Source of the DNA: a virus
IMG/VR virus record: IMGVR_UViG_3300045988_155223
DNA: 37,274 nucleotides
Direction: 5' to 3' (one strand)
Shown: piece after piece, positions 1-37,274 of the stretch
Layout: each line of letters begins with the position of its first letter
Position numbering within the stretch: position 1 is the first letter of the stretch
Notes under the pieces: model-generated
The model's database searches: none
The model's input: the letters and a program-made list of their open reading frames with translations, nothing else
What the model was told of the DNA's origin: nothing
Made by a program: the position numbers and the translations under genes

Positions 1-55
1 CCGATAGGGAGTCTTTCACAAAGCGCGACGAGAATATCTTCAGGCTCTGTGACGG
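1..55. repeat. Terminal overlap, left copy (identical to 37220-37274)
   Basis: Direct comparison: ccgatagggagtctttcacaaagcgcgacgagaatatcttcaggctctgtgacgg occurs at both ends. A 55-nt exact overlap is typical of an assembler circularisation artefact rather than a biological DTR. Confidence 0.95.
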
Positions 56-650
56 GTGCCTAGGCTTTCTTTTCGACGGTGACACGCATCATCTGGCGTT
101 CTCCTCCATCAGGAATCCTTTGCCGGAGGTCAATGTCGGTTTCACGCGCTTGATAGGACCTGGCGACATGCTTCAGAATCTGACTTTCGGGGAGTTCCGG
201 CACGCGTCTTCGGCATTGAACTCATTCTTCCGGAGCCGCGAAGAGAATGACCTGGACGAATGTATAGCATTTTTATACAGGAGGGCTTCTTTGCGGGAGA
301 ACAGGGCCGGGCGTCGGGTCCGTCCCGTATTGTCAGGTAAGTTTGCCGATGATATACGGGTCATTTCTGGAATGGCTTCATGGCAGAAAAACCTCATAAT
401 GATGTGGTTTGCCGCGTGTCTGAAGTACCTTCAGGAGGAGAATATCAGCATTGACGGGGAACTGATCGATATGAGGCTGCTGTTCTCAGGAGATAGCGAA
501 TCGTCCGGGCCGGCATTCGGGTGGAATGACCTTCTGGTGGAGATTGCAAAGGAGCAAAGCGTGGGGACTATGGAACAGGTGGAAGAACAGCCGTTATTTA
601 CGATAATCAGCATCATGTGGCATAATTACAAAAGAGAGAAAACGCTATGA
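3..650 (+). CDS. Hypothetical virion-module protein, C-terminal part of a junction-spanning CDS (starts at 37012)
   Basis: The frame is open from nt 3, with no stop before the TTG listed at 120. After removing the overlap it is in phase with the ORF beginning at ATG 37012, giving one CDS of about 285 aa. There is an ATGA overlap with the next gene at 647-650. Confidence 0.7.
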   Translation, partial: DRESFTKRDENIFRLCDGCLGFLFDGDTHHLAFSSIRNPLPEVNVGFTRLIGPGDMLQNLTFGEFRHASSALNSFFRSREENDLDECIAFLYRRASLRENRAGRRVRPVLSGKFADDIRVISGMASWQKNLIMMWFAACLKYLQEENISIDGELIDMRLLFSGDSESSGPAFGWNDLLVEIAKEQSVGTMEQVEEQPLFTIISIMWHNYKREKTL

Positions 651-1114
651 GCAGAATGTCAAAAATCATAAGACTAGATAAGTATCTGTCCGGATTGGTC
701 TTGCGGATGGAATATCAGGATGGCAGTTTTCGTCAGTACAAGGCTATAATGACGACGGCGCAGGCTGATGCCACGTCCAAATTGTCGCGTCTTTCCGGGT
801 CTCAAATCGTCGCTGCAAGAACGGAGTGCAAGCAGTCTGGAGATTCGGACGGTTATTCGTCAATCTTGAGTACGGTGATATTCGTGTTGGATAAAGGGCT
901 AGGGACCAGCAGGACAGAGGAACTTGAGAACAAACAGTATCAGGAGTTGGCAGGTTTGGCCGACGCTGTTCTGACGCGTATCGCTGACGACGCCACTTCA
1001 GGTATGTGCAACCTGCTGTCGGGGCTGAAGCTTGATTCTGTGGATATAACGCCGGAGAGTTCAATCTTTGGCGGGTGGAGCGGCTATAGCATTGAAATAT
1101 CGTTCATTTGTTAG
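647..1114 (+). CDS. Hypothetical structural (neck/tail region) protein
   Basis: 155-aa ORF, translationally coupled (ATGA) to the upstream gene, co-oriented within the morphogenesis block. No motif recognised. Confidence 0.65.
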   Translation: MSRMSKIIRLDKYLSGLVLRMEYQDGSFRQYKAIMTTAQADATSKLSRLSGSQIVAARTECKQSGDSDGYSSILSTVIFVLDKGLGTSRTEELENKQYQELAGLADAVLTRIADDATSGMCNLLSGLKLDSVDITPESSIFGGWSGYSIEISFIC

Positions 1115-1117
1115 TGT

Positions 1118-1483
1118 ATGGGAGTGAAAGACAGGTTTGTCCGCAATGTCCTGGAAGAGGAGGGGCGCAGGATGCTGAGTTCTCAGAGTGCTGCCATCGG
1201 GCGTGCCGTGCGCTTCCGATCGGGAAGGCTGTTCAATGACAGAAGCATCTCTGTGTCAGGAGGTGCTGACATGGATGGTAAGCTGACGTTCACTCATACG
1301 GATTATGAGCGTTTTCTTGATTTGCGCCGGCTGAGACATGGCACGAAGACCTCGAAGAGCAATAAGAAGATTCATAACCGCTACGTGTTTGGCGCATATT
1401 CATCCATCGCGTCGCGGCTGATGTATGATCTGACTGATGATGTGGCGGAGAGTATCCGCAAGCAGATGGAAGGCGGCTTCTAA
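1118..1483 (+). CDS. Hypothetical structural protein
   Basis: 121-aa ORF with an ATG 3 nt after the upstream stop. It is the last gene of the block before the moron. No motif recognised. Confidence 0.6.
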   Translation: MGVKDRFVRNVLEEEGRRMLSSQSAAIGRAVRFRSGRLFNDRSISVSGGADMDGKLTFTHTDYERFLDLRRLRHGTKTSKSNKKIHNRYVFGAYSSIASRLMYDLTDDVAESIRKQMEGGF

Positions 1484-1504
1484 CATTTGTTATAACATTT
1501 GTTG
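1481..1504. promoter_or_regulatory. Two abutting operator-like palindromes TAACATTTGTTA / TAACATTTGTTG
   Basis: 1481-1492 is a perfect 12-bp palindrome and 1493-1504 matches at 11 of 12 positions. The same motif occurs in the repressor/cro switch (20511-20546) and at 18740-18751. Confidence 0.55.
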
Positions 1505-1541
1505 GTTGTTAAATCGCTGAAAGGTAAAGTTTAGCGTAAAT

Positions 1542-1572
1542 TTTGCAATCTGAAAAATAAATCATATTTTTG
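1542..1572 (+). promoter_or_regulatory. Bacteroides-type promoter for the TA moron (TTTG -33, TATTTTTG -7)
   Basis: TTTG at 1542-1545, a 19-nt spacer, then TATTTTTG at 1565-1572 matching TAnnTTTG. The ATG at 1594 lies about 20 nt downstream. Confidence 0.55.
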
Positions 1573-1593
1573 CAGATAATTGTGGTGGCTACT

Positions 1594-2145
1594 ATGACAG
1601 AATTTCAGCGACAGACATTGATAGAGATAGTTCTTTATGTCCTGAATAAGACTAAAGGCGTCGATTTCTATCATCTTTTTAAAATTCTTTATTTTGCGAA
1701 TAAGGCGTTTTTAGCAAAATGGGGAACCCGTATTATCGCGGATGACTTTTGTGCGTTGGAGTATGGTCCTGTGCCGACAAATCTGTACAATGCGGTGAAA
1801 AATGATCGTTATTCGGCTTGCGCAGGATTGATTCCTATCTATAATATGGCAGTAGAGAAGGCAGGAGAAGACGCACCGAATGTCCTTATCGCCAAACGTC
1901 CAGAGAATATGGACTATATATCTCAGTCTGTAAAGGAGGAACTGGATAAATCTATCGACGAAAATCTCAATCTCTCCTTTTCCCAGTTGAAAGATAAATC
2001 GCACGATTCTGCTTGGAAAAAGGCGTACAACGGGGCAGGCCGTAAGGTTATGGATGATTATTCTATAGCGTTGGCTGCTGGAGCCGATGAAAGCACCTTG
2101 CGCTATATCCTTGAACAGGAAGAACTATGTAAAGCGCTTGCGTAA
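1594..2145 (+). CDS. Panacea / SocA-like (DUF4065-type) antitoxin
   Basis: The N-terminal pattern LIEIVLYVLNK...FYHLFKILYFANKAFLAKWGTRIIADDFCALEYGPVPTNLY matches the hallmark of the SocA/Panacea antitoxin domain (KLLYfad...G.pi....f.a...GPV). ATG 1594 is preferred over the TTG at 1570, which sits inside the -7 box. There is a 1-nt stop/start overlap (TAATG) with the downstream gene. Confidence 0.65.
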   Translation: MTEFQRQTLIEIVLYVLNKTKGVDFYHLFKILYFANKAFLAKWGTRIIADDFCALEYGPVPTNLYNAVKNDRYSACAGLIPIYNMAVEKAGEDAPNVLIAKRPENMDYISQSVKEELDKSIDENLNLSFSQLKDKSHDSAWKKAYNGAGRKVMDDYSIALAAGADESTLRYILEQEELCKALA

Positions 2146-2597
2146 TGGCTCTTTCTGATTTCTTGTCTTCGGAAATACTGAAGAAGTTGGCAGATGCCTC
2201 CATCGAAAAAGGTAATGTTTATCGTATTGAGATGGATGAATCCAATGGGATTACGCCCAAGCATTCTGGAGACACTTCAAGGCATAAGTATTTCATTGTA
2301 CTCGGGTTTGACAATGCCGGTAATGTGTATGGAGGTGTGATAATGAACTCCGACATAAACAAGTTTACGCCTCCGGCTATTGTGCAGTTACAGATACCGG
2401 TGCAGAGAGTACACTATCCATTTCTGAAACACGATTCCTATGTCAATTGCGCTGATATCAAAGAGGTGAATATTTCAAAATTCTCGGAGTGGCAATATCT
2501 TGGCAAGGTAGGTAGCGTAGATTTTGACATCATCTGCGAAGCCGTGCGCAAGTCTCCTTTGATGACGAAGGCAAATCTTCAGAGGTTTGGTCTGTGA
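2145..2597 (+). CDS. Putative toxin partner, MazF/PemK-like pattern (uncertain fold)
   Basis: It is coupled to the antitoxin gene. GNVYRIEMDESNGITPKHSGDTSRHKYFIVLG ... SYVNCADIKEVN resembles the MazF/PemK pattern G-D-hydrophobic-x-hydrophobic-D...G....RP.VVLS ... v.c.qi. This is motif-level similarity only. Confidence 0.45.
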   Translation: MALSDFLSSEILKKLADASIEKGNVYRIEMDESNGITPKHSGDTSRHKYFIVLGFDNAGNVYGGVIMNSDINKFTPPAIVQLQIPVQRVHYPFLKHDSYVNCADIKEVNISKFSEWQYLGKVGSVDFDIICEAVRKSPLMTKANLQRFGL

Positions 2598-2669
2598 TTC
2601 TATTTGCCTGCACGGAAAAGTTGTGTAACTTTGAGATGGGATGTAGTGTATAATCCATATATTTTTACA

Positions 2670-2975
2670 ATGCTTGGATGGAGTCTAATATGTGTTTTTG
2701 CTATCGCATGTTTTGTGATTGTTGCGATGCTGATGGCGTTGCCTATAGTTTTTCTTGTGGGAGGCGTTGGTAATCTTGTGCCGCCGAAACTGCCGAAAAA
2801 TATAGATGCAATGCCTAAGGATACCCAAGAAATGTATACTAAAATATATGAACAAGAATGTGTAGAGTGGAATAACACTAGCAAATCTAAGCGCGTGTGG
2901 ACTTCTATTTGCTCTATTCTTTTTGCCGTGTGTGTCGCATTATGGCTGGTTGCGGAGTTGTTCGACCTACTTTAA
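2670..2975 (+). CDS. Small integral membrane protein (2 predicted TM helices)
   Basis: Hydrophobic stretches LGWSLICVFAIACFVIVAMLMALPIVFLVGG and VWTSICSILFAVCVALWLVAELF. ATG 2670 is preferred over TTG 2604. It lies in the AT-richer moron region. Confidence 0.5.
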   Translation: MLGWSLICVFAIACFVIVAMLMALPIVFLVGGVGNLVPPKLPKNIDAMPKDTQEMYTKIYEQECVEWNNTSKSKRVWTSICSILFAVCVALWLVAELFDLL

Positions 2976-3019
2976 TTCTAATCAGAATAACGCTGGATTA
3001 GCGGTTTTAGTCAATTCCT

Positions 3020-3055
3020 TGTCCTTTATTAGCTCTCTTCGGAGGGCTATTTTTG
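3020..3055 (+). promoter_or_regulatory. Late-type promoter copy 1 (TGTCCTTTATT-N17-TATTTTTG) upstream of the tape measure gene
   Basis: One of four copies of a conserved composite motif (see 9102, 27100, 34434). The -7 box matches the Bacteroides TAnnTTTG consensus. The ATG at 3075 lies 19 nt downstream. Confidence 0.55.
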
Positions 3056-3074
3056 TACCATAAATCATAACGTT

Positions 3075-6000
3075 ATGGCAGGAAAGATAAGAAACGAGGA
3101 TTTGCAGCTGAACATCATCGTAAATGGCGATGTTGGGCGCAAGCGTATATTGGAGTTGGAGCAGACGATGCGAGATACAGAATCGTCGATAAAGGCCACC
3201 AACCAGCAACTTCAGGCAATGTCTGCCGCTGGCAAGAACGGAACGAAAGAGTACAAGGCTTTGAACCAGACTCTTAAAGACCAGAAGAAATCGCTTGAGG
3301 AGAGCCGCAAGCAATTTGACAAACTTCAGAGCGGTATATCTCTCGAGAACAAGACCATTTCAGAACTTCGCAATCAGATAAAACTCACTAATGCGGCTCT
3401 TGGCAAAGCTGTCCCGGGGACTGAAAATTGGAAGAACTTGAATCGCACATTACAGCAAACAAAAACGCGGCTGAAAGAGCTTACTGACCAGTCTAAAGCG
3501 GTCCATTACACAACTTGTGAGCTGTCGGATAAGTTCAGTAAGTATATCGTGAGCATATATGGTGCGATTGGCGCGATTCAAGGTGCTTTCAATAAATTTA
3601 CTGGGGCTCGTGATGCTTTCCTCTTGTATGATGAAGCATTGACTGATGCGATGAAGACCACGAATCTGACGAAAGACGAGATCCTGGATCTGAGCGCCAG
3701 CCTGAAGCAGATTGATACGAAAACACCTCAGAATGAACTTCTCGCTCTTGTCCGTGCCGGCGGCAAACTCGGCATAACAGGACAGGAGGATCTTCTCGGA
3801 TTTGCAAGGGCCGCTGATAAAATCAACGTCGCATTGTCCGAGGATCTTGGAGGGAATGCCGAAGCTGCTATCACAGCCATTGGCAAGATGACAGACATCT
3901 TTAGCCTTACCGACGAGTATGGTATAGAGCAGGCTATGCTGAAAGTCGGTTCTACTATCAATGAACTCGGCATGGCTTCCACTGCCAATGAGGGCTATAT
4001 CGTGGACTTCTCCAAGAGACTTGCAGGTATTGCTCCAAATGCAGATATCAGCATTGACAAGATATTAGGTCTTGCCGCTACTCTCGACAAATATGGTCAG
4101 CAGTCTGAGACTTCCTCTACAGCTATCGGCCAGACGATTATGGCGATGTTCAAGCGAACTGAGACCTTTGCACAGATAGCCGGAATTCCGCTGGAGGAGT
4201 TCTCTGAACTCTTGAAGACAGACGTGAATGAGGCCCTATTGAAAGTTCTGGAAGGGATGCAGCGCGGAGAGGGTGGCCTTGCGTCCGTGACCGCAGCAAT
4301 GGAGGAAATGCACTTGAATGGGCAGAGGGCAGCCACGGTACTCGGCTCGCTGTCGAAGCATACGGATGAACTGCGTTCACAGCAGGAAATTGCAAACAAG
4401 GCTTTCTCTGCCGGCACTTCATTGACAGCGGAATTTGCGGTCAAGAACAACTCTTTGACGGCAGAACTGGAAAAGCAGAAGAAAGCAATCCTGGAGGATG
4501 TGGTAAGTCTTGGCGAGAAGCTGAATCCGGCAATGTCGGAAGGAATGACGATTGCAAATGGTGGGCTGAAAGTTATTTCAGGCCTTATAGGCGTCGCTGT
4601 GAAACTACGATTGATTATATATGCTTTAACGGCGGCTTATGTTGCAAATACTATTGCTAAAAAAGCCGCGTGGTTCTGGTCTAAAGCACATCGGGAGGAA
4701 TTGAACAAAGAAGTTTTGACATTAAGAACTGCTAAAGCCGGAACAATAGCATTTGCTATAGCACATAACCTTTTGGCCGGAAATGTCAAGGGTGCCGTTG
4801 CTGCTTTTAAGTTATTAGGGAAAGCTATTAAGTCAAATCCTGTAGGGTTAATAGTAGGCGCTTTTAGCGCAGTGGCGGGTATTGCCGTTTCGGTTGTTAG
4901 ACGATTTAATGAAATTTCCAAGGCTCAGCGTGAACTCAATAAAGCTTATACTGAGACCATCGACAAGATCGGACGGGAACGTAGCGCCCTGGATAGGATG
5001 GGAAAGGCGGTGACCGATGCAAAGATTGGCTCGCAGGAACGTGCTGATGCTATCAAAAAACTTAACGAGCGTTTCGGGGATTATCTCCCTCATTTGTTGA
5101 CGGAGAAATCTTCGAATGAGGAGGTAGCAGCGGCATTGAAATTGGCGAACACTGAGCTTGAGCGGAAAATAAAGTTGCAGGCGATGGAAGAGGCGCAGAC
5201 TAAGATCTTCAATTCGTTGACAGATGCTGCCAGCAAGGCGACTGATTCTGTGATAGGCTTCCTGGAGAGGTGGAATCAGACAAAACTGACTACTTCTCAA
5301 ATCGAGGCGGTTACTAAGGCGGTGGTAGATTATAGAGAGGCTATGAAGGCGGCGGAAGCCGAGCAGGATCCTCTCAAGAAATCGGCAGCTTTGTCGCTTG
5401 CCAAATCGAATCTGGCTGGGAAAGTGACAGCAGCGGGACTTAATTATCCTGATATGTCGCGTGCACAGAATGCTCAGGAGGCATATTATATGCGTCCATT
5501 GGTGGAGAGTTTCGATAAGATTCTTGACGGCTTGAGAGTGGCGGCCGCTGCGGCAGTGCGGGATGAAGCGAAACTCAATGGCCTATATGGGATGGCTTCA
5601 TCTGGCCCAGTCGATGAAAGCAGCCCGGACTTCATCGGACCGACATTGAAGAAGACCACGTCTGCAACTTCTTCTTCTCCATCTGTGACAGACGACACCA
5701 CATCATCTGGAGGCAAGTGGTCACTCGGTTCGGACAGCCAGTATCTCCAGGCTGCTTATGACCTGAAAGAGCAATATAGGCAGGGCGACATTAAATCAGA
5801 GGACGAATACCAGAAGAAGATTCTTGAACTGGAGATACAGACGCTTCAAGAAAGAATTGCTTCCGGCAAGGAGACAGGAGACCAGTTGCTTGCTCTAAAA
5901 TCACAGTTGGCGGATAAGCAAATCAAACTCCAGAAAGACGAATCCGATGCTGAAAAGGCTCAGGCGGCAAAGGACGCAGCTGATAAAAAGAAGCAGATTG

Positions 6001-7337
6001 ACGATGGTATCAGTCTTCTCGAAAAGCAGTATCGTCTTGAAAAAACGGCTATGGAGGCAAAAAATGCTGAGGAGCTGGCTGCAAGTAAGGCAACAGGGGA
6101 TGAACTGGCACAGCTGAAAGAAGAACAGGCGAAGAGACTTGCCGGCATTGATCTGAAGTATCTTGGCGAGTTGAAGGCGGAACTCGAGAAGATTATAGAA
6201 TCGAGCGACAGCGCCGATTTTATGAAACTCGATGGCGGGAACCTGGATGCTATAAAACTGAAGCTTCAGGAAATACGGAAGACAATTGCCGAACTGACAG
6301 GGCCTCAGGGCTCGGAGGGTGAATCGGCTGAAACGGCAACCGCACCGAAATCAGGCGGAACGCTGTTCGGAGTTGGTCAGGAGGAATGGAACCAGCTTTT
6401 CCAGAATATCGCAGACGGAAAATACGGGCTCGAAGATCTGACAAATACCGTAACTGCGCTAGAGGGGGCTTTTAGTCAAATGTTTAGCCTGTGGTCTCAG
6501 GCGTCCGAGCTCCAGGCTGCGAGGGATAAGAGTGATTTTAAAAACTACGAAAAACAGAATGACAAGAAGAAAAAGTCTCTGGAAAAGAGGCTGAATGCCG
6601 GGCTTATAAGTGAAGCTCAATACAATGCGGAAATTGAGTCGCTGGAGAAGGAGAAGGACACCTATCAAGAACAGATGGAACTGAAGCAGGCTAAGAGGCA
6701 GAAGGCTCAGAAACTTACACAAGCTATTATCAATACCGCTCTTGGCGTTACAAAGACATTGGCAGAATGGGGAATTCCTTGGGGCATTGCCCCCGCAGCG
6801 ATTATGGGCGCAATGGGCGCGGCTGAAGCTGCGATGATTGCTGCCACTCCGATTACGACAGGCGCTGAAGATGGTGGATTGTTCAATACAAAAAGGGCAC
6901 AGGACGGAAAGATGTTCAAGGCGAGGCTGTCTCCGGATAAGAGGGGATTCGTCTCTTCTCCTACAGTTCTGGTGGGAGAGAATGGCGGGGAATATATAAT
7001 TCCAGCGGCAGGTCTTGCGAATCCGACACTGCAACCGTTCTTGGCAACATTGGAAACTGCAAGACGGAATGGCACGCTCAAGAATCTGAATTTTGATGCC
7101 GTGTATCCTCTGTCGGCAACTATGGCCAGGGCTGAAGGCGGAAATACGCAAGCCGGCAGTACATCTCAGGTTGTCATCCGGGAGTCTCAAGACACCAGCA
7201 GGCTTATAGATGTTATAGAGGCATTGAACAAACGCCTCAGCCATCCAATCCGGGCTGATGTGTCGATGCTGGGGAAAAATGGAATTGTAGAGCAGACTGA
7301 AAAGTATAATAGATATAAGACTAGAGGTAGATTATGA
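3075..7337 (+). CDS. Tail tape measure protein
   Basis: 1420 aa, long coiled-coil-rich sequence. It has a TP901-type TMP core-like segment (LVRAGGKLGITGQEDLLGFARAADKINVALSEDLGGNAEAAITAIGKMTDIF), central hydrophobic segments, and sits directly upstream of the tail genes. Confidence 0.9.
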   Translation: MAGKIRNEDLQLNIIVNGDVGRKRILELEQTMRDTESSIKATNQQLQAMSAAGKNGTKEYKALNQTLKDQKKSLEESRKQFDKLQSGISLENKTISELRNQIKLTNAALGKAVPGTENWKNLNRTLQQTKTRLKELTDQSKAVHYTTCELSDKFSKYIVSIYGAIGAIQGAFNKFTGARDAFLLYDEALTDAMKTTNLTKDEILDLSASLKQIDTKTPQNELLALVRAGGKLGITGQEDLLGFARAADKINVALSEDLGGNAEAAITAIGKMTDIFSLTDEYGIEQAMLKVGSTINELGMASTANEGYIVDFSKRLAGIAPNADISIDKILGLAATLDKYGQQSETSSTAIGQTIMAMFKRTETFAQIAGIPLEEFSELLKTDVNEALLKVLEGMQRGEGGLASVTAAMEEMHLNGQRAATVLGSLSKHTDELRSQQEIANKAFSAGTSLTAEFAVKNNSLTAELEKQKKAILEDVVSLGEKLNPAMSEGMTIANGGLKVISGLIGVAVKLRLIIYALTAAYVANTIAKKAAWFWSKAHREELNKEVLTLRTAKAGTIAFAIAHNLLAGNVKGAVAAFKLLGKAIKSNPVGLIVGAFSAVAGIAVSVVRRFNEISKAQRELNKAYTETIDKIGRERSALDRMGKAVTDAKIGSQERADAIKKLNERFGDYLPHLLTEKSSNEEVAAALKLANTELERKIKLQAMEEAQTKIFNSLTDAASKATDSVIGFLERWNQTKLTTSQIEAVTKAVVDYREAMKAAEAEQDPLKKSAALSLAKSNLAGKVTAAGLNYPDMSRAQNAQEAYYMRPLVESFDKILDGLRVAAAAAVRDEAKLNGLYGMASSGPVDESSPDFIGPTLKKTTSATSSSPSVTDDTTSSGGKWSLGSDSQYLQAAYDLKEQYRQGDIKSEDEYQKKILELEIQTLQERIASGKETGDQLLALKSQLADKQIKLQKDESDAEKAQAAKDAADKKKQIDDGISLLEKQYRLEKTAMEAKNAEELAASKATGDELAQLKEEQAKRLAGIDLKYLGELKAELEKIIESSDSADFMKLDGGNLDAIKLKLQEIRKTIAELTGPQGSEGESAETATAPKSGGTLFGVGQEEWNQLFQNIADGKYGLEDLTNTVTALEGAFSQMFSLWSQASELQAARDKSDFKNYEKQNDKKKKSLEKRLNAGLISEAQYNAEIESLEKEKDTYQEQMELKQAKRQKAQKLTQAIINTALGVTKTLAEWGIPWGIAPAAIMGAMGAAEAAMIAATPITTGAEDGGLFNTKRAQDGKMFKARLSPDKRGFVSSPTVLVGENGGEYIIPAAGLANPTLQPFLATLETARRNGTLKNLNFDAVYPLSATMARAEGGNTQAGSTSQVVIRESQDTSRLIDVIEALNKRLSHPIRADVSMLGKNGIVEQTEKYNRYKTRGRL

Positions 7338-9094
7338 TTAGAATATTGACAAGCGATGGAGCATCTTTGGATCTTGATCCATCTGCCGAGTTTGAGCTGG
7401 AGTATGAAAATCCGATGTTGGACGACAGCCACATACCGGTACCATTCAGCACTTCGATAGCATTTCTTTCTACGCCCGCGAACTGTAAAGTCTTCGGGTA
7501 TTTGTCGGCAATGATGCTGGAGCCTTCGGTTAAGAAGCTGTCAGCCGTCATAGAGGTCGGAGGCATTCCTTTGTTCTATGGGACTTTGTTGTTCGATTCT
7601 ATAGAAGAAAAACACCTTAATTATACTTTTGCCGGGCGCGATATACAGGTTGAATGGTCTAAAAAACTTTGGCAGTTGGACATTCGGAAATTTAAGGGTA
7701 GCAAAGCATGGTATACCGCATACGAAGTTTCAGAAGGACGTGAGGTTGGAATCTGTACGCCTCCGCTAATTAATCCTGAATATGTTGCGAAATCAATATA
7801 TCAAGATGATGCGGGCAAGATTGAACGAGTCAATGCCAGAGATAAGTATATGAACTGTCCAGTTTATGTCTTGAAGGGAGGAACTTCAGGCATGAAATTA
7901 TTTTATAGCGAAACCTTTACGCCTGTAATATCCGTCGATAGAATTCTGGCTGCAATTCCTGATGCATGGTCAGAAAAGCCATCTTTTTCGACGCTATCAA
8001 TTATTGGCAGATATTCTTCTGTTTTGCAGTATTATAATACCGCTTGGGGAGCCTCTATTAAGAATGGAAATGACGGAGATGTGGCCACTTTTGACGAAAC
8101 GGAATTTGATTTGGCGGGAACATTGCCGGACATTACTGTTTTTGAACTGATCAAGAATCTTTCGCGTATGAGATGTGCGGCGGTATATTATGATGGTGGC
8201 AAACTTAAATTTTCACTTTTTAATGATATCGTGGAAGCTGCTCCTTTGGAATGGGATGATAAGATTTCGGATATATACTCCAGCTCGAAAGAGCCTTCCT
8301 GCAAATATGTCTTTGGGTTCTCCGATGATAGCTCGGGGAAGTTGTCATCATCTGACATGTCTCTCAATGTTTCAAAAAATAAAATCATGATTGCAGCCGG
8401 TTTTATTGATGCGTTGACTATGATGGAGGGGGAGGAATATACCCCAGTTGAAAACTATAATACCGGCGATGTTTATTCTGGGAAATCATATTTGTTTCAA
8501 AAGCACAGGGCATATTTGGTGGACAGCATTTACCATAATGCCCGGAAACGCGAAATTGGTGGCGACGAGGGCTCTTCTTTTGATTCATCCGTTGATTTTA
8601 TACCTGTTTGCGCGATTCCGGACGTCATTTATTACGAGAAGTCTGATAATGTTCTTTCTCCGTTTTATCTGGCCGCGCCTATAATTCCTCCTATGGCCTC
8701 AAACGAAGAACGGGATTCGAAGGTGTATATGGGATATGTGTTTGATGGACAAATGACAGACTCGGGCTTCACAGTGGGAGAAGAAGGTAAAGAACATTAT
8801 ATGGGCGTTCAGTTTACAAAAATGCCTGAGTCTACTAGACCGCATCTGATGTCGGTGGATAAATTATTGGATGAATATCATGAGGCTTTTGCAAATTGGA
8901 TTTCCTCCGAGAGACAATGCGTGACGGCAGATTTGAACCTGTCGCTGTTTGATATCTGTAATTTCAGAATGTATCGGCTCGTCTATTTCAATGCGAGACG
9001 ATGGGTTGTCCGAAAACTTACATTGACATTCAATGTCAACTCTGATTCGGTTTCGGCAAGAGGTGAGTTCCTTTCGTATGATTCTCAGAGGTGA
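7334..9094 (+). CDS. Tail protein (distal tail / baseplate position), function unassigned
   Basis: 586-aa ORF with an ATGA overlap on the tape measure stop, in the canonical position of distal tail or tail-tip proteins. Confidence 0.7.
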   Translation: MIRILTSDGASLDLDPSAEFELEYENPMLDDSHIPVPFSTSIAFLSTPANCKVFGYLSAMMLEPSVKKLSAVIEVGGIPLFYGTLLFDSIEEKHLNYTFAGRDIQVEWSKKLWQLDIRKFKGSKAWYTAYEVSEGREVGICTPPLINPEYVAKSIYQDDAGKIERVNARDKYMNCPVYVLKGGTSGMKLFYSETFTPVISVDRILAAIPDAWSEKPSFSTLSIIGRYSSVLQYYNTAWGASIKNGNDGDVATFDETEFDLAGTLPDITVFELIKNLSRMRCAAVYYDGGKLKFSLFNDIVEAAPLEWDDKISDIYSSSKEPSCKYVFGFSDDSSGKLSSSDMSLNVSKNKIMIAAGFIDALTMMEGEEYTPVENYNTGDVYSGKSYLFQKHRAYLVDSIYHNARKREIGGDEGSSFDSSVDFIPVCAIPDVIYYEKSDNVLSPFYLAAPIIPPMASNEERDSKVYMGYVFDGQMTDSGFTVGEEGKEHYMGVQFTKMPESTRPHLMSVDKLLDEYHEAFANWISSERQCVTADLNLSLFDICNFRMYRLVYFNARRWVVRKLTLTFNVNSDSVSARGEFLSYDSQR

Positions 9095-9101
9095 CTCTGC
9101 G

Positions 9102-9136
9102 TGTCCTTTCTAGCGGCCGTCATTTGCCTACTTTTG
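9102..9136 (+). promoter_or_regulatory. Late-type promoter copy 2 (TGTCCTTTCTA-N16-TACTTTTG)
   Basis: Same composite motif as 3020, 27100 and 34434. The ATG at 9155 lies 18 nt downstream. Confidence 0.55.
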
Positions 9137-9154
9137 TGACAGAAGATAGGCAAT

Positions 9155-10207
9155 ATGACCATTAATGATACATACGGCAAATATGAAATAGTTTTCAGCA
9201 GGAGTGCGTCGGATTTGCGGGTGAGCGATGCCGGCACTTCGGCTGTACCTGTTTCAGTTATGGTGGACACTGAGGAGGTGGCCGCGTTTTCAGTGATGCC
9301 TTATAATAAGGAAATTGTTCTGAATTTGTCCGGAATATTGGAGTCTTGTGCTGCAGGCAACCTGCCAGGTCTCTCATCGACATATATTGTAAGGAGCATA
9401 AAAATTACTGTGGGTGGCCAGAAATGGGAGCATCTTGTCCTGTTTGGGGTGAAGCCTGCCAAACTGAGTGTTGACAAGTATGATATCCTGACGCGTCGGC
9501 CTGCACGTGTGATGACATTCAGGGACAGTGTTGAATATGTGTCTTTAAAGTGGGAGTTCTACTCGGCTTCGGGCACTGGCTCGGAACTGCTGGCGGAAGT
9601 ATATTTTATGACACATCCTCCGGTGAAGGTTACGCTTCCGGGCCCGGTGTTGTTGACTTCACATACCGGTATGGCGCGGATTGACTGCTCTTTCGCTGTA
9701 GTCAGTGCTGCCGCAGCTTCTGCCGGATATGGGGATGAAGTTATACTCGGCTGGAAAGTATGGGCAAGGGATGTGAAACTTAGCACTTCCGGTCCGGCTG
9801 TTGAAACACTAGGGGCTCCGCAAGAATTCTACTTGCTGCCGTCCCGCAGGCATTGCTCATATCTGTTCCGGAACTGTTATGGCTTCTTTGATACTATCCA
9901 CGCTACCGGCCCGAAGTCTTTGACCTCTGATGGCGAAGTATCGACTTTCATCAATGGTGGGCTGGAAAGTGAGCTTGATAATTCGGCAAGGCTATACTTT
10001 GAGCAGGGCACCGGTTACATTGCGACTAAGGGCGAGGCTTCTTTTTGGATGGACTTTATGCGCAGCTCGGAACGATACGTCATTGAGAATGGCACCGCCA
10101 AGAAGATTATCATTGACGAAGGCGATGCGAAGACAACGATTGAGGAATTGTCTTCCTTTAAGTTCAAGTGGCATTACGCTGACAGAAACAACGATTACAA
10201 TATATGA
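9155..10207 (+). CDS. Hypothetical tail protein
   Basis: 350-aa ORF in the tail block with an ATGA overlap on the next gene. Confidence 0.65.
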   Translation: MTINDTYGKYEIVFSRSASDLRVSDAGTSAVPVSVMVDTEEVAAFSVMPYNKEIVLNLSGILESCAAGNLPGLSSTYIVRSIKITVGGQKWEHLVLFGVKPAKLSVDKYDILTRRPARVMTFRDSVEYVSLKWEFYSASGTGSELLAEVYFMTHPPVKVTLPGPVLLTSHTGMARIDCSFAVVSAAAASAGYGDEVILGWKVWARDVKLSTSGPAVETLGAPQEFYLLPSRRHCSYLFRNCYGFFDTIHATGPKSLTSDGEVSTFINGGLESELDNSARLYFEQGTGYIATKGEASFWMDFMRSSERYVIENGTAKKIIIDEGDAKTTIEELSSFKFKWHYADRNNDYNI

Positions 10208-11106
10208 AGAGACAACATTACAGAAGTGATCTTACATTGAATGTCAAGATCACGAGGCCTGCCAATTCCGACGGCGGTGGCGGGCAGGTGGCTATTCCGG
10301 AGCATGTCAGGCTGGAGTATTTTGTTCCTGACGGGCGCACGTCAATTGTCGCTGAGCGAAATGGAAAGGATACGACTTTATGCAAGCTTTCAGAAGACGG
10401 AATGTCTCTGGAGGTGTTCTTGCCGTTGTCAAGGAGGCAGCTTGGTGTCGGAAATCTTATAGTGGTAATCACTGAATACTCTCCGGCGGCTGGGTTCCCT
10501 GATGAGATCAAGGAAATACATAATCCGTCAGAAACGGGCATACAGCTTTGGAGGGGTGCGTCTGATGGCGATGGGTCAATTACAACTGAAGCGGAATTGG
10601 TGGCGTGGAGATATGGCTACAGCGCGTATGAATTGGCGAAAATACATGGCTTTGAGGGGACTGAGGAAGAGTTCATCACCTGGTTGCGTCAGCCGGCTGT
10701 GGATGCTTCAAGTAAAGCCGATAGTGCTGAATTGGAGAGAACTAAAGCGGAGACTGGGCGAGTATCTGCGGAACGCGGTAGGGTGTCTGCCGAGAAAGGT
10801 AGAAGCGAAGCGGAGAAGGAGCGTGCCAATGCCGAGAGTTCTCGCGCAACAGCGGAAAATTCTCGCGTTAAGGCCGAGCAAGAACGTGTTGACGAGTTCG
10901 GCCGGCTGAAAACTGAATCGCAGACTGCAACAAAGAATGCACAGGACGCGGCGAACATCGCAGCAGTGAACATTCTTGCGATCGACGTCAACGCAGAATC
11001 GGGTGTGATTACAGCCTACACCGGTGGTGACAGTTCAGCTTTTGCTTCTGGCGGAGTTAATCAAGAGACTGGGAATATCGAGTTAAACTTTAATTATAAT
11101 GGATAA
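10204..11106 (+). CDS. Tail fibre protein
   Basis: Contains the common phage tail-fibre motif SAYELAKIHGFEGTEEEFITWLRQP. This is followed by a degenerate SAE/AE-rich coiled-coil repeat (RVSAERGRVSAEKGRSEAEKERANAESSRATAENSRVKAEQER). Confidence 0.7.
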   Translation: MKRQHYRSDLTLNVKITRPANSDGGGGQVAIPEHVRLEYFVPDGRTSIVAERNGKDTTLCKLSEDGMSLEVFLPLSRRQLGVGNLIVVITEYSPAAGFPDEIKEIHNPSETGIQLWRGASDGDGSITTEAELVAWRYGYSAYELAKIHGFEGTEEEFITWLRQPAVDASSKADSAELERTKAETGRVSAERGRVSAEKGRSEAEKERANAESSRATAENSRVKAEQERVDEFGRLKTESQTATKNAQDAANIAAVNILAIDVNAESGVITAYTGGDSSAFASGGVNQETGNIELNFNYNG

Positions 11107-11111
11107 AAATT

Positions 11112-12251
11112 ATGGCAACGCAATCTAAGATTATAGGCCACGTACCTGTCTCAAGGCATGAGTATGTTCAGGGCGCGACCTACTACAAGGACAACATCGT
11201 GATGCGCTATGGTTCTGCATTTCAGTGTACCGTGGACAGCACGACGACTCCTCCGGCCACACTTGACGCTTCAGGCAGGGTGACGCTCGGTGAAGGGTGG
11301 ATTTTCTTCGCGGATGCGTCAGCAACGCACATGTTTAAAGGCTCGCTTGACAGGCTGACTACCCTACTCGGCTACTGCGAGAAGCGGACAGTCGTCAATC
11401 TCGAACAGGGAGTGAGCGGTAAATACGTGCAGTGTGAATCACGTTCAGCGGTGGCGAATGCGGCGTTTGCAATCAGCAAGCCGTTCGATGTGGATGCTTG
11501 CAGCGAGCTGCTCATCAAGACAGGCTTCAATCCTTCAGATGCGTCGCACAAGGGTCTCGACCTTTCCGTCATCGCCATCTACGAGCAGATTGAGAGGCAG
11601 CGCACGGTACAGAAGAAGAACCCTGACGGACAGCTGCTCTATTACGTGGTCACGACTGACGCGGAAACCGGCAACCAGACGGTAACACAGGATGAGACGA
11701 CGGAGGACACAGGCTATCCTGTCTATACGGTCGAGACATACACAGAGACAAGATACCTGCCGAACAACGAGGACAGGTTTGTGGCCATTCCGGACAGCGG
11801 ATATTACGTTGCGAACATTCCTCAGTCCTGCAAGGTGGTTATTTCGTACAAGCCTGGAATCAGTGACACGGCGGTGATTATCGAAAAGCACGGAGCGATT
11901 GCGAACCTCATCTCCCAGGTCTTCGGCATTTACGAGCACAGGACAATGGTCGAGTGTATGGTCAGCCTCGAAGAGAGAATCAAGGCTATCGAGCAGAGCC
12001 GCGGTCTCCTCGGCAATGCGACTGCCGGCACGCTCGACGTGAGTGAACTTACGAAGTGCAAGTATCCGATGACGCTATTCGGACACGGAGTTCCGGCGGA
12101 GGCTACCAAGCCTACGAATCTTCCGGAAGGCTTGCCGTGGGACGGCTGCCCGATGTTCAAGGGACAGATGTACATCAATCTCGATGCGGCGTCTGGAGGC
12201 TTGTACTATGCCGTCTCAGTGGATTCGGTAAATGGTTGGAGACAGGCTTAA
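11112..12251 (+). CDS. Hypothetical tail-fibre-module protein
   Basis: 379-aa ORF between the tail fibre gene and the DGR target gene. No motif recognised. Confidence 0.65.
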   Translation: MATQSKIIGHVPVSRHEYVQGATYYKDNIVMRYGSAFQCTVDSTTTPPATLDASGRVTLGEGWIFFADASATHMFKGSLDRLTTLLGYCEKRTVVNLEQGVSGKYVQCESRSAVANAAFAISKPFDVDACSELLIKTGFNPSDASHKGLDLSVIAIYEQIERQRTVQKKNPDGQLLYYVVTTDAETGNQTVTQDETTEDTGYPVYTVETYTETRYLPNNEDRFVAIPDSGYYVANIPQSCKVVISYKPGISDTAVIIEKHGAIANLISQVFGIYEHRTMVECMVSLEERIKAIEQSRGLLGNATAGTLDVSELTKCKYPMTLFGHGVPAEATKPTNLPEGLPWDGCPMFKGQMYINLDAASGGLYYAVSVDSVNGWRQA

Positions 12252-12257
12252 AAATGA

Positions 12258-13640
12258 TTGGATATGATAAAGTATTATGAGAATGAAGCGGCTTACGAGG
12301 CCGCAGTAAAGAGCGCATTTGAGAGCCAGGTTTCCCTCATCGGCGCGAGCAGCGAGTGTAAGTACGATGGCCGGAATGTGGTGGTAGGATTGAACTCAGC
12401 CACTACCGGAAGTATTGCTGTTCTCGATGGTCTGCACGCATTGAGGTTCATAGCGCCTCAGACGTTCAGCTCGAAGAGTTTTATGAGCAACTACGAAATC
12501 GTGGGTGTGGTGGCCATCGGTGTGGATCATCCGGACTTCAGAGGCGAAGTGGCCGTAATGAGCCACCAGTTCGCTGGTGCCGCATTGTCCACCAGATACT
12601 ACTTCAAGCTGTCAGGTTATACGCTTGACGGAGCAGAGCACACGGGAGTCTTGAGCATCAGAAGCGCTTCTGACAATTGGGCAGCCAATCAGGACTACAC
12701 GATTACGTACAAGGCGGACAATATCGTCGCCCTGGTATCTCAGCTCAATGCCTATTTCAAGGCAAACGAGCCATTCGTCGCACAAGACTGGGTAGCGATA
12801 GCAGACACCAATGGCGACGTCCTTCTGCATTTCAAGTACACGACCTGGCAACAGGCTGCGTATAACACGGCCAAGTCCGGTTTCTCTGTCGTATCAGCGA
12901 TTGCTCCACAGTGGGAGTCCACGTCAAGAATGCTCAGAATGAATGGACAAAGAAATGGCGAGGGAACCATCACGAATATGCAGCGAGCATTGGCATACTT
13001 CAGGGAGGATAATTCTAATACGGCTTATAACCCGGCCACAGACGTTGCTACGGCCAAGTTGTCATATCCGATATGCCTGCCTGGTTATCTCGGCAAGTCA
13101 AAATATCAAAGTGACCACTGCGCATACCTGAGAGGAATCTATGGTGAGGGCGAGGAAGGATGGCTCAAGTTTATGCAGAGTTTTCTTCCTGTGCTTCCGT
13201 CGGAGTATGGGATATTTGACGACAGCACATACGGCACGGAGAAGCAGAACACCTACTATCTGGCCAGTCTCAAGTATGTCGGACAAGACGGCGTAGAAAA
13301 GTATGTCAGCCCGGCTGCGAGGTTGGCGGCGGAGCGTGGTTTCGGCCACGAACTGCTCAAGCGCGGCGAATGGATAATCGGCAAGATGTCACGCATATTC
13401 AGCATCGTAGGCCAGTTGCGTTATCCGACGACACCGGACAAATTCGCGGACAAGGTGAATGCGGCTCTCGCTGCAATAGGCGCACCTGCTCTCGGTAATA
13501 ACACCTACGTTTGGTCTTGTTCCCGGTATGGCGAGAACAACGGTTGGGTTGCGTATGGCGGCAACGGTTTTGCCACCAGCAGCAACTTGTACGGCTCGGG
13601 CCTGGCTGTTCCCCTCGTGCTTTTGAAAGTTACCGCGTAA
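12258..13640 (+). CDS. DGR target (variable) protein, likely receptor-binding protein with a C-type-lectin-fold-like C-terminus
   Basis: 460 aa. The last ~45 codons contain the VR. The C-terminal pattern YVWSCSRYGENNGWVAYGGNGF...VPLV resembles DUF1566/CLec-type DGR variable regions (WS.....naW.v.f.nG). Confidence 0.85.
   Translation: MDMIKYYENEAAYEAAVKSAFESQVSLIGASSECKYDGRNVVVGLNSATTGSIAVLDGLHALRFIAPQTFSSKSFMSNYEIVGVVAIGVDHPDFRGEVAVMSHQFAGAALSTRYYFKLSGYTLDGAEHTGVLSIRSASDNWAANQDYTITYKADNIVALVSQLNAYFKANEPFVAQDWVAIADTNGDVLLHFKYTTWQQAAYNTAKSGFSVVSAIAPQWESTSRMLRMNGQRNGEGTITNMQRALAYFREDNSNTAYNPATDVATAKLSYPICLPGYLGKSKYQSDHCAYLRGIYGEGEEGWLKFMQSFLPVLPSEYGIFDDSTYGTEKQNTYYLASLKYVGQDGVEKYVSPAARLAAERGFGHELLKRGEWIIGKMSRIFSIVGQLRYPTTPDKFADKVNAALAAIGAPALGNNTYVWSCSRYGENNGWVAYGGNGFATSSNLYGSGLAVPLVLLKVTA
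13505..13619 (+). repeat. DGR variable repeat (VR)
   Basis: 115 nt aligning without gaps to 14242-14356. There are 10 mismatches and every one lies opposite an adenine in the TR copy. Confidence 0.9.
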
Positions 13641-13664
13641 AGCGTGGCTTAGTCTTAATCTTTC

Positions 13665-13691
13665 GGGCGAGGAGCGTCCCCGCTCCCGCCC
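13665..13691 (+). promoter_or_regulatory. GC-rich hairpin downstream of VR (DGR target-recognition hairpin and/or terminator)
   Basis: GGGCGAGGAGCG-TCCC-CGCTCCCGCCC gives 11 bp with one bulged A and a 4-nt loop, 45 nt after the VR end and 24 nt after the stop codon. Confidence 0.6.
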
Positions 13692-13711
13692 CTGCAAATT
13701 ACAAGTGAGTT

Positions 13712-14161
13712 ATGCCAAAGTCAGAATATTACGAACCGAAAAAGTTGCCCGGAGAGAGGCCTTATCCTCAGATTCTCAACGATGCGGAGGAATTGTACGG
13801 ACTTCTGCTCACAGCCGAGACTATGATGACAAAAGTTGACAAAATCAGGTACAACAATAGGGCTGTAGACCAGATTCTTGACGTAATCAAGGAGTTCGTT
13901 CTTGCTTATGACTTCGAGGACGACAGGGAGATTCATCTGAAGAGGATGTGCTCGAATGTGACAGTATTTATCAGGACAATGAGGCTCATCAATGACCGCA
14001 ATATCATCCACGTCTTCAATCCTCTCGAAACCGAGAAGCCGGACTCCGTCAAGATGAAGATAATGGAGCATCTCGGCAAGCTTGACGAAGGCGTAACTCG
14101 ATGGAAGAATTCAATTATTAAATCAAGGAACAAGGGCACGTCCGGCATTGCGAAGCAATGA
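13712..14161 (+). CDS. avd: Accessory variability determinant (Avd)-like protein
   Basis: 149-aa, predominantly helical-looking ORF in the canonical position between VR and TR. The assignment rests on synteny, not on a recognised motif. Confidence 0.6.
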   Translation: MPKSEYYEPKKLPGERPYPQILNDAEELYGLLLTAETMMTKVDKIRYNNRAVDQILDVIKEFVLAYDFEDDREIHLKRMCSNVTVFIRTMRLINDRNIIHVFNPLETEKPDSVKMKIMEHLGKLDEGVTRWKNSIIKSRNKGTSGIAKQ

Positions 14162-14241
14162 ACCGGCAGTCCCGAAAAATCATAAAGGAGGCCCTCCTTC
14201 CGCGTAGCGGCAGGTAAGAGTAAGGTATGGGCCTCGAACAG

Positions 14242-14356
14242 CAACGTTTGGTCTTGTTCCCGGTATGGCGAGAACAACGGTTGGGTTGCGAATGGCAACA
14301 ACGGTTTTGCCACCAACAACAACTTGTACAACTCGAACCTGGCTGTTCCCCTCGTG
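14242..14356 (+). repeat. DGR template repeat (TR)
   Basis: Invariant-donor copy of the VR. It contains 26 adenines by hand count, mostly in AAC codons in the VR reading frame. It ends 17 nt before the RT start codon. Confidence 0.9.
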
Positions 14357-14373
14357 AATTATGGTTGTACGAA

Positions 14374-15651
14374 ATGGAACTCGAGACTCTAAAAGATGAC
14401 TACTACGGCTGTCGCTCCAACAAGAGGCGAAGTCTGGACAGCATTCATTTTTCGCTGCATTGGGAGAGAGACCTGATGCGGCTGCTTAGGGATTTCGAGG
14501 ACCGCTCCCTTGTTCCTTTTTTATATGGATTCATCAATCCCAATCCAAGAGACAGAGAAGTCATAGCGTGCCTGATGGAGATGAAGACGCTCCAGTATCA
14601 CTTCGATTATCACGTGCGTCCGCTCGTCGAGGAAAGACTGACTGACAGCACGTTCAACAACCGCATAGGCTTCGGATGCGACAGGGCTATACTGAAGGTC
14701 CGTGACGACATCCGTAAAGTCTCGAAGAACTACACAAGGGATTGCTATATAATAAAGAGAGACATCAAGTCGTACTTTCCGTCAACGGATCTGGACCGCT
14801 CATACGAGAGCTATCGTGCCCTCATAGAAGAGTGTATCGAGGACAAGGACGAGAAGGACGACTTGTTGTATATTCTTCAAAGAGTCAATTATGCCTATCC
14901 TCAGGAACACGCACGTCTGAGGTCTCCGCGATTCAGATGGGATGACATCATAGCTGCCGGGAAAAGCGTTATCTTCAATAACGACCCGAAACACGGAGCC
15001 TGCCTCGGCAACCAGTTCTGGCAGGTGGAGAAGAACTTCGCGCTGGCTGAGTTTGACAGGTTTCAGGTGGACACCTGCGGACTTCATTACACAAGATTTG
15101 TGGATGATATGGTCTGGGTGGTGGAGAACCTGCAGGCCGGACTCGCCCACGTCGCCACCAGCGAAAAGATGCTGCTGGAGGAATACGGCTATCAGATGCA
15201 CCCACGCAAGAGGTATCAGCAGCACTACAGCAAGGGCGTCACTTTCCTGGGCGCGAAAATCAAGTTCAACAGGATCTATGCAAGCGACAGGGCCGTAAGG
15301 AACTGCAAGATGGCCATTCGGAAATGGAACAGGCTTGTGTATCCGTCAATGCTCGGCCACTTCCTGGACAGCATCAACAGCTACCTGGGGAACTTCAAGC
15401 ACAAGAACGCCTATGGCATCATCAGAGACCTTGTCGATGAGGTCAGTCCGAAATGGGAGAAATACTGCCATTATAACGATGACCGCAGATGTTTCGAAGC
15501 GAACGAGGGATATAAGCACAATGACATACTGAAGAGGAAATATCATTTCAAGTTCAATAAAGACAAAAGGAGTAAAAATGACAAGACAAGAAATCGAGGA
15601 CAGAAAGAACGTCCTGTTCTCCCTCATTTTGGACAGGGAGGCGAAGCTTAG
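14374..15651 (+). CDS. DGR reverse transcriptase
   Basis: RT motifs are present: DIKSYFPS (motif 1/2), CLGNQFWQ (variant of the DGR-type LGxxxSQ motif), RFVDDMVWV (YxDD-box variant) and VTFLGAKI. ATG 14374 is preferred, because the ORF-track start at 14227 would translate the TR itself. Confidence 0.9.
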   Translation: MELETLKDDYYGCRSNKRRSLDSIHFSLHWERDLMRLLRDFEDRSLVPFLYGFINPNPRDREVIACLMEMKTLQYHFDYHVRPLVEERLTDSTFNNRIGFGCDRAILKVRDDIRKVSKNYTRDCYIIKRDIKSYFPSTDLDRSYESYRALIEECIEDKDEKDDLLYILQRVNYAYPQEHARLRSPRFRWDDIIAAGKSVIFNNDPKHGACLGNQFWQVEKNFALAEFDRFQVDTCGLHYTRFVDDMVWVVENLQAGLAHVATSEKMLLEEYGYQMHPRKRYQQHYSKGVTFLGAKIKFNRIYASDRAVRNCKMAIRKWNRLVYPSMLGHFLDSINSYLGNFKHKNAYGIIRDLVDEVSPKWEKYCHYNDDRRCFEANEGYKHNDILKRKYHFKFNKDKRSKNDKTRNRGQKERPVLPHFGQGGEA

Positions 15652-15829
15652 GGAAACCGACTATGTTGCCGCCAAGATTGGAGAGGGCTCTGCTGCTCCG
15701 GAGGAGTACGGCGAGGCCCTCGTAAAGAGACAGCAGGCGCGGAACGACATCAATGCAGCACAGGCTGAGCTGGAGAAGCTTGACAAGGAGGAACCGGAAG
15801 ACAAGGAGGAGAGAGTATGGATGAGATAA
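15578..15829 (+). CDS. Hypothetical small protein preceding the lysis genes
   Basis: 83-aa charged, helical ORF preceded by AAAGGAG. It overlaps the RT 3' end by 74 nt and the holin start by 13 nt. There is a weak resemblance to small XkdX-like proteins found next to holins. Confidence 0.5.
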   Translation: MTRQEIEDRKNVLFSLILDREAKLRETDYVAAKIGEGSAAPEEYGEALVKRQQARNDINAAQAELEKLDKEEPEDKEERVWMR

Positions 15830-16281
15830 TCACAACATTCAATCTCCCTGACGGCCTGAGCCGAGGGATAATGATAGCGTTCCTGCTCTGCGTGCTCGTT
15901 TGCGCTGCTGCGCTGATTGATATGTGGACCGGAATAGACGCGGCAAAAACGAACAAGGAAAAGATTATGAGCCACGGGCTGCGGAAGACAATGAGGAAGA
16001 TTATAGACTATCTGAGGATAGTTTATTTCTTCCTGCTCATTGATATACTCGGAGCTGTGTTTACGTGGTATAGCCTGCCTTATTGTGCGATTCTTGCGAC
16101 GCTGGGCGTACTTCTCATTGAGGGGCGCTCCGTCATCGAGAACTCGAAGAAAAAGAAGAGCGCGGCAGGCAGGGTTGTTGACGTCGTTCAGGAGATTATC
16201 TCTTGCGTGGACAGCGAGAAAGCGCAGAAGGTCATCGAGATGATTAAGGAAGAGCCGAAGCACGGCATCAAAGGAGAATGA
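15817..16281 (+). CDS. Holin (Phage_holin_4-like, three TM segments)
   Basis: TM segments are IMIAFLLCVLVCAAALIDMW, IVYFFLLIDILGAVF and YCAILATLGVLLIEG, followed by a charged C-terminus (KKKKS...). It lies immediately upstream of the endolysin. Confidence 0.7.
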   Translation: MDEIITTFNLPDGLSRGIMIAFLLCVLVCAAALIDMWTGIDAAKTNKEKIMSHGLRKTMRKIIDYLRIVYFFLLIDILGAVFTWYSLPYCAILATLGVLLIEGRSVIENSKKKKSAAGRVVDVVQEIISCVDSEKAQKVIEMIKEEPKHGIKGE

Positions 16282-16282
16282 G

Positions 16283-16708
16283 ATGGGAACGATAAGCAAA
16301 GACTTCAGTTATCGGGAGTTCGAGAGAAGTGAAGTCGCGGACGCAAAGCACATCTGCAATGTCATCACTTCTTTCGGGGTTCGAGACAGCATCCTGGCAC
16401 TGACGGAGAATGTCCTGCAGCCGCTGCGCGATGCGTGGGGCAAGCCGTTGAAAGTCAACTCCGGATACAGGTGCAAGGCGCTCAATGCGGCCGTGGGCGG
16501 AGTGCCTACGAGCCAACACGTGAAAGGTGAAGCGGCAGACATAGCGGCAGGTGATCCGGTGAAGCTCGCAAGGCTTGCGGTGAAGTTGGGGCTGCCTTTC
16601 GACCAGATGATACTTTATCCCACGTTCGTTCATTTCAGTCACAAACCGAATGGCGAACAAAGAGGGCAGATTTGCTACAACTGGCGCTATAAAGGAGAAA
16701 AGGTATGA
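16283..16708 (+). CDS. Endolysin, peptidase M15 (zinc D-Ala-D-Ala carboxypeptidase / L-Ala-D-Glu peptidase family)
   Basis: SGYRCKALNAAVGGVPTSQHVKGEAADI ... FVHFSH matches the H-x6-D ... H metal-binding signature of Peptidase_M15_3/4 endolysins. Confidence 0.85.
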   Translation: MGTISKDFSYREFERSEVADAKHICNVITSFGVRDSILALTENVLQPLRDAWGKPLKVNSGYRCKALNAAVGGVPTSQHVKGEAADIAAGDPVKLARLAVKLGLPFDQMILYPTFVHFSHKPNGEQRGQICYNWRYKGEKV

Positions 16709-16778
16709 GAAGTGTGCTAATATGGGGCGGCTACGGGTGGAGGTATCGAGGCCGCGGACTGATTCAAATTAGAAGGCA

Positions 16779-17216
16779 ATGAAAATACAACTGGTGGCAT
16801 TTCTTTCCGAACTGGTGGCAATGTCACTACTTGCCGTGCTTGTGACATCGTGCGGGGCACTTCGAAAGCAAGTAGAGACCATCTATGTTCGAGACACCAC
16901 TTACATCAGTAAGGTGAAGGTGGATTCAGTATTCAAGCGGGATTCAATCTTCGTGAAGGAGAAGAATGATACCGTTTACGTGTATAAAGAGAAGGTGCGC
17001 GACAGATTCCGCATGCTTCGCGATACTGTTTATCGACATATAGTGGATTCTGTCTATGTGGATAGGGTGCGTGAGGTCCAGGTTGAAAAGCCGTTGACCG
17101 CTTGGCAGCGCTTCAGGCTCCGCGGTTTCTGGGTGATTACAGCTATGGCCGGAGGATATGTCGTTTGGCGAAATAGAAAGTGGCTATTACATTTGCTCGC
17201 GAAATTGATTTCGTGA
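16779..17216 (+). CDS. Unimolecular-spanin-like lipoprotein (N-terminal lipobox plus C-terminal TM)
   Basis: Signal peptide with lipobox LVTSC, and a C-terminal hydrophobic helix GFWVITAMAGGYVVW. It is the last gene of the lysis cassette. Confidence 0.5.
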   Translation: MKIQLVAFLSELVAMSLLAVLVTSCGALRKQVETIYVRDTTYISKVKVDSVFKRDSIFVKEKNDTVYVYKEKVRDRFRMLRDTVYRHIVDSVYVDRVREVQVEKPLTAWQRFRLRGFWVITAMAGGYVVWRNRKWLLHLLAKLIS

Positions 17217-17247
17217 GCAAAATGAACTTGTATCATATCACGTGTTC

Positions 17248-17277
17248 CGGCTACGCAGCGATGTGTGGCCGTTTTTT
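17248..17277 (+). terminator. Intrinsic terminator after the lysis cassette
   Basis: CGGCTAC-N10-GTGGCCG stem (7 bp, one G-U pair) followed by TTTTTT, in the convergent junction with the integrase gene. Confidence 0.6.
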
Positions 17278-18427
17278 AGTCCAGGATATCCACATTCTTC
17301 AGGTCTTCTTCTGCCTTCTTCCTGTTTTTCCCTACATAAATTGATGTCATAGCGACTGAACTATGATCTGCTTGCTGCTGCACTGATGTCAGCGGAACTC
17401 CAGAACTGACCATGTTAGTAATGCCGGTGTCCTTCAGCGAATAGAACTGCAGCTCCATTGGGAACCCGCAACCTGGGCGCACGTATTCCTCCCAATAATT
17501 CGATATCTTTCTGGACCATATCGGTTTCGGCCCGGGAGAAAAGTCATATCCGCGTCTATGGGAAAACAAAAAGTAATCCGGGTTGGATAAGTCCAATTCT
17601 CTTACATACTTCATCATGGAGTCCGGAATCGTTCTGTAGGACTCATTGTCATTCTTGGCAATTTCTCCACGAATATGCACCAGTTGCTTTCCTAAGGAGA
17701 TGTCCTCGCATTTGAGCAGGGCAATCTCTTTAGGACGTATGAAACAACAGTAGCATAGCATTACCATCACCAGATACGGGATATTTTCTTTCTCTAGATA
17801 TCCTATCAGCTTGTCCATCTCCTCTTGCGTGAAAGTTCTTCTGGTCTTTGCCGTGAGGCGCTTCGGCTTTCTTCTGAGTTTGTTGAAAGGGTTCTCTGCT
17901 ATATATTGCCTCTCAGCCATCCAATTAAACAATGAACGATAGAACCGGAGGTAGTTATTATATGTGGTTGCAGACAACTTGCTTTCCATATCGTCCAGAA
18001 AGTCTATTGCATCCGTTTGCGTGAAAGAACTTGTATAGTAATTGTTGACATACCCTTTCTTTTTTAGCCATCCTTTGAACGTCTTGATGAACGAGTTATA
18101 ACTTCTCATTGAGTTGGCCTCGCTCTCTTTTGATTTGATGTCAATGAATTTGTCAAGCACGTCGCTCATAAGGGCGAAGCCTTTAGGCATAGCCTCCTCA
18201 ATAAACGGATTCCATCCGAGTTTGAGCTTGAGATCCAGGGATGCGATTACGGCGCGCGCTTCCTTCTTTCGCTCGCTCAGCGAATCACCTCGATTGAATT
18301 TTATTCTGACGCGCTTCATCTTGCCTGTGGCAGGATGTTTACAACTGAAAGAGATATACCAAATTTTTCCCTGCGTCAGTTTGGGTGGTATATAATCAAT
18401 GTGCGGGAGAGGCGACGAAAAGAACAT
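17276..18427 (-). CDS. int: Tyrosine site-specific integrase (Bacteroides arm-domain type)
   Basis: N-terminal arm-binding-type segment KIWYISFSCKHPATGKMKRVRIKF, a SAM-like core-binding domain, and a C-terminal catalytic region with HSSVAMTSIYV (His and Tyr nucleophile). The start is moved to ATG 18427, preceded by an A9 tract. The 60 extra codons up to 18607 cover direct repeats that look non-coding. Confidence 0.88.
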   Translation of the reverse strand: MFFSSPLPHIDYIPPKLTQGKIWYISFSCKHPATGKMKRVRIKFNRGDSLSERKKEARAVIASLDLKLKLGWNPFIEEAMPKGFALMSDVLDKFIDIKSKESEANSMRSYNSFIKTFKGWLKKKGYVNNYYTSSFTQTDAIDFLDDMESKLSATTYNNYLRFYRSLFNWMAERQYIAENPFNKLRRKPKRLTAKTRRTFTQEEMDKLIGYLEKENIPYLVMVMLCYCCFIRPKEIALLKCEDISLGKQLVHIRGEIAKNDNESYRTIPDSMMKYVRELDLSNPDYFLFSHRRGYDFSPGPKPIWSRKISNYWEEYVRPGCGFPMELQFYSLKDTGITNMVSSGVPLTSVQQQADHSSVAMTSIYVGKNRKKAEEDLKNVDILD

Positions 18428-18767
18428 TTTTTTTTCTTTGCACAACTCCACAAGGGCGTCATACAAGGAAAAAAATTGTCCCGTTTTTGTCCCGTTTGAG
18501 AGACTTGAACTCTGTAAAATATTGGCGATCAGTCCATTATGGACTTTTAGTGGAGATGGGCGGATTCCCCCATTTTGCTTAAAATTTTTTAAGTCTTTGT
18601 CTTCCATTTACTTAAAAATTTTATAAAATCGTTTTATGTGGGAATTCTGTCCCGTTTGCGTCCCGGCATAGTGGAGAATAAAGTGTTCTCCACTAATTAT
18701 TTAGCGCCTTTTTGGACAGAACTTTCACTCCAAATCTTCTAACATTTGTTAGATTTTTTAAGCAGAT
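18428..18767. promoter_or_regulatory. attP-like region with arm-type direct repeats, an inverted repeat and an operator
   Basis: TTGTCCCGTTT occurs twice in tandem (18476-18486, 18487-18497), and TGTCCCGTTT occurs at 18648-18657 with a degenerate GTCCCG at 18660-18665. TAGTGGAGA occurs at 18548-18556. A 10-bp inverted repeat TAGTGGAGAA-N7-TTCTCCACTA lies at 18669-18695. TAACATTTGTTA lies at 18740-18751. Confidence 0.5.
18740..18751. promoter_or_regulatory. Operator-type palindrome TAACATTTGTTA between the STAS-like gene and int
   Basis: Perfect 12-bp palindrome identical to 1481-1492 and in the same family as 20511-20522 and 20535-20546. Confidence 0.5.
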
Positions 18768-19121
18768 TTATATCGACATCGAGGAAAAAATTTGCTCCAA
18801 ATCAGATATGGTTTTGGGACGTGAATACGGCTTCAGTGTTATCTCTTTGGTTCCGCTTTTCTGCGTTCTGGAAACTGCGAGATACATTTGCCGGAGGTCA
18901 TCGGACATATTCGAGACGGAAACATTGATGCCACTTTCAGAAGATTTCTTCAGTTCATTGTAGAACTCGTCCATAAAACTTCTTGTAGTAAACTGCACGC
19001 CTGAAAAATCCAAGTCAACGTCGTTTTCTTTATAACTATACACGGCAGAGAATATGTCGTGAGCGGATATCCTGTTCAGAATATCACGGCCGATAAGTTC
19101 TTGTATCAGTATTGTTCTCAT
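18768..19121 (-). CDS. STAS-like (DUF4325-like) protein
   Basis: DVDLDFSGVQFTTRSFMDEFYNEL matches the DUF4325 hallmark (hydrophobic-x-LDF-x-GV-x5-SF-x-DE). ATG 19121 lies 1 nt after the upstream gene's stop codon. The ORF track lists a TTG start at 19130. Confidence 0.6.
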   Translation of the reverse strand: MRTILIQELIGRDILNRISAHDIFSAVYSYKENDVDLDFSGVQFTTRSFMDEFYNELKKSSESGINVSVSNMSDDLRQMYLAVSRTQKSGTKEITLKPYSRPKTISDLEQIFSSMSI

Positions 19122-19122
19122 A

Positions 19123-20013
19123 TTATTCAACGTATTTCAAATAACTAAATGTAGGCATATTGTTCGGAATCCTAAAGGATACTATGGTTCCTTTGAATTT
19201 GATTCCTAACGGAAGTTCTATGTATTGCGCCATTGCCTTATTCGCGGCGAAAGCAGCGTCTCCAGAAGCCAGAAGATATTCCCCGGATAGTCCTTTTGTA
19301 AGCATTTTGATAGTAGTCCTCAAACCGTATCCACGGTTTTCTGTTTCAGGAAGATTCTTGGCTGAGATTCCTGAAACGGCAGATTGGAGGGCCTCTATGT
19401 CGGAGCCGATTCCGGCAGTGCGAGGATTTTCCGAATAACTTCCCAAAAGAGTACCTCCGGTGTCTGCAATGCAGATGTCCGTGTATCCTTTTGTCGGATA
19501 GCTCTGAGCTGTTATATATCCATAGGGAGAGCGTGCGTGTTCAACAATGTTGTCGATGGTCTCTCCGATTATATACCTTAATCCGTTTTCTACATTGCCT
19601 CCAAAACAGCCTTGGGTGCTTAGTATAGACTGTATAGCAGAAAGGATGGCGTCTCTCTTGTCAGTTCCTGCAATGTCTGTTGGAAATTTTATGACAGGGA
19701 TGTACGAGTTGCCAGAGAACTTTGCCATAAGAATCTTGAATTCGGAATCTCTCATTATTGAGGCATTAATACCGCCATCAGTAAAATGCACAGTGCTCAA
19801 GTATGAGTTTGTCGCAGAGAATGTTGGTTTCGGCTCAATGCTCTCTAAAAATACCAGTGCCGGCAATAGGAATGACGGCATAACGAAGCTTATTCCAGAC
19901 AGTGAAATATCTTGGTCTTCTGACACGGAAATCTCGTGGCAGAATTTGACGGCGGATAAGAATCCTCTGGAAAGTTTGTCGTCACGAACATTTATAATTG
20001 GGCGTATGGTCAT
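19123..20013 (-). CDS. GHKL-superfamily ATPase, SpoIIAB/RsbW-like kinase fold with a ~130-aa N-terminal extension
   Basis: N-box-like ETIDNIVEHA, G1-like ICIADTGGTLLG and G2-like NRGYGLRTTIKM. The start codon lies 2 nt after the repressor's stop codon. Confidence 0.6.
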   Translation of the reverse strand: MTIRPIINVRDDKLSRGFLSAVKFCHEISVSEDQDISLSGISFVMPSFLLPALVFLESIEPKPTFSATNSYLSTVHFTDGGINASIMRDSEFKILMAKFSGNSYIPVIKFPTDIAGTDKRDAILSAIQSILSTQGCFGGNVENGLRYIIGETIDNIVEHARSPYGYITAQSYPTKGYTDICIADTGGTLLGSYSENPRTAGIGSDIEALQSAVSGISAKNLPETENRGYGLRTTIKMLTKGLSGEYLLASGDAAFAANKAMAQYIELPLGIKFKGTIVSFRIPNNMPTFSYLKYVE

Positions 20014-20015
20014 AA

Positions 20016-20450
20016 CTATTTTTGACTCAATATTGATAAAAGTTTATTGATCTGAGCGTCTTTTTCTTTGATCTGAGCGTCTTTTTCTTTGATCTGAGCG
20101 TCTTTTTCTTTGATGCGTTCATCCAGAATCTCTATCTGGGCCTTCAGGACGTCAGGGGAGTCGGAATAATATTGGCGGTTGTCGACATTATTATTCGTGT
20201 TGTTATCACCAGATATGACAACTCCGGAGCCATTAGTGATTGTAGAAGGCTTAATCATATCTCCCTTTCCAAGCACTAGCCACTCTAGTGATAAATCAGG
20301 ATAATTATCTATAATAGCTTCTAGTTTATCCGCGCCTAAACTCTTGCCGCTATCCAAAAAACCAATAGCAAAGCCAGTTTTTTGATAAAAACTATTTTTG
20401 CTAATCCCTTTACTATTAAGGTATTGCTTTATTTTTTCTTTTTCGTACAT
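20016..20450 (-). CDS. CI-like phage repressor (HTH) with a C-terminal heptad-repeat coiled coil
   Basis: N-terminal HTH ending in DLSLEWLVLGKGDM, the characteristic WLLTG.G.M tail of Phage_CI_repr-type HTH domains. The C-terminus has three IKEKDAQ heptads. It is divergent from a Cro-like gene across an operator-rich spacer. Confidence 0.7.
   Translation of the reverse strand: MYEKEKIKQYLNSKGISKNSFYQKTGFAIGFLDSGKSLGADKLEAIIDNYPDLSLEWLVLGKGDMIKPSTITNGSGVVISGDNNTNNNVDNRQYYSDSPDVLKAQIEILDERIKEKDAQIKEKDAQIKEKDAQINKLLSILSQK
20049..20111. repeat. Perfect 21-bp tandem repeat x3 inside the repressor gene
   Basis: GATCTGAGCGTCTTTTTCTTT at 20049-20069, 20070-20090 and 20091-20111. It is in frame and encodes (KDAQIKE)x3 on the - strand. 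Confidence 0.95.
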
Positions 20451-20466
20451 AAAAAATATTGATTTT

Positions 20467-20485
20467 TATCTTGGTAATCAAGATA
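20467..20485. promoter_or_regulatory. 19-bp palindrome TATCTTG-GTAAT-CAAGATA next to the repressor start
   Basis: Perfect 7-bp arms located 17 nt from the repressor ATG (20450). The same half-sites recur at 22046-22075. Confidence 0.45.
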
Positions 20486-20492
20486 ATTATCC

Positions 20493-20546
20493 TAACTTTG
20501 CATCGGGTTCTAACATATGTTAGAAGAAATGTTATAACAAATGTTA
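20493..20546 (+). promoter_or_regulatory. Rightward early promoter -7 box (TAACTTTG) followed by operators TAACATATGTTA and TAACAAATGTTA
   Basis: TAACTTTG at 20493-20500 matches TAnnTTTG. The palindromes lie at 20511-20522 and 20535-20546, with an extra half-site ATGTTA at 20529-20534. All sit between the divergent repressor and Cro-like genes. Confidence 0.55.
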
Positions 20547-20575
20547 GATAATCGCGGTAAATATAATGAAAAATT

Positions 20576-20764
20576 ATGAGACAGACGCAGAGGAAAGAGC
20601 GGGACAAGGTTATCAAGTCCGAGTACAGGGAAATGGTTAGGCGCGGTTCTCCGATTTGGGAGGCCAAGGAACAGCTGGCCGCGAAATACGGAATGTGTTC
20701 CCAGTCGATACATAGAATAGTCAATAGCAGAAGAGCCAAAAACAGGCAAGTCAAGAATAGTTAA
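20576..20764 (+). CDS. Cro-like small HTH protein
   Basis: 62 aa, basic, with an HTH-like segment KEQLAAKYGMCSQSIHRIV. It is the first gene of the rightward operon opposite the repressor. Confidence 0.45.
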   Translation: MRQTQRKERDKVIKSEYREMVRRGSPIWEAKEQLAAKYGMCSQSIHRIVNSRRAKNRQVKNS

Positions 20765-20783
20765 GTGTTATGTGTTAAGAGCC

Positions 20784-21035
20784 ATGACGATGCAAGTGAA
20801 CTTTATACTTCGGAACTCTACGATGATGGAGAAGCTGCTGGCCATTCCAGATTTGGTGGCCGGGAATTTATACCCGACGCTTCCTGTGTGTATGAATAGA
20901 ATCGATGTTGGCAGCAAGGTACAGCATAATAGCATTCTGAATGACGGCGCAGTACTTCATCTGTCGTACAGGGTGACGAAAGTGGAAAAGGGTTGCATCG
21001 CATGGCTTGATTTGGAAAATTTCAAAATCTCATAA
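20784..21035 (+). CDS. Hypothetical early protein
   Basis: ORF with ATG at 20784 (the track lists a GTG at 20772). No motif recognised. Confidence 0.45.
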   Translation: MTMQVNFILRNSTMMEKLLAIPDLVAGNLYPTLPVCMNRIDVGSKVQHNSILNDGAVLHLSYRVTKVEKGCIAWLDLENFKIS

Positions 21036-21062
21036 ATCGTCATCTGGAATCAATCCGAACCC

Positions 21063-21235
21063 GGGAGGGCAAGGGTAAGTAAGGATCCGCCGGAGTGAAC
21101 CTGGATAGGCGTCCGGCGGACAAGACGGAGGAAGGTGCGGATATGGAGTGCCGCACAGGGTTGTCTGATAAGCATTAAAGGTCTCGCGTCAGAGAAGCCC
21201 GGGGCCACAGGGAGGTTCGATTCCTCTCCCTCCGA
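21063..21235 (+). ncRNA. Candidate structured RNA 1 ending in a tRNA-like T-arm/acceptor module
   Basis: ORF-free GC-rich segment. It has a 9-bp hairpin TCCGCCGGA (21086-21094) / TCCGGCGGA (21112-21120) and a 6-bp hairpin GTGCGG (21135-21140) / CCGCAC (21151-21156). A T-arm GGAGG-TTCGATT-CCTCT lies at 21211-21227, followed by CCCTCC, which can pair with GGAGGG at 21064-21069. No class could be assigned. Confidence 0.3.
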
Positions 21236-21286
21236 CAATCGCAGCGATGCGCTGTAGTTTCTCATTATCTAATTAATTGTACTGGA

Positions 21287-21373
21287 AGGGTAGTTCCGCG
21301 GGTGGCGCGGTGCAAGCGGTCGGAATCAGAAACGGCGCAGCTGCAAGGGACGGTTCGAGTCCGCCCTACCCTG
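21287..21373 (+). ncRNA. Candidate tRNA-like RNA 2 (acceptor, D-arm and T-arm present, no canonical anticodon arm)
   Basis: The 7-bp acceptor AGGGTAG (21287-21293) pairs with CTACCCT (21366-21372). The D-arm is CCGC-GGGTGGC-GCGG, and the T-arm is GACGG-TTCGAGT-CCGCC with one A-C mismatch. The 37 nt in between do not form a 5-bp stem / 7-nt loop anticodon arm. Confidence 0.35.
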
Positions 21374-21393
21374 CGAATCAAAACACATGAATT

Positions 21394-21579
21394 ATGACAG
21401 TAAAAGATTTGAAAGACTATCTCCGTCATTATCACGAGGATGACGAACTCTATGTCGTTACAGATTGGTCGGCAAAGAGGGATGGCGTAATAACAGCGCT
21501 CAAGCCTCTTAAGGACGTAACATTTCAGTCGGTCCGCTCGGATTGCGACGAAGTTCATCAGGTTCTGCTTGGATTTTAA
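21394..21579 (+). CDS. Hypothetical small early protein
   Basis: 61-aa ORF with an ATG start, followed by a strong bidirectional terminator. Confidence 0.5.
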   Translation: MTVKDLKDYLRHYHEDDELYVVTDWSAKRDGVITALKPLKDVTFQSVRSDCDEVHQVLLGF

Positions 21580-21583
21580 TGCA

Positions 21584-21605
21584 AAAGCCCGGCGGACCGG
21601 GCTTT
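21584..21605. terminator. Bidirectional intrinsic terminator
   Basis: AAAGCCCGG-CGGA-CCGGGCTTT, a 9-bp stem flanked by A and T runs, between convergent genes (stops at 21579 and 21613). Confidence 0.8.
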
Positions 21606-21612
21606 TAAAGAG

Positions 21613-21816
21613 TTATTTCTGAAGTTTCGAATAGTAGAGGATGGCGTCGTTGATGTATTTGCATTTGTTGCTGCCAAGTGCTGAAAGGATCTCGTCAACT
21701 TCTGGCGTGGAGCGAAAGTTATAGGCCTTGCCATGAGGGATTGCTTTCCTGCCGGCACCGGAGCGGGCGCCTCCCCAGTTTTTAGAATCGGTCGAAGATG
21801 AATTTTTGTTTTCCAT
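21613..21816 (-). CDS. Ribbon-helix-helix (CopG/Arc-like) DNA-binding protein
   Basis: KAYNFRSTPEVDEILSALGSNKCKYINDAILYY fits a beta-strand / helix / helix RHH layout, preceded by a basic GGARSGAGRK tail. ATG 21816 is preferred over the longer ORF-track start at 21918. Confidence 0.5.
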   Translation of the reverse strand: MENKNSSSTDSKNWGGARSGAGRKAIPHGKAYNFRSTPEVDEILSALGSNKCKYINDAILYYSKLQK

Positions 21817-22110
21817 ATTGTTTTGTAAATTTGTGTCACCTACCAGAGGGGAGGCTGAATCTCTCAGCCTCCGTTGGTAAATTAGATTGCGATTTCTATC
21901 GTGAATCTGATTTTCCAAATCTTAAAAATGAATTTCGCGGTCATTTCTGTAAGACTTTGGTAGGTTTTTCTTACTCCCTTTCAAGCGTTTCAGATTTCTC
22001 TTTTGCGATTCTGTTTCTCAGAACCGCAATACAAATATACGCATTTATCTTGAATTAACAAAGAAAAATCAAGATTATTTTCGATTATTTCCCGTCAAAA
22101 TCAATAAAAT

Positions 22111-22383
22111 ATGAAACTTTATAATTATGCATCCTTGTACAGGGATATGAGATTGTTCCGCGCTGTTATGTTTCAGGATGATGCCTCCGCTAAGTTGGAG
22201 TGCTTCAATTTCACAATGAATGACGACGTCCCGGATAGAGAGGAAGACTGGTCTGCGTGGCAAAATGCCGTAATTGAGAATATTGACAGAATTGACGTGC
22301 TCGAACAGGGTGAAGATACGTCCATTACCATCAGGGAAGACGGAAGAAAGATGAGGATAGCTCTCATCAGACGCTTGAAATGA
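22111..22383 (+). CDS. Hypothetical early protein
   Basis: 90-aa acidic ORF, co-oriented with the replication gene. It is preferred over the overlapping - strand ORF 22075-22524. Confidence 0.55.
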   Translation: MKLYNYASLYRDMRLFRAVMFQDDASAKLECFNFTMNDDVPDREEDWSAWQNAVIENIDRIDVLEQGEDTSITIREDGRKMRIALIRRLK

Positions 22384-22389
22384 CACATT

Positions 22390-22584
22390 ATGTACACTGA
22401 CATTGATAAAACCGGGCGGGTGTCGGTTTTCGAACTGGACCCGGTCGAGGTTAAGATTCTTACGGAAAGCATCGGCCATTTCATCGATGCGGCCACCTCG
22501 GTAAGAGCCATCGAGGGAGGACAAGAAACCACCATCCGGAAGGCTGAAACAATGCTACGGAAAATTAGAAGTTGTCAACTATGA
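22390..22584 (+). CDS. Hypothetical early protein
   Basis: 64-aa ORF with an ATGA overlap on the primase-helicase start. Confidence 0.55.
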   Translation: MYTDIDKTGRVSVFELDPVEVKILTESIGHFIDAATSVRAIEGGQETTIRKAETMLRKIRSCQL

Positions 22585-25502
22585 TCAAGAAAGAAGACAT
22601 ATTCGATGCGACGGACGGAGGCAAGGCGGTAATCACGCATTACTATCCTCAGAGCTCCGCCTGCTTCCGCGGTTCCGGAAGCAAGAACTTCCGTATCAGG
22701 GAGGATGACAAGAACCCGTCTGCCACTGTGTTCTGCAAGGACGGAATCTGGTTCGTCCAGGACAAGGGCGGTTCTGACAACAAGGCCAGGACTGCGATCC
22801 AGATTGTCCAGGAGGCTGAAGGTCTCGGTTTCCCGCAGGCGATAGAATGGATTGCGCGCAAATTCGCGCCGGCACTGCTGGAGGACAAGTGCGCTTATGA
22901 CAACAGCAAGCCGCAGCCGGACATCGAGGAGGTTCCAGGACAGCCGTCCATTACTATACAGGTGAGGAAGTCTGGAGAGTTCACGCAAAAGGAACTGGAC
23001 AGGCTTGGCTACAGGATCACGAAGGACCTCTGCGACCAGCTCTGCCTCAAACCTCTCGATTATTACATCACGGCGGCCAACAAGAAAGGCAAGAGCTACA
23101 AGATATCGGGCAATGACAATTATCCGATGTATTTCTACGACTATGGCAAGACCGGAGCCGACGGCCACACTTGGGGAAAGATATATCAGCCGCTGGGCGA
23201 TGTTCGTTTTCTTTATTTCGGACAGAAGCCGGAAGACTTCTTTTTCGGAGACCGGGACTTTCTGGCCGCTTATGCCAAGGCGAAGAAGGGCATATATCCT
23301 GGACAGGTGGAATCTGATGACGAAGGCGGGGAAGAGGTGCAGATGAAATGGAAGCAGCTCATCATCTGTTCCGGTCCTTCCGATGCGCTGAACGTGAGAG
23401 GCGCTGATGCGGGCTATCATGTCTGCTGGCCGAATAGTGAGACGGCCGAGCTGACGGAGTACCAGATGGGGCTTCTCAGCCAGCTGGCCGAGAATATCTA
23501 TATCCTGTATGATATCGACGATACGGGCATTGCGAACATGTACAAGACCGCGCTGCGTTATCTCGATCTCAAGATCATACAGCTGCCGAATGAACTGAAG
23601 AACTACAGGGACCGCAAAGGGAAGCCGTGCAAGGACGCCAAGGACTTCTTCGTGCATTTCCGCCGTCCGGAGAACCAGAACCCGTACAAGCTCTTCAGCG
23701 ATTTGGTGAAACTTTCCGGTGGACTGAAGTTCTGGACTGTGAAACCGGCGAAGACTGGCTTTACGTTTGACATAAACAACGAGCAGTTGTATTCGTTCCT
23801 GCAGGCCGGAGGCTTCTACCGCATCGCGTCCTCGGCCAATGCCAAAGGATACACGTTCTGCCACATTCACGACAATGTCGTCACGCTGATAGATGAGCAG
23901 GCAATCGCATCGACGGTCTCAAGCTATTTGCTGGAGTATCTGAAGACGCATCCAAAATATTACTCCCAGACACTGGCGAATACGATATACAGGAGCAATC
24001 AGATCCGTCTGGCCAGTCTTGAGAAACTGAAGGTGATAGAGCCTAATTTCAAGAGCTGGAATGAGACGTCTGACCATTTCTTCTTCCGCAACGGGATCTT
24101 CCGCGTGTCCGCCGACGGGCTGAAGGAAGTGAAGCCGTCGGACTGTCCGTGCATGGTGTATAAGAACAAGATCCTGGAGCATGACTTCAAGGTGGAGTCT
24201 CCGTTCTTCGATATCGAATATACGCCTGAATATGCGACCCTCCTGGCACAGCTGAAAGCCGCCGTCCCCCAATCCCCCGAATTTTTCTTTTATAAGAAGT
24301 CAATTGACGCTCTAGGGGATGCAGGCAAGTATCGTCTCAAGATTCTGAGAAATGACCTGAATTTCATGCAGTACGTGTACAATACCGGCAGGACATACTG
24401 GAGGAAGGAGGAAATCGGCATCCCCCTCAGTGAGGATGAGAAGGCTGAACATGACTTGAACTTCATCAATAAGGTCATGGCGCTGGGCTTTCTGATGGCC
24501 AAGCACAAGAATGCCGGCCAGCCTTATGCGGTATTCTGCATGGAGACTGAACAAAGCGATGAAGGTACGCACCTTGGAGGAACCGGCAAGTCCCTGTATG
24601 CGTCCAGTCTGGAGCAGATGAGGAAGCAGCTGTTCATCGACGGCCAGAACCTCCAGCCGGGCAAATATGACTTCCTTCTGCAGGGTGTGGAGAAAGGAAT
24701 CACGGACAACGTCTTCATCGATGACCTGAACAACAGCGTGGACCTCCATAAGTTCATGCCGATGATCACGGGCAAGATGGTGGTCAATGCAAAATATGTC
24801 GCGTCCTATACCATTGACTTCAAGGATTCTCCGAAAGTGGTGTTCACTTCGAACCATGCAATCAGGAATTTCGACGCGTCGCTGCGGCGCCGTACTTGGT
24901 TCGTGGCGTTCACGGACTATTATCATGCGGATGATCCGCAGAGAGGTCTGAAGGAGCGCAGCCCGCTGACGGAGTTCGGCACCAACCTGATTTCGGACTA
25001 TTCTCCGGAGGATATGAACAAGTTCTACAACTTCATGCTGAACTGCATATCGGTATGGATGAAACTCCAGGTCCGGATACAGCCGCCGATGCGGGATATC
25101 GAGAAGAGAATTCTCCAGAAGTCGCTGTCAGACGAGTTCCTGTTCTGGGCTGAGGACTGGTTCACTGAAAATCGCCTGAACACACTCGTGAAGAAGGATG
25201 AGGCTTTCGAGGCTTACAAGGCTACCTTGCCACCGAAGTATGCGCTGCTGATGAAGATGAAGTCCTTCAAGACGAAACTCATCCAGTACTGCACGTATAA
25301 GGATTGGGATTTCAATCCGGAGTCGCTCATGACGACGCAGTCGGAGCGGGAGCGTAACGACATCCGGCGCAAGGTGAACTATGAGGACGTGTATTTCTTC
25401 TATATAGACACCAGGAAGAACGGACAAGTCTCCGACAGTGCGTCAGAGAGTCAGAATGTGGCGACGGTGTCTGACGAATCCCTGGGGAAGCCGCCTTTTT
25501 AG
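22581..25502 (+). CDS. Replicative primase-helicase fusion (DnaG-like N-terminus + Toprim + P-loop SF3/D5-like NTPase)
   Basis: Toprim-like segment LIICSGPSDALNV...IYILYDIDDTGI, Walker A GGTGKS, and Walker B-like NVFIDDL. The N-terminus resembles a primase zinc-binding domain but lacks the Cys/His ligands. Confidence 0.8.
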   Translation: MIKKEDIFDATDGGKAVITHYYPQSSACFRGSGSKNFRIREDDKNPSATVFCKDGIWFVQDKGGSDNKARTAIQIVQEAEGLGFPQAIEWIARKFAPALLEDKCAYDNSKPQPDIEEVPGQPSITIQVRKSGEFTQKELDRLGYRITKDLCDQLCLKPLDYYITAANKKGKSYKISGNDNYPMYFYDYGKTGADGHTWGKIYQPLGDVRFLYFGQKPEDFFFGDRDFLAAYAKAKKGIYPGQVESDDEGGEEVQMKWKQLIICSGPSDALNVRGADAGYHVCWPNSETAELTEYQMGLLSQLAENIYILYDIDDTGIANMYKTALRYLDLKIIQLPNELKNYRDRKGKPCKDAKDFFVHFRRPENQNPYKLFSDLVKLSGGLKFWTVKPAKTGFTFDINNEQLYSFLQAGGFYRIASSANAKGYTFCHIHDNVVTLIDEQAIASTVSSYLLEYLKTHPKYYSQTLANTIYRSNQIRLASLEKLKVIEPNFKSWNETSDHFFFRNGIFRVSADGLKEVKPSDCPCMVYKNKILEHDFKVESPFFDIEYTPEYATLLAQLKAAVPQSPEFFFYKKSIDALGDAGKYRLKILRNDLNFMQYVYNTGRTYWRKEEIGIPLSEDEKAEHDLNFINKVMALGFLMAKHKNAGQPYAVFCMETEQSDEGTHLGGTGKSLYASSLEQMRKQLFIDGQNLQPGKYDFLLQGVEKGITDNVFIDDLNNSVDLHKFMPMITGKMVVNAKYVASYTIDFKDSPKVVFTSNHAIRNFDASLRRRTWFVAFTDYYHADDPQRGLKERSPLTEFGTNLISDYSPEDMNKFYNFMLNCISVWMKLQVRIQPPMRDIEKRILQKSLSDEFLFWAEDWFTENRLNTLVKKDEAFEAYKATLPPKYALLMKMKSFKTKLIQYCTYKDWDFNPESLMTTQSERERNDIRRKVNYEDVYFFYIDTRKNGQVSDSASESQNVATVSDESLGKPPF

Positions 25503-25523
25503 GCCGGATCTCCGCGGATTTCC

Positions 25524-25548
25524 AGAGGTCTTTTTGGCCTCTTTTTTT
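25524..25548 (+). terminator. Intrinsic terminator after the replication gene
   Basis: AGAGGTC-TTTTT-GGCCTCT followed by a T7 run. A second hairpin ATGAGAC-N8-GTCTCAT lies at 25556-25577. Confidence 0.7.
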
Positions 25549-25605
25549 GGACCCGATGAGACAAGGAATCGTCTCATATACTTTTTGTCTTTTTTCTTTG
25601 ACCAT

Positions 25606-25898
25606 CTGACGCACTAAAGGGAAGAGAGGATATAAGTGATTGAAATAGAAATAGTTCCAGTGCGTCAGTTTAGTGCGTCAGATTAGGTCATTTTGGTTTT
25701 GTTGACGCAATAAGGTCGAAAAGGGCGATTTATGCTGAAATCTTCTGACGCACTTAATAATCAATGAGTTAGGCTGTTTTGGGCTATTTTGGGCGTCAAA
25801 GTGCGTCAGATTGATTTGACACACAAAACGCATTGATAATCAGATATTTATATTTAGTGCGTCAGTGCGTCAGATTATTTCGGGAAAAAGTGCGTCAG
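25606..25898. repeat. Iteron field, probable origin of replication
   Basis: GTGCGTCAG occurs at 25660, 25673, 25801, 25857, 25865 and 25890. The inverted form CTGACGCAC occurs at 25606 and 25745. Degenerate copies lie at 25702 (TTGACGCAA) and 25792 (GGCGTCAA). The field is AT-rich, ORF-free and directly downstream of the primase-helicase gene. Confidence 0.7.
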
Positions 25899-25929
25899 AA
25901 GTAGAATTTTGGTAAAACACTGTAAAACT

Positions 25930-26187
25930 ATGGCTAAGAGTGAAATTATAGATGGTTTGAGAATTGCCTACAACGGGCGTTCTTTTCCGGTATGGAAGTA
26001 TGACGAAGTTCCGGCGGAAATGAGGCCGGCGACGCCGCGCGACCTGTGGTATGGCAGGCCTGTGCTCTTCCAGCTTCAGTTGGGTGCGGATGCCGGGAAA
26101 TATTGCACTGGCATCGTGAGACCTTCGACGATCGCCGTGCTGCGTGGATATATTGATGCAGGCGTGCCGGTTTATGTGAAAGATTGA
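25930..26187 (+). CDS. Hypothetical protein
   Basis: ORF with ATG at 25930 (the track lists a TTG at 25909). No motif recognised. Confidence 0.5.
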   Translation: MAKSEIIDGLRIAYNGRSFPVWKYDEVPAEMRPATPRDLWYGRPVLFQLQLGADAGKYCTGIVRPSTIAVLRGYIDAGVPVYVKD

Positions 26188-26253
26188 CCGGCAAAGCATT
26201 GACAATGTGAAGAAAATTTCGTATATTGTATTGAATTTTAATTGTTTACGAGT

Positions 26254-26775
26254 ATGGTAGATGTCGAGTTGAAAGTGAGTTCACAGATATTGGCAGACTT
26301 CCTGACGTTCCTGTATCCTCCGGAGGAGGACGGGATTCTGGCAGTCAAGTCTGACGTGTTCGGAAAACTGCTCGTGGCTCATCTCAGGGGCAGCGACATC
26401 CCGGTTACCGCCAGGTCCGGCGATTTCATGGTGAAACTGAGGATGCCCATTAACGACATCACCAGGCACTTCGAGAAACTGTGGCCGTATTACAATGAAG
26501 CCGATGAGGCGTCATTGAACATGGCATTGGCGGCAGTGTTCGACATGGATTTCGCCGGCTATTACAGGAAGGGGGAGTCTCTTGGCTATCAGAAGAAGGA
26601 CATTGTCGATGCCTTCATAACTTCCAGGAAGTTGTTCTCTACGGACTGCTTCGATGCGTTGCACAAAAGGGTGTACCGCAAAGGCCAGGCTTCTTTCGAG
26701 GCCATCAAGCAGCGTCTGATCCGGAAAGCATATTATATCGATGAGTCTATAGATTATAAAGGTTTGGGAAAATGA
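26254..26775 (+). CDS. Hypothetical protein
   Basis: ORF with ATG at 26254 (the track lists a TTG at 26242) and an ATGA overlap with the next gene. No motif recognised. Confidence 0.55.
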   Translation: MVDVELKVSSQILADFLTFLYPPEEDGILAVKSDVFGKLLVAHLRGSDIPVTARSGDFMVKLRMPINDITRHFEKLWPYYNEADEASLNMALAAVFDMDFAGYYRKGESLGYQKKDIVDAFITSRKLFSTDCFDALHKRVYRKGQASFEAIKQRLIRKAYYIDESIDYKGLGK

Positions 26776-27092
26776 TACGAATAGTTGACCAGTTGGTGGC
26801 ATTGAGCCTTGATGAGGACAATGCCGAGGAGATGAAGCTTCCGTTGGTGCCGGCAACAGCATCTGTGACTATTGAGGATACGGCTGAGACTGAAGGAGTG
26901 CTCAGGACCATATCCCTTGCGGCCGTGCTGTCATCGCCTGTGAGGATATTGAACCACAGGCTGGTTCTTAAAGTGTTCTACTGTGACGGAGGAAAAGATG
27001 TTCTCGGGTCTGAGGACCTTCCGTTGCGTCTGGATGTGAAGACGTCTGACCAGATCAGGATTTCCGCAAAATACAGGACTCGGGAATATTGA
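26772..27092 (+). CDS. Hypothetical protein
   Basis: 106-aa ORF coupled to the upstream gene. Confidence 0.55.
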   Translation: MIRIVDQLVALSLDEDNAEEMKLPLVPATASVTIEDTAETEGVLRTISLAAVLSSPVRILNHRLVLKVFYCDGGKDVLGSEDLPLRLDVKTSDQIRISAKYRTREY

Positions 27093-27099
27093 AAGCCCG

Positions 27100-27134
27100 T
27101 GTCCTTTCTATAGAGGGGGTATTCTCTACTTTTG
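27100..27134 (+). promoter_or_regulatory. Late-type promoter copy 3 (TGTCCTTTCTA-N16-TACTTTTG)
   Basis: Same composite motif. The ATG at 27156 lies 21 nt downstream. The TTG start in the ORF track (27132) sits inside the -7 box. Confidence 0.55.
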
Positions 27135-27155
27135 CATCAGGTAAGATATATCTGT

Positions 27156-28010
27156 ATGAAAAAGGTGAATACTTTCGAGCTTGCCCGTGATATAATGCGT
27201 AGTCTCTGGTTCGTTTCCGAGCCGGAGAAATTGATGCGTGTCGCACGCGAGTTCCTTGCAAAGTCGCCGATAGTCATGGATGCGGCCGGTCCGGAACTGA
27301 TGGAATATTCGGGGACCAAGATGTCAGCAGCTTCAGGCGACAAGAAATCAAATCGTAAAAGAGTCATGATTGTGCCTATTCATGGCACTATGACAAAATA
27401 TGATACGTGCGTATCGTATGGCGCCCAGACGTTGGCTGGAATTCTGGAAAGCTATGTTGACGATGCCAGTGTTGCCGGTGTTGTCATTGACATTGACAGT
27501 GGCGGTGGTTCCGGCAATGCCGTGCCTCCGTTGGCCGCTGCAATTAAGAAACTCCAGGATGCCGGGAAGCCGGTATGTGTCCATTGCGACCTCTGCGGTT
27601 CTGCGGCATATTGGGTTGCGTCCCAGTGCGATGCAATCTATATGGACAACAAGACTTCTGAAGTCGGCTCCATCGGCGCATATTATCTGTTCTGTGATGA
27701 TTCTGCGCAGAATCCCATGACTGGTGAAAAGTGGATATCTATCTACGCACAGGAATCGGAGGACAAGAACTATGCGTACCGCCAGGCTCTGGAGGGCAAT
27801 GTGAAGCCGGCTCAGGAAGAGCTGGCTGTGCATGTGAAGATGTTCCAGGATGACGTGATGTCCGGAAGGCCGGGAATCTTGAAGGACGAGAAGGGCGTCC
27901 TGACCGGAAAGATGTTCATCACTTCTGATGCTATACGTCTGGGGATGGCAGATGCCTGCAAGTCATTGAAGGAAACTGCCGAGGTCGTGATGGCGTTGGC
28001 CGGTCTCTAA
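27156..28010 (+). CDS. Prohead protease, S49 (SppA / lambda gpC-like) family
   Basis: GVVIDIDSGGGSGNAV...CDLCGSAAYWVASQCDAIYMDNKTSEVGSIGAY is typical of the S49 peptidase ClpP-like fold. It lies directly upstream of the putative capsid gene. Confidence 0.8.
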   Translation: MKKVNTFELARDIMRSLWFVSEPEKLMRVAREFLAKSPIVMDAAGPELMEYSGTKMSAASGDKKSNRKRVMIVPIHGTMTKYDTCVSYGAQTLAGILESYVDDASVAGVVIDIDSGGGSGNAVPPLAAAIKKLQDAGKPVCVHCDLCGSAAYWVASQCDAIYMDNKTSEVGSIGAYYLFCDDSAQNPMTGEKWISIYAQESEDKNYAYRQALEGNVKPAQEELAVHVKMFQDDVMSGRPGILKDEKGVLTGKMFITSDAIRLGMADACKSLKETAEVVMALAGL

Positions 28011-28034
28011 TCTGAAAACCAAATTCTCTAAAAA

Positions 28035-29555
28035 ATGAATAAGAAATCATTATCAAATTCCAAGATGGGCCAGCTTGTTGCCCGTCTTCTCGGAAAGCCT
28101 CAGCTGGAGGTCAAGGATGGCAAGGTTTCCCTCTCGGAAGAGGAGAAGAAGACCATCCGCGACACTTACGGTGAGCCTTTCCTGGCAAAACTGGAAAGTG
28201 TGGACATCGAGGATGACAGCGAGTCCGCGCTGGATCTTTTCAATGCGGCTGTTGAAGCGAAGGCCGCGGAGGTTACTGCGGCATTGGCGGATCGTGTCAA
28301 GGAGCTTCAGGCCGATGTCCTGGCTCTGACTAATGAACCGGAACCGAAGCCTGCACCGGTTGCAGGTGTTCCTGCAGGTTCACCTGTGTTTGCCATCGAC
28401 ATGAAGGCAAAGCACAACAGAGTGGTGGCAGAGGCCCTCAATTCCGCTAACCCTCTTACATTCGGTGCTGTTGCCGATTCCGGCATTGATATCACCGATC
28501 TCAATGCGGAGTTCAGCGCAGTGATGCCTCCGAAGGCAAAACTGGAGCTTCTTACCAAGAGAATCTACAACGGATTCCCGGACGCCAAGTATATGACGCG
28601 CATCCAGGCGAATAGCGATTATATCGCATCTGCCGCGATGATGACGGAGGTATCACAGCAGTTCACTCCGAAGTGGACGCCTAAAGGTAAGGCGAAATTC
28701 ACTCCGGTCAGAATTCCGTACAGAAGGCATAAGATCAATGTCCTTATCCAGCCTGCCGAGGTTCTGAAGAGCTGGCTTATATTCCTGTATGAGCAGGGCA
28801 AGACAATGGCTGAGATGCCTATTACCAGGTATATCATCGAGAACCATATTCTGCCAAGGGTGTTTGATGACATTACATTGGCGATGATCGCGAAAGGCAA
28901 GTTCGTTGATGCCGGTAATGTTTCCGACGGGGATGAGGGCAAGGCTTCCAAGGATTCAATGGACGGCTTCGAAACTATCCTTGTAGAAGGTAAGAAGGAC
29001 GCAAAGTGTAAGATTAACTTCTACAAGAATGCCAAGAACCCGATGACTCTTGGAGACCAGGAACTCCTTGATTACATCGACGGCTTCGTGGATGCAATCT
29101 CGGGAATGTTCGCAAGGAAAGCGACGGTATTCTGCTCCGAGCAGCTGCTGACAAAGTACAAGAGGGCGGATTTTGCCATCAACGGCAAATATACAGGTGT
29201 CGAGACCGACGGAGTCATCCGCTTCACAAACTTCCATCTCGTGCCTCTCACGTCGATGTATAACTCCCAGATCATCTTTGCGACACCTCAGGAGAATTTT
29301 GTGGAGCTCGTGGATTATAGTAAGGCGGATAGCTGCATCAACAAAATCGAGGAGAGCAACTACGACGTGAAGGTTTTCGGCGAGTATTCTCTTTCTACCG
29401 GATTCAAGATTGCAGAGGCTGTGTACGCTTCAGTTCCTGACGGGTATGATCCGTCGTCGACCATCGTATCCGGAGAAGTCGAGTTGGGTGACAAGTGGGT
29501 GAACGGCTCGGCCGTCGCACATGCCAAGGAGAACCCTGCCCAGGAGACTGCCTAA
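28035..29555 (+). CDS. Putative major capsid protein with an N-terminal scaffold-like (delta) domain
   Basis: 506 aa. The N-terminal ~110 aa are charged and coiled, followed by a Pro/Ala linker. It follows the prohead protease and is followed by a strong hairpin. The assignment is by position only. Confidence 0.55.
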   Translation: MNKKSLSNSKMGQLVARLLGKPQLEVKDGKVSLSEEEKKTIRDTYGEPFLAKLESVDIEDDSESALDLFNAAVEAKAAEVTAALADRVKELQADVLALTNEPEPKPAPVAGVPAGSPVFAIDMKAKHNRVVAEALNSANPLTFGAVADSGIDITDLNAEFSAVMPPKAKLELLTKRIYNGFPDAKYMTRIQANSDYIASAAMMTEVSQQFTPKWTPKGKAKFTPVRIPYRRHKINVLIQPAEVLKSWLIFLYEQGKTMAEMPITRYIIENHILPRVFDDITLAMIAKGKFVDAGNVSDGDEGKASKDSMDGFETILVEGKKDAKCKINFYKNAKNPMTLGDQELLDYIDGFVDAISGMFARKATVFCSEQLLTKYKRADFAINGKYTGVETDGVIRFTNFHLVPLTSMYNSQIIFATPQENFVELVDYSKADSCINKIEESNYDVKVFGEYSLSTGFKIAEAVYASVPDGYDPSSTIVSGEVELGDKWVNGSAVAHAKENPAQETA

Positions 29556-29564
29556 TGTGAAATT

Positions 29565-29589
29565 CGGGGAACTCCCTGCGGGTTCCCCG
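29565..29589 (+). terminator. Stem-loop after the capsid gene (attenuator/terminator candidate)
   Basis: CGGGGAAC-N9-GTTCCCCG, an 8-bp GC-rich stem with no clear U-tract. Confidence 0.45.
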
Positions 29590-29605
29590 GTAATAATAAA
29601 AGAGT

Positions 29606-30160
29606 ATGTACACGAAAGTAAGTATTCCTAAGAACGGAGACGGAGCAGGTTGCCCTGTTTCCAGATCATCAAACATCATCATCATCGACGTGGATGACAT
29701 CAAGGTGGAGCCGACCAGAGAGGTTGGCAATACTGCCTTGAAAGGAGACCTTGAGCTCGTAGAGGGCGCAAAGGCTGTTGCAATCTATGCGACACCCACT
29801 ACCATTACTGAGACTGAGGAGTTTTCCGGCGACGCTGATGCGCGCGGTGTAAAGCAGGGAGTTGAATACGAACACCCAGGCAATAGCGCGGAAATCAAAG
29901 GCTTTTCCGAGGCTTTCATGAATAGGGGCGTTGTCATTCTCGTGACCGACTGTGACGGAACTGCCGCCGGCAGGACTCAGATGTTCGGCCGCAAGTGCAA
30001 TCCGTTGTTCATGAGTGTCGAAAGAACCGGAAACAACGAGGCCAACAAGCGCAAGTTCACTTTCAAGCAGGAACTGAACGACAAGTTCCTTCCTGGTGAC
30101 TACACTGGTACAATGCCGGCGATTGCCGATGCGGCAAAACCTACCGGCGAAACCGTCTAG
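29606..30160 (+). CDS. Hypothetical virion protein (possibly decoration or tube protein)
   Basis: 184-aa ORF directly after the capsid gene. No motif recognised. Confidence 0.6.
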   Translation: MYTKVSIPKNGDGAGCPVSRSSNIIIIDVDDIKVEPTREVGNTALKGDLELVEGAKAVAIYATPTTITETEEFSGDADARGVKQGVEYEHPGNSAEIKGFSEAFMNRGVVILVTDCDGTAAGRTQMFGRKCNPLFMSVERTGNNEANKRKFTFKQELNDKFLPGDYTGTMPAIADAAKPTGETV

Positions 30161-30162
30161 CC

Positions 30163-30840
30163 ATGAGCGAGAAGAAAAGCAAGACTGAGGCTCCCGAACA
30201 GGAGGCTCAGTCTCCTGAAGTAGCGCAGGCGGCTCAGGGGGCCGATGTGAACAAGGAACCAGCTGCTGTTGTGGAGCAGGAAGATGTTCAAGCTGCTGTC
30301 GTCGTGCTCGCATACAAGGGCACTGAAGAGCAGGTGAAAAGAGTATGGGAGAAGATGGCCGTACTGCCGATGATTGTTCTGGCATATTATGACGAGGAGA
30401 AACTCCAAGACGTATTGGCTAAGATTGTAGCGGATGAAAGCATTGCTGATGACTTCATCTTTGTTCCGGCCAACGTGATCCCATGCAAGCCTGTAAACTT
30501 GGAGGAGCTGTCGGTGCCATACGTTTACACGACGTCGCGCGGCGAAAGAATCTATAATAGCAGGGTGCCGATGGCATTCGGGAAGTCGAAGCTGGTGGAA
30601 CTCCTTGCAGCTTCAGACGCCAAGGACGATGAGGAGTTTATCCGCGTATATTACGGGCGCTACAGGCACTATCCTATCGAAGTCGGATTTACGTTCGGAA
30701 ACTTCATTACACCAGTTACCAGGGCAAATCCTTGCGAGCATGGAGTGATGGAAGCTTTGGTCAGAAAACGCTTCATATCTGCAAGCGCTGAAGGATATAA
30801 GGCAATCAGCTCCCTTATCGAGAAAACATTGCTGAGTTAG
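30163..30840 (+). CDS. Hypothetical protein
   Basis: 225-aa ORF with an acidic, low-complexity N-terminus, tightly packed in the operon. Confidence 0.6.
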   Translation: MSEKKSKTEAPEQEAQSPEVAQAAQGADVNKEPAAVVEQEDVQAAVVVLAYKGTEEQVKRVWEKMAVLPMIVLAYYDEEKLQDVLAKIVADESIADDFIFVPANVIPCKPVNLEELSVPYVYTTSRGERIYNSRVPMAFGKSKLVELLAASDAKDDEEFIRVYYGRYRHYPIEVGFTFGNFITPVTRANPCEHGVMEALVRKRFISASAEGYKAISSLIEKTLLS

Positions 30841-30841
30841 T

Positions 30842-31534
30842 ATGAATGACATAGACAGATGGATTCGTCAGGGAGCCGAGGTCAATGAAGGACTTCGGCT
30901 TCTTGGTATATACGCGCCGAACAGATGGCTTGACGAGCTCGTCCGGAAGGCTCCGCGCTTCAGGTATCTCCTGGAAGAGAAGTTGAAGGCATTTGCCGAT
31001 TGCACTGCCCAGAATAACAGTCTGTCATCATTGTCGCTAAGCCAGGAGTATGGCAACAACTTCAGAAAGAAGTGGCCGTTTCTTGGTGATGCGGATTGCC
31101 CCGCGGAATTGAAAATCCTTGCAGCTGACATGATAACGGCATGGCATGATTTCGTCGACGAGCATGAGAATCTGTATTCCTGCACGACGCCTGAAACTTG
31201 CTATGACACAGCGGAAAGAGTGATAAAAAGTTTTACGCAAAATCGGAATATCCGTTCCGAATTTGCGTATTACAAAGAGCATCATTCCGTGCTGGGGAAA
31301 CACCCGATTTTCGGAGCGGTGAAGAGGCGCGAAGCTTTGCAGAAGATGACGGTTTCGGAACTGTTCAGGAGACAGAAGAATCTCATCGGCGCGATATGGC
31401 GCGTGAAGTCCGAGATGAAAAAGAACGACCGTCCGGATCTGAAAATTCAGAGGGAAGAGAGATTGCGGATGAAGGAGAATGAACTTGAGGAAGTAAACAG
31501 GATAATCGAAAGTTATAATGGAAGAAAACAATGA
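30842..31534 (+). CDS. Hypothetical protein
   Basis: 230-aa ORF whose start lies 1 nt after the upstream stop. Confidence 0.6.
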   Translation: MNDIDRWIRQGAEVNEGLRLLGIYAPNRWLDELVRKAPRFRYLLEEKLKAFADCTAQNNSLSSLSLSQEYGNNFRKKWPFLGDADCPAELKILAADMITAWHDFVDEHENLYSCTTPETCYDTAERVIKSFTQNRNIRSEFAYYKEHHSVLGKHPIFGAVKRREALQKMTVSELFRRQKNLIGAIWRVKSEMKKNDRPDLKIQREERLRMKENELEEVNRIIESYNGRKQ

Positions 31535-32447
31535 TATCAGGCAGAAACTGTCCGATCCGGAGAAGGTGAGTTGGCTGGCGGCTTGTGGCTGGCCGGAGGA
31601 AGATATAGCAAAGTCTTTGGGTATGTCTCATAGGGCTTTTATGGATAGGGTCGAAGATCCAGCGGATGAACTTTTTGACAGCGTGGCACGAGGACGTCTC
31701 CAGAAGCGAGCTGAGGTGGAAATCAATATCGCGCGGTTCGCAGCTGCCGGCGATACTGACTCCATCAAGCAGTTCTCGGAAATTGTCCGTGACAGGTCGT
31801 TCTCCATTTCCAAGCTGGATCTGTTCGGTGGCGCGGAAAAAGAGGGTGCCTTCCAGCGTATTCAGGACTATATTGCGTCCGGCTCCAAAGGTACGCTGAG
31901 CGAGAAAGAGCAGGTGTATGTGGATATCCTCACACTTATCTATTCTCTCGACGGGCAGTATGGGAAGCGCAGGACAATAAAGTTCCTGACGGCCGCACCG
32001 TTCAACTTCAGTTACGATCATGCTTCTGACATGTACAGCGAGGCTACCGAGATGTTCTATTGTAACAGGAAAATTTCCAAGGAAGCGCTGCGGAACAAAA
32101 TTGCAGACCAGTTCGACGCTCTCTATATTGCTGCCAGGGATGCGGCGCAGACTTCCAGGGATTACGAGGTGGCCGCCAATATCCTTGCGAACAAGGCTAG
32201 GGCCTTGCAGCTGGACAAGGATGATCCTGTAAAGCTTCCGGCGGAGATGTATGTCAAACCGTTCCGCGTATTGTCATTGACTCCGGAATCGATTGGTCTG
32301 CCGGCGGTGAACAGACAGGAGCTTGGGCGCCAGATAGAGGGCCTTGTCGCGCCTGAGATGGTGAAGAAGCGTCTGAAGATGGAGGCCGGTGTCACAGATA
32401 TGAACGTGGAAGAGATATTGAGCAATGGGGTACAGGAAGAAAGTTAA
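31518..32447 (+). CDS. Putative terminase small subunit
   Basis: N-terminal HTH-like segment (VSWLAACGWPEEDIAKSLGMSHRAFMDRV). It lies immediately upstream of, and overlaps, the large terminase gene. Confidence 0.5.
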   Translation: MEENNDIRQKLSDPEKVSWLAACGWPEEDIAKSLGMSHRAFMDRVEDPADELFDSVARGRLQKRAEVEINIARFAAAGDTDSIKQFSEIVRDRSFSISKLDLFGGAEKEGAFQRIQDYIASGSKGTLSEKEQVYVDILTLIYSLDGQYGKRRTIKFLTAAPFNFSYDHASDMYSEATEMFYCNRKISKEALRNKIADQFDALYIAARDAAQTSRDYEVAANILANKARALQLDKDDPVKLPAEMYVKPFRVLSLTPESIGLPAVNRQELGRQIEGLVAPEMVKKRLKMEAGVTDMNVEEILSNGVQEES

Positions 32448-34200
32448 TACATCGAGGACCGAGTCCGCATCGGTTCAGTATCAGAACAAGTTCGCACAGG
32501 TTACGTCTTTGGTCTCGGCTTGCCAGTGCGTGGCCGTTCTTGGCCGTGGTGCCGCAAAGACTACGGACATTCAGGCAGAGAGATTGTTTGATGTGATTTA
32601 TGAGTTGCCCGGGGCGCCGTGCGTTTGGGTGGCTGATACTTTCAATAACCTTTCTTCCAATATCCTTCCGGCAGTTCTTGAGGGCCTGGAGCGGAAGGGA
32701 CTGAAAGAGGGCGTTCATTATGTTGTCGAGAAGGAGCCTCCCCAGTTCTCGGAGGCGGAGAAATCGGATCTTCCGTCCTGGCTGAAGCCTCATTTTTGGA
32801 AGCCGTTCAATAAGCTGGTGTCGTATAAACGCACGATTGTTTTCTATACGGGCACCAATATCCGCTTCGGCTCGCTCGACCGGCCATCAACATTGGCCGG
32901 AGCTTCCTATGTGTACGTTTTTGGGGATGAGGTCAAATACTTCAAGGAGGAAAAGATTTCCAATCTTCTGAAGGCTGTTCGCGGTTATCGTGCCGAGTAT
33001 GGACACAGTGTGTACTATCGCGGGTTCTCGTTCACGACGGACATGCCGGATACCTCACACGTCGGCGAATATGATTGGGTTCTGAAATATGCGGCCAGCA
33101 TGAATTTGCCGGCGATACTCCTTGTAATCCGTGCGGGTCTTGTATATAATGAATCTCTGCAGGAGTGTGTGGCCGCAAGGGACAAGTGGGTGAAGACCGG
33201 CTCGCAGGAAGATTATAATGAGTTCAGGAACAAGTGCCGCACTGCCGATCTGTGGCGCTCCAGATGGCAGGAACTTCGGATGAGACCGGAGGCAAGGACC
33301 TTCTTCATCCAGGCATCCAGTTATATCAATGCCGATATCCTTACAGAGGAGTGGTTCTCTGATGCGATTGCCGCGCAGCTGCCTGACCTCAAGACTGCCA
33401 TACTGTCGATGAAGCCGACGCTTGATTCCGGGGACAGGTTCTACACGGCATTGGCCGAAAGGCATTTCTATTATGACGGAATCAATGAGTCTGCATACGA
33501 CGACATGAACATGATGGATGTGGAAGACTGCCGCGTCCTGAAGTATGTGGATATGGACAAGCCGCTGATGGCGGGCGTTGACTTCGGCAATATGTGCTCA
33601 ATGTCTGTTGCCCAGAACTGCAAGGAGGGAACAAGGGATTGCATCCGTGTGATCAAGTTCCTGCACACGCTGCCTCCTGACTATGTCCCCGAGCTCGGGA
33701 AAAAGTTCAGGCGCTATTTCAAGCCGCTCGGCTCCCGCATTCTGAAACTTTATTATGACCGTGCCGGCAATGCCTACAAGTCTGTAGGAGAAGACCAGGT
33801 CAGCAAGCTGAAGCGTGCCATCGAGTATGACGGGAGCGAGCGCACCGGCTGGACGGTTCAGCTCATGTCCATCAATCAGGGCAACATTCCACAGCCTGAA
33901 GAATATGCGTTTATGCAGGAACTGTTCTCGGAGACGAATCCTAGACTTCCGGTAGTCCGCATCGATGCTTCGGCTGCCAAGTATCTGAAGCTGTCACTGG
34001 AAAATGCGAGGACAAAAGTGAAGTCCGGGATTGTGTTCAAGGACAAGAGTACTGAGAGGCTGCCTGTGGATTTACTTCCTACACGGTCAACCAATCCGTC
34101 CGACTCTTTCAAGTATCTTACTATGACCAAGCAACTTAGGCAGATAGCGAAAGGCCGTGTGCCTGCCTCATCCGCCTCCTCTGATCCTCAATGCCGTTAG
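32425..34200 (+). CDS. terL: Terminase large subunit
   Basis: Walker A-like VLGRGAAKT, Walker B-like YVYVFGDE, and a downstream nuclease-type acidic motif MAGVDFG. At 591 aa its size is typical. Confidence 0.75.
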   Translation: MGYRKKVNTSRTESASVQYQNKFAQVTSLVSACQCVAVLGRGAAKTTDIQAERLFDVIYELPGAPCVWVADTFNNLSSNILPAVLEGLERKGLKEGVHYVVEKEPPQFSEAEKSDLPSWLKPHFWKPFNKLVSYKRTIVFYTGTNIRFGSLDRPSTLAGASYVYVFGDEVKYFKEEKISNLLKAVRGYRAEYGHSVYYRGFSFTTDMPDTSHVGEYDWVLKYAASMNLPAILLVIRAGLVYNESLQECVAARDKWVKTGSQEDYNEFRNKCRTADLWRSRWQELRMRPEARTFFIQASSYINADILTEEWFSDAIAAQLPDLKTAILSMKPTLDSGDRFYTALAERHFYYDGINESAYDDMNMMDVEDCRVLKYVDMDKPLMAGVDFGNMCSMSVAQNCKEGTRDCIRVIKFLHTLPPDYVPELGKKFRRYFKPLGSRILKLYYDRAGNAYKSVGEDQVSKLKRAIEYDGSERTGWTVQLMSINQGNIPQPEEYAFMQELFSETNPRLPVVRIDASAAKYLKLSLENARTKVKSGIVFKDKSTERLPVDLLPTRSTNPSDSFKYLTMTKQLRQIAKGRVPASSASSDPQCR

Positions 34201-34433
34201 CGTCATTCTGTCATGGCATCGCCATATATCACTCCGGTTGCGGTTTGCAATCGCATCCGTTTCGGAGCGCGGTCGGGCTCTTCTGTGACGAGAAATAGAT
34301 GTTTTGTCGGGGAAATTCAGCCAAGTGCTGCATTTTTAGCGGGTTGCGCGTAAAATGGTACCGCGTCAATGCTGTTTTACGTTGTTTCTGACATTGAAAA
34401 TGGCAGTTCTTGTCATCGGTCCAGCTGGCGCGG

Positions 34434-34469
34434 TGTCCTTTATTGGGGCGTCGCCAAGGCTTACCTTTG
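34434..34469 (+). promoter_or_regulatory. Late-type promoter copy 4 (TGTCCTTTATT-N17-TACCTTTG)
   Basis: Same composite motif. ATG 34474 lies only 4 nt downstream, so the mRNA is leaderless or near-leaderless, or the true start is ATG 34501. Confidence 0.5.
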
Positions 34470-34473
34470 TGCC

Positions 34474-34746
34474 ATGAATGTTTATGAAGCCATTGAAAAG
34501 ATGAGGAAGCTTTCTGCTGCTGGCGAGAGCTTCAGTTTTACGTTCATGTCATACAACAGCAGTACAGGCAAAAGTGATGGCGTTGTCGAAGTCCGGCATG
34601 GTATGCTGAGGACCAGACAAAGCGCTGATTATAACAAGAATGCCGAATATATGGAGTCTTACATTGACTTGGACACTGGTGAGTACAGGCAGTTCTGGCA
34701 GCCTCTGCTGATGACTTTTGAAGGAGAAAAAACAATATTGATATGA
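34474..34746 (+). CDS. Hypothetical small protein
   Basis: ATG 34474 is preferred, because the ORF-track start at 34369 lies upstream of the promoter motif. There is an ATGA overlap with the portal candidate. Confidence 0.5.
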   Translation: MNVYEAIEKMRKLSAAGESFSFTFMSYNSSTGKSDGVVEVRHGMLRTRQSADYNKNAEYMESYIDLDTGEYRQFWQPLLMTFEGEKTILI

Positions 34747-36095
34747 AGAAGAAAATTTCAGATCATACCTGGATAAAGGTCCTGGATGACGGGAGGGCGT
34801 TCACGTTGTCTAATAAGAGAGACAGCGGGCTTGACACTATCCTGCGGCAGGCTCAGGAGCGGAATTGGGAGTATATGCCGGCAACCGTCTGCGGGCAAAA
34901 GATAATTCCGTATGGCTCGGACAATATGCTGCCGTCGCGGTTGCGCGATGTGCTGGACGGGAGCAATCTCGGACCAGGCATCTTGGAGCGCCAGATGGGG
35001 CTTCTCTTCGGACAAGGGGTGTTTTTGTCGCGTCTGGCCTTCGAGGATGGCAAAATTATCCACCAATGGCTGGAAGACAAAGAGATACAATCGTGGCTGG
35101 ATGACTGGGATTATATTGCTTATATCAAGGGCTGCATGACAGATTATTTGCATCTTAAAGGCTTCTTTGACGCCAGATACCTGACGCGCGGGCACAGGAT
35201 TGGAGGAGAGAAGCGGATATCGCATCTGGAACACATTCCAGCTAAAAATGCGCGGCTCGAATGGACCGACACACGCAATATTGCGGATGTGAAGCATATC
35301 GTAGTCGGGGACTTCGAGCATTCTTGCATTGGAACAGGAGTACGGGTTTATCCTGTGTATGACAGGCGCGATCCTGGCAAGTATGCCGCTTCTGCGTCAT
35401 ATAATCATACGTACTCTTTTTCTAGGGATTTTTATTCCGTGCCGTCGTATTGGGGAGCGCTCCGCTGGATTATCCGCGGCTCTGAAATTCCATCCATCTT
35501 CAAGTATGTGACGGACAATGGAATCAATCTTGCCTATCACATCCAGGCACCTAAGGAATACTGGGATGAGAAGCGGAATTCGTTGAGAATGGAGCATCCT
35601 GAATGGTCGGATACTGAGATTGAGGATAAAATCAGCGACCTTACCAGTAGCCTTCTCGATAGCGTCACCGAGGTTCTTTCCGGCAAGGAAAATGCTGGTA
35701 AGTTCTTCTACACGGTCGATGTTCCGTCGGAGTCCGGTTCCGAGAGGGCCCAGTGGAAGATTGCAGCAGTGGACCAGAAGATCAAGGATTTCGTGGAGAG
35801 CCAGCTGAAGATCTCCGAAGCTTCGACTTCAGCTATCACGTCGGGAATGGGGCTGCACCCGTCACTTTCAAACGTCATGGTGAACGGAAAACTGGCATCC
35901 GGCTCGGAACTGCTGTACGCTTTCAAGTTGTTCTTGCTGTCGGACACGGAGATTGCATCAAGCGCAATTCTTGAACCTATAAATCAGGCGATATCGTTTA
36001 ATTTCCCTGGCAAAGGGCTTAAACTGGCGTTCTATCATAAACAATTGGAGGCGGAGGATGCGCTCACATCATCTGCACGGATAAAAAATCAATGA
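34743..36095 (+). CDS. Putative portal protein
   Basis: 450-aa ORF downstream of terL. The assignment rests on size and position only. Confidence 0.5.
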   Translation: MKKKISDHTWIKVLDDGRAFTLSNKRDSGLDTILRQAQERNWEYMPATVCGQKIIPYGSDNMLPSRLRDVLDGSNLGPGILERQMGLLFGQGVFLSRLAFEDGKIIHQWLEDKEIQSWLDDWDYIAYIKGCMTDYLHLKGFFDARYLTRGHRIGGEKRISHLEHIPAKNARLEWTDTRNIADVKHIVVGDFEHSCIGTGVRVYPVYDRRDPGKYAASASYNHTYSFSRDFYSVPSYWGALRWIIRGSEIPSIFKYVTDNGINLAYHIQAPKEYWDEKRNSLRMEHPEWSDTEIEDKISDLTSSLLDSVTEVLSGKENAGKFFYTVDVPSESGSERAQWKIAAVDQKIKDFVESQLKISEASTSAITSGMGLHPSLSNVMVNGKLASGSELLYAFKLFLLSDTEIASSAILEPINQAISFNFPGKGLKLAFYHKQLEAEDALTSSARIKNQ

Positions 36096-37015
36096 TTATG
36101 CGACTTTTCAACAAAGACGACAGAGGCTCGATAGAGTTGGAAGATCTGACGGGCCAATGGTATGCTTCTTCTCCTTATCGGGCAATCAGCACGGAAATAG
36201 ATTTTGCTGTGCGCGAAGTCCGGGACCGCGTTGGAATGGAGGTGATGAACCTTGCGGCGGAAGCTTATCAGAGGGGAGTGGATATGGAACTGGCCAATGC
36301 CGTCCGTATGCCTGTAGCCTTTCTTGCAATCATGCGTTATGCGGCATTGTCAACAGTCTCCCATGAATCGACAGGGCGGAAGGTGAAGATGGACGACAAC
36401 GAGAAAATGCCGTTCGAGTGGATGGTTGACCGTGACGACAGGGCTATGAGAGAGCGATATTATCGCGCCATGGACGCATTGTATTCATATCTTGAGGACA
36501 ACAATGTTCCGGAGTGGATGAACTCAGATGTGCGCGGTAGCGTCAGAAGGTCCATTGTGAGGTCTCTTAAAGATTTCGAGGCGGTCTATCCTATCGAGGG
36601 AAGTTACTATGTCTATTATATGCTCCAGAATCTTGTGATAGAGGAGCAGGATAATGAACTTGAACAGTATTTCGGCGGCTATTGGGAGGATATCCTTGCC
36701 GGCAGCTGCGAACAGCCTCTTCAATCATTGGCAGTGAGGGCGGCCGTGCTCTCATCAGTTGTGATGGCAGGTGAAAGATGGTCATTGACAGTCTTTCCGC
36801 TGGAGATTGCGAAGCGCTTTTCTCCTACATATCAGGGAAATAAGGCTTCAGAAAAGGCTTCTGTTGCCGAAGTTGACTGGTATCTGGACAAATTGAGGAA
36901 GCAGAAAGCAGAGGTGATGAACAAGATCAGGGCTATACTCAGCAGAGGCAGCGGTCCTGTAGGCCGTCTTTTGCCGAAGAATGATCCGAAAAAGAAATAT
37001 TGTACGACTGTATGA
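36092..37015 (+). CDS. Hypothetical head/neck morphogenesis protein
   Basis: 307-aa ORF with ATGA overlaps at both ends. Confidence 0.6.
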   Translation: MIMRLFNKDDRGSIELEDLTGQWYASSPYRAISTEIDFAVREVRDRVGMEVMNLAAEAYQRGVDMELANAVRMPVAFLAIMRYAALSTVSHESTGRKVKMDDNEKMPFEWMVDRDDRAMRERYYRAMDALYSYLEDNNVPEWMNSDVRGSVRRSIVRSLKDFEAVYPIEGSYYVYYMLQNLVIEEQDNELEQYFGGYWEDILAGSCEQPLQSLAVRAAVLSSVVMAGERWSLTVFPLEIAKRFSPTYQGNKASEKASVAEVDWYLDKLRKQKAEVMNKIRAILSRGSGPVGRLLPKNDPKKKYCTTV

Positions 37016-37274
37016 CGTCTATCGAAATATTTGAGACCGGGCGCACGGCTGAAATACCGTCTTCGTGGGACGAAATGACTCCGACTCAGATTTGCTGGGT
37101 GTTCCAGATGTTCGAGGCATGTGTTGCAGCAGGAAAGTCTCCGTTGGAGTTCAATGTCAGGGTTCTATATTATTTTCTCGGGCTGGAAGTCAATGCCTGG
37201 GAGATTGGAGCAGCTGCTGCCGATAGGGAGTCTTTCACAAAGCGCGACGAGAATATCTTCAGGCTCTGTGACGG
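37012..37274 (+). CDS. N-terminal part of the junction-spanning CDS (continues at nt 56 = 3..650 frame)
   Basis: ATG at 37012 overlaps the upstream stop (ATGA). The ORF is open to the window end and in phase with 3..650 after the 55-nt overlap is collapsed. Confidence 0.7.
   Translation, partial: MTSIEIFETGRTAEIPSSWDEMTPTQICWVFQMFEACVAAGKSPLEFNVRVLYYFLGLEVNAWEIGAAAADRESFTKRDENIFRLCD
37220..37274. repeat. Terminal overlap, right copy (identical to 1-55)
   Basis: Same 55-mer as nt 1-55. Confidence 0.95.

Follow-up and report, generated by a model that had tools for sequence, protein, structure and literature searches.

The window (the whole 37,274-nucleotide stretch of DNA that we analyzed) belongs to a temperate phage of gut Bacteroidales. 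Three minus-strand genes, encoding a 144-aa repressor-like protein, a 296-aa protein (hereafter K) and a 117-aa protein (hereafter S), are tightly spaced in its ORF list, with 2 nt between the stop codon of the repressor-like gene and the ATG of K at position 20013, followed by a 1-nt gap before the ATG of S at position 19121 (Table 1). The same Met is the start in 27 of 27 S homologues, and TTG 19130, which the ORF tool assigned as the start of S, is probably not the real one. The packed three-gene layout and the coordinates of the original prediction were borne out by these stops, starts and spacers, and all of the motifs that it had quoted were found: ETIDNIVEHA (aa 151–160), ADTGGTLLG (183–191) and GYGLRTT (228–234) in K, and LDFSGV...SFMDEF (37–53) in S. 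Because the pair occupies the 3΄ end of the transcription unit of the repressor, K and S are predicted to be expressed along with the repressor in the lysogen; the spacers of only 2 nt and 1 nt that separate the three genes suggest such co-expression. A megablast search of the region against GenBank phages returned zero matches.

Table 1. Features of the repressor-K-S region and its surroundings (window coordinates)
Feature	Position	Strand	Remarks
Tyrosine integrase	17276-18607	-	Pfam Phage_integrase, 2e-18
Approximate attP core	18531-18563		Integrated prophage copies lose homology here
Hairpin with 12-bp stem	18669-18695		Between operon and attP/int; listed on + strand
Palindrome TCTAACATTTGTTAGA	18738-18753		Distal, operator-type; 14 nt past S stop codon
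Swappable 1.3-kb segment	18754-20067	-	Repressor 3΄ end, K and S; blastn break points against L178
S	18768-19121	-	117 aa; STAS-like (DUF4325-type) with conserved, probably flexible C-terminal tail
Codons of T46-R47-S48	18978-18986	-	Candidate phospho-acceptor motif [T/S]-R-S-F, start of S helix 2
K	19123-20013	-	296 aa; STAS-like + GHKL (SpoIIAB-like) putative Ser/Thr kinase; stop TAA 19125-19123
K GHKL/Bergerat ATP-binding domain	19159-19611	-	About aa 135-285
K N-terminal STAS-like domain	19678-20013	-	About aa 1-112
Repressor-like gene	20016-20450	-	144 aa; first in operon; stop TAG 20018-20016
21-nt tandem repeat	20047-20114		Within repressor-like gene (KEKDAQI heptads)
Two tandem palindrome copies	20509-20524 (exact); 20533-20548 (1 mismatch)		Between repressor-like gene and Mor-like ORF
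Mor-like small regulator	20576-20764	+	62 aa; divergent, Cro/early-activator position; Pfam Mor 0.002, below cut-off

The first gene of the unit encodes a protein with an HTH-like N-terminal region and a C-terminal coiled coil that contains three KEKDAQI heptads. In a Pfam scan, this protein showed no HTH match and no peptidase S24 domain; for some of its 877 homologues, the source annotation reads 'XRE-family HTH' or 'helix-turn-helix transcriptional regulator'. The earlier label of a CI-like repressor thus finds support in its position, the names of its homologues and the operator repeats, although not in a Pfam HTH match, and on these three grounds we refer to the protein as repressor-like. 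The 16-mer palindrome has four matches in the window, compared with 0.09 expected. The operator-type palindrome that had been noted at positions 18740–18751 is therefore real, but its extent had been drawn too narrowly and further copies are present; the distal copy also forms the right-hand boundary of the swappable segment. The hairpin downstream of it likely represents the end of the repressor-K-S transcript, a tentative assignment because the minus strand carries no T tract. Scans for sigma-70-type promoters and for terminators gave counts equal to those of shuffled controls, Bacteroides promoters lying outside the models used, and only the 12-bp hairpin was retained.

Using blastn, we found that the homology of the prophage copies L177, L179 and L091 ends at window positions 18531, 18550 and 18563, respectively, and is followed by host genes; attP therefore lies between S and int. 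A search for a tRNA at the attachment site found none. The real start of the integrase is probably ATG 18427 (M61), downstream of attP, and the homologue on the sibling contig L180 is called as a 383-aa product. The original prediction had placed the pair between the repressor and the integrase, which is correct for the circular map; however, in the integrated state, K-S is located at the prophage end, beside attR and host DNA.

We modeled K using AlphaFold2 (pLDDT 88.9), and the best PDB match of the model in Foldseek was SpoIIAB (probability 1.0, TM 0.70–0.78 on the target), followed by GyrB and Hsp90. The residues of the N box (E151-x3-N155-x3-H159), the G1 box (D184-x-G186) and the G2 box (R227-G228-x-G230) are 100% conserved among 99 non-redundant K proteins. 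The window K scored 16.2–16.3 bits against Pfam HATPase_c and HATPase_c_2 (cut-offs 26.4 and 27.4), HATPase_c was matched by 18 of 20 K homologues (best, 5.5e-7), and K matched PHROG 3364 (4.6e-25). The structural match and the invariant boxes uphold the assignment of the 296-aa protein to the GHKL/Bergerat fold. Its N-terminal domain, by contrast, had been left unassigned and proved to be STAS-like itself: hhalign comparisons with the S family gave E-values of 2.2e-5 and 3.5e-5, and K homologues in other phages exceed the Pfam STAS gathering score. This domain carries a conserved aromatic residue, F43 (Phe in 77 of 99 homologues), and has P46 (94 of 99) at the would-be phospho-Ser site. These results suggest that in K a STAS-like domain is joined to a putative GHKL Ser/Thr kinase domain of the SpoIIAB type.

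The AlphaFold2 model of S (pLDDT 75.9) contains a confident STAS core, while residues 88–102 of the C-terminal tail fall below 50; the tail itself (approximately aa 88–117, about 30 aa) is conserved within the S family. Its best Foldseek matches were prestin, RsbS and stressosome STAS domains (probability 0.97–1.0, E 0.009–0.07, approximately 65–70 aligned residues). Against DUF4325 (PF14213), the window S scored 13.4 bits with a cut-off of 23; 25 of 27 S homologues matched this family (best, 2.6e-4), and the distant S partners in the phages psiM100, vB_E188, phiGBSVK and MPV1 exceed the cut-off. The 117-aa partner is accordingly a STAS-like protein of the DUF4325 type, as had been proposed. 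Among 93 non-redundant S proteins, [T/S]46, R47, S48, F49 and E52 are 100% conserved and D51 is found in 92, and helix 2 of the model begins at residue 47. Weak mCpol/CARF matches to S (E 0.01–0.02, under the cut-offs) were dismissed as chance.

Searches of model collections gave little beyond these families. NCBIfam contained no model for K or S, and PADLOC contained no model covering the K-S pair, its output being a domain-level DrmA match and a spurious CARF match. The DrmA match, which would suggest DISARM, was rejected: it comprises 114 residues (positions 133–246 of a 1750-position model, E 1.4e-7), with neither a helicase domain nor nearby DISARM genes.

K adjoins S in 81 of 82 viral loci, the one exception being truncated by a contig end (81 of 81 evaluable loci), and in 76 of 76 evaluable genomic loci. 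The pairing proposed from this single genome was thus reproduced in every evaluable locus. In IMG/VR, the pair was present on 130 viral contigs. The genomic survey, which was built on K alignment A1 (less diverse than A3) and is hence biased toward Bacteroidales, found it in 131 species genomes of this order. The majority of relatives are solitary in Bacteroidales chromosomes: phage-like surroundings were seen in just three of 80 genomic loci, and at least 75% of genomic copies lie outside prophage-like contexts. The neighbors of K-S vary in nearly all of the 80 species genomes, and clustering of the four genes on either side detected no conserved third gene; the largest neighbor cluster (five loci) consists of an alternative repressor allele. 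With Escherichia VapC as a phmmer query, neither the window nor 170 loci gave a match with E below 1. A search that used only the sequence of the window integrase, and thus had low sensitivity, detected no integrase near genomic copies; a few Bacteroidetes-type integrases were seen there by eye. A GIY-YIG nuclease lies upstream of K-S in one species only, and a duplicated gene fragment flanks K-S in one genome. The gene order is inverted (S-K) in Porphyromonas. A fusion of a DEAD helicase to K, followed by an S-like gene, provides a nucleic-acid link for the family, as does the domain-level match of K to the DrmA model.

The comparison with sibling phages was informative regarding the status of the pair. 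In the sibling L178, the repressor is 90% identical and has the same coiled coil at its C-terminus, and the primase and integrase are the same; the 1.3-kb segment is replaced by 735 bp that contain a 39-aa ORF and, on the opposite strand, a 185-aa gene, and homology resumes exactly at window position 18753. Since the same slot contains different cargo in this sibling, K-S is an accessory, horizontally swappable cargo cassette, which supports the operon and moron reading of the original prediction. Furthermore, K-S is absent from prophages with homologous repressors, while L003, L004 and L091 have kept K-S with a different repressor N-terminus, the pair being 98% identical where the DNA-binding half of the repressor has been swapped.

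Related pairs were found in various other phages. K-S directly follows the repressor in several unrelated phages, namely the window phage and L003, L078 (an HTH gene, then K, 35% identical, then S) and Francisella phage KIRK (a CI with an S24 domain, then a 293-aa protein and a DUF4325 protein, Fhv_0046/0047); this arrangement could mean that the pair is functionally tied to the lysis-lysogeny switch, instead of merely using a common cargo slot. The 66 loci of the largest phage group (BF1-TP2-like) have the pair after the lysis genes, as do Streptococcus prophages, and the K of Bacteroides phage BF1-TP2 (gp43/gp42) is 41% identical to that of the window. The archaeal (Methanothermobacter) prophage psiM100 contains the pair as ORFB/ORFC in 'inserted fragment IFa'. 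Two-gene pairs beside int or att occur in Burkholderia vB_E188 (gp10/gp9), S. agalactiae Javan/phiGBSVK and Marinitoga MPV1 (gp51/gp50); the S proteins of all three pass the DUF4325 cut-off, and the K N-termini of only vB_E188 and MPV1 pass the STAS cut-off. None of the psiM100, BF1-TP2, KIRK, vB_E188, S. agalactiae and MPV1 pairs has been studied.

Two related systems, CapK/CapS ('controller of adjacent pathways') and VapK/VapS/VapC, were recently described (Chambers et al., EMBO J 2026, PMC13373217). In these DNA-damage-sensing immune modules, an ssDNA-activated STAS-GHKL kinase phosphorylates a STAS partner, and the output is provided by a DNA-binding domain on the substrate or by a linked PIN toxin (PMC13373217). 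Activation by ssDNA was demonstrated directly for CapK and inferred for VapK, with F54 of VapK as the proposed ssDNA-contact aromatic and W68 as its CapK counterpart (PMC13373217). CapK/CapS acts as a DNA-damage-to-derepression switch upstream of an immune operon (CBASS, Bub, Thoeris), whereas VapKSC, which consists of the toxin VapC (PIN), the antitoxin VapS (a STAS domain with a short inhibitory region at its C-terminus) and the kinase VapK, protects against phage Bas42 (PMC13373217). A coupling of DUF4325 genes with one VapC clade had been reported earlier (PMC5499597). The original prediction knew of no characterized phage-encoded version of the pair; a characterized relative now exists in CapKS/VapKSC, although PMC13373217 does not describe the two-gene form carried by phages.

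When the K and S families were used as profiles to search PDB sequences, nothing significant was found, and the VapS/VapC and CapS entries were not among the matches; for this reason, the VapS, VapK and VapC sequences used for comparison were taken from the supplementary model files of PMC13373217. In hhalign, K alignment A1 matched Escherichia VapK with an E-value of 2.6e-5 over 253 colinear columns that span both domains, and the A3 HMM scored 36.9 bits against VapK. S matched VapS with an E-value of 2.8e-4, in which the N-terminal 46 columns were aligned and the tails were not. In VapKSC, the Ser/Thr phospho-acceptor with which STAS helix 2 begins is absolutely conserved. The phospho-Ser of VapS (S48) and of CapS (S54/S58) aligns with the invariant R47 of S, two residues before the conserved Phe, and a one-residue shift is possible. 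T46 or S48 is therefore only a plausible phosphorylation site, proposed from sequence conservation, and S might not be a kinase substrate at all.

We favor, with somewhat more confidence than doubt, the idea that K and S form a kinase-substrate switch of the CapK/CapS-VapK/VapS superfamily that is carried as phage cargo and is likely protective for the lysogen. This idea builds on the folds, the conservation of catalytic residues, the strict pairing, the homology to VapK, the cargo status and the absence of VapC. According to this model, ssDNA would build up during the replication of an incoming phage or after DNA damage and would be bound in the groove between the STAS-like and kinase domains of K, around F43. 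Activated K may then phosphorylate S where helix 2 begins, on T46 or S48, and phosphorylation would alter binding by the STAS face and C-terminal tail of S. No effector gene accompanies the pair, and the output would therefore be exerted in trans, with a protein of the host or of the phage as its target, or by K itself. The outcome for the lysogen would most likely be protection of an abortive-infection or exclusion type; since no effector is linked, this defensive output is extrapolated from a homologue at approximately 17% identity. Between exclusion or abortive infection and a lysis-lysogeny sensor, both raised in the original prediction, the comparative data favor the former.

We further considered the possibility that the pair is a toxin-antitoxin or addiction module, in which K would be a toxic kinase acting on essential host proteins and S a pseudo-substrate antitoxin or buffer; the cassette would chiefly serve its own maintenance or that of the prophage, with defense as a secondary effect. 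A tight two-gene cassette that occurs at unrelated sites in 131 species genomes with no conserved neighbor, that can be inverted as in Porphyromonas and that is flanked in one genome by a duplicated gene fragment would fit such a module, as would the antitoxin role of VapS in VapKSC and the adjoining toxin-antitoxin pairs of phages (HicAB in L070, BrnTA in vB_E188). However, the toxin of the characterized relatives is VapC rather than the kinase, SpoIIAB-type kinases are highly substrate-specific, and a further binding partner is suggested by the conserved tail of S. We consequently regard this explanation as unlikely.

An induction sensor, in which K-S would detect DNA damage for the phage itself, ssDNA-activated K would phosphorylate S, and S or the freed K would inactivate the coiled-coil repressor or serve as an antirepressor and thereby cause induction, appears quite unlikely. 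The sibling with the 90%-identical repressor and the same coiled coil and integrase has no K-S, more distant repressor homologues also work without it, and the pair remains 98% identical despite the exchanged DNA-binding half of the repressor. Its position after the lysis genes in the 66 BF1-TP2-like loci and in Streptococcus prophages, the location of at least 75% of genomic copies outside prophage-like contexts, the S24 domain of the KIRK CI, and the lack of a DNA-binding domain in S argue in the same direction. These observations have to be set against the translational packing of K-S behind the repressor, the order HTH gene-K-S that recurs in L078 and KIRK, the identical operators that bracket the operon, and the role of the homologous CapK/CapS as a switch from DNA damage to derepression; moreover, the window repressor is devoid of S24, in other words, of the LexA/CI-type self-cleaving peptidase domain.

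Partner switching as in SpoIIAB and RsbW was the logic invoked by the original prediction, and it holds with respect to the folds but not as a canonical module: neither a PP2C phosphatase nor a sigma factor was found in the operon or in ten other window ORFs scanned, and none is conserved near approximately 170 loci. It is therefore very unlikely that K sequesters a sigma or transcription factor of the host or the phage, with S as its antagonist, and thereby reprograms the transcription of the host in the lysogen (lysogenic conversion), even though SpoIIAB is the best structural match of K, S matches RsbS/RsbV-type STAS domains, and JGI names of homologues include 'anti-sigma regulatory factor' and 'anti-anti-sigma factor'; K also has a STAS-like domain that is absent from SpoIIAB and RsbW, and its architecture is nearer to those of VapK and CapK, whose targets are not sigma factors. 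Finally, a counter-defense role, in which the phage copy would block host CapKS/VapKSC-type immunity, for example with S as a decoy substrate or surrogate antitoxin that would prevent a host toxin from acting, is highly improbable despite the common capture of antitoxin-like genes by phages and an orphan DUF4325 gene in the early region of the related prophage L176, given that the cassette has its own fully conserved kinase, is placed in a lysogenic rather than an early lytic transcription unit, has an identical architecture at non-phage chromosomal sites, and has no VapC-type toxin near the surveyed Bacteroidales relatives.

Returning to the protective kinase-substrate switch, K and S are strictly coupled, yet have neither a DNA-binding domain on the substrate nor a PIN toxin, which suggests that the CapKS/VapKSC family includes a large, unstudied 'effector-less' branch that is traded as temperate-phage cargo. 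The partner of the S tail would reveal how lysogens of gut Bacteroidales resist phages, or how DNA damage is sensed without a cleavable repressor, and the sibling phage without the cassette is a natural isogenic control. A more far-reaching, and in our judgment doubtful, possibility is that K-S is a self-sufficient ssDNA or DNA-damage switch that serves temperate phages of bacteria and archaea alike as a RecA/LexA-independent trigger, and that in this phage DNA damage would thereby directly inactivate the non-cleavable coiled-coil repressor and induce the prophage, or that the kinase is itself the killer in a minimal abortive-infection system; if true, each of these mechanisms would go beyond those described for CapKS and VapKSC.

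Among known systems, the pairs of psiM100, BF1-TP2, KIRK, vB_E188, phiGBSVK and MPV1 share the two-gene architecture of the window and likewise occur in temperate phages, usually beside an integrase, an attachment site, a repressor or the end of a lysis module. PHROG 3364 covers K. The annotations of these pairs go no further than hypothetical, ATP-binding or DUF4325 proteins, and the identity of K to the window protein ranges from 41% (BF1-TP2) down to profile-only similarity. SpoIIAB/SpoIIAA and RsbW/RsbV provide the best structural matches and likewise couple a GHKL Ser kinase to a STAS substrate, and the conserved hydroxyl residues of SpoIIAA, RsbV and S occupy the same position, at the N-terminal end of helix 2. 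However, K has an N-terminal STAS-like domain in addition to the kinase domain of SpoIIAB and RsbW, and S has a conserved tail in addition to the fold of SpoIIAA and RsbV.

CapK/CapS shares with K-S the logic of a STAS-GHKL kinase and a STAS-domain substrate, and both are tied to mobile or immune gene neighborhoods. Unlike CapK, K has no N-terminal HTH and begins with the STAS-like domain, its alignment with VapK starting from aa 18–22. S has only the tail of approximately 30 aa past the STAS core and lacks the winged-HTH of CapS, and therefore cannot be a DNA-binding repressor. Instead of an immune operon, K-S is followed by an operator, the hairpin, attP and int. VapKSC differs in that VapC or another PIN toxin is absent here and near the relatives examined, the sequence identity is just approximately 17%, the tails of S and VapS have unrelated sequences, the phospho-Ser position corresponds to the invariant Arg of the family-specific [T/S]-R-S-F, and K-S sits in a phage lysogeny operon. 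[quoted passage not shown]

We searched family profiles and solved structures with the 296-aa protein K, its 117-aa partner S, and their homologues. On their own, the sequences scored under the Pfam cut-offs (K, 16 bits for HATPase_c_2 and HATPase_c; S, 13 bits for DUF4325). Among homologues, HATPase_c was matched in 18 of 20 relatives of K (best 5.5e-7) and DUF4325 in 25 of 27 relatives of S (best 2.6e-4), and PHROG 3364 (function unknown) includes K (4.6e-25). The top solved-structure match of the AlphaFold2 model of K (pLDDT 88.9, pTM 0.89) was the anti-sigma kinase SpoIIAB (prob 1.0, TM-score on target 0.70–0.78), followed by the ATPase domains of GyrB and Hsp90, and the GHKL residues E151, N155, H159, D184, G186, R227, G228 and G230 were invariant in 99 non-redundant K homologues. 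The model of S (pLDDT 75.9) contained a confident beta-alpha core, a low-confidence stretch (aa 88–102) and a terminal helix; its top structural matches were the STAS domains of prestin, RsbS and the stressosome (prob about 1, E 0.009–0.07). These homologue and structure matches uphold the folds originally predicted, SpoIIAB-like GHKL for K and STAS-like for S. The N-terminal domain of K (~112 residues), which had been left unassigned, can now be described as STAS-like: it matched the S-family profile (E 2.2e-5, 3.5e-5), and the Pfam STAS gathering score was exceeded at the N-terminus of more distant phage K homologues. Together, the family searches and structure matches show K as a SpoIIAB-type kinase domain preceded by a STAS-like one; S is built from one STAS-like domain and ends in a short tail.

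The window covers an entire temperate phage, in which the genes for the repressor-like protein, K, S and the integrase ORF follow one another on the minus strand, with a gap of 160 nt between S and the integrase ORF. The close spacing described earlier was confirmed, with 2 nt separating the repressor TAG from the K ATG and 1 nt separating the K TAA from the S ATG; the Met at 19121 was the start in 27 of 27 aligned S homologues. GC content is 0.37–0.45 in the lysogeny module, compared with about 0.50–0.53 in the flanking phage genes. The phage also encodes a tape-measure protein, tail genes, a lysin, a 976-aa primase-like protein, a Peptidase_S49 protein and a reverse transcriptase. A Bacteroidales MAG obtained from a Hadza gut sample contains an integrated copy (L091) whose K protein is 95% identical.

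Features of the lysogeny module of the window and location of K–S pairs in three further temperate phages
Feature	Position	Strand	Remarks
Repressor-like 144-aa protein	20016–20450	-	stop TAG 20018–20016
K, 296 aa	19123–20013	-	ATG 20013, stop TAA 19125–19123
S, 117 aa	18768–19121	-	ATG 19121
Tyrosine integrase ORF	17276–18607	-	Pfam Phage_integrase 2e-18
12-bp-stem hairpin	18669–18695		past 18738–18753 palindrome
Burkholderia vB_E188 pair			adjoins integrase
S. agalactiae/dysgalactiae prophage pair			right end, past lysin
Marinitoga MPV1 pair			adjoins serine integrase

Elsewhere in the window, the sequence likely contains a diversity-generating retroelement. The candidate variable repeat (13500–13619) comprises 120 nt and occupies the 3΄ end of a 460-aa ORF (12258–13640); the candidate template repeat (14237–14356) is a second copy with 91% identity, and all differences in the repeat core fall at adenines of the latter copy. 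A 474-aa ORF overlapping or adjacent to this second repeat (14227–15651) matches Pfam RVT_1 (2e-7).

The pairing of K and S is real. Among 82 loci of phage origin, 80 of them IMG/VR contigs and two from GenBank records of phages, the S gene lay directly after K in 81; the lone exception was cut by a contig end. S adjoined K in all 76 judgeable loci from 80 GTDB species genomes, with the order S–K in three Porphyromonas genomes. The archaeal prophage psiM100 is also paired (ORFB and ORFC, the latter exceeding the DUF4325 cut-off), within the ‘inserted fragment IFa’ that sets it apart from psiM2. The K family comprised 3,955 clusters (50% identity) at E ≤ 1e-3, about 1,200 at E ≤ 1e-10 and 349 at E ≤ 1e-30, nearly all of them about 290–310 aa in length.

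A sibling phage, L178, has its primase and integrase in common with the window and a repressor that is 90% identical. Homology between the two breaks off at 20068, in the 3΄-terminal part of the repressor gene, and restarts at 18753, the exact edge of a palindrome; in place of K–S, L178 has a 735-bp segment that holds a 39-aa ORF and an opposite-strand 185-aa gene. The presence of unrelated genes in this slot agrees with the original reading of K–S as a moron, and the L178 content is an alternative moron. In prophages with more distant repressor homologues, the repressor gene is last and K–S is absent. In three further phages (L003, L004 and L091), K–S is retained at 95–98% identity and the repressor differs in its N-terminal, DNA-binding half, with break points at 20497 and 20185 relative to the window. 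These comparisons indicate that K–S is dispensable cargo that recombines independently of immunity specificity.

Some further properties of these loci were observed. The cargo-slot segment of L178 spans 4384–5118, and its 185-aa product, which has a weak TrbL-like match only (0.005), is probably a membrane protein. In L003, L004 and L091, the segment corresponding to 20185–20497 (the repressor N-terminal half and adjoining operator region) is an unrelated allele, the phages being otherwise 95–98% identical to the window with the C-terminal coiled coil retained; these alleles look like modular hetero-immune variants. Three 21-nt units, repeated perfectly in tandem, lie within the repressor-like gene (20047–20114) and encode KEKDAQI heptads; near-identical homologues have 137, 144 or 151 aa, which would fit the gain or loss of one unit.

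Because homology to the integrated copies L177, L179 and L091 is lost at 18531–18563, attP appears to lie between S and the integrase gene, seemingly within the integrase ORF as annotated, at its 5΄ end. The ATG at 18427 (M61) is the probable true start of the integrase; the product of a sibling contig was called at 383 aa. The K–S cassette is accordingly placed, by sequence comparison, as the last element ahead of host DNA in the lysogen. The 16-bp palindrome TCTAACA-N2-TGTTAGA occurs once just past S (18738–18753), with two more copies in the divergent promoter region (20509–20548), and the window contains 4 matches versus 0.09 expected. This arrangement fits putative operator sites bracketing the repressor–K–S unit. 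The fourth copy (1479–1494; TCTAACATTTGTTATA, 1 mismatch) lies at the end of an ORF (1118–1483), far from the lysogeny module.

Since only 3 loci among the 80 species genomes had phage-like neighbours, as judged against the viral set, the K–S branch of the window is mainly a stand-alone chromosomal cassette of Bacteroidales that phages captured repeatedly. The viral loci contained about 10 K lineages. The largest phage group (66 loci) resembles Bacteroides phage BF1-TP2 and carries K–S past the lysis genes; at another locus (L078), K–S is preceded by an HTH gene and followed by an integrase. In Francisella phage KIRK, CI is followed by a 293-aa protein and a DUF4325 protein (PMC7924643). A query with VapK, the kinase of a characterised system, found two-gene pairs in the three temperate phages listed in the table; S exceeded the DUF4325 cut-off in all three, and in vB_E188 and MPV1 the K N-terminus also exceeded that for STAS.

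Variant arrangements were also found. A metagenomic contig (L186, 1–4171) encodes P0151, a 1266-aa protein in which a DEAD/ResIII helicase is joined to a C-terminal K module, and a 117-aa S-like gene comes next; the P0151 gene begins at the contig end, and its true length may exceed 1266 aa. In one Bacteroidales species (L083–L090, 7079–9255), a co-oriented GIY_YIG_2 nuclease gene (5e-28) lies directly upstream of K–S, about 50 nt away, and may supply the nuclease effector of a three-gene variant; a GIY-YIG gene beside K–S was not seen at any other locus. A related Bacteroidales prophage has an orphan 96-aa DUF4325 gene with no adjoining kinase in its early region (L176, 2241–2531). In Parabacteroides sp. 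Marseille-P3160 (L115), K–S lies between a duplicated 5΄ fragment (74 aa) of a glycosyltransferase gene and the full copy of that gene, which suggests insertion with target duplication.

It is well supported that K–S is a kinase–substrate switch homologous to the immune modules CapKS and VapKSC, and that it is prophage cargo placed for transcription with the repressor. By homology, K would have kinase activity and be activated by ssDNA, and S would be phosphorylated at T46 or S48. We favour a lysogen-protective role, in which an abortive-infection or exclusion-type response would act via an unlinked target or K itself, because K–S is dispensable for the switch of the phage, moves independently of repressor specificity, occupies cargo positions of unrelated prophages, lies mostly outside prophages and has immune modules as its characterised relatives. 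Alternatively, K–S might relay DNA damage into induction of a phage whose repressor is without a self-cleaving domain; the repeated adjacency of K–S to repressors is in keeping with this, although the sibling phage without K–S weakens the idea. An addiction module of kinase toxin and STAS antitoxin is less supported, as is a sigma-factor partner switch; a classical partner-switching module was ruled out, since no phosphatase or sigma factor linked to K–S was found in the operon, among ten other window ORFs or as a conserved neighbour of relatives.

The original prediction knew of nothing comparable that had been characterised, but this was overtaken by Chambers et al. (EMBO J 2026; PMC13373217), who described CapK/CapS and VapKSC. 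CapK (HTH-STAS-GHKL) is activated by ssDNA and phosphorylates CapS (STAS-wHTH), leading to de-repression of adjacent immune operons (PMC13373217). In the related three-gene system VapKSC, VapK (STAS-GHKL, 302 aa) phosphorylates VapS at Ser48; this phosphorylation releases the PIN toxin VapC, and the system protects against phage Bas42. [quoted passage not shown] We compared the Escherichia VapS, VapK and VapC sequences, taken from the supplementary model files of that paper, with the window and its relatives. The K family profile aligned with VapK over 253 colinear columns spanning both domains (E 2.6e-5), and a broader K profile gave 36.9 bits. F43 of K, a position occupied by Phe in 77 of 99 homologues, aligns with the aromatic residue for which stacking on ssDNA has been proposed (VapK F54, CapK W68). 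The alignment of S with VapS covered the N-terminal 46 columns (E 2.8e-4), and the two are alike in length and layout.

However, the window pair is without VapC: the VapC query gave nothing below E = 1 in the window and 170 loci. No conserved third gene was found when four genes on each side of K–S were compared across loci, and the neighbours, with few exceptions, vary from genome to genome, ordinary housekeeping genes being among them. Identity with CapKS was ruled out because K is without an HTH and S without a wHTH, so that both are without DNA-binding domains. Moreover, the phospho-Ser lies two residues ahead of a conserved Phe in CapS (‘TDS*SF’, ‘TDS*AF’) and VapS (‘AS*PF’) (PMC13373217), whereas this position is an invariant Arg in the S family (R47). 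The motif [T/S]46-R47-S48-F49 is 100% conserved in 93 S sequences, and T46 caps helix 2 in the model of S; to judge from the motif and the model, T46 or S48 could be the phospho-acceptor. The novelty relative to CapKS and VapKSC lies in an effector-less branch of two genes that is marked by a [T/S]-R-S-F motif of its own; the branch is widespread among Bacteroidales and recurrent in temperate phages of bacteria and archaea.

Follow-up and report, generated by a model that had tools for sequence, protein, structure and literature searches.

Two predicted tRNA-like RNAs without a decoding arm in the early operon of a gut Bacteroidales phage

The locus and its setting

The window analysed here is the whole of the 37,274-nt virus record IMGVR_UViG_3300045988_155223, and the block under study covers positions 21036-21393. 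The source virus is a temperate phage of gut Bacteroidales, and the block places two small RNA modules, M1 and M2, in its early operon (Table 1). Both modules have the same orientation as the flanking ORFs, the next of which occupies 21394-21579, and their G.U pairs are found on the plus strand, given that the opposite strand would present A.C. A Bacteroidetes-type -7 box at 20493 likely marks the start of the operon that contains the RNAs; no match to its pattern was found within 21036-21393, and the one at 20493 is the nearest. The terminator that closes the operon is conserved in L004, L006, L007 and L049. Searches of the proteins near the cassette with Pfam, PHROGs, PADLOC and NCBIfam gave no functional hint.

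A preliminary description of this DNA had reported a GC-rich block between small early genes, and the GC content is indeed 0.561 compared to 0.485 for the whole window, which places the block in the top 1.1% of 358-nt windows. The reported lack of a plausible plus-strand ORF also holds. Such ORFs reach at most 40 amino acids in the block, and they are interrupted in relatives by indels of 1, 2 and 5 nt. Because these indels break the frame, a protein-coding reading is rejected, and no conserved small gene explains the conservation of the region. The two plus-strand T-loop signatures noted earlier are the only two copies of GGTTCGANTCC in the 37-kb window, where 0.04 would be expected, and a count of 2 was reached by 0 of 100 shuffles. 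A DGR template or retron RNA was considered and rejected: the rest of the window holds no repeat of the block, and the DGR lies at 13.5-15.7 kb. A blastn search of public phage records returned 0 matches, and no paper describing RNAs of the M1 or M2 type was found in the literature.

The first 50 nt of the block do not belong to the RNA, as had been supposed, but are the remnant of a deleted ORF for a small membrane protein with two TM segments. This ORF is intact upstream of M1 in 9 of 11 cassette loci examined (L006, L079, L081-L084, L211, L214 and L218). The deletion is carried by the window, L004 and L049, and L007 has approximately 150 extra nt at the position of the ORF.

Table 1. Features of the operon and of the tRNA-like modules, in window coordinates
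Feature	Position	Strand	Basis or remark
Bacteroidetes-type -7 box TAACTTTG	20493..20500	+	pattern TANNTTTG; AT-rich gap between divergent ORFs
Decayed 3' remnant of small two-TM protein ORF (...TREGKGK*)	21036..21085	+	outside the RNA
5' leader hairpin, 9-bp stem, 17-nt loop with conserved CCUGGAUAGGCG	21086..21120	+	stem covaries
M1, 110-nt tRNA-like RNA	21126..21235	+	homologues, T-stem covariation, MFE fold
M1 acceptor CGGAGG/CCTCCG	21126-21131/21229-21234	+	invariant in 14 loci
M1 D-arm (6-bp perfect hairpin)	21135-21156	+	invariant in 14 loci
M1 long imperfect helix, replaces anticodon arm	21157-21168/21189-21200	+	loop of 20 nt, 21169-21188
M1 single strand	21201-21209	+	
M1 T-stem, 6 bp	21210-21215/21223-21228	+	T-loop 21216-21222
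M1 discriminator A	21235	+	
Small hairpin CGCA-GCGA-TGCG, GNRA loop	21240..21251	+	after M1 in all tandem loci
M2, 87-nt tRNA-like RNA	21287..21373	+	covariation in all 5 helices
M2 acceptor AGGGTAG/CTACCCT, perfect 7 bp	21287-21293/21366-21372	+	covaries
M2 U8-U9, then D-arm CCGC-GGGTGGC-GCGG	D-arm 21296-21310	+	
M2 central stem	21312-21322/21333-21344	+	10-nt loop 21323-21332
M2 T-arm, T-loop TTCGAGT	21349-21365	+	conserved A.C mismatch
M2 discriminator G	21373	+	
A-rich 20-nt leader, M2 discriminator to next ATG	21374..21393	+	spacing comparison
Bidirectional intrinsic terminator AAAAGCCCGG-CGGA-CCGGGCTTTT	21583..21606	.	closes operon

Architecture of the modules

The acceptor, D-arm and T-loop of M2 lie where they were first described. 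In an alignment of relatives, 95.5% of the cells of its 25 pairs are paired, and two-sided changes affect 8 pairs distributed over all five helices; slid controls are 39-60.5% paired, with 0-2 two-sided pairs. The T-arm had been given as GACGG-TTCGAGT-CCGCC, which is correct in location and loop, but the second pair of the stem is an A.C mismatch that is kept in all relatives. The centre of M2 had been drawn as an irregular TGCA/TGCA plus GCG/CGC helix with a loop of about 17 nt. Covariation instead gives a 9-bp stem, GCA(A)GC/GCTGC plus GTCG/CGGC (5+4 bp), with a 10-nt loop. The loop sequences among relatives, GAAUCAGAAA, AAAUCGGAAA and ACAGCAGAAA, have some conserved positions and no constant triplet or U33, and this non-canonical central domain is kept in all three clades. 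The discriminator is G, U or A in different relatives; therefore, there is no conserved identity set, which argues against a conserved aminoacylation identity. A covariance model of M2 found no additional copies of M2 and recognised other tRNA-like elements weakly.

For M1, the T-arm GGAGG-TTCGATT-CCTCT is present at 21211-21227 as reported, and the D-loop is ATATGGAGTG. The module is not closed by GGAGGG at 21064-21069, as had been proposed, given that homologues place the 5' acceptor strand at the CGGAGG that begins at 21126. The two perfect hairpins, of 9 bp at 21086-21120 and of 6 bp at 21135-21156, both exist, but only the second lies within M1, where it forms the D-arm; the one of 9 bp precedes the tRNA-like body. 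The T-stem has two-sided changes in 4 of 6 pairs, with five pair-type combinations and 100% pairing, and the cloverleaf is recovered by an MFE fold. The acceptor can be read as six invariant base pairs plus a seventh pair, A.C or A-U, or else as a 6/6 split with the T-stem. The position of the anticodon arm is taken by a helix of approximately 12 bp with a 20-nt loop, or, in the short-form M1 of L006, L211 and L214, by a 16-nt unpaired linker with no central arm. The 5' half of M1 is identical in sequence across clades whose T-stems differ.

The stem of the 5' leader hairpin occurs as TCCGCCGGA/TCCGGCGGA, GACCGCCAGG/CTTGGCGGTC, CCCCGG/CCGGGG and CTCTTGGG/CCCGGGAG, and its fold has a z-score of -2.74. 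The small hairpin after M1 has a GCGA or GTGA loop in all tandem loci, and from it a variable, T-rich linker extends to 21286; together these could be either a weak terminator-like or a structural element. The linker between M1 and M2 is AT-rich and differs in sequence and length among relatives. The thermodynamic z-score of the whole block, -0.26, is not significant, and the structural case is based on covariation, not on stability. Compensatory changes in related phages, the check that had been suggested, were found in both modules, and selection on RNA structure is indicated because such changes occur in every helix, with the covariation drawn from only 3-4 clades. In short, the modules, hairpins, base composition and lack of ORFs stand as first described, and the anatomy of M1, the centre of M2 and the second pair of the M2 T-stem do not.

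Relatives and distribution

The same cassette, with covarying base pairs, is found in relatives from three other phage backgrounds. At least three unrelated phage backbones carry it, in early regions that are mosaic and of accessory type, and it is missing from phages with a 99% identical primase. The cassette is scarce, with about 11 IMG/VR contigs and 2 MAGs; L211 and L214 lie on contigs of Bacteroidales MAG prophages. Further pattern scans of IMG/VR, and a scan for the neighbouring membrane protein, recovered the same approximately 11 contigs. A metagenome scan with GCGGGTGGCGCGN{30,50}GGTTCGAG was too loose, returning 120 mostly GC-rich chance matches from soil and a single true locus, L166. 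When relatives are compared, homology breaks off at the edges of the cassette, at 21029/21054 and 21397/21580.

M1 and M2 reassort independently and differ in their nearest relatives; M1 is found without M2 in L006, L211 and L214. Where both are present, their order and spacing are conserved, with 154-171 nt from the start of M1 to M2. In the L077 clade, both modules have a CCA encoded directly behind the discriminator, and in the L082 clade M1 does. The window clade has no encoded CCA, and reads A-CAA for M1 and G-CGA for M2. Among 8 independent element types or clades, 7 have 18-26 nt between the last tRNA-like element and the next start codon, and this spacing of approximately 20 nt holds although the downstream ORFs are unrelated.

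Across elements, only the DETERMINANTS used by tRNA-processing enzymes is constant, with a 12-bp acceptor and T stack, the T-loop GGTTCGANTCC and the GG of the D-loop. The central domain varies freely, and can be a 9-bp stem with a 10-nt loop, a helix of approximately 12 bp, a 16-nt linker or, in L020-type relatives, a domain of approximately 240 nt. In relatives, the same genomic position is occupied by a single RNA of approximately 300 nt with tRNA-like ends, for which the only Rfam similarity is a weak one to the 3' end of tmRNA. A tmRNA reading of this RNA was rejected, as there is no G3.U70 and a 1-nt indel in L023 ruins the candidate tag frame. A group I intron within a tRNA was also rejected, given that there is no Rfam intron match and the flanks form no anticodon stem.

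Tests for known RNA classes

The claim that the block holds two tRNA-like modules that are not canonical tRNAs is borne out, with acceptor, D and T arms supported by covariation. In both modules, the D-loop contains GG and the T-arm has a 7-nt loop of the TTCRANY type; the acceptor has 7 bp plus discriminator, or in M1 six base pairs with a seventh pair or the 6/6 split. Neither has the 5-bp anticodon stem and 7-nt loop with U33, triplet and R37. ARAGORN, which had been proposed as a check in relaxed, intron and tmRNA modes, found 0 genes by default in the window and in 60 related loci, and nothing in tmRNA mode. With intron search at a 90% threshold, it forced M1 into a tRNA-Ser(aga) with a 30-nt intron and M2 into a tRNA-Leu(cag) with a 4-nt intron. 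These drawings conflict with the covarying arms and were rejected. At gathering scores, the likewise suggested Rfam search called neither module; over the window and 7 loci, its sole match was a DUF805b motif in L044, which is unrelated. Up to an E-value of 10, there were only weak tRNA-Sec matches, of 16.5 and 14.4 bits compared to a gathering score of 47.

Both modules carry G3-C70 rather than the G3.U70 alanine identity pair of tmRNA, and their central domains, of 33-53 nt, hold no ORF for a tag and no pseudoknot; Rfam found no tmRNA in the window. The YrlA-like reading that had been offered is not sustained, given that the ends of each module form the acceptor, that a closed stem-loop makes up the central domain, and that no Rsr gene is present, as judged from a Pfam scan of approximately 40 window proteins, neighbours of the cassette included, which found no TROVE/Ro60 domain. 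The modules do share with plant-mitochondrial t-elements a non-canonical fold and a GGTTCRANYCC arm in an mRNA-embedded position adjacent to ORFs.

Proposed mechanism and alternatives

From the comparative sequence evidence, M1 and M2 are taken to be genuine, selected, non-decoding tRNA-like RNAs, for which the name tRNA-like-domain (TLD) elements is proposed. Because the tRNA-like fold has no usable anticodon arm, they probably do not decode, but serve as cutting signals for the tRNA-processing enzymes of the host, as tRNA decoys, or as both. The positional evidence fits best with tRNA-like processing signals internal to the operon, a reading absent from the preliminary description. The sequence comparison shows the structures with their conservation and covariation, the strand, the missing anticodon arm, the place in the operon and the distance to the next AUG; from these we infer that the modules are transcribed, cleaved by RNase P and RNase Z, given CCA and stable, as well as any function in trans. 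The operon would be transcribed from a promoter near 20500 to the terminator at about 21600, and each module would fold into an L-shape through its intact acceptor/T minihelix and the D/T elbow. Host RNase P could then cleave 5' of C21126 and A21287, and a 3' tRNA-processing activity could cleave after discriminators A21235 and G21373; candidates are RNase Z, or RNase E with exonucleases where CCA is encoded. Ends with no encoded CCA would have it added. Such cleavage would split the upstream cistrons from the downstream one, leaving the downstream mRNA an A-rich leader of approximately 20 nt, and would free two stable tRNA-shaped RNAs that are unable to decode and may additionally serve in trans as tRNA mimics. 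We give about even chances to the central claim, that host RNase P and 3'-processing enzymes excise M1 and M2 from the early transcript and release non-decoding tRNA mimics.

Some observations sit poorly with a mere cutting signal. The tandem arrangement and the covarying central stem of M2 exceed its needs, as does the invariance of the M1 5' half across clades, and these features, together with the conserved loop of the 5' hairpin, suggest a sequence-specific partner. In a compact genome, the spacing of approximately 20 nt could be no more than the least distance that structured RNA has to keep from a start codon. The missing CCA of the window clade, the rarity of the cassette and the origin of the covariation in only 3-4 clades also count against excision.

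Several alternatives can be weighed against processing signals, among them the regulatory mimic or decoy that had been raised earlier, which is a possible reading. M1 and M2 may be trans-acting tRNA decoys or sponges that bind a factor of the host or of a rival element which reads the top half or elbow of tRNA. This could be a nuclease or toxin of a tRNA-targeting defence, a toxin that modifies CCA ends, or an enzyme of tRNA processing or modification. Real tRNAs would thus be protected or a defence blunted, and cutting of the operon would be incidental. The M1 5' half, conserved beyond pairing alone, and the covarying M2 central stem-loop, with its conserved loop positions, favour this, as do the cassette's place in early accessory-type regions of at least three backbones, its absence beside a nearly identical primase, and the independent reassortment of M1 and M2. 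Phage tRNAs are known to counter defences that cleave tRNA (PMC11464382, PMC11555353), but the known anti-defence tRNAs are canonical, with the anticodon loops that M1 and M2 lack, and the cassette has no linked gene for defence or for a tRNA-directed enzyme. Decoys are a tentative alternative, with perhaps one chance in a few. It is less likely still that the leader hairpin, M1, the GNRA hairpin and M2 form one RNA of approximately 290 nt with two tRNA-like domains, joined by tertiary contacts and working as a unit. The conserved order and spacing, the GNRA hairpin between the modules and the single RNA at the same genomic position in relatives are consistent with it, and the 5' hairpin loop (21095-21104 in the window) is complementary to the variable strand of M1 (21199-21208) over 9 contiguous base pairs in the L077 clade, a match reached by 19 of 5000 shuffled loops. 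That pairing is interrupted in the window clade and missing in the L082 clade, however, and the variable linker, the solitary M1 of three loci and the different nearest relatives of M1 and M2 all point to separate units. Kissing between the loops of M1 and M2 was not conserved on inspection by eye of the relatives' sequences.

The remaining readings are given little credence. Unorthodox decoding tRNAs, aminoacylated and used by the ribosome despite an expanded anticodon loop or a short intron, would accommodate the forced ARAGORN calls and the CCA encoded in some clades, but those calls contradict the covarying arms, the M2 loop has no conserved triplet or U33, its discriminator varies, G3.U70 is absent from both modules, the short-form M1 is armless, and the Rfam tRNA models reach at most 16.5 bits. 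To our knowledge, there is no splicing route in bacteria for tRNA introns of 4 or 30 nt, and decoding is considered very improbable. Tyrosine integrases often target tRNA genes, and the phage encodes such an integrase, so that the modules might be decaying tRNA pseudogenes, an attP core, or conserved linkers that promote mosaic recombination, as the breakpoints at the cassette edges could suggest. Compensatory changes in every helix disfavour both the degenerate tRNAs and the recombination targets raised earlier. An attP requires a match to a host gene, for which the 3' part of a tRNA suffices, but here both stem strands co-vary between phages, and the integrase gene is 2.5 kb away with three other genes between. 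Independent decay would not keep the unusual M2 centre in all three clades, and this explanation too is very improbable. Slightest of all is the prospect of antisense regulators like C4, in which loops of an RNase P-processed leader RNA block translation of downstream mRNA. The immunity or early operon of a temperate phage and likely RNase P processing do resemble the C4 RNA of P1 and P7, but no Rfam family matches even to an E-value of 10, and for the window and L082 clades the energies of loop-downstream duplexes are no better than those of shuffles. M1 has one good duplex, which is restricted to the L077 clade (7 of 500 shuffles for L079, 12 of 500 for L083) and is not conserved, and complements of the M2 loop in the window, 6 compared to 4.9 expected, are not enriched.

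Significance

Mimicry of tRNA by bacterial viruses is known mainly from canonical phage tRNAs, tmRNA and Y RNAs. New here are RNAs, found in the early regions of several unrelated gut Bacteroidales phages, that are conserved and covary but have discarded or remodelled the decoding arm; all that they retain of tRNA is the portion recognised by processing enzymes and by factors that bind the elbow. If M1 and M2 are processing signals, mitochondrial tRNA punctuation and t-elements would have an equivalent in phages, and this in a phylum where initiation on mRNAs is not driven by a Shine-Dalgarno sequence. If they act in trans, they would be a new kind of RNA tool in the conflict between phage and host over tRNAs. 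There is a possible, if doubtful, case that gut Bacteroidales phages have a hot spot, upstream of the primase gene and beside the small membrane-protein ORF, for undescribed trans-acting tRNA mimics with no anticodon. This class would include M1, M2, armless forms of 65-70 nt and the RNA of approximately 300 nt with tRNA-like ends. Once excised by RNase P and RNase Z, its members could draw off defence or toxin enzymes directed at tRNA, or could hijack factors of tRNA processing or of translation. M1 and M2 are missed by tRNA finders and by Rfam; therefore, a model built from them would improve phage annotation.

Comparison with known systems

The species 1 and 2 RNAs of the T4 tRNA cluster, which have no known function, and the C4 RNA of P1 and P7 are phage-encoded, co-transcribed with their neighbours and matured by RNase P. 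They have no sequence or Rfam relationship to M1 and M2, and target complementarity of the C4 type was not found. tmRNA resembles the modules in its acceptor, T-arm and D-loop element, and in a long helix instead of the anticodon stem, but the phage RNAs have a true D-stem, are 87-110 nt in length, and are without G3.U70, tag ORF or pseudoknot ring. Class II tRNAs and the 8/4 and 9/3 allo-tRNAs (PMC5389517) share the 12-bp acceptor/T stack, of which M1 may use an unusual 6/6 split, as well as the T-loop and the GG of the D-loop. The allo-tRNAs decode with a normal anticodon arm, unlike M1 and M2, which lack a 5-bp/7-nt arm.

The acceptor-like stem of M. smegmatis YrlA has 7 bp; RNase P cuts this RNA and CCA is added to it, and YrlA is also found in some phages (PMC4201824). 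It is non-decoding, with tRNA-like D and T arms, but it is circularly permuted, such that its "acceptor" is a closed stem-loop and its ends form the Ro60/Rsr-binding stem at the place of the anticodon arm, with rsr adjoining (PMC4201824). M1 and M2 instead have an open acceptor and a closed central domain.

The t-elements of plant mitochondria are non-canonical tRNA-like structures with a GGTTCRANYCC arm that direct cleavage by RNase P and RNase Z, making mRNA ends, and they receive non-encoded C and A additions (PMC1920247). The phage elements differ in that they are tandem and phage-encoded, with elaborate covarying centres, a conserved 5' hairpin and no sequence relationship to t-elements. 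Both have a non-canonical cloverleaf with an acceptor stem and the same T-arm motif, embedded in mRNA precursors next to ORFs, and by this analogy the phage elements most plausibly work like t-elements.

Two tRNA-like modules without an anticodon arm

All motifs quoted in the preliminary description of the block (21036-21393) were found at their coordinates. As claimed, the block is GC-rich (56.1% against 48.5% for the window, in the top 1.1% of equal-size windows) and has no + strand ORF above 40 aa. The T-loop signature GGTTCGANTCC occurs exactly twice in the 37 kb, both times in the block and on the + strand, with 0.04 expected. ARAGORN gives 0 tRNA and 0 tmRNA for the window. Rfam gives no match to the block at gathering scores, and at E up to 10 only two tRNA-Sec matches, both short of the gathering score of 47, at 16.5 and 14.4 bits. 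The fold stability of the whole block is not unusual (z = -0.26), z is -1.6 and -0.6 for the modules taken singly, ordinary for tRNAs, and the MFE fold of each alone is cloverleaf-like.

Covariation in related phages, which the preliminary description proposed as a check, is found as two-sided changes in the helices of Module 2 (M2) and in the T-stem of Module 1 (M1). M2 was tested on eight distinct sequences. Its 7-bp acceptor, D-arm and T-arm stand as first drawn, apart from a mismatch in the T-stem; its central region, drawn as an irregular helix with a ~17-nt loop, is a 10-nt loop on a stem of 3+2+4 bp, followed by 4 unpaired nt. The model runs from the acceptor through U8-U9 and a 4-bp D-stem (loop GGGTGGC) to this central stem, a 5-bp T-stem (loop TTCGAGT) and a discriminator. 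Standard pairs fill 95.5% of cells, and two-sided changes occur in 8 of 25 pairs, at least one per helix; in controls with the 3' partners shifted by 1-3 columns, only 39-60.5% of cells pair and 0-2 pairs have two-sided changes. Examples are A1-U72 to G-C and U5-A68 to A-U in the acceptor, C-G to U-A in the D-stem, C-G to U-A, G-C to A-U (twice) and A-U to U.G in the central stem, and C-G to G-C in the T-stem, which has an A.C mismatch at one position in all sequences. The 10-nt loop has the variants GAAUCAGAAA, AAAUCGGAAA and ACAGCAGAAA, across which no U33 or triplet is conserved, and G, U and A all occur as discriminator. M2 is therefore a selected RNA that is competent for the L shape and cannot decode in the ordinary way.

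The proposed closure of M1 by GGAGGG at 21064 is unsupported; this stretch belongs to the last codons of an ORF for a two-TM protein. The acceptor was placed by the Rfam alignment, the 70-nt element of L006 (a related locus with a short form of M1) and all 14 loci. Both hairpins assigned to M1 are present, the 6-bp hairpin being its D-arm and the 9-bp hairpin a separate 5' element. The T-stem is best read as 6 bp, with the variants GGGAGG/CCTCTC, ACGGGG/CCCCGT, GCAGGG/CCCTGC, GCCGGG/CCCGGT and GCGGGG/CCCCGC; all cells are paired, with two-sided changes in 4 of 6 pairs. The acceptor and D-arm are invariant across loci, which is neutral for pairing and shows strong sequence constraint. The centre of the long form folds in all clades, despite differing sequence, into an imperfect helix of ~12 bp that ends in a 20-nt loop (79.7% of cells paired), with a 9-nt single strand on its 3' side. 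In the short form, the D-to-T gap is only a 16-nt linker, and one pair of the D-stem is deleted on both sides.

Several covarying + strand positions have G.U, where the opposite strand would have A.C, and clade indels of 1, 2 and 5 nt break all ORFs on both strands. Therefore, the conservation is that of + strand RNA structure; the conserved small coding gene envisaged as another source of the conservation was not found.

Of the 11 cassette loci inspected, 9 have a complete ORF for the 58-67-aa two-TM protein, which has no Pfam or PHROGs match, directly upstream of the 5' hairpin and M1. The window, L004 and L049 have lost the ORF by deletion, the window keeping its last codons (21036-21085), and L007 has ~150 extra nt at its position. 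The loop of the 5' hairpin (21095-21104) is complementary to the M1 single strand between central helix and T-stem (21199-21208), as GUG/CAC plus CCUGG/CCGGG in the window and as 9 contiguous bp in the L077 clade, a length reached by 19 of 5000 shuffles. A pseudoknot could result from this pairing, in competition with the outer GGG/CCC pairs of the M1 helix.

Coordinates of features in the window and, where a locus is named, in related loci
Feature	Position	Strand	Remarks
DGR variable repeat	13500-13619		3' end of ORF 12258-13640
Candidate Avd	13712-14161		ORF between variable-repeat and reverse transcriptase ORFs
DGR reverse transcriptase ORF	14227-15651		RVT_1
DGR template repeat	14237-14356
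Tyrosine integrase	17276-18607	-
Repressor-like HTH protein	20016-20450	-
Bacteroidetes-type -7 box	20493-20500		TAACTTTG; AT-rich divergent region
Mor-like activator	20576-20764	+
87-aa ORF	20772-21035		directly before block
5' hairpin, 9 bp	21086-21120		conserved; stem covaries; loop keeps CCUGGAUAGGCG
M1	21126-21235	+
M1 acceptor	21126-21131/21229-21234		CGGAGG/CCTCCG
M1 D-arm	21135-21156		loop ATATGGAGTG
Sub-threshold tRNA-Sec matches	21127-21233; 21285-21374		Rfam
GNRA hairpin	21240-21251		small; 3' of M1 in all tandem loci
M2	21287-21373	+
61-aa ORF	21394-21579		directly after block
Bidirectional terminator	~21583-21606		operon end
DUF5906 primase	22572-25502	+
Intact two-TM ORF	L006:3570-3773		HCD(A/L)AR motif; homologues in L079, L082, L214
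Short tRNA-like elements	L006:3856-3925; L211:1250-1319; L214:6944-7013
L012 elements	3595-3697; 3790-3854		103 nt; 65 nt
L044 element	2611-2682
~300-nt RNA	L020:1344-1662; L023:1967-2281; L024:2367-2659; L025:1530-1845; L027:2685-2977; L065:2187-2505; L074:1345-1661

Phage setting and mosaicism

The window is a temperate phage of ~37 kb that also codes for a holin, an M15 peptidase, an S49 protease and a diversity-generating retroelement (DGR). The block sits within a rightward early operon, in which the -7 box is followed by the Mor-like ORF, the 87-aa ORF, the block, the 61-aa ORF and the terminator. The DGR is complete (12258-15651), and of the 11 mismatches between its repeats, 10 are at adenines of the template. 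At its C-terminus, the HTH protein has three tandem heptads, (IKEKDAQ)x3, which probably form a coiled-coil tail for oligomerisation. Two overlapping minus-strand ORFs between integrase and repressor (18768-20013) are a candidate moron or defence pair: ORF 19123-20013 matches phrog_3364 and, weakly, part of DrmA, with GHKL-ATPase-like motifs judged by eye, and ORF 18768-19130 matches phrog_20761. Among the structural genes, ORF 1570-2145, with a SocA/Panacea antitoxin domain, overlaps the start of ORF 2145-2597, for which no family matched; the two are a candidate toxin-antitoxin pair.

Among 75 IMG/VR loci with a relative of the primase, the block is carried only by L004, L007 and L049 (93-96% identity). 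It is absent from L001-L003 although their primase is 99% identical, which marks it as a mosaic module. On other phage backbones, outside the primase match set, exact-pattern scans recovered the cassette in the L077 clade (L077, L079, L081, L083, L084) and the L082 clade (L082, L218). The evidence base is only ~14 loci in 3-4 clades; L006 and the MAG loci L211 and L214 have the short form of M1 without M2. The only genomes with related elements are two uncultured Bacteroidales MAGs from the human gut. M1 of the window is nearest to the L077 clade (92.8%) and M2 to the L082 clade (87.4%, versus 73.6% to L077), so the modules reassort. Neither recurs as a repeat elsewhere in the window. Homology breakpoints of close relatives lie exactly at the cassette edges (window 21029-21054 and 21397-21580), and the 61-aa ORF is replaced in L004, L007 and L049. 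The conserved RNAs may also serve as recombination linkers in these mosaic genomes.

Related elements upstream of primase genes

A T-arm scan over the primase-related loci yielded more + strand elements of tRNA-like form that ARAGORN does not call. They lie upstream of the primase gene, and some are of 65-72 nt without any anticodon arm. Seven loci have an RNA of 293-319 nt with a 7-bp acceptor (GGGGAUG/CAUCCCC, compensated to GGGGACG/CGUCCCC), a covarying D-hairpin and a T-arm, in which a ~240-nt multi-helix domain with GNRA hairpins and an optional insert replaces the anticodon arm. Of the 88 pairs that RNAalifold predicts for this RNA, 8 covary, and no Rfam family matched; a tag ORF is excluded by a 1-nt indel, and G3.U70 is absent. 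The 3' end of this RNA lies 20-22 nt from the next ATG. L044 has a DUF805b RNA motif on the minus strand (1469-1503; Rfam RF02914, 44.2 bits). What stays constant across unrelated element types is the top half of a tRNA together with the elbow. The distance from the end of the last element to the following ATG is 18-26 nt in 7 of 8 independent types or clades, with unrelated downstream ORFs and A-rich leaders that have C as first nucleotide.

Possible function and known relatives

M1 and M2 are probably real, selected tRNA-like RNAs. As the preliminary description had it, they are not canonical tRNAs; neither module has an anticodon arm. With introns allowed and the threshold lowered to 90%, ARAGORN could be forced to draw a 'tRNA-Ser, 30-nt intron' and a 'tRNA-Leu, 4-nt intron'; the drawings contradict the covarying arms, so intron-containing tRNAs were also rejected. 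A tmRNA does not fit the G3-C70 pair, the lack of an ORF and the lack of an ARAGORN or Rfam match. The suggested degenerate tRNAs, like pseudogenes or an attP site, fail because the two strands of each stem covary and the unusual central domain is conserved too. C4-like antisense RNAs were rejected since loop-target duplexes were no better than shuffles, with one exception, confined to the L077 clade (L079/L083) and not conserved.

The best fit would be cis-embedded tRNA-like processing elements, because determinants for RNase P/Z and CCA-enzyme recognition are conserved, the central domain is dispensable, the modules have no promoter of their own, CCA is encoded in two clades and placement is fixed just ahead of a start codon. 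Excision would necessarily free tRNA-shaped RNAs, and the chances that the modules work by such punctuation, with release of non-decoding mimics, are about even. Three features go beyond the needs of a cutting signal and would allow for a function in trans, for instance as decoys: the 5' half of M1 does not vary in sequence, the M2 stem-loop covaries, and the 5' hairpin has a conserved loop, which is able to pair with the variable strand of M1. Such a decoy role is unlikely to be the primary one.

The YrlA-type Y RNAs, offered earlier as a precedent, have the opposite topology to M1 and M2, and no Ro60 protein was found among the roughly 40 window proteins scanned, so this identity was dropped. 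The present RNAs are described neither by an Rfam family nor by any paper in the literature searched; tRNA mimicry as such is already known. The documented analogue of the proposed processing elements is the plant-mitochondrial t-element (PMC1920247).
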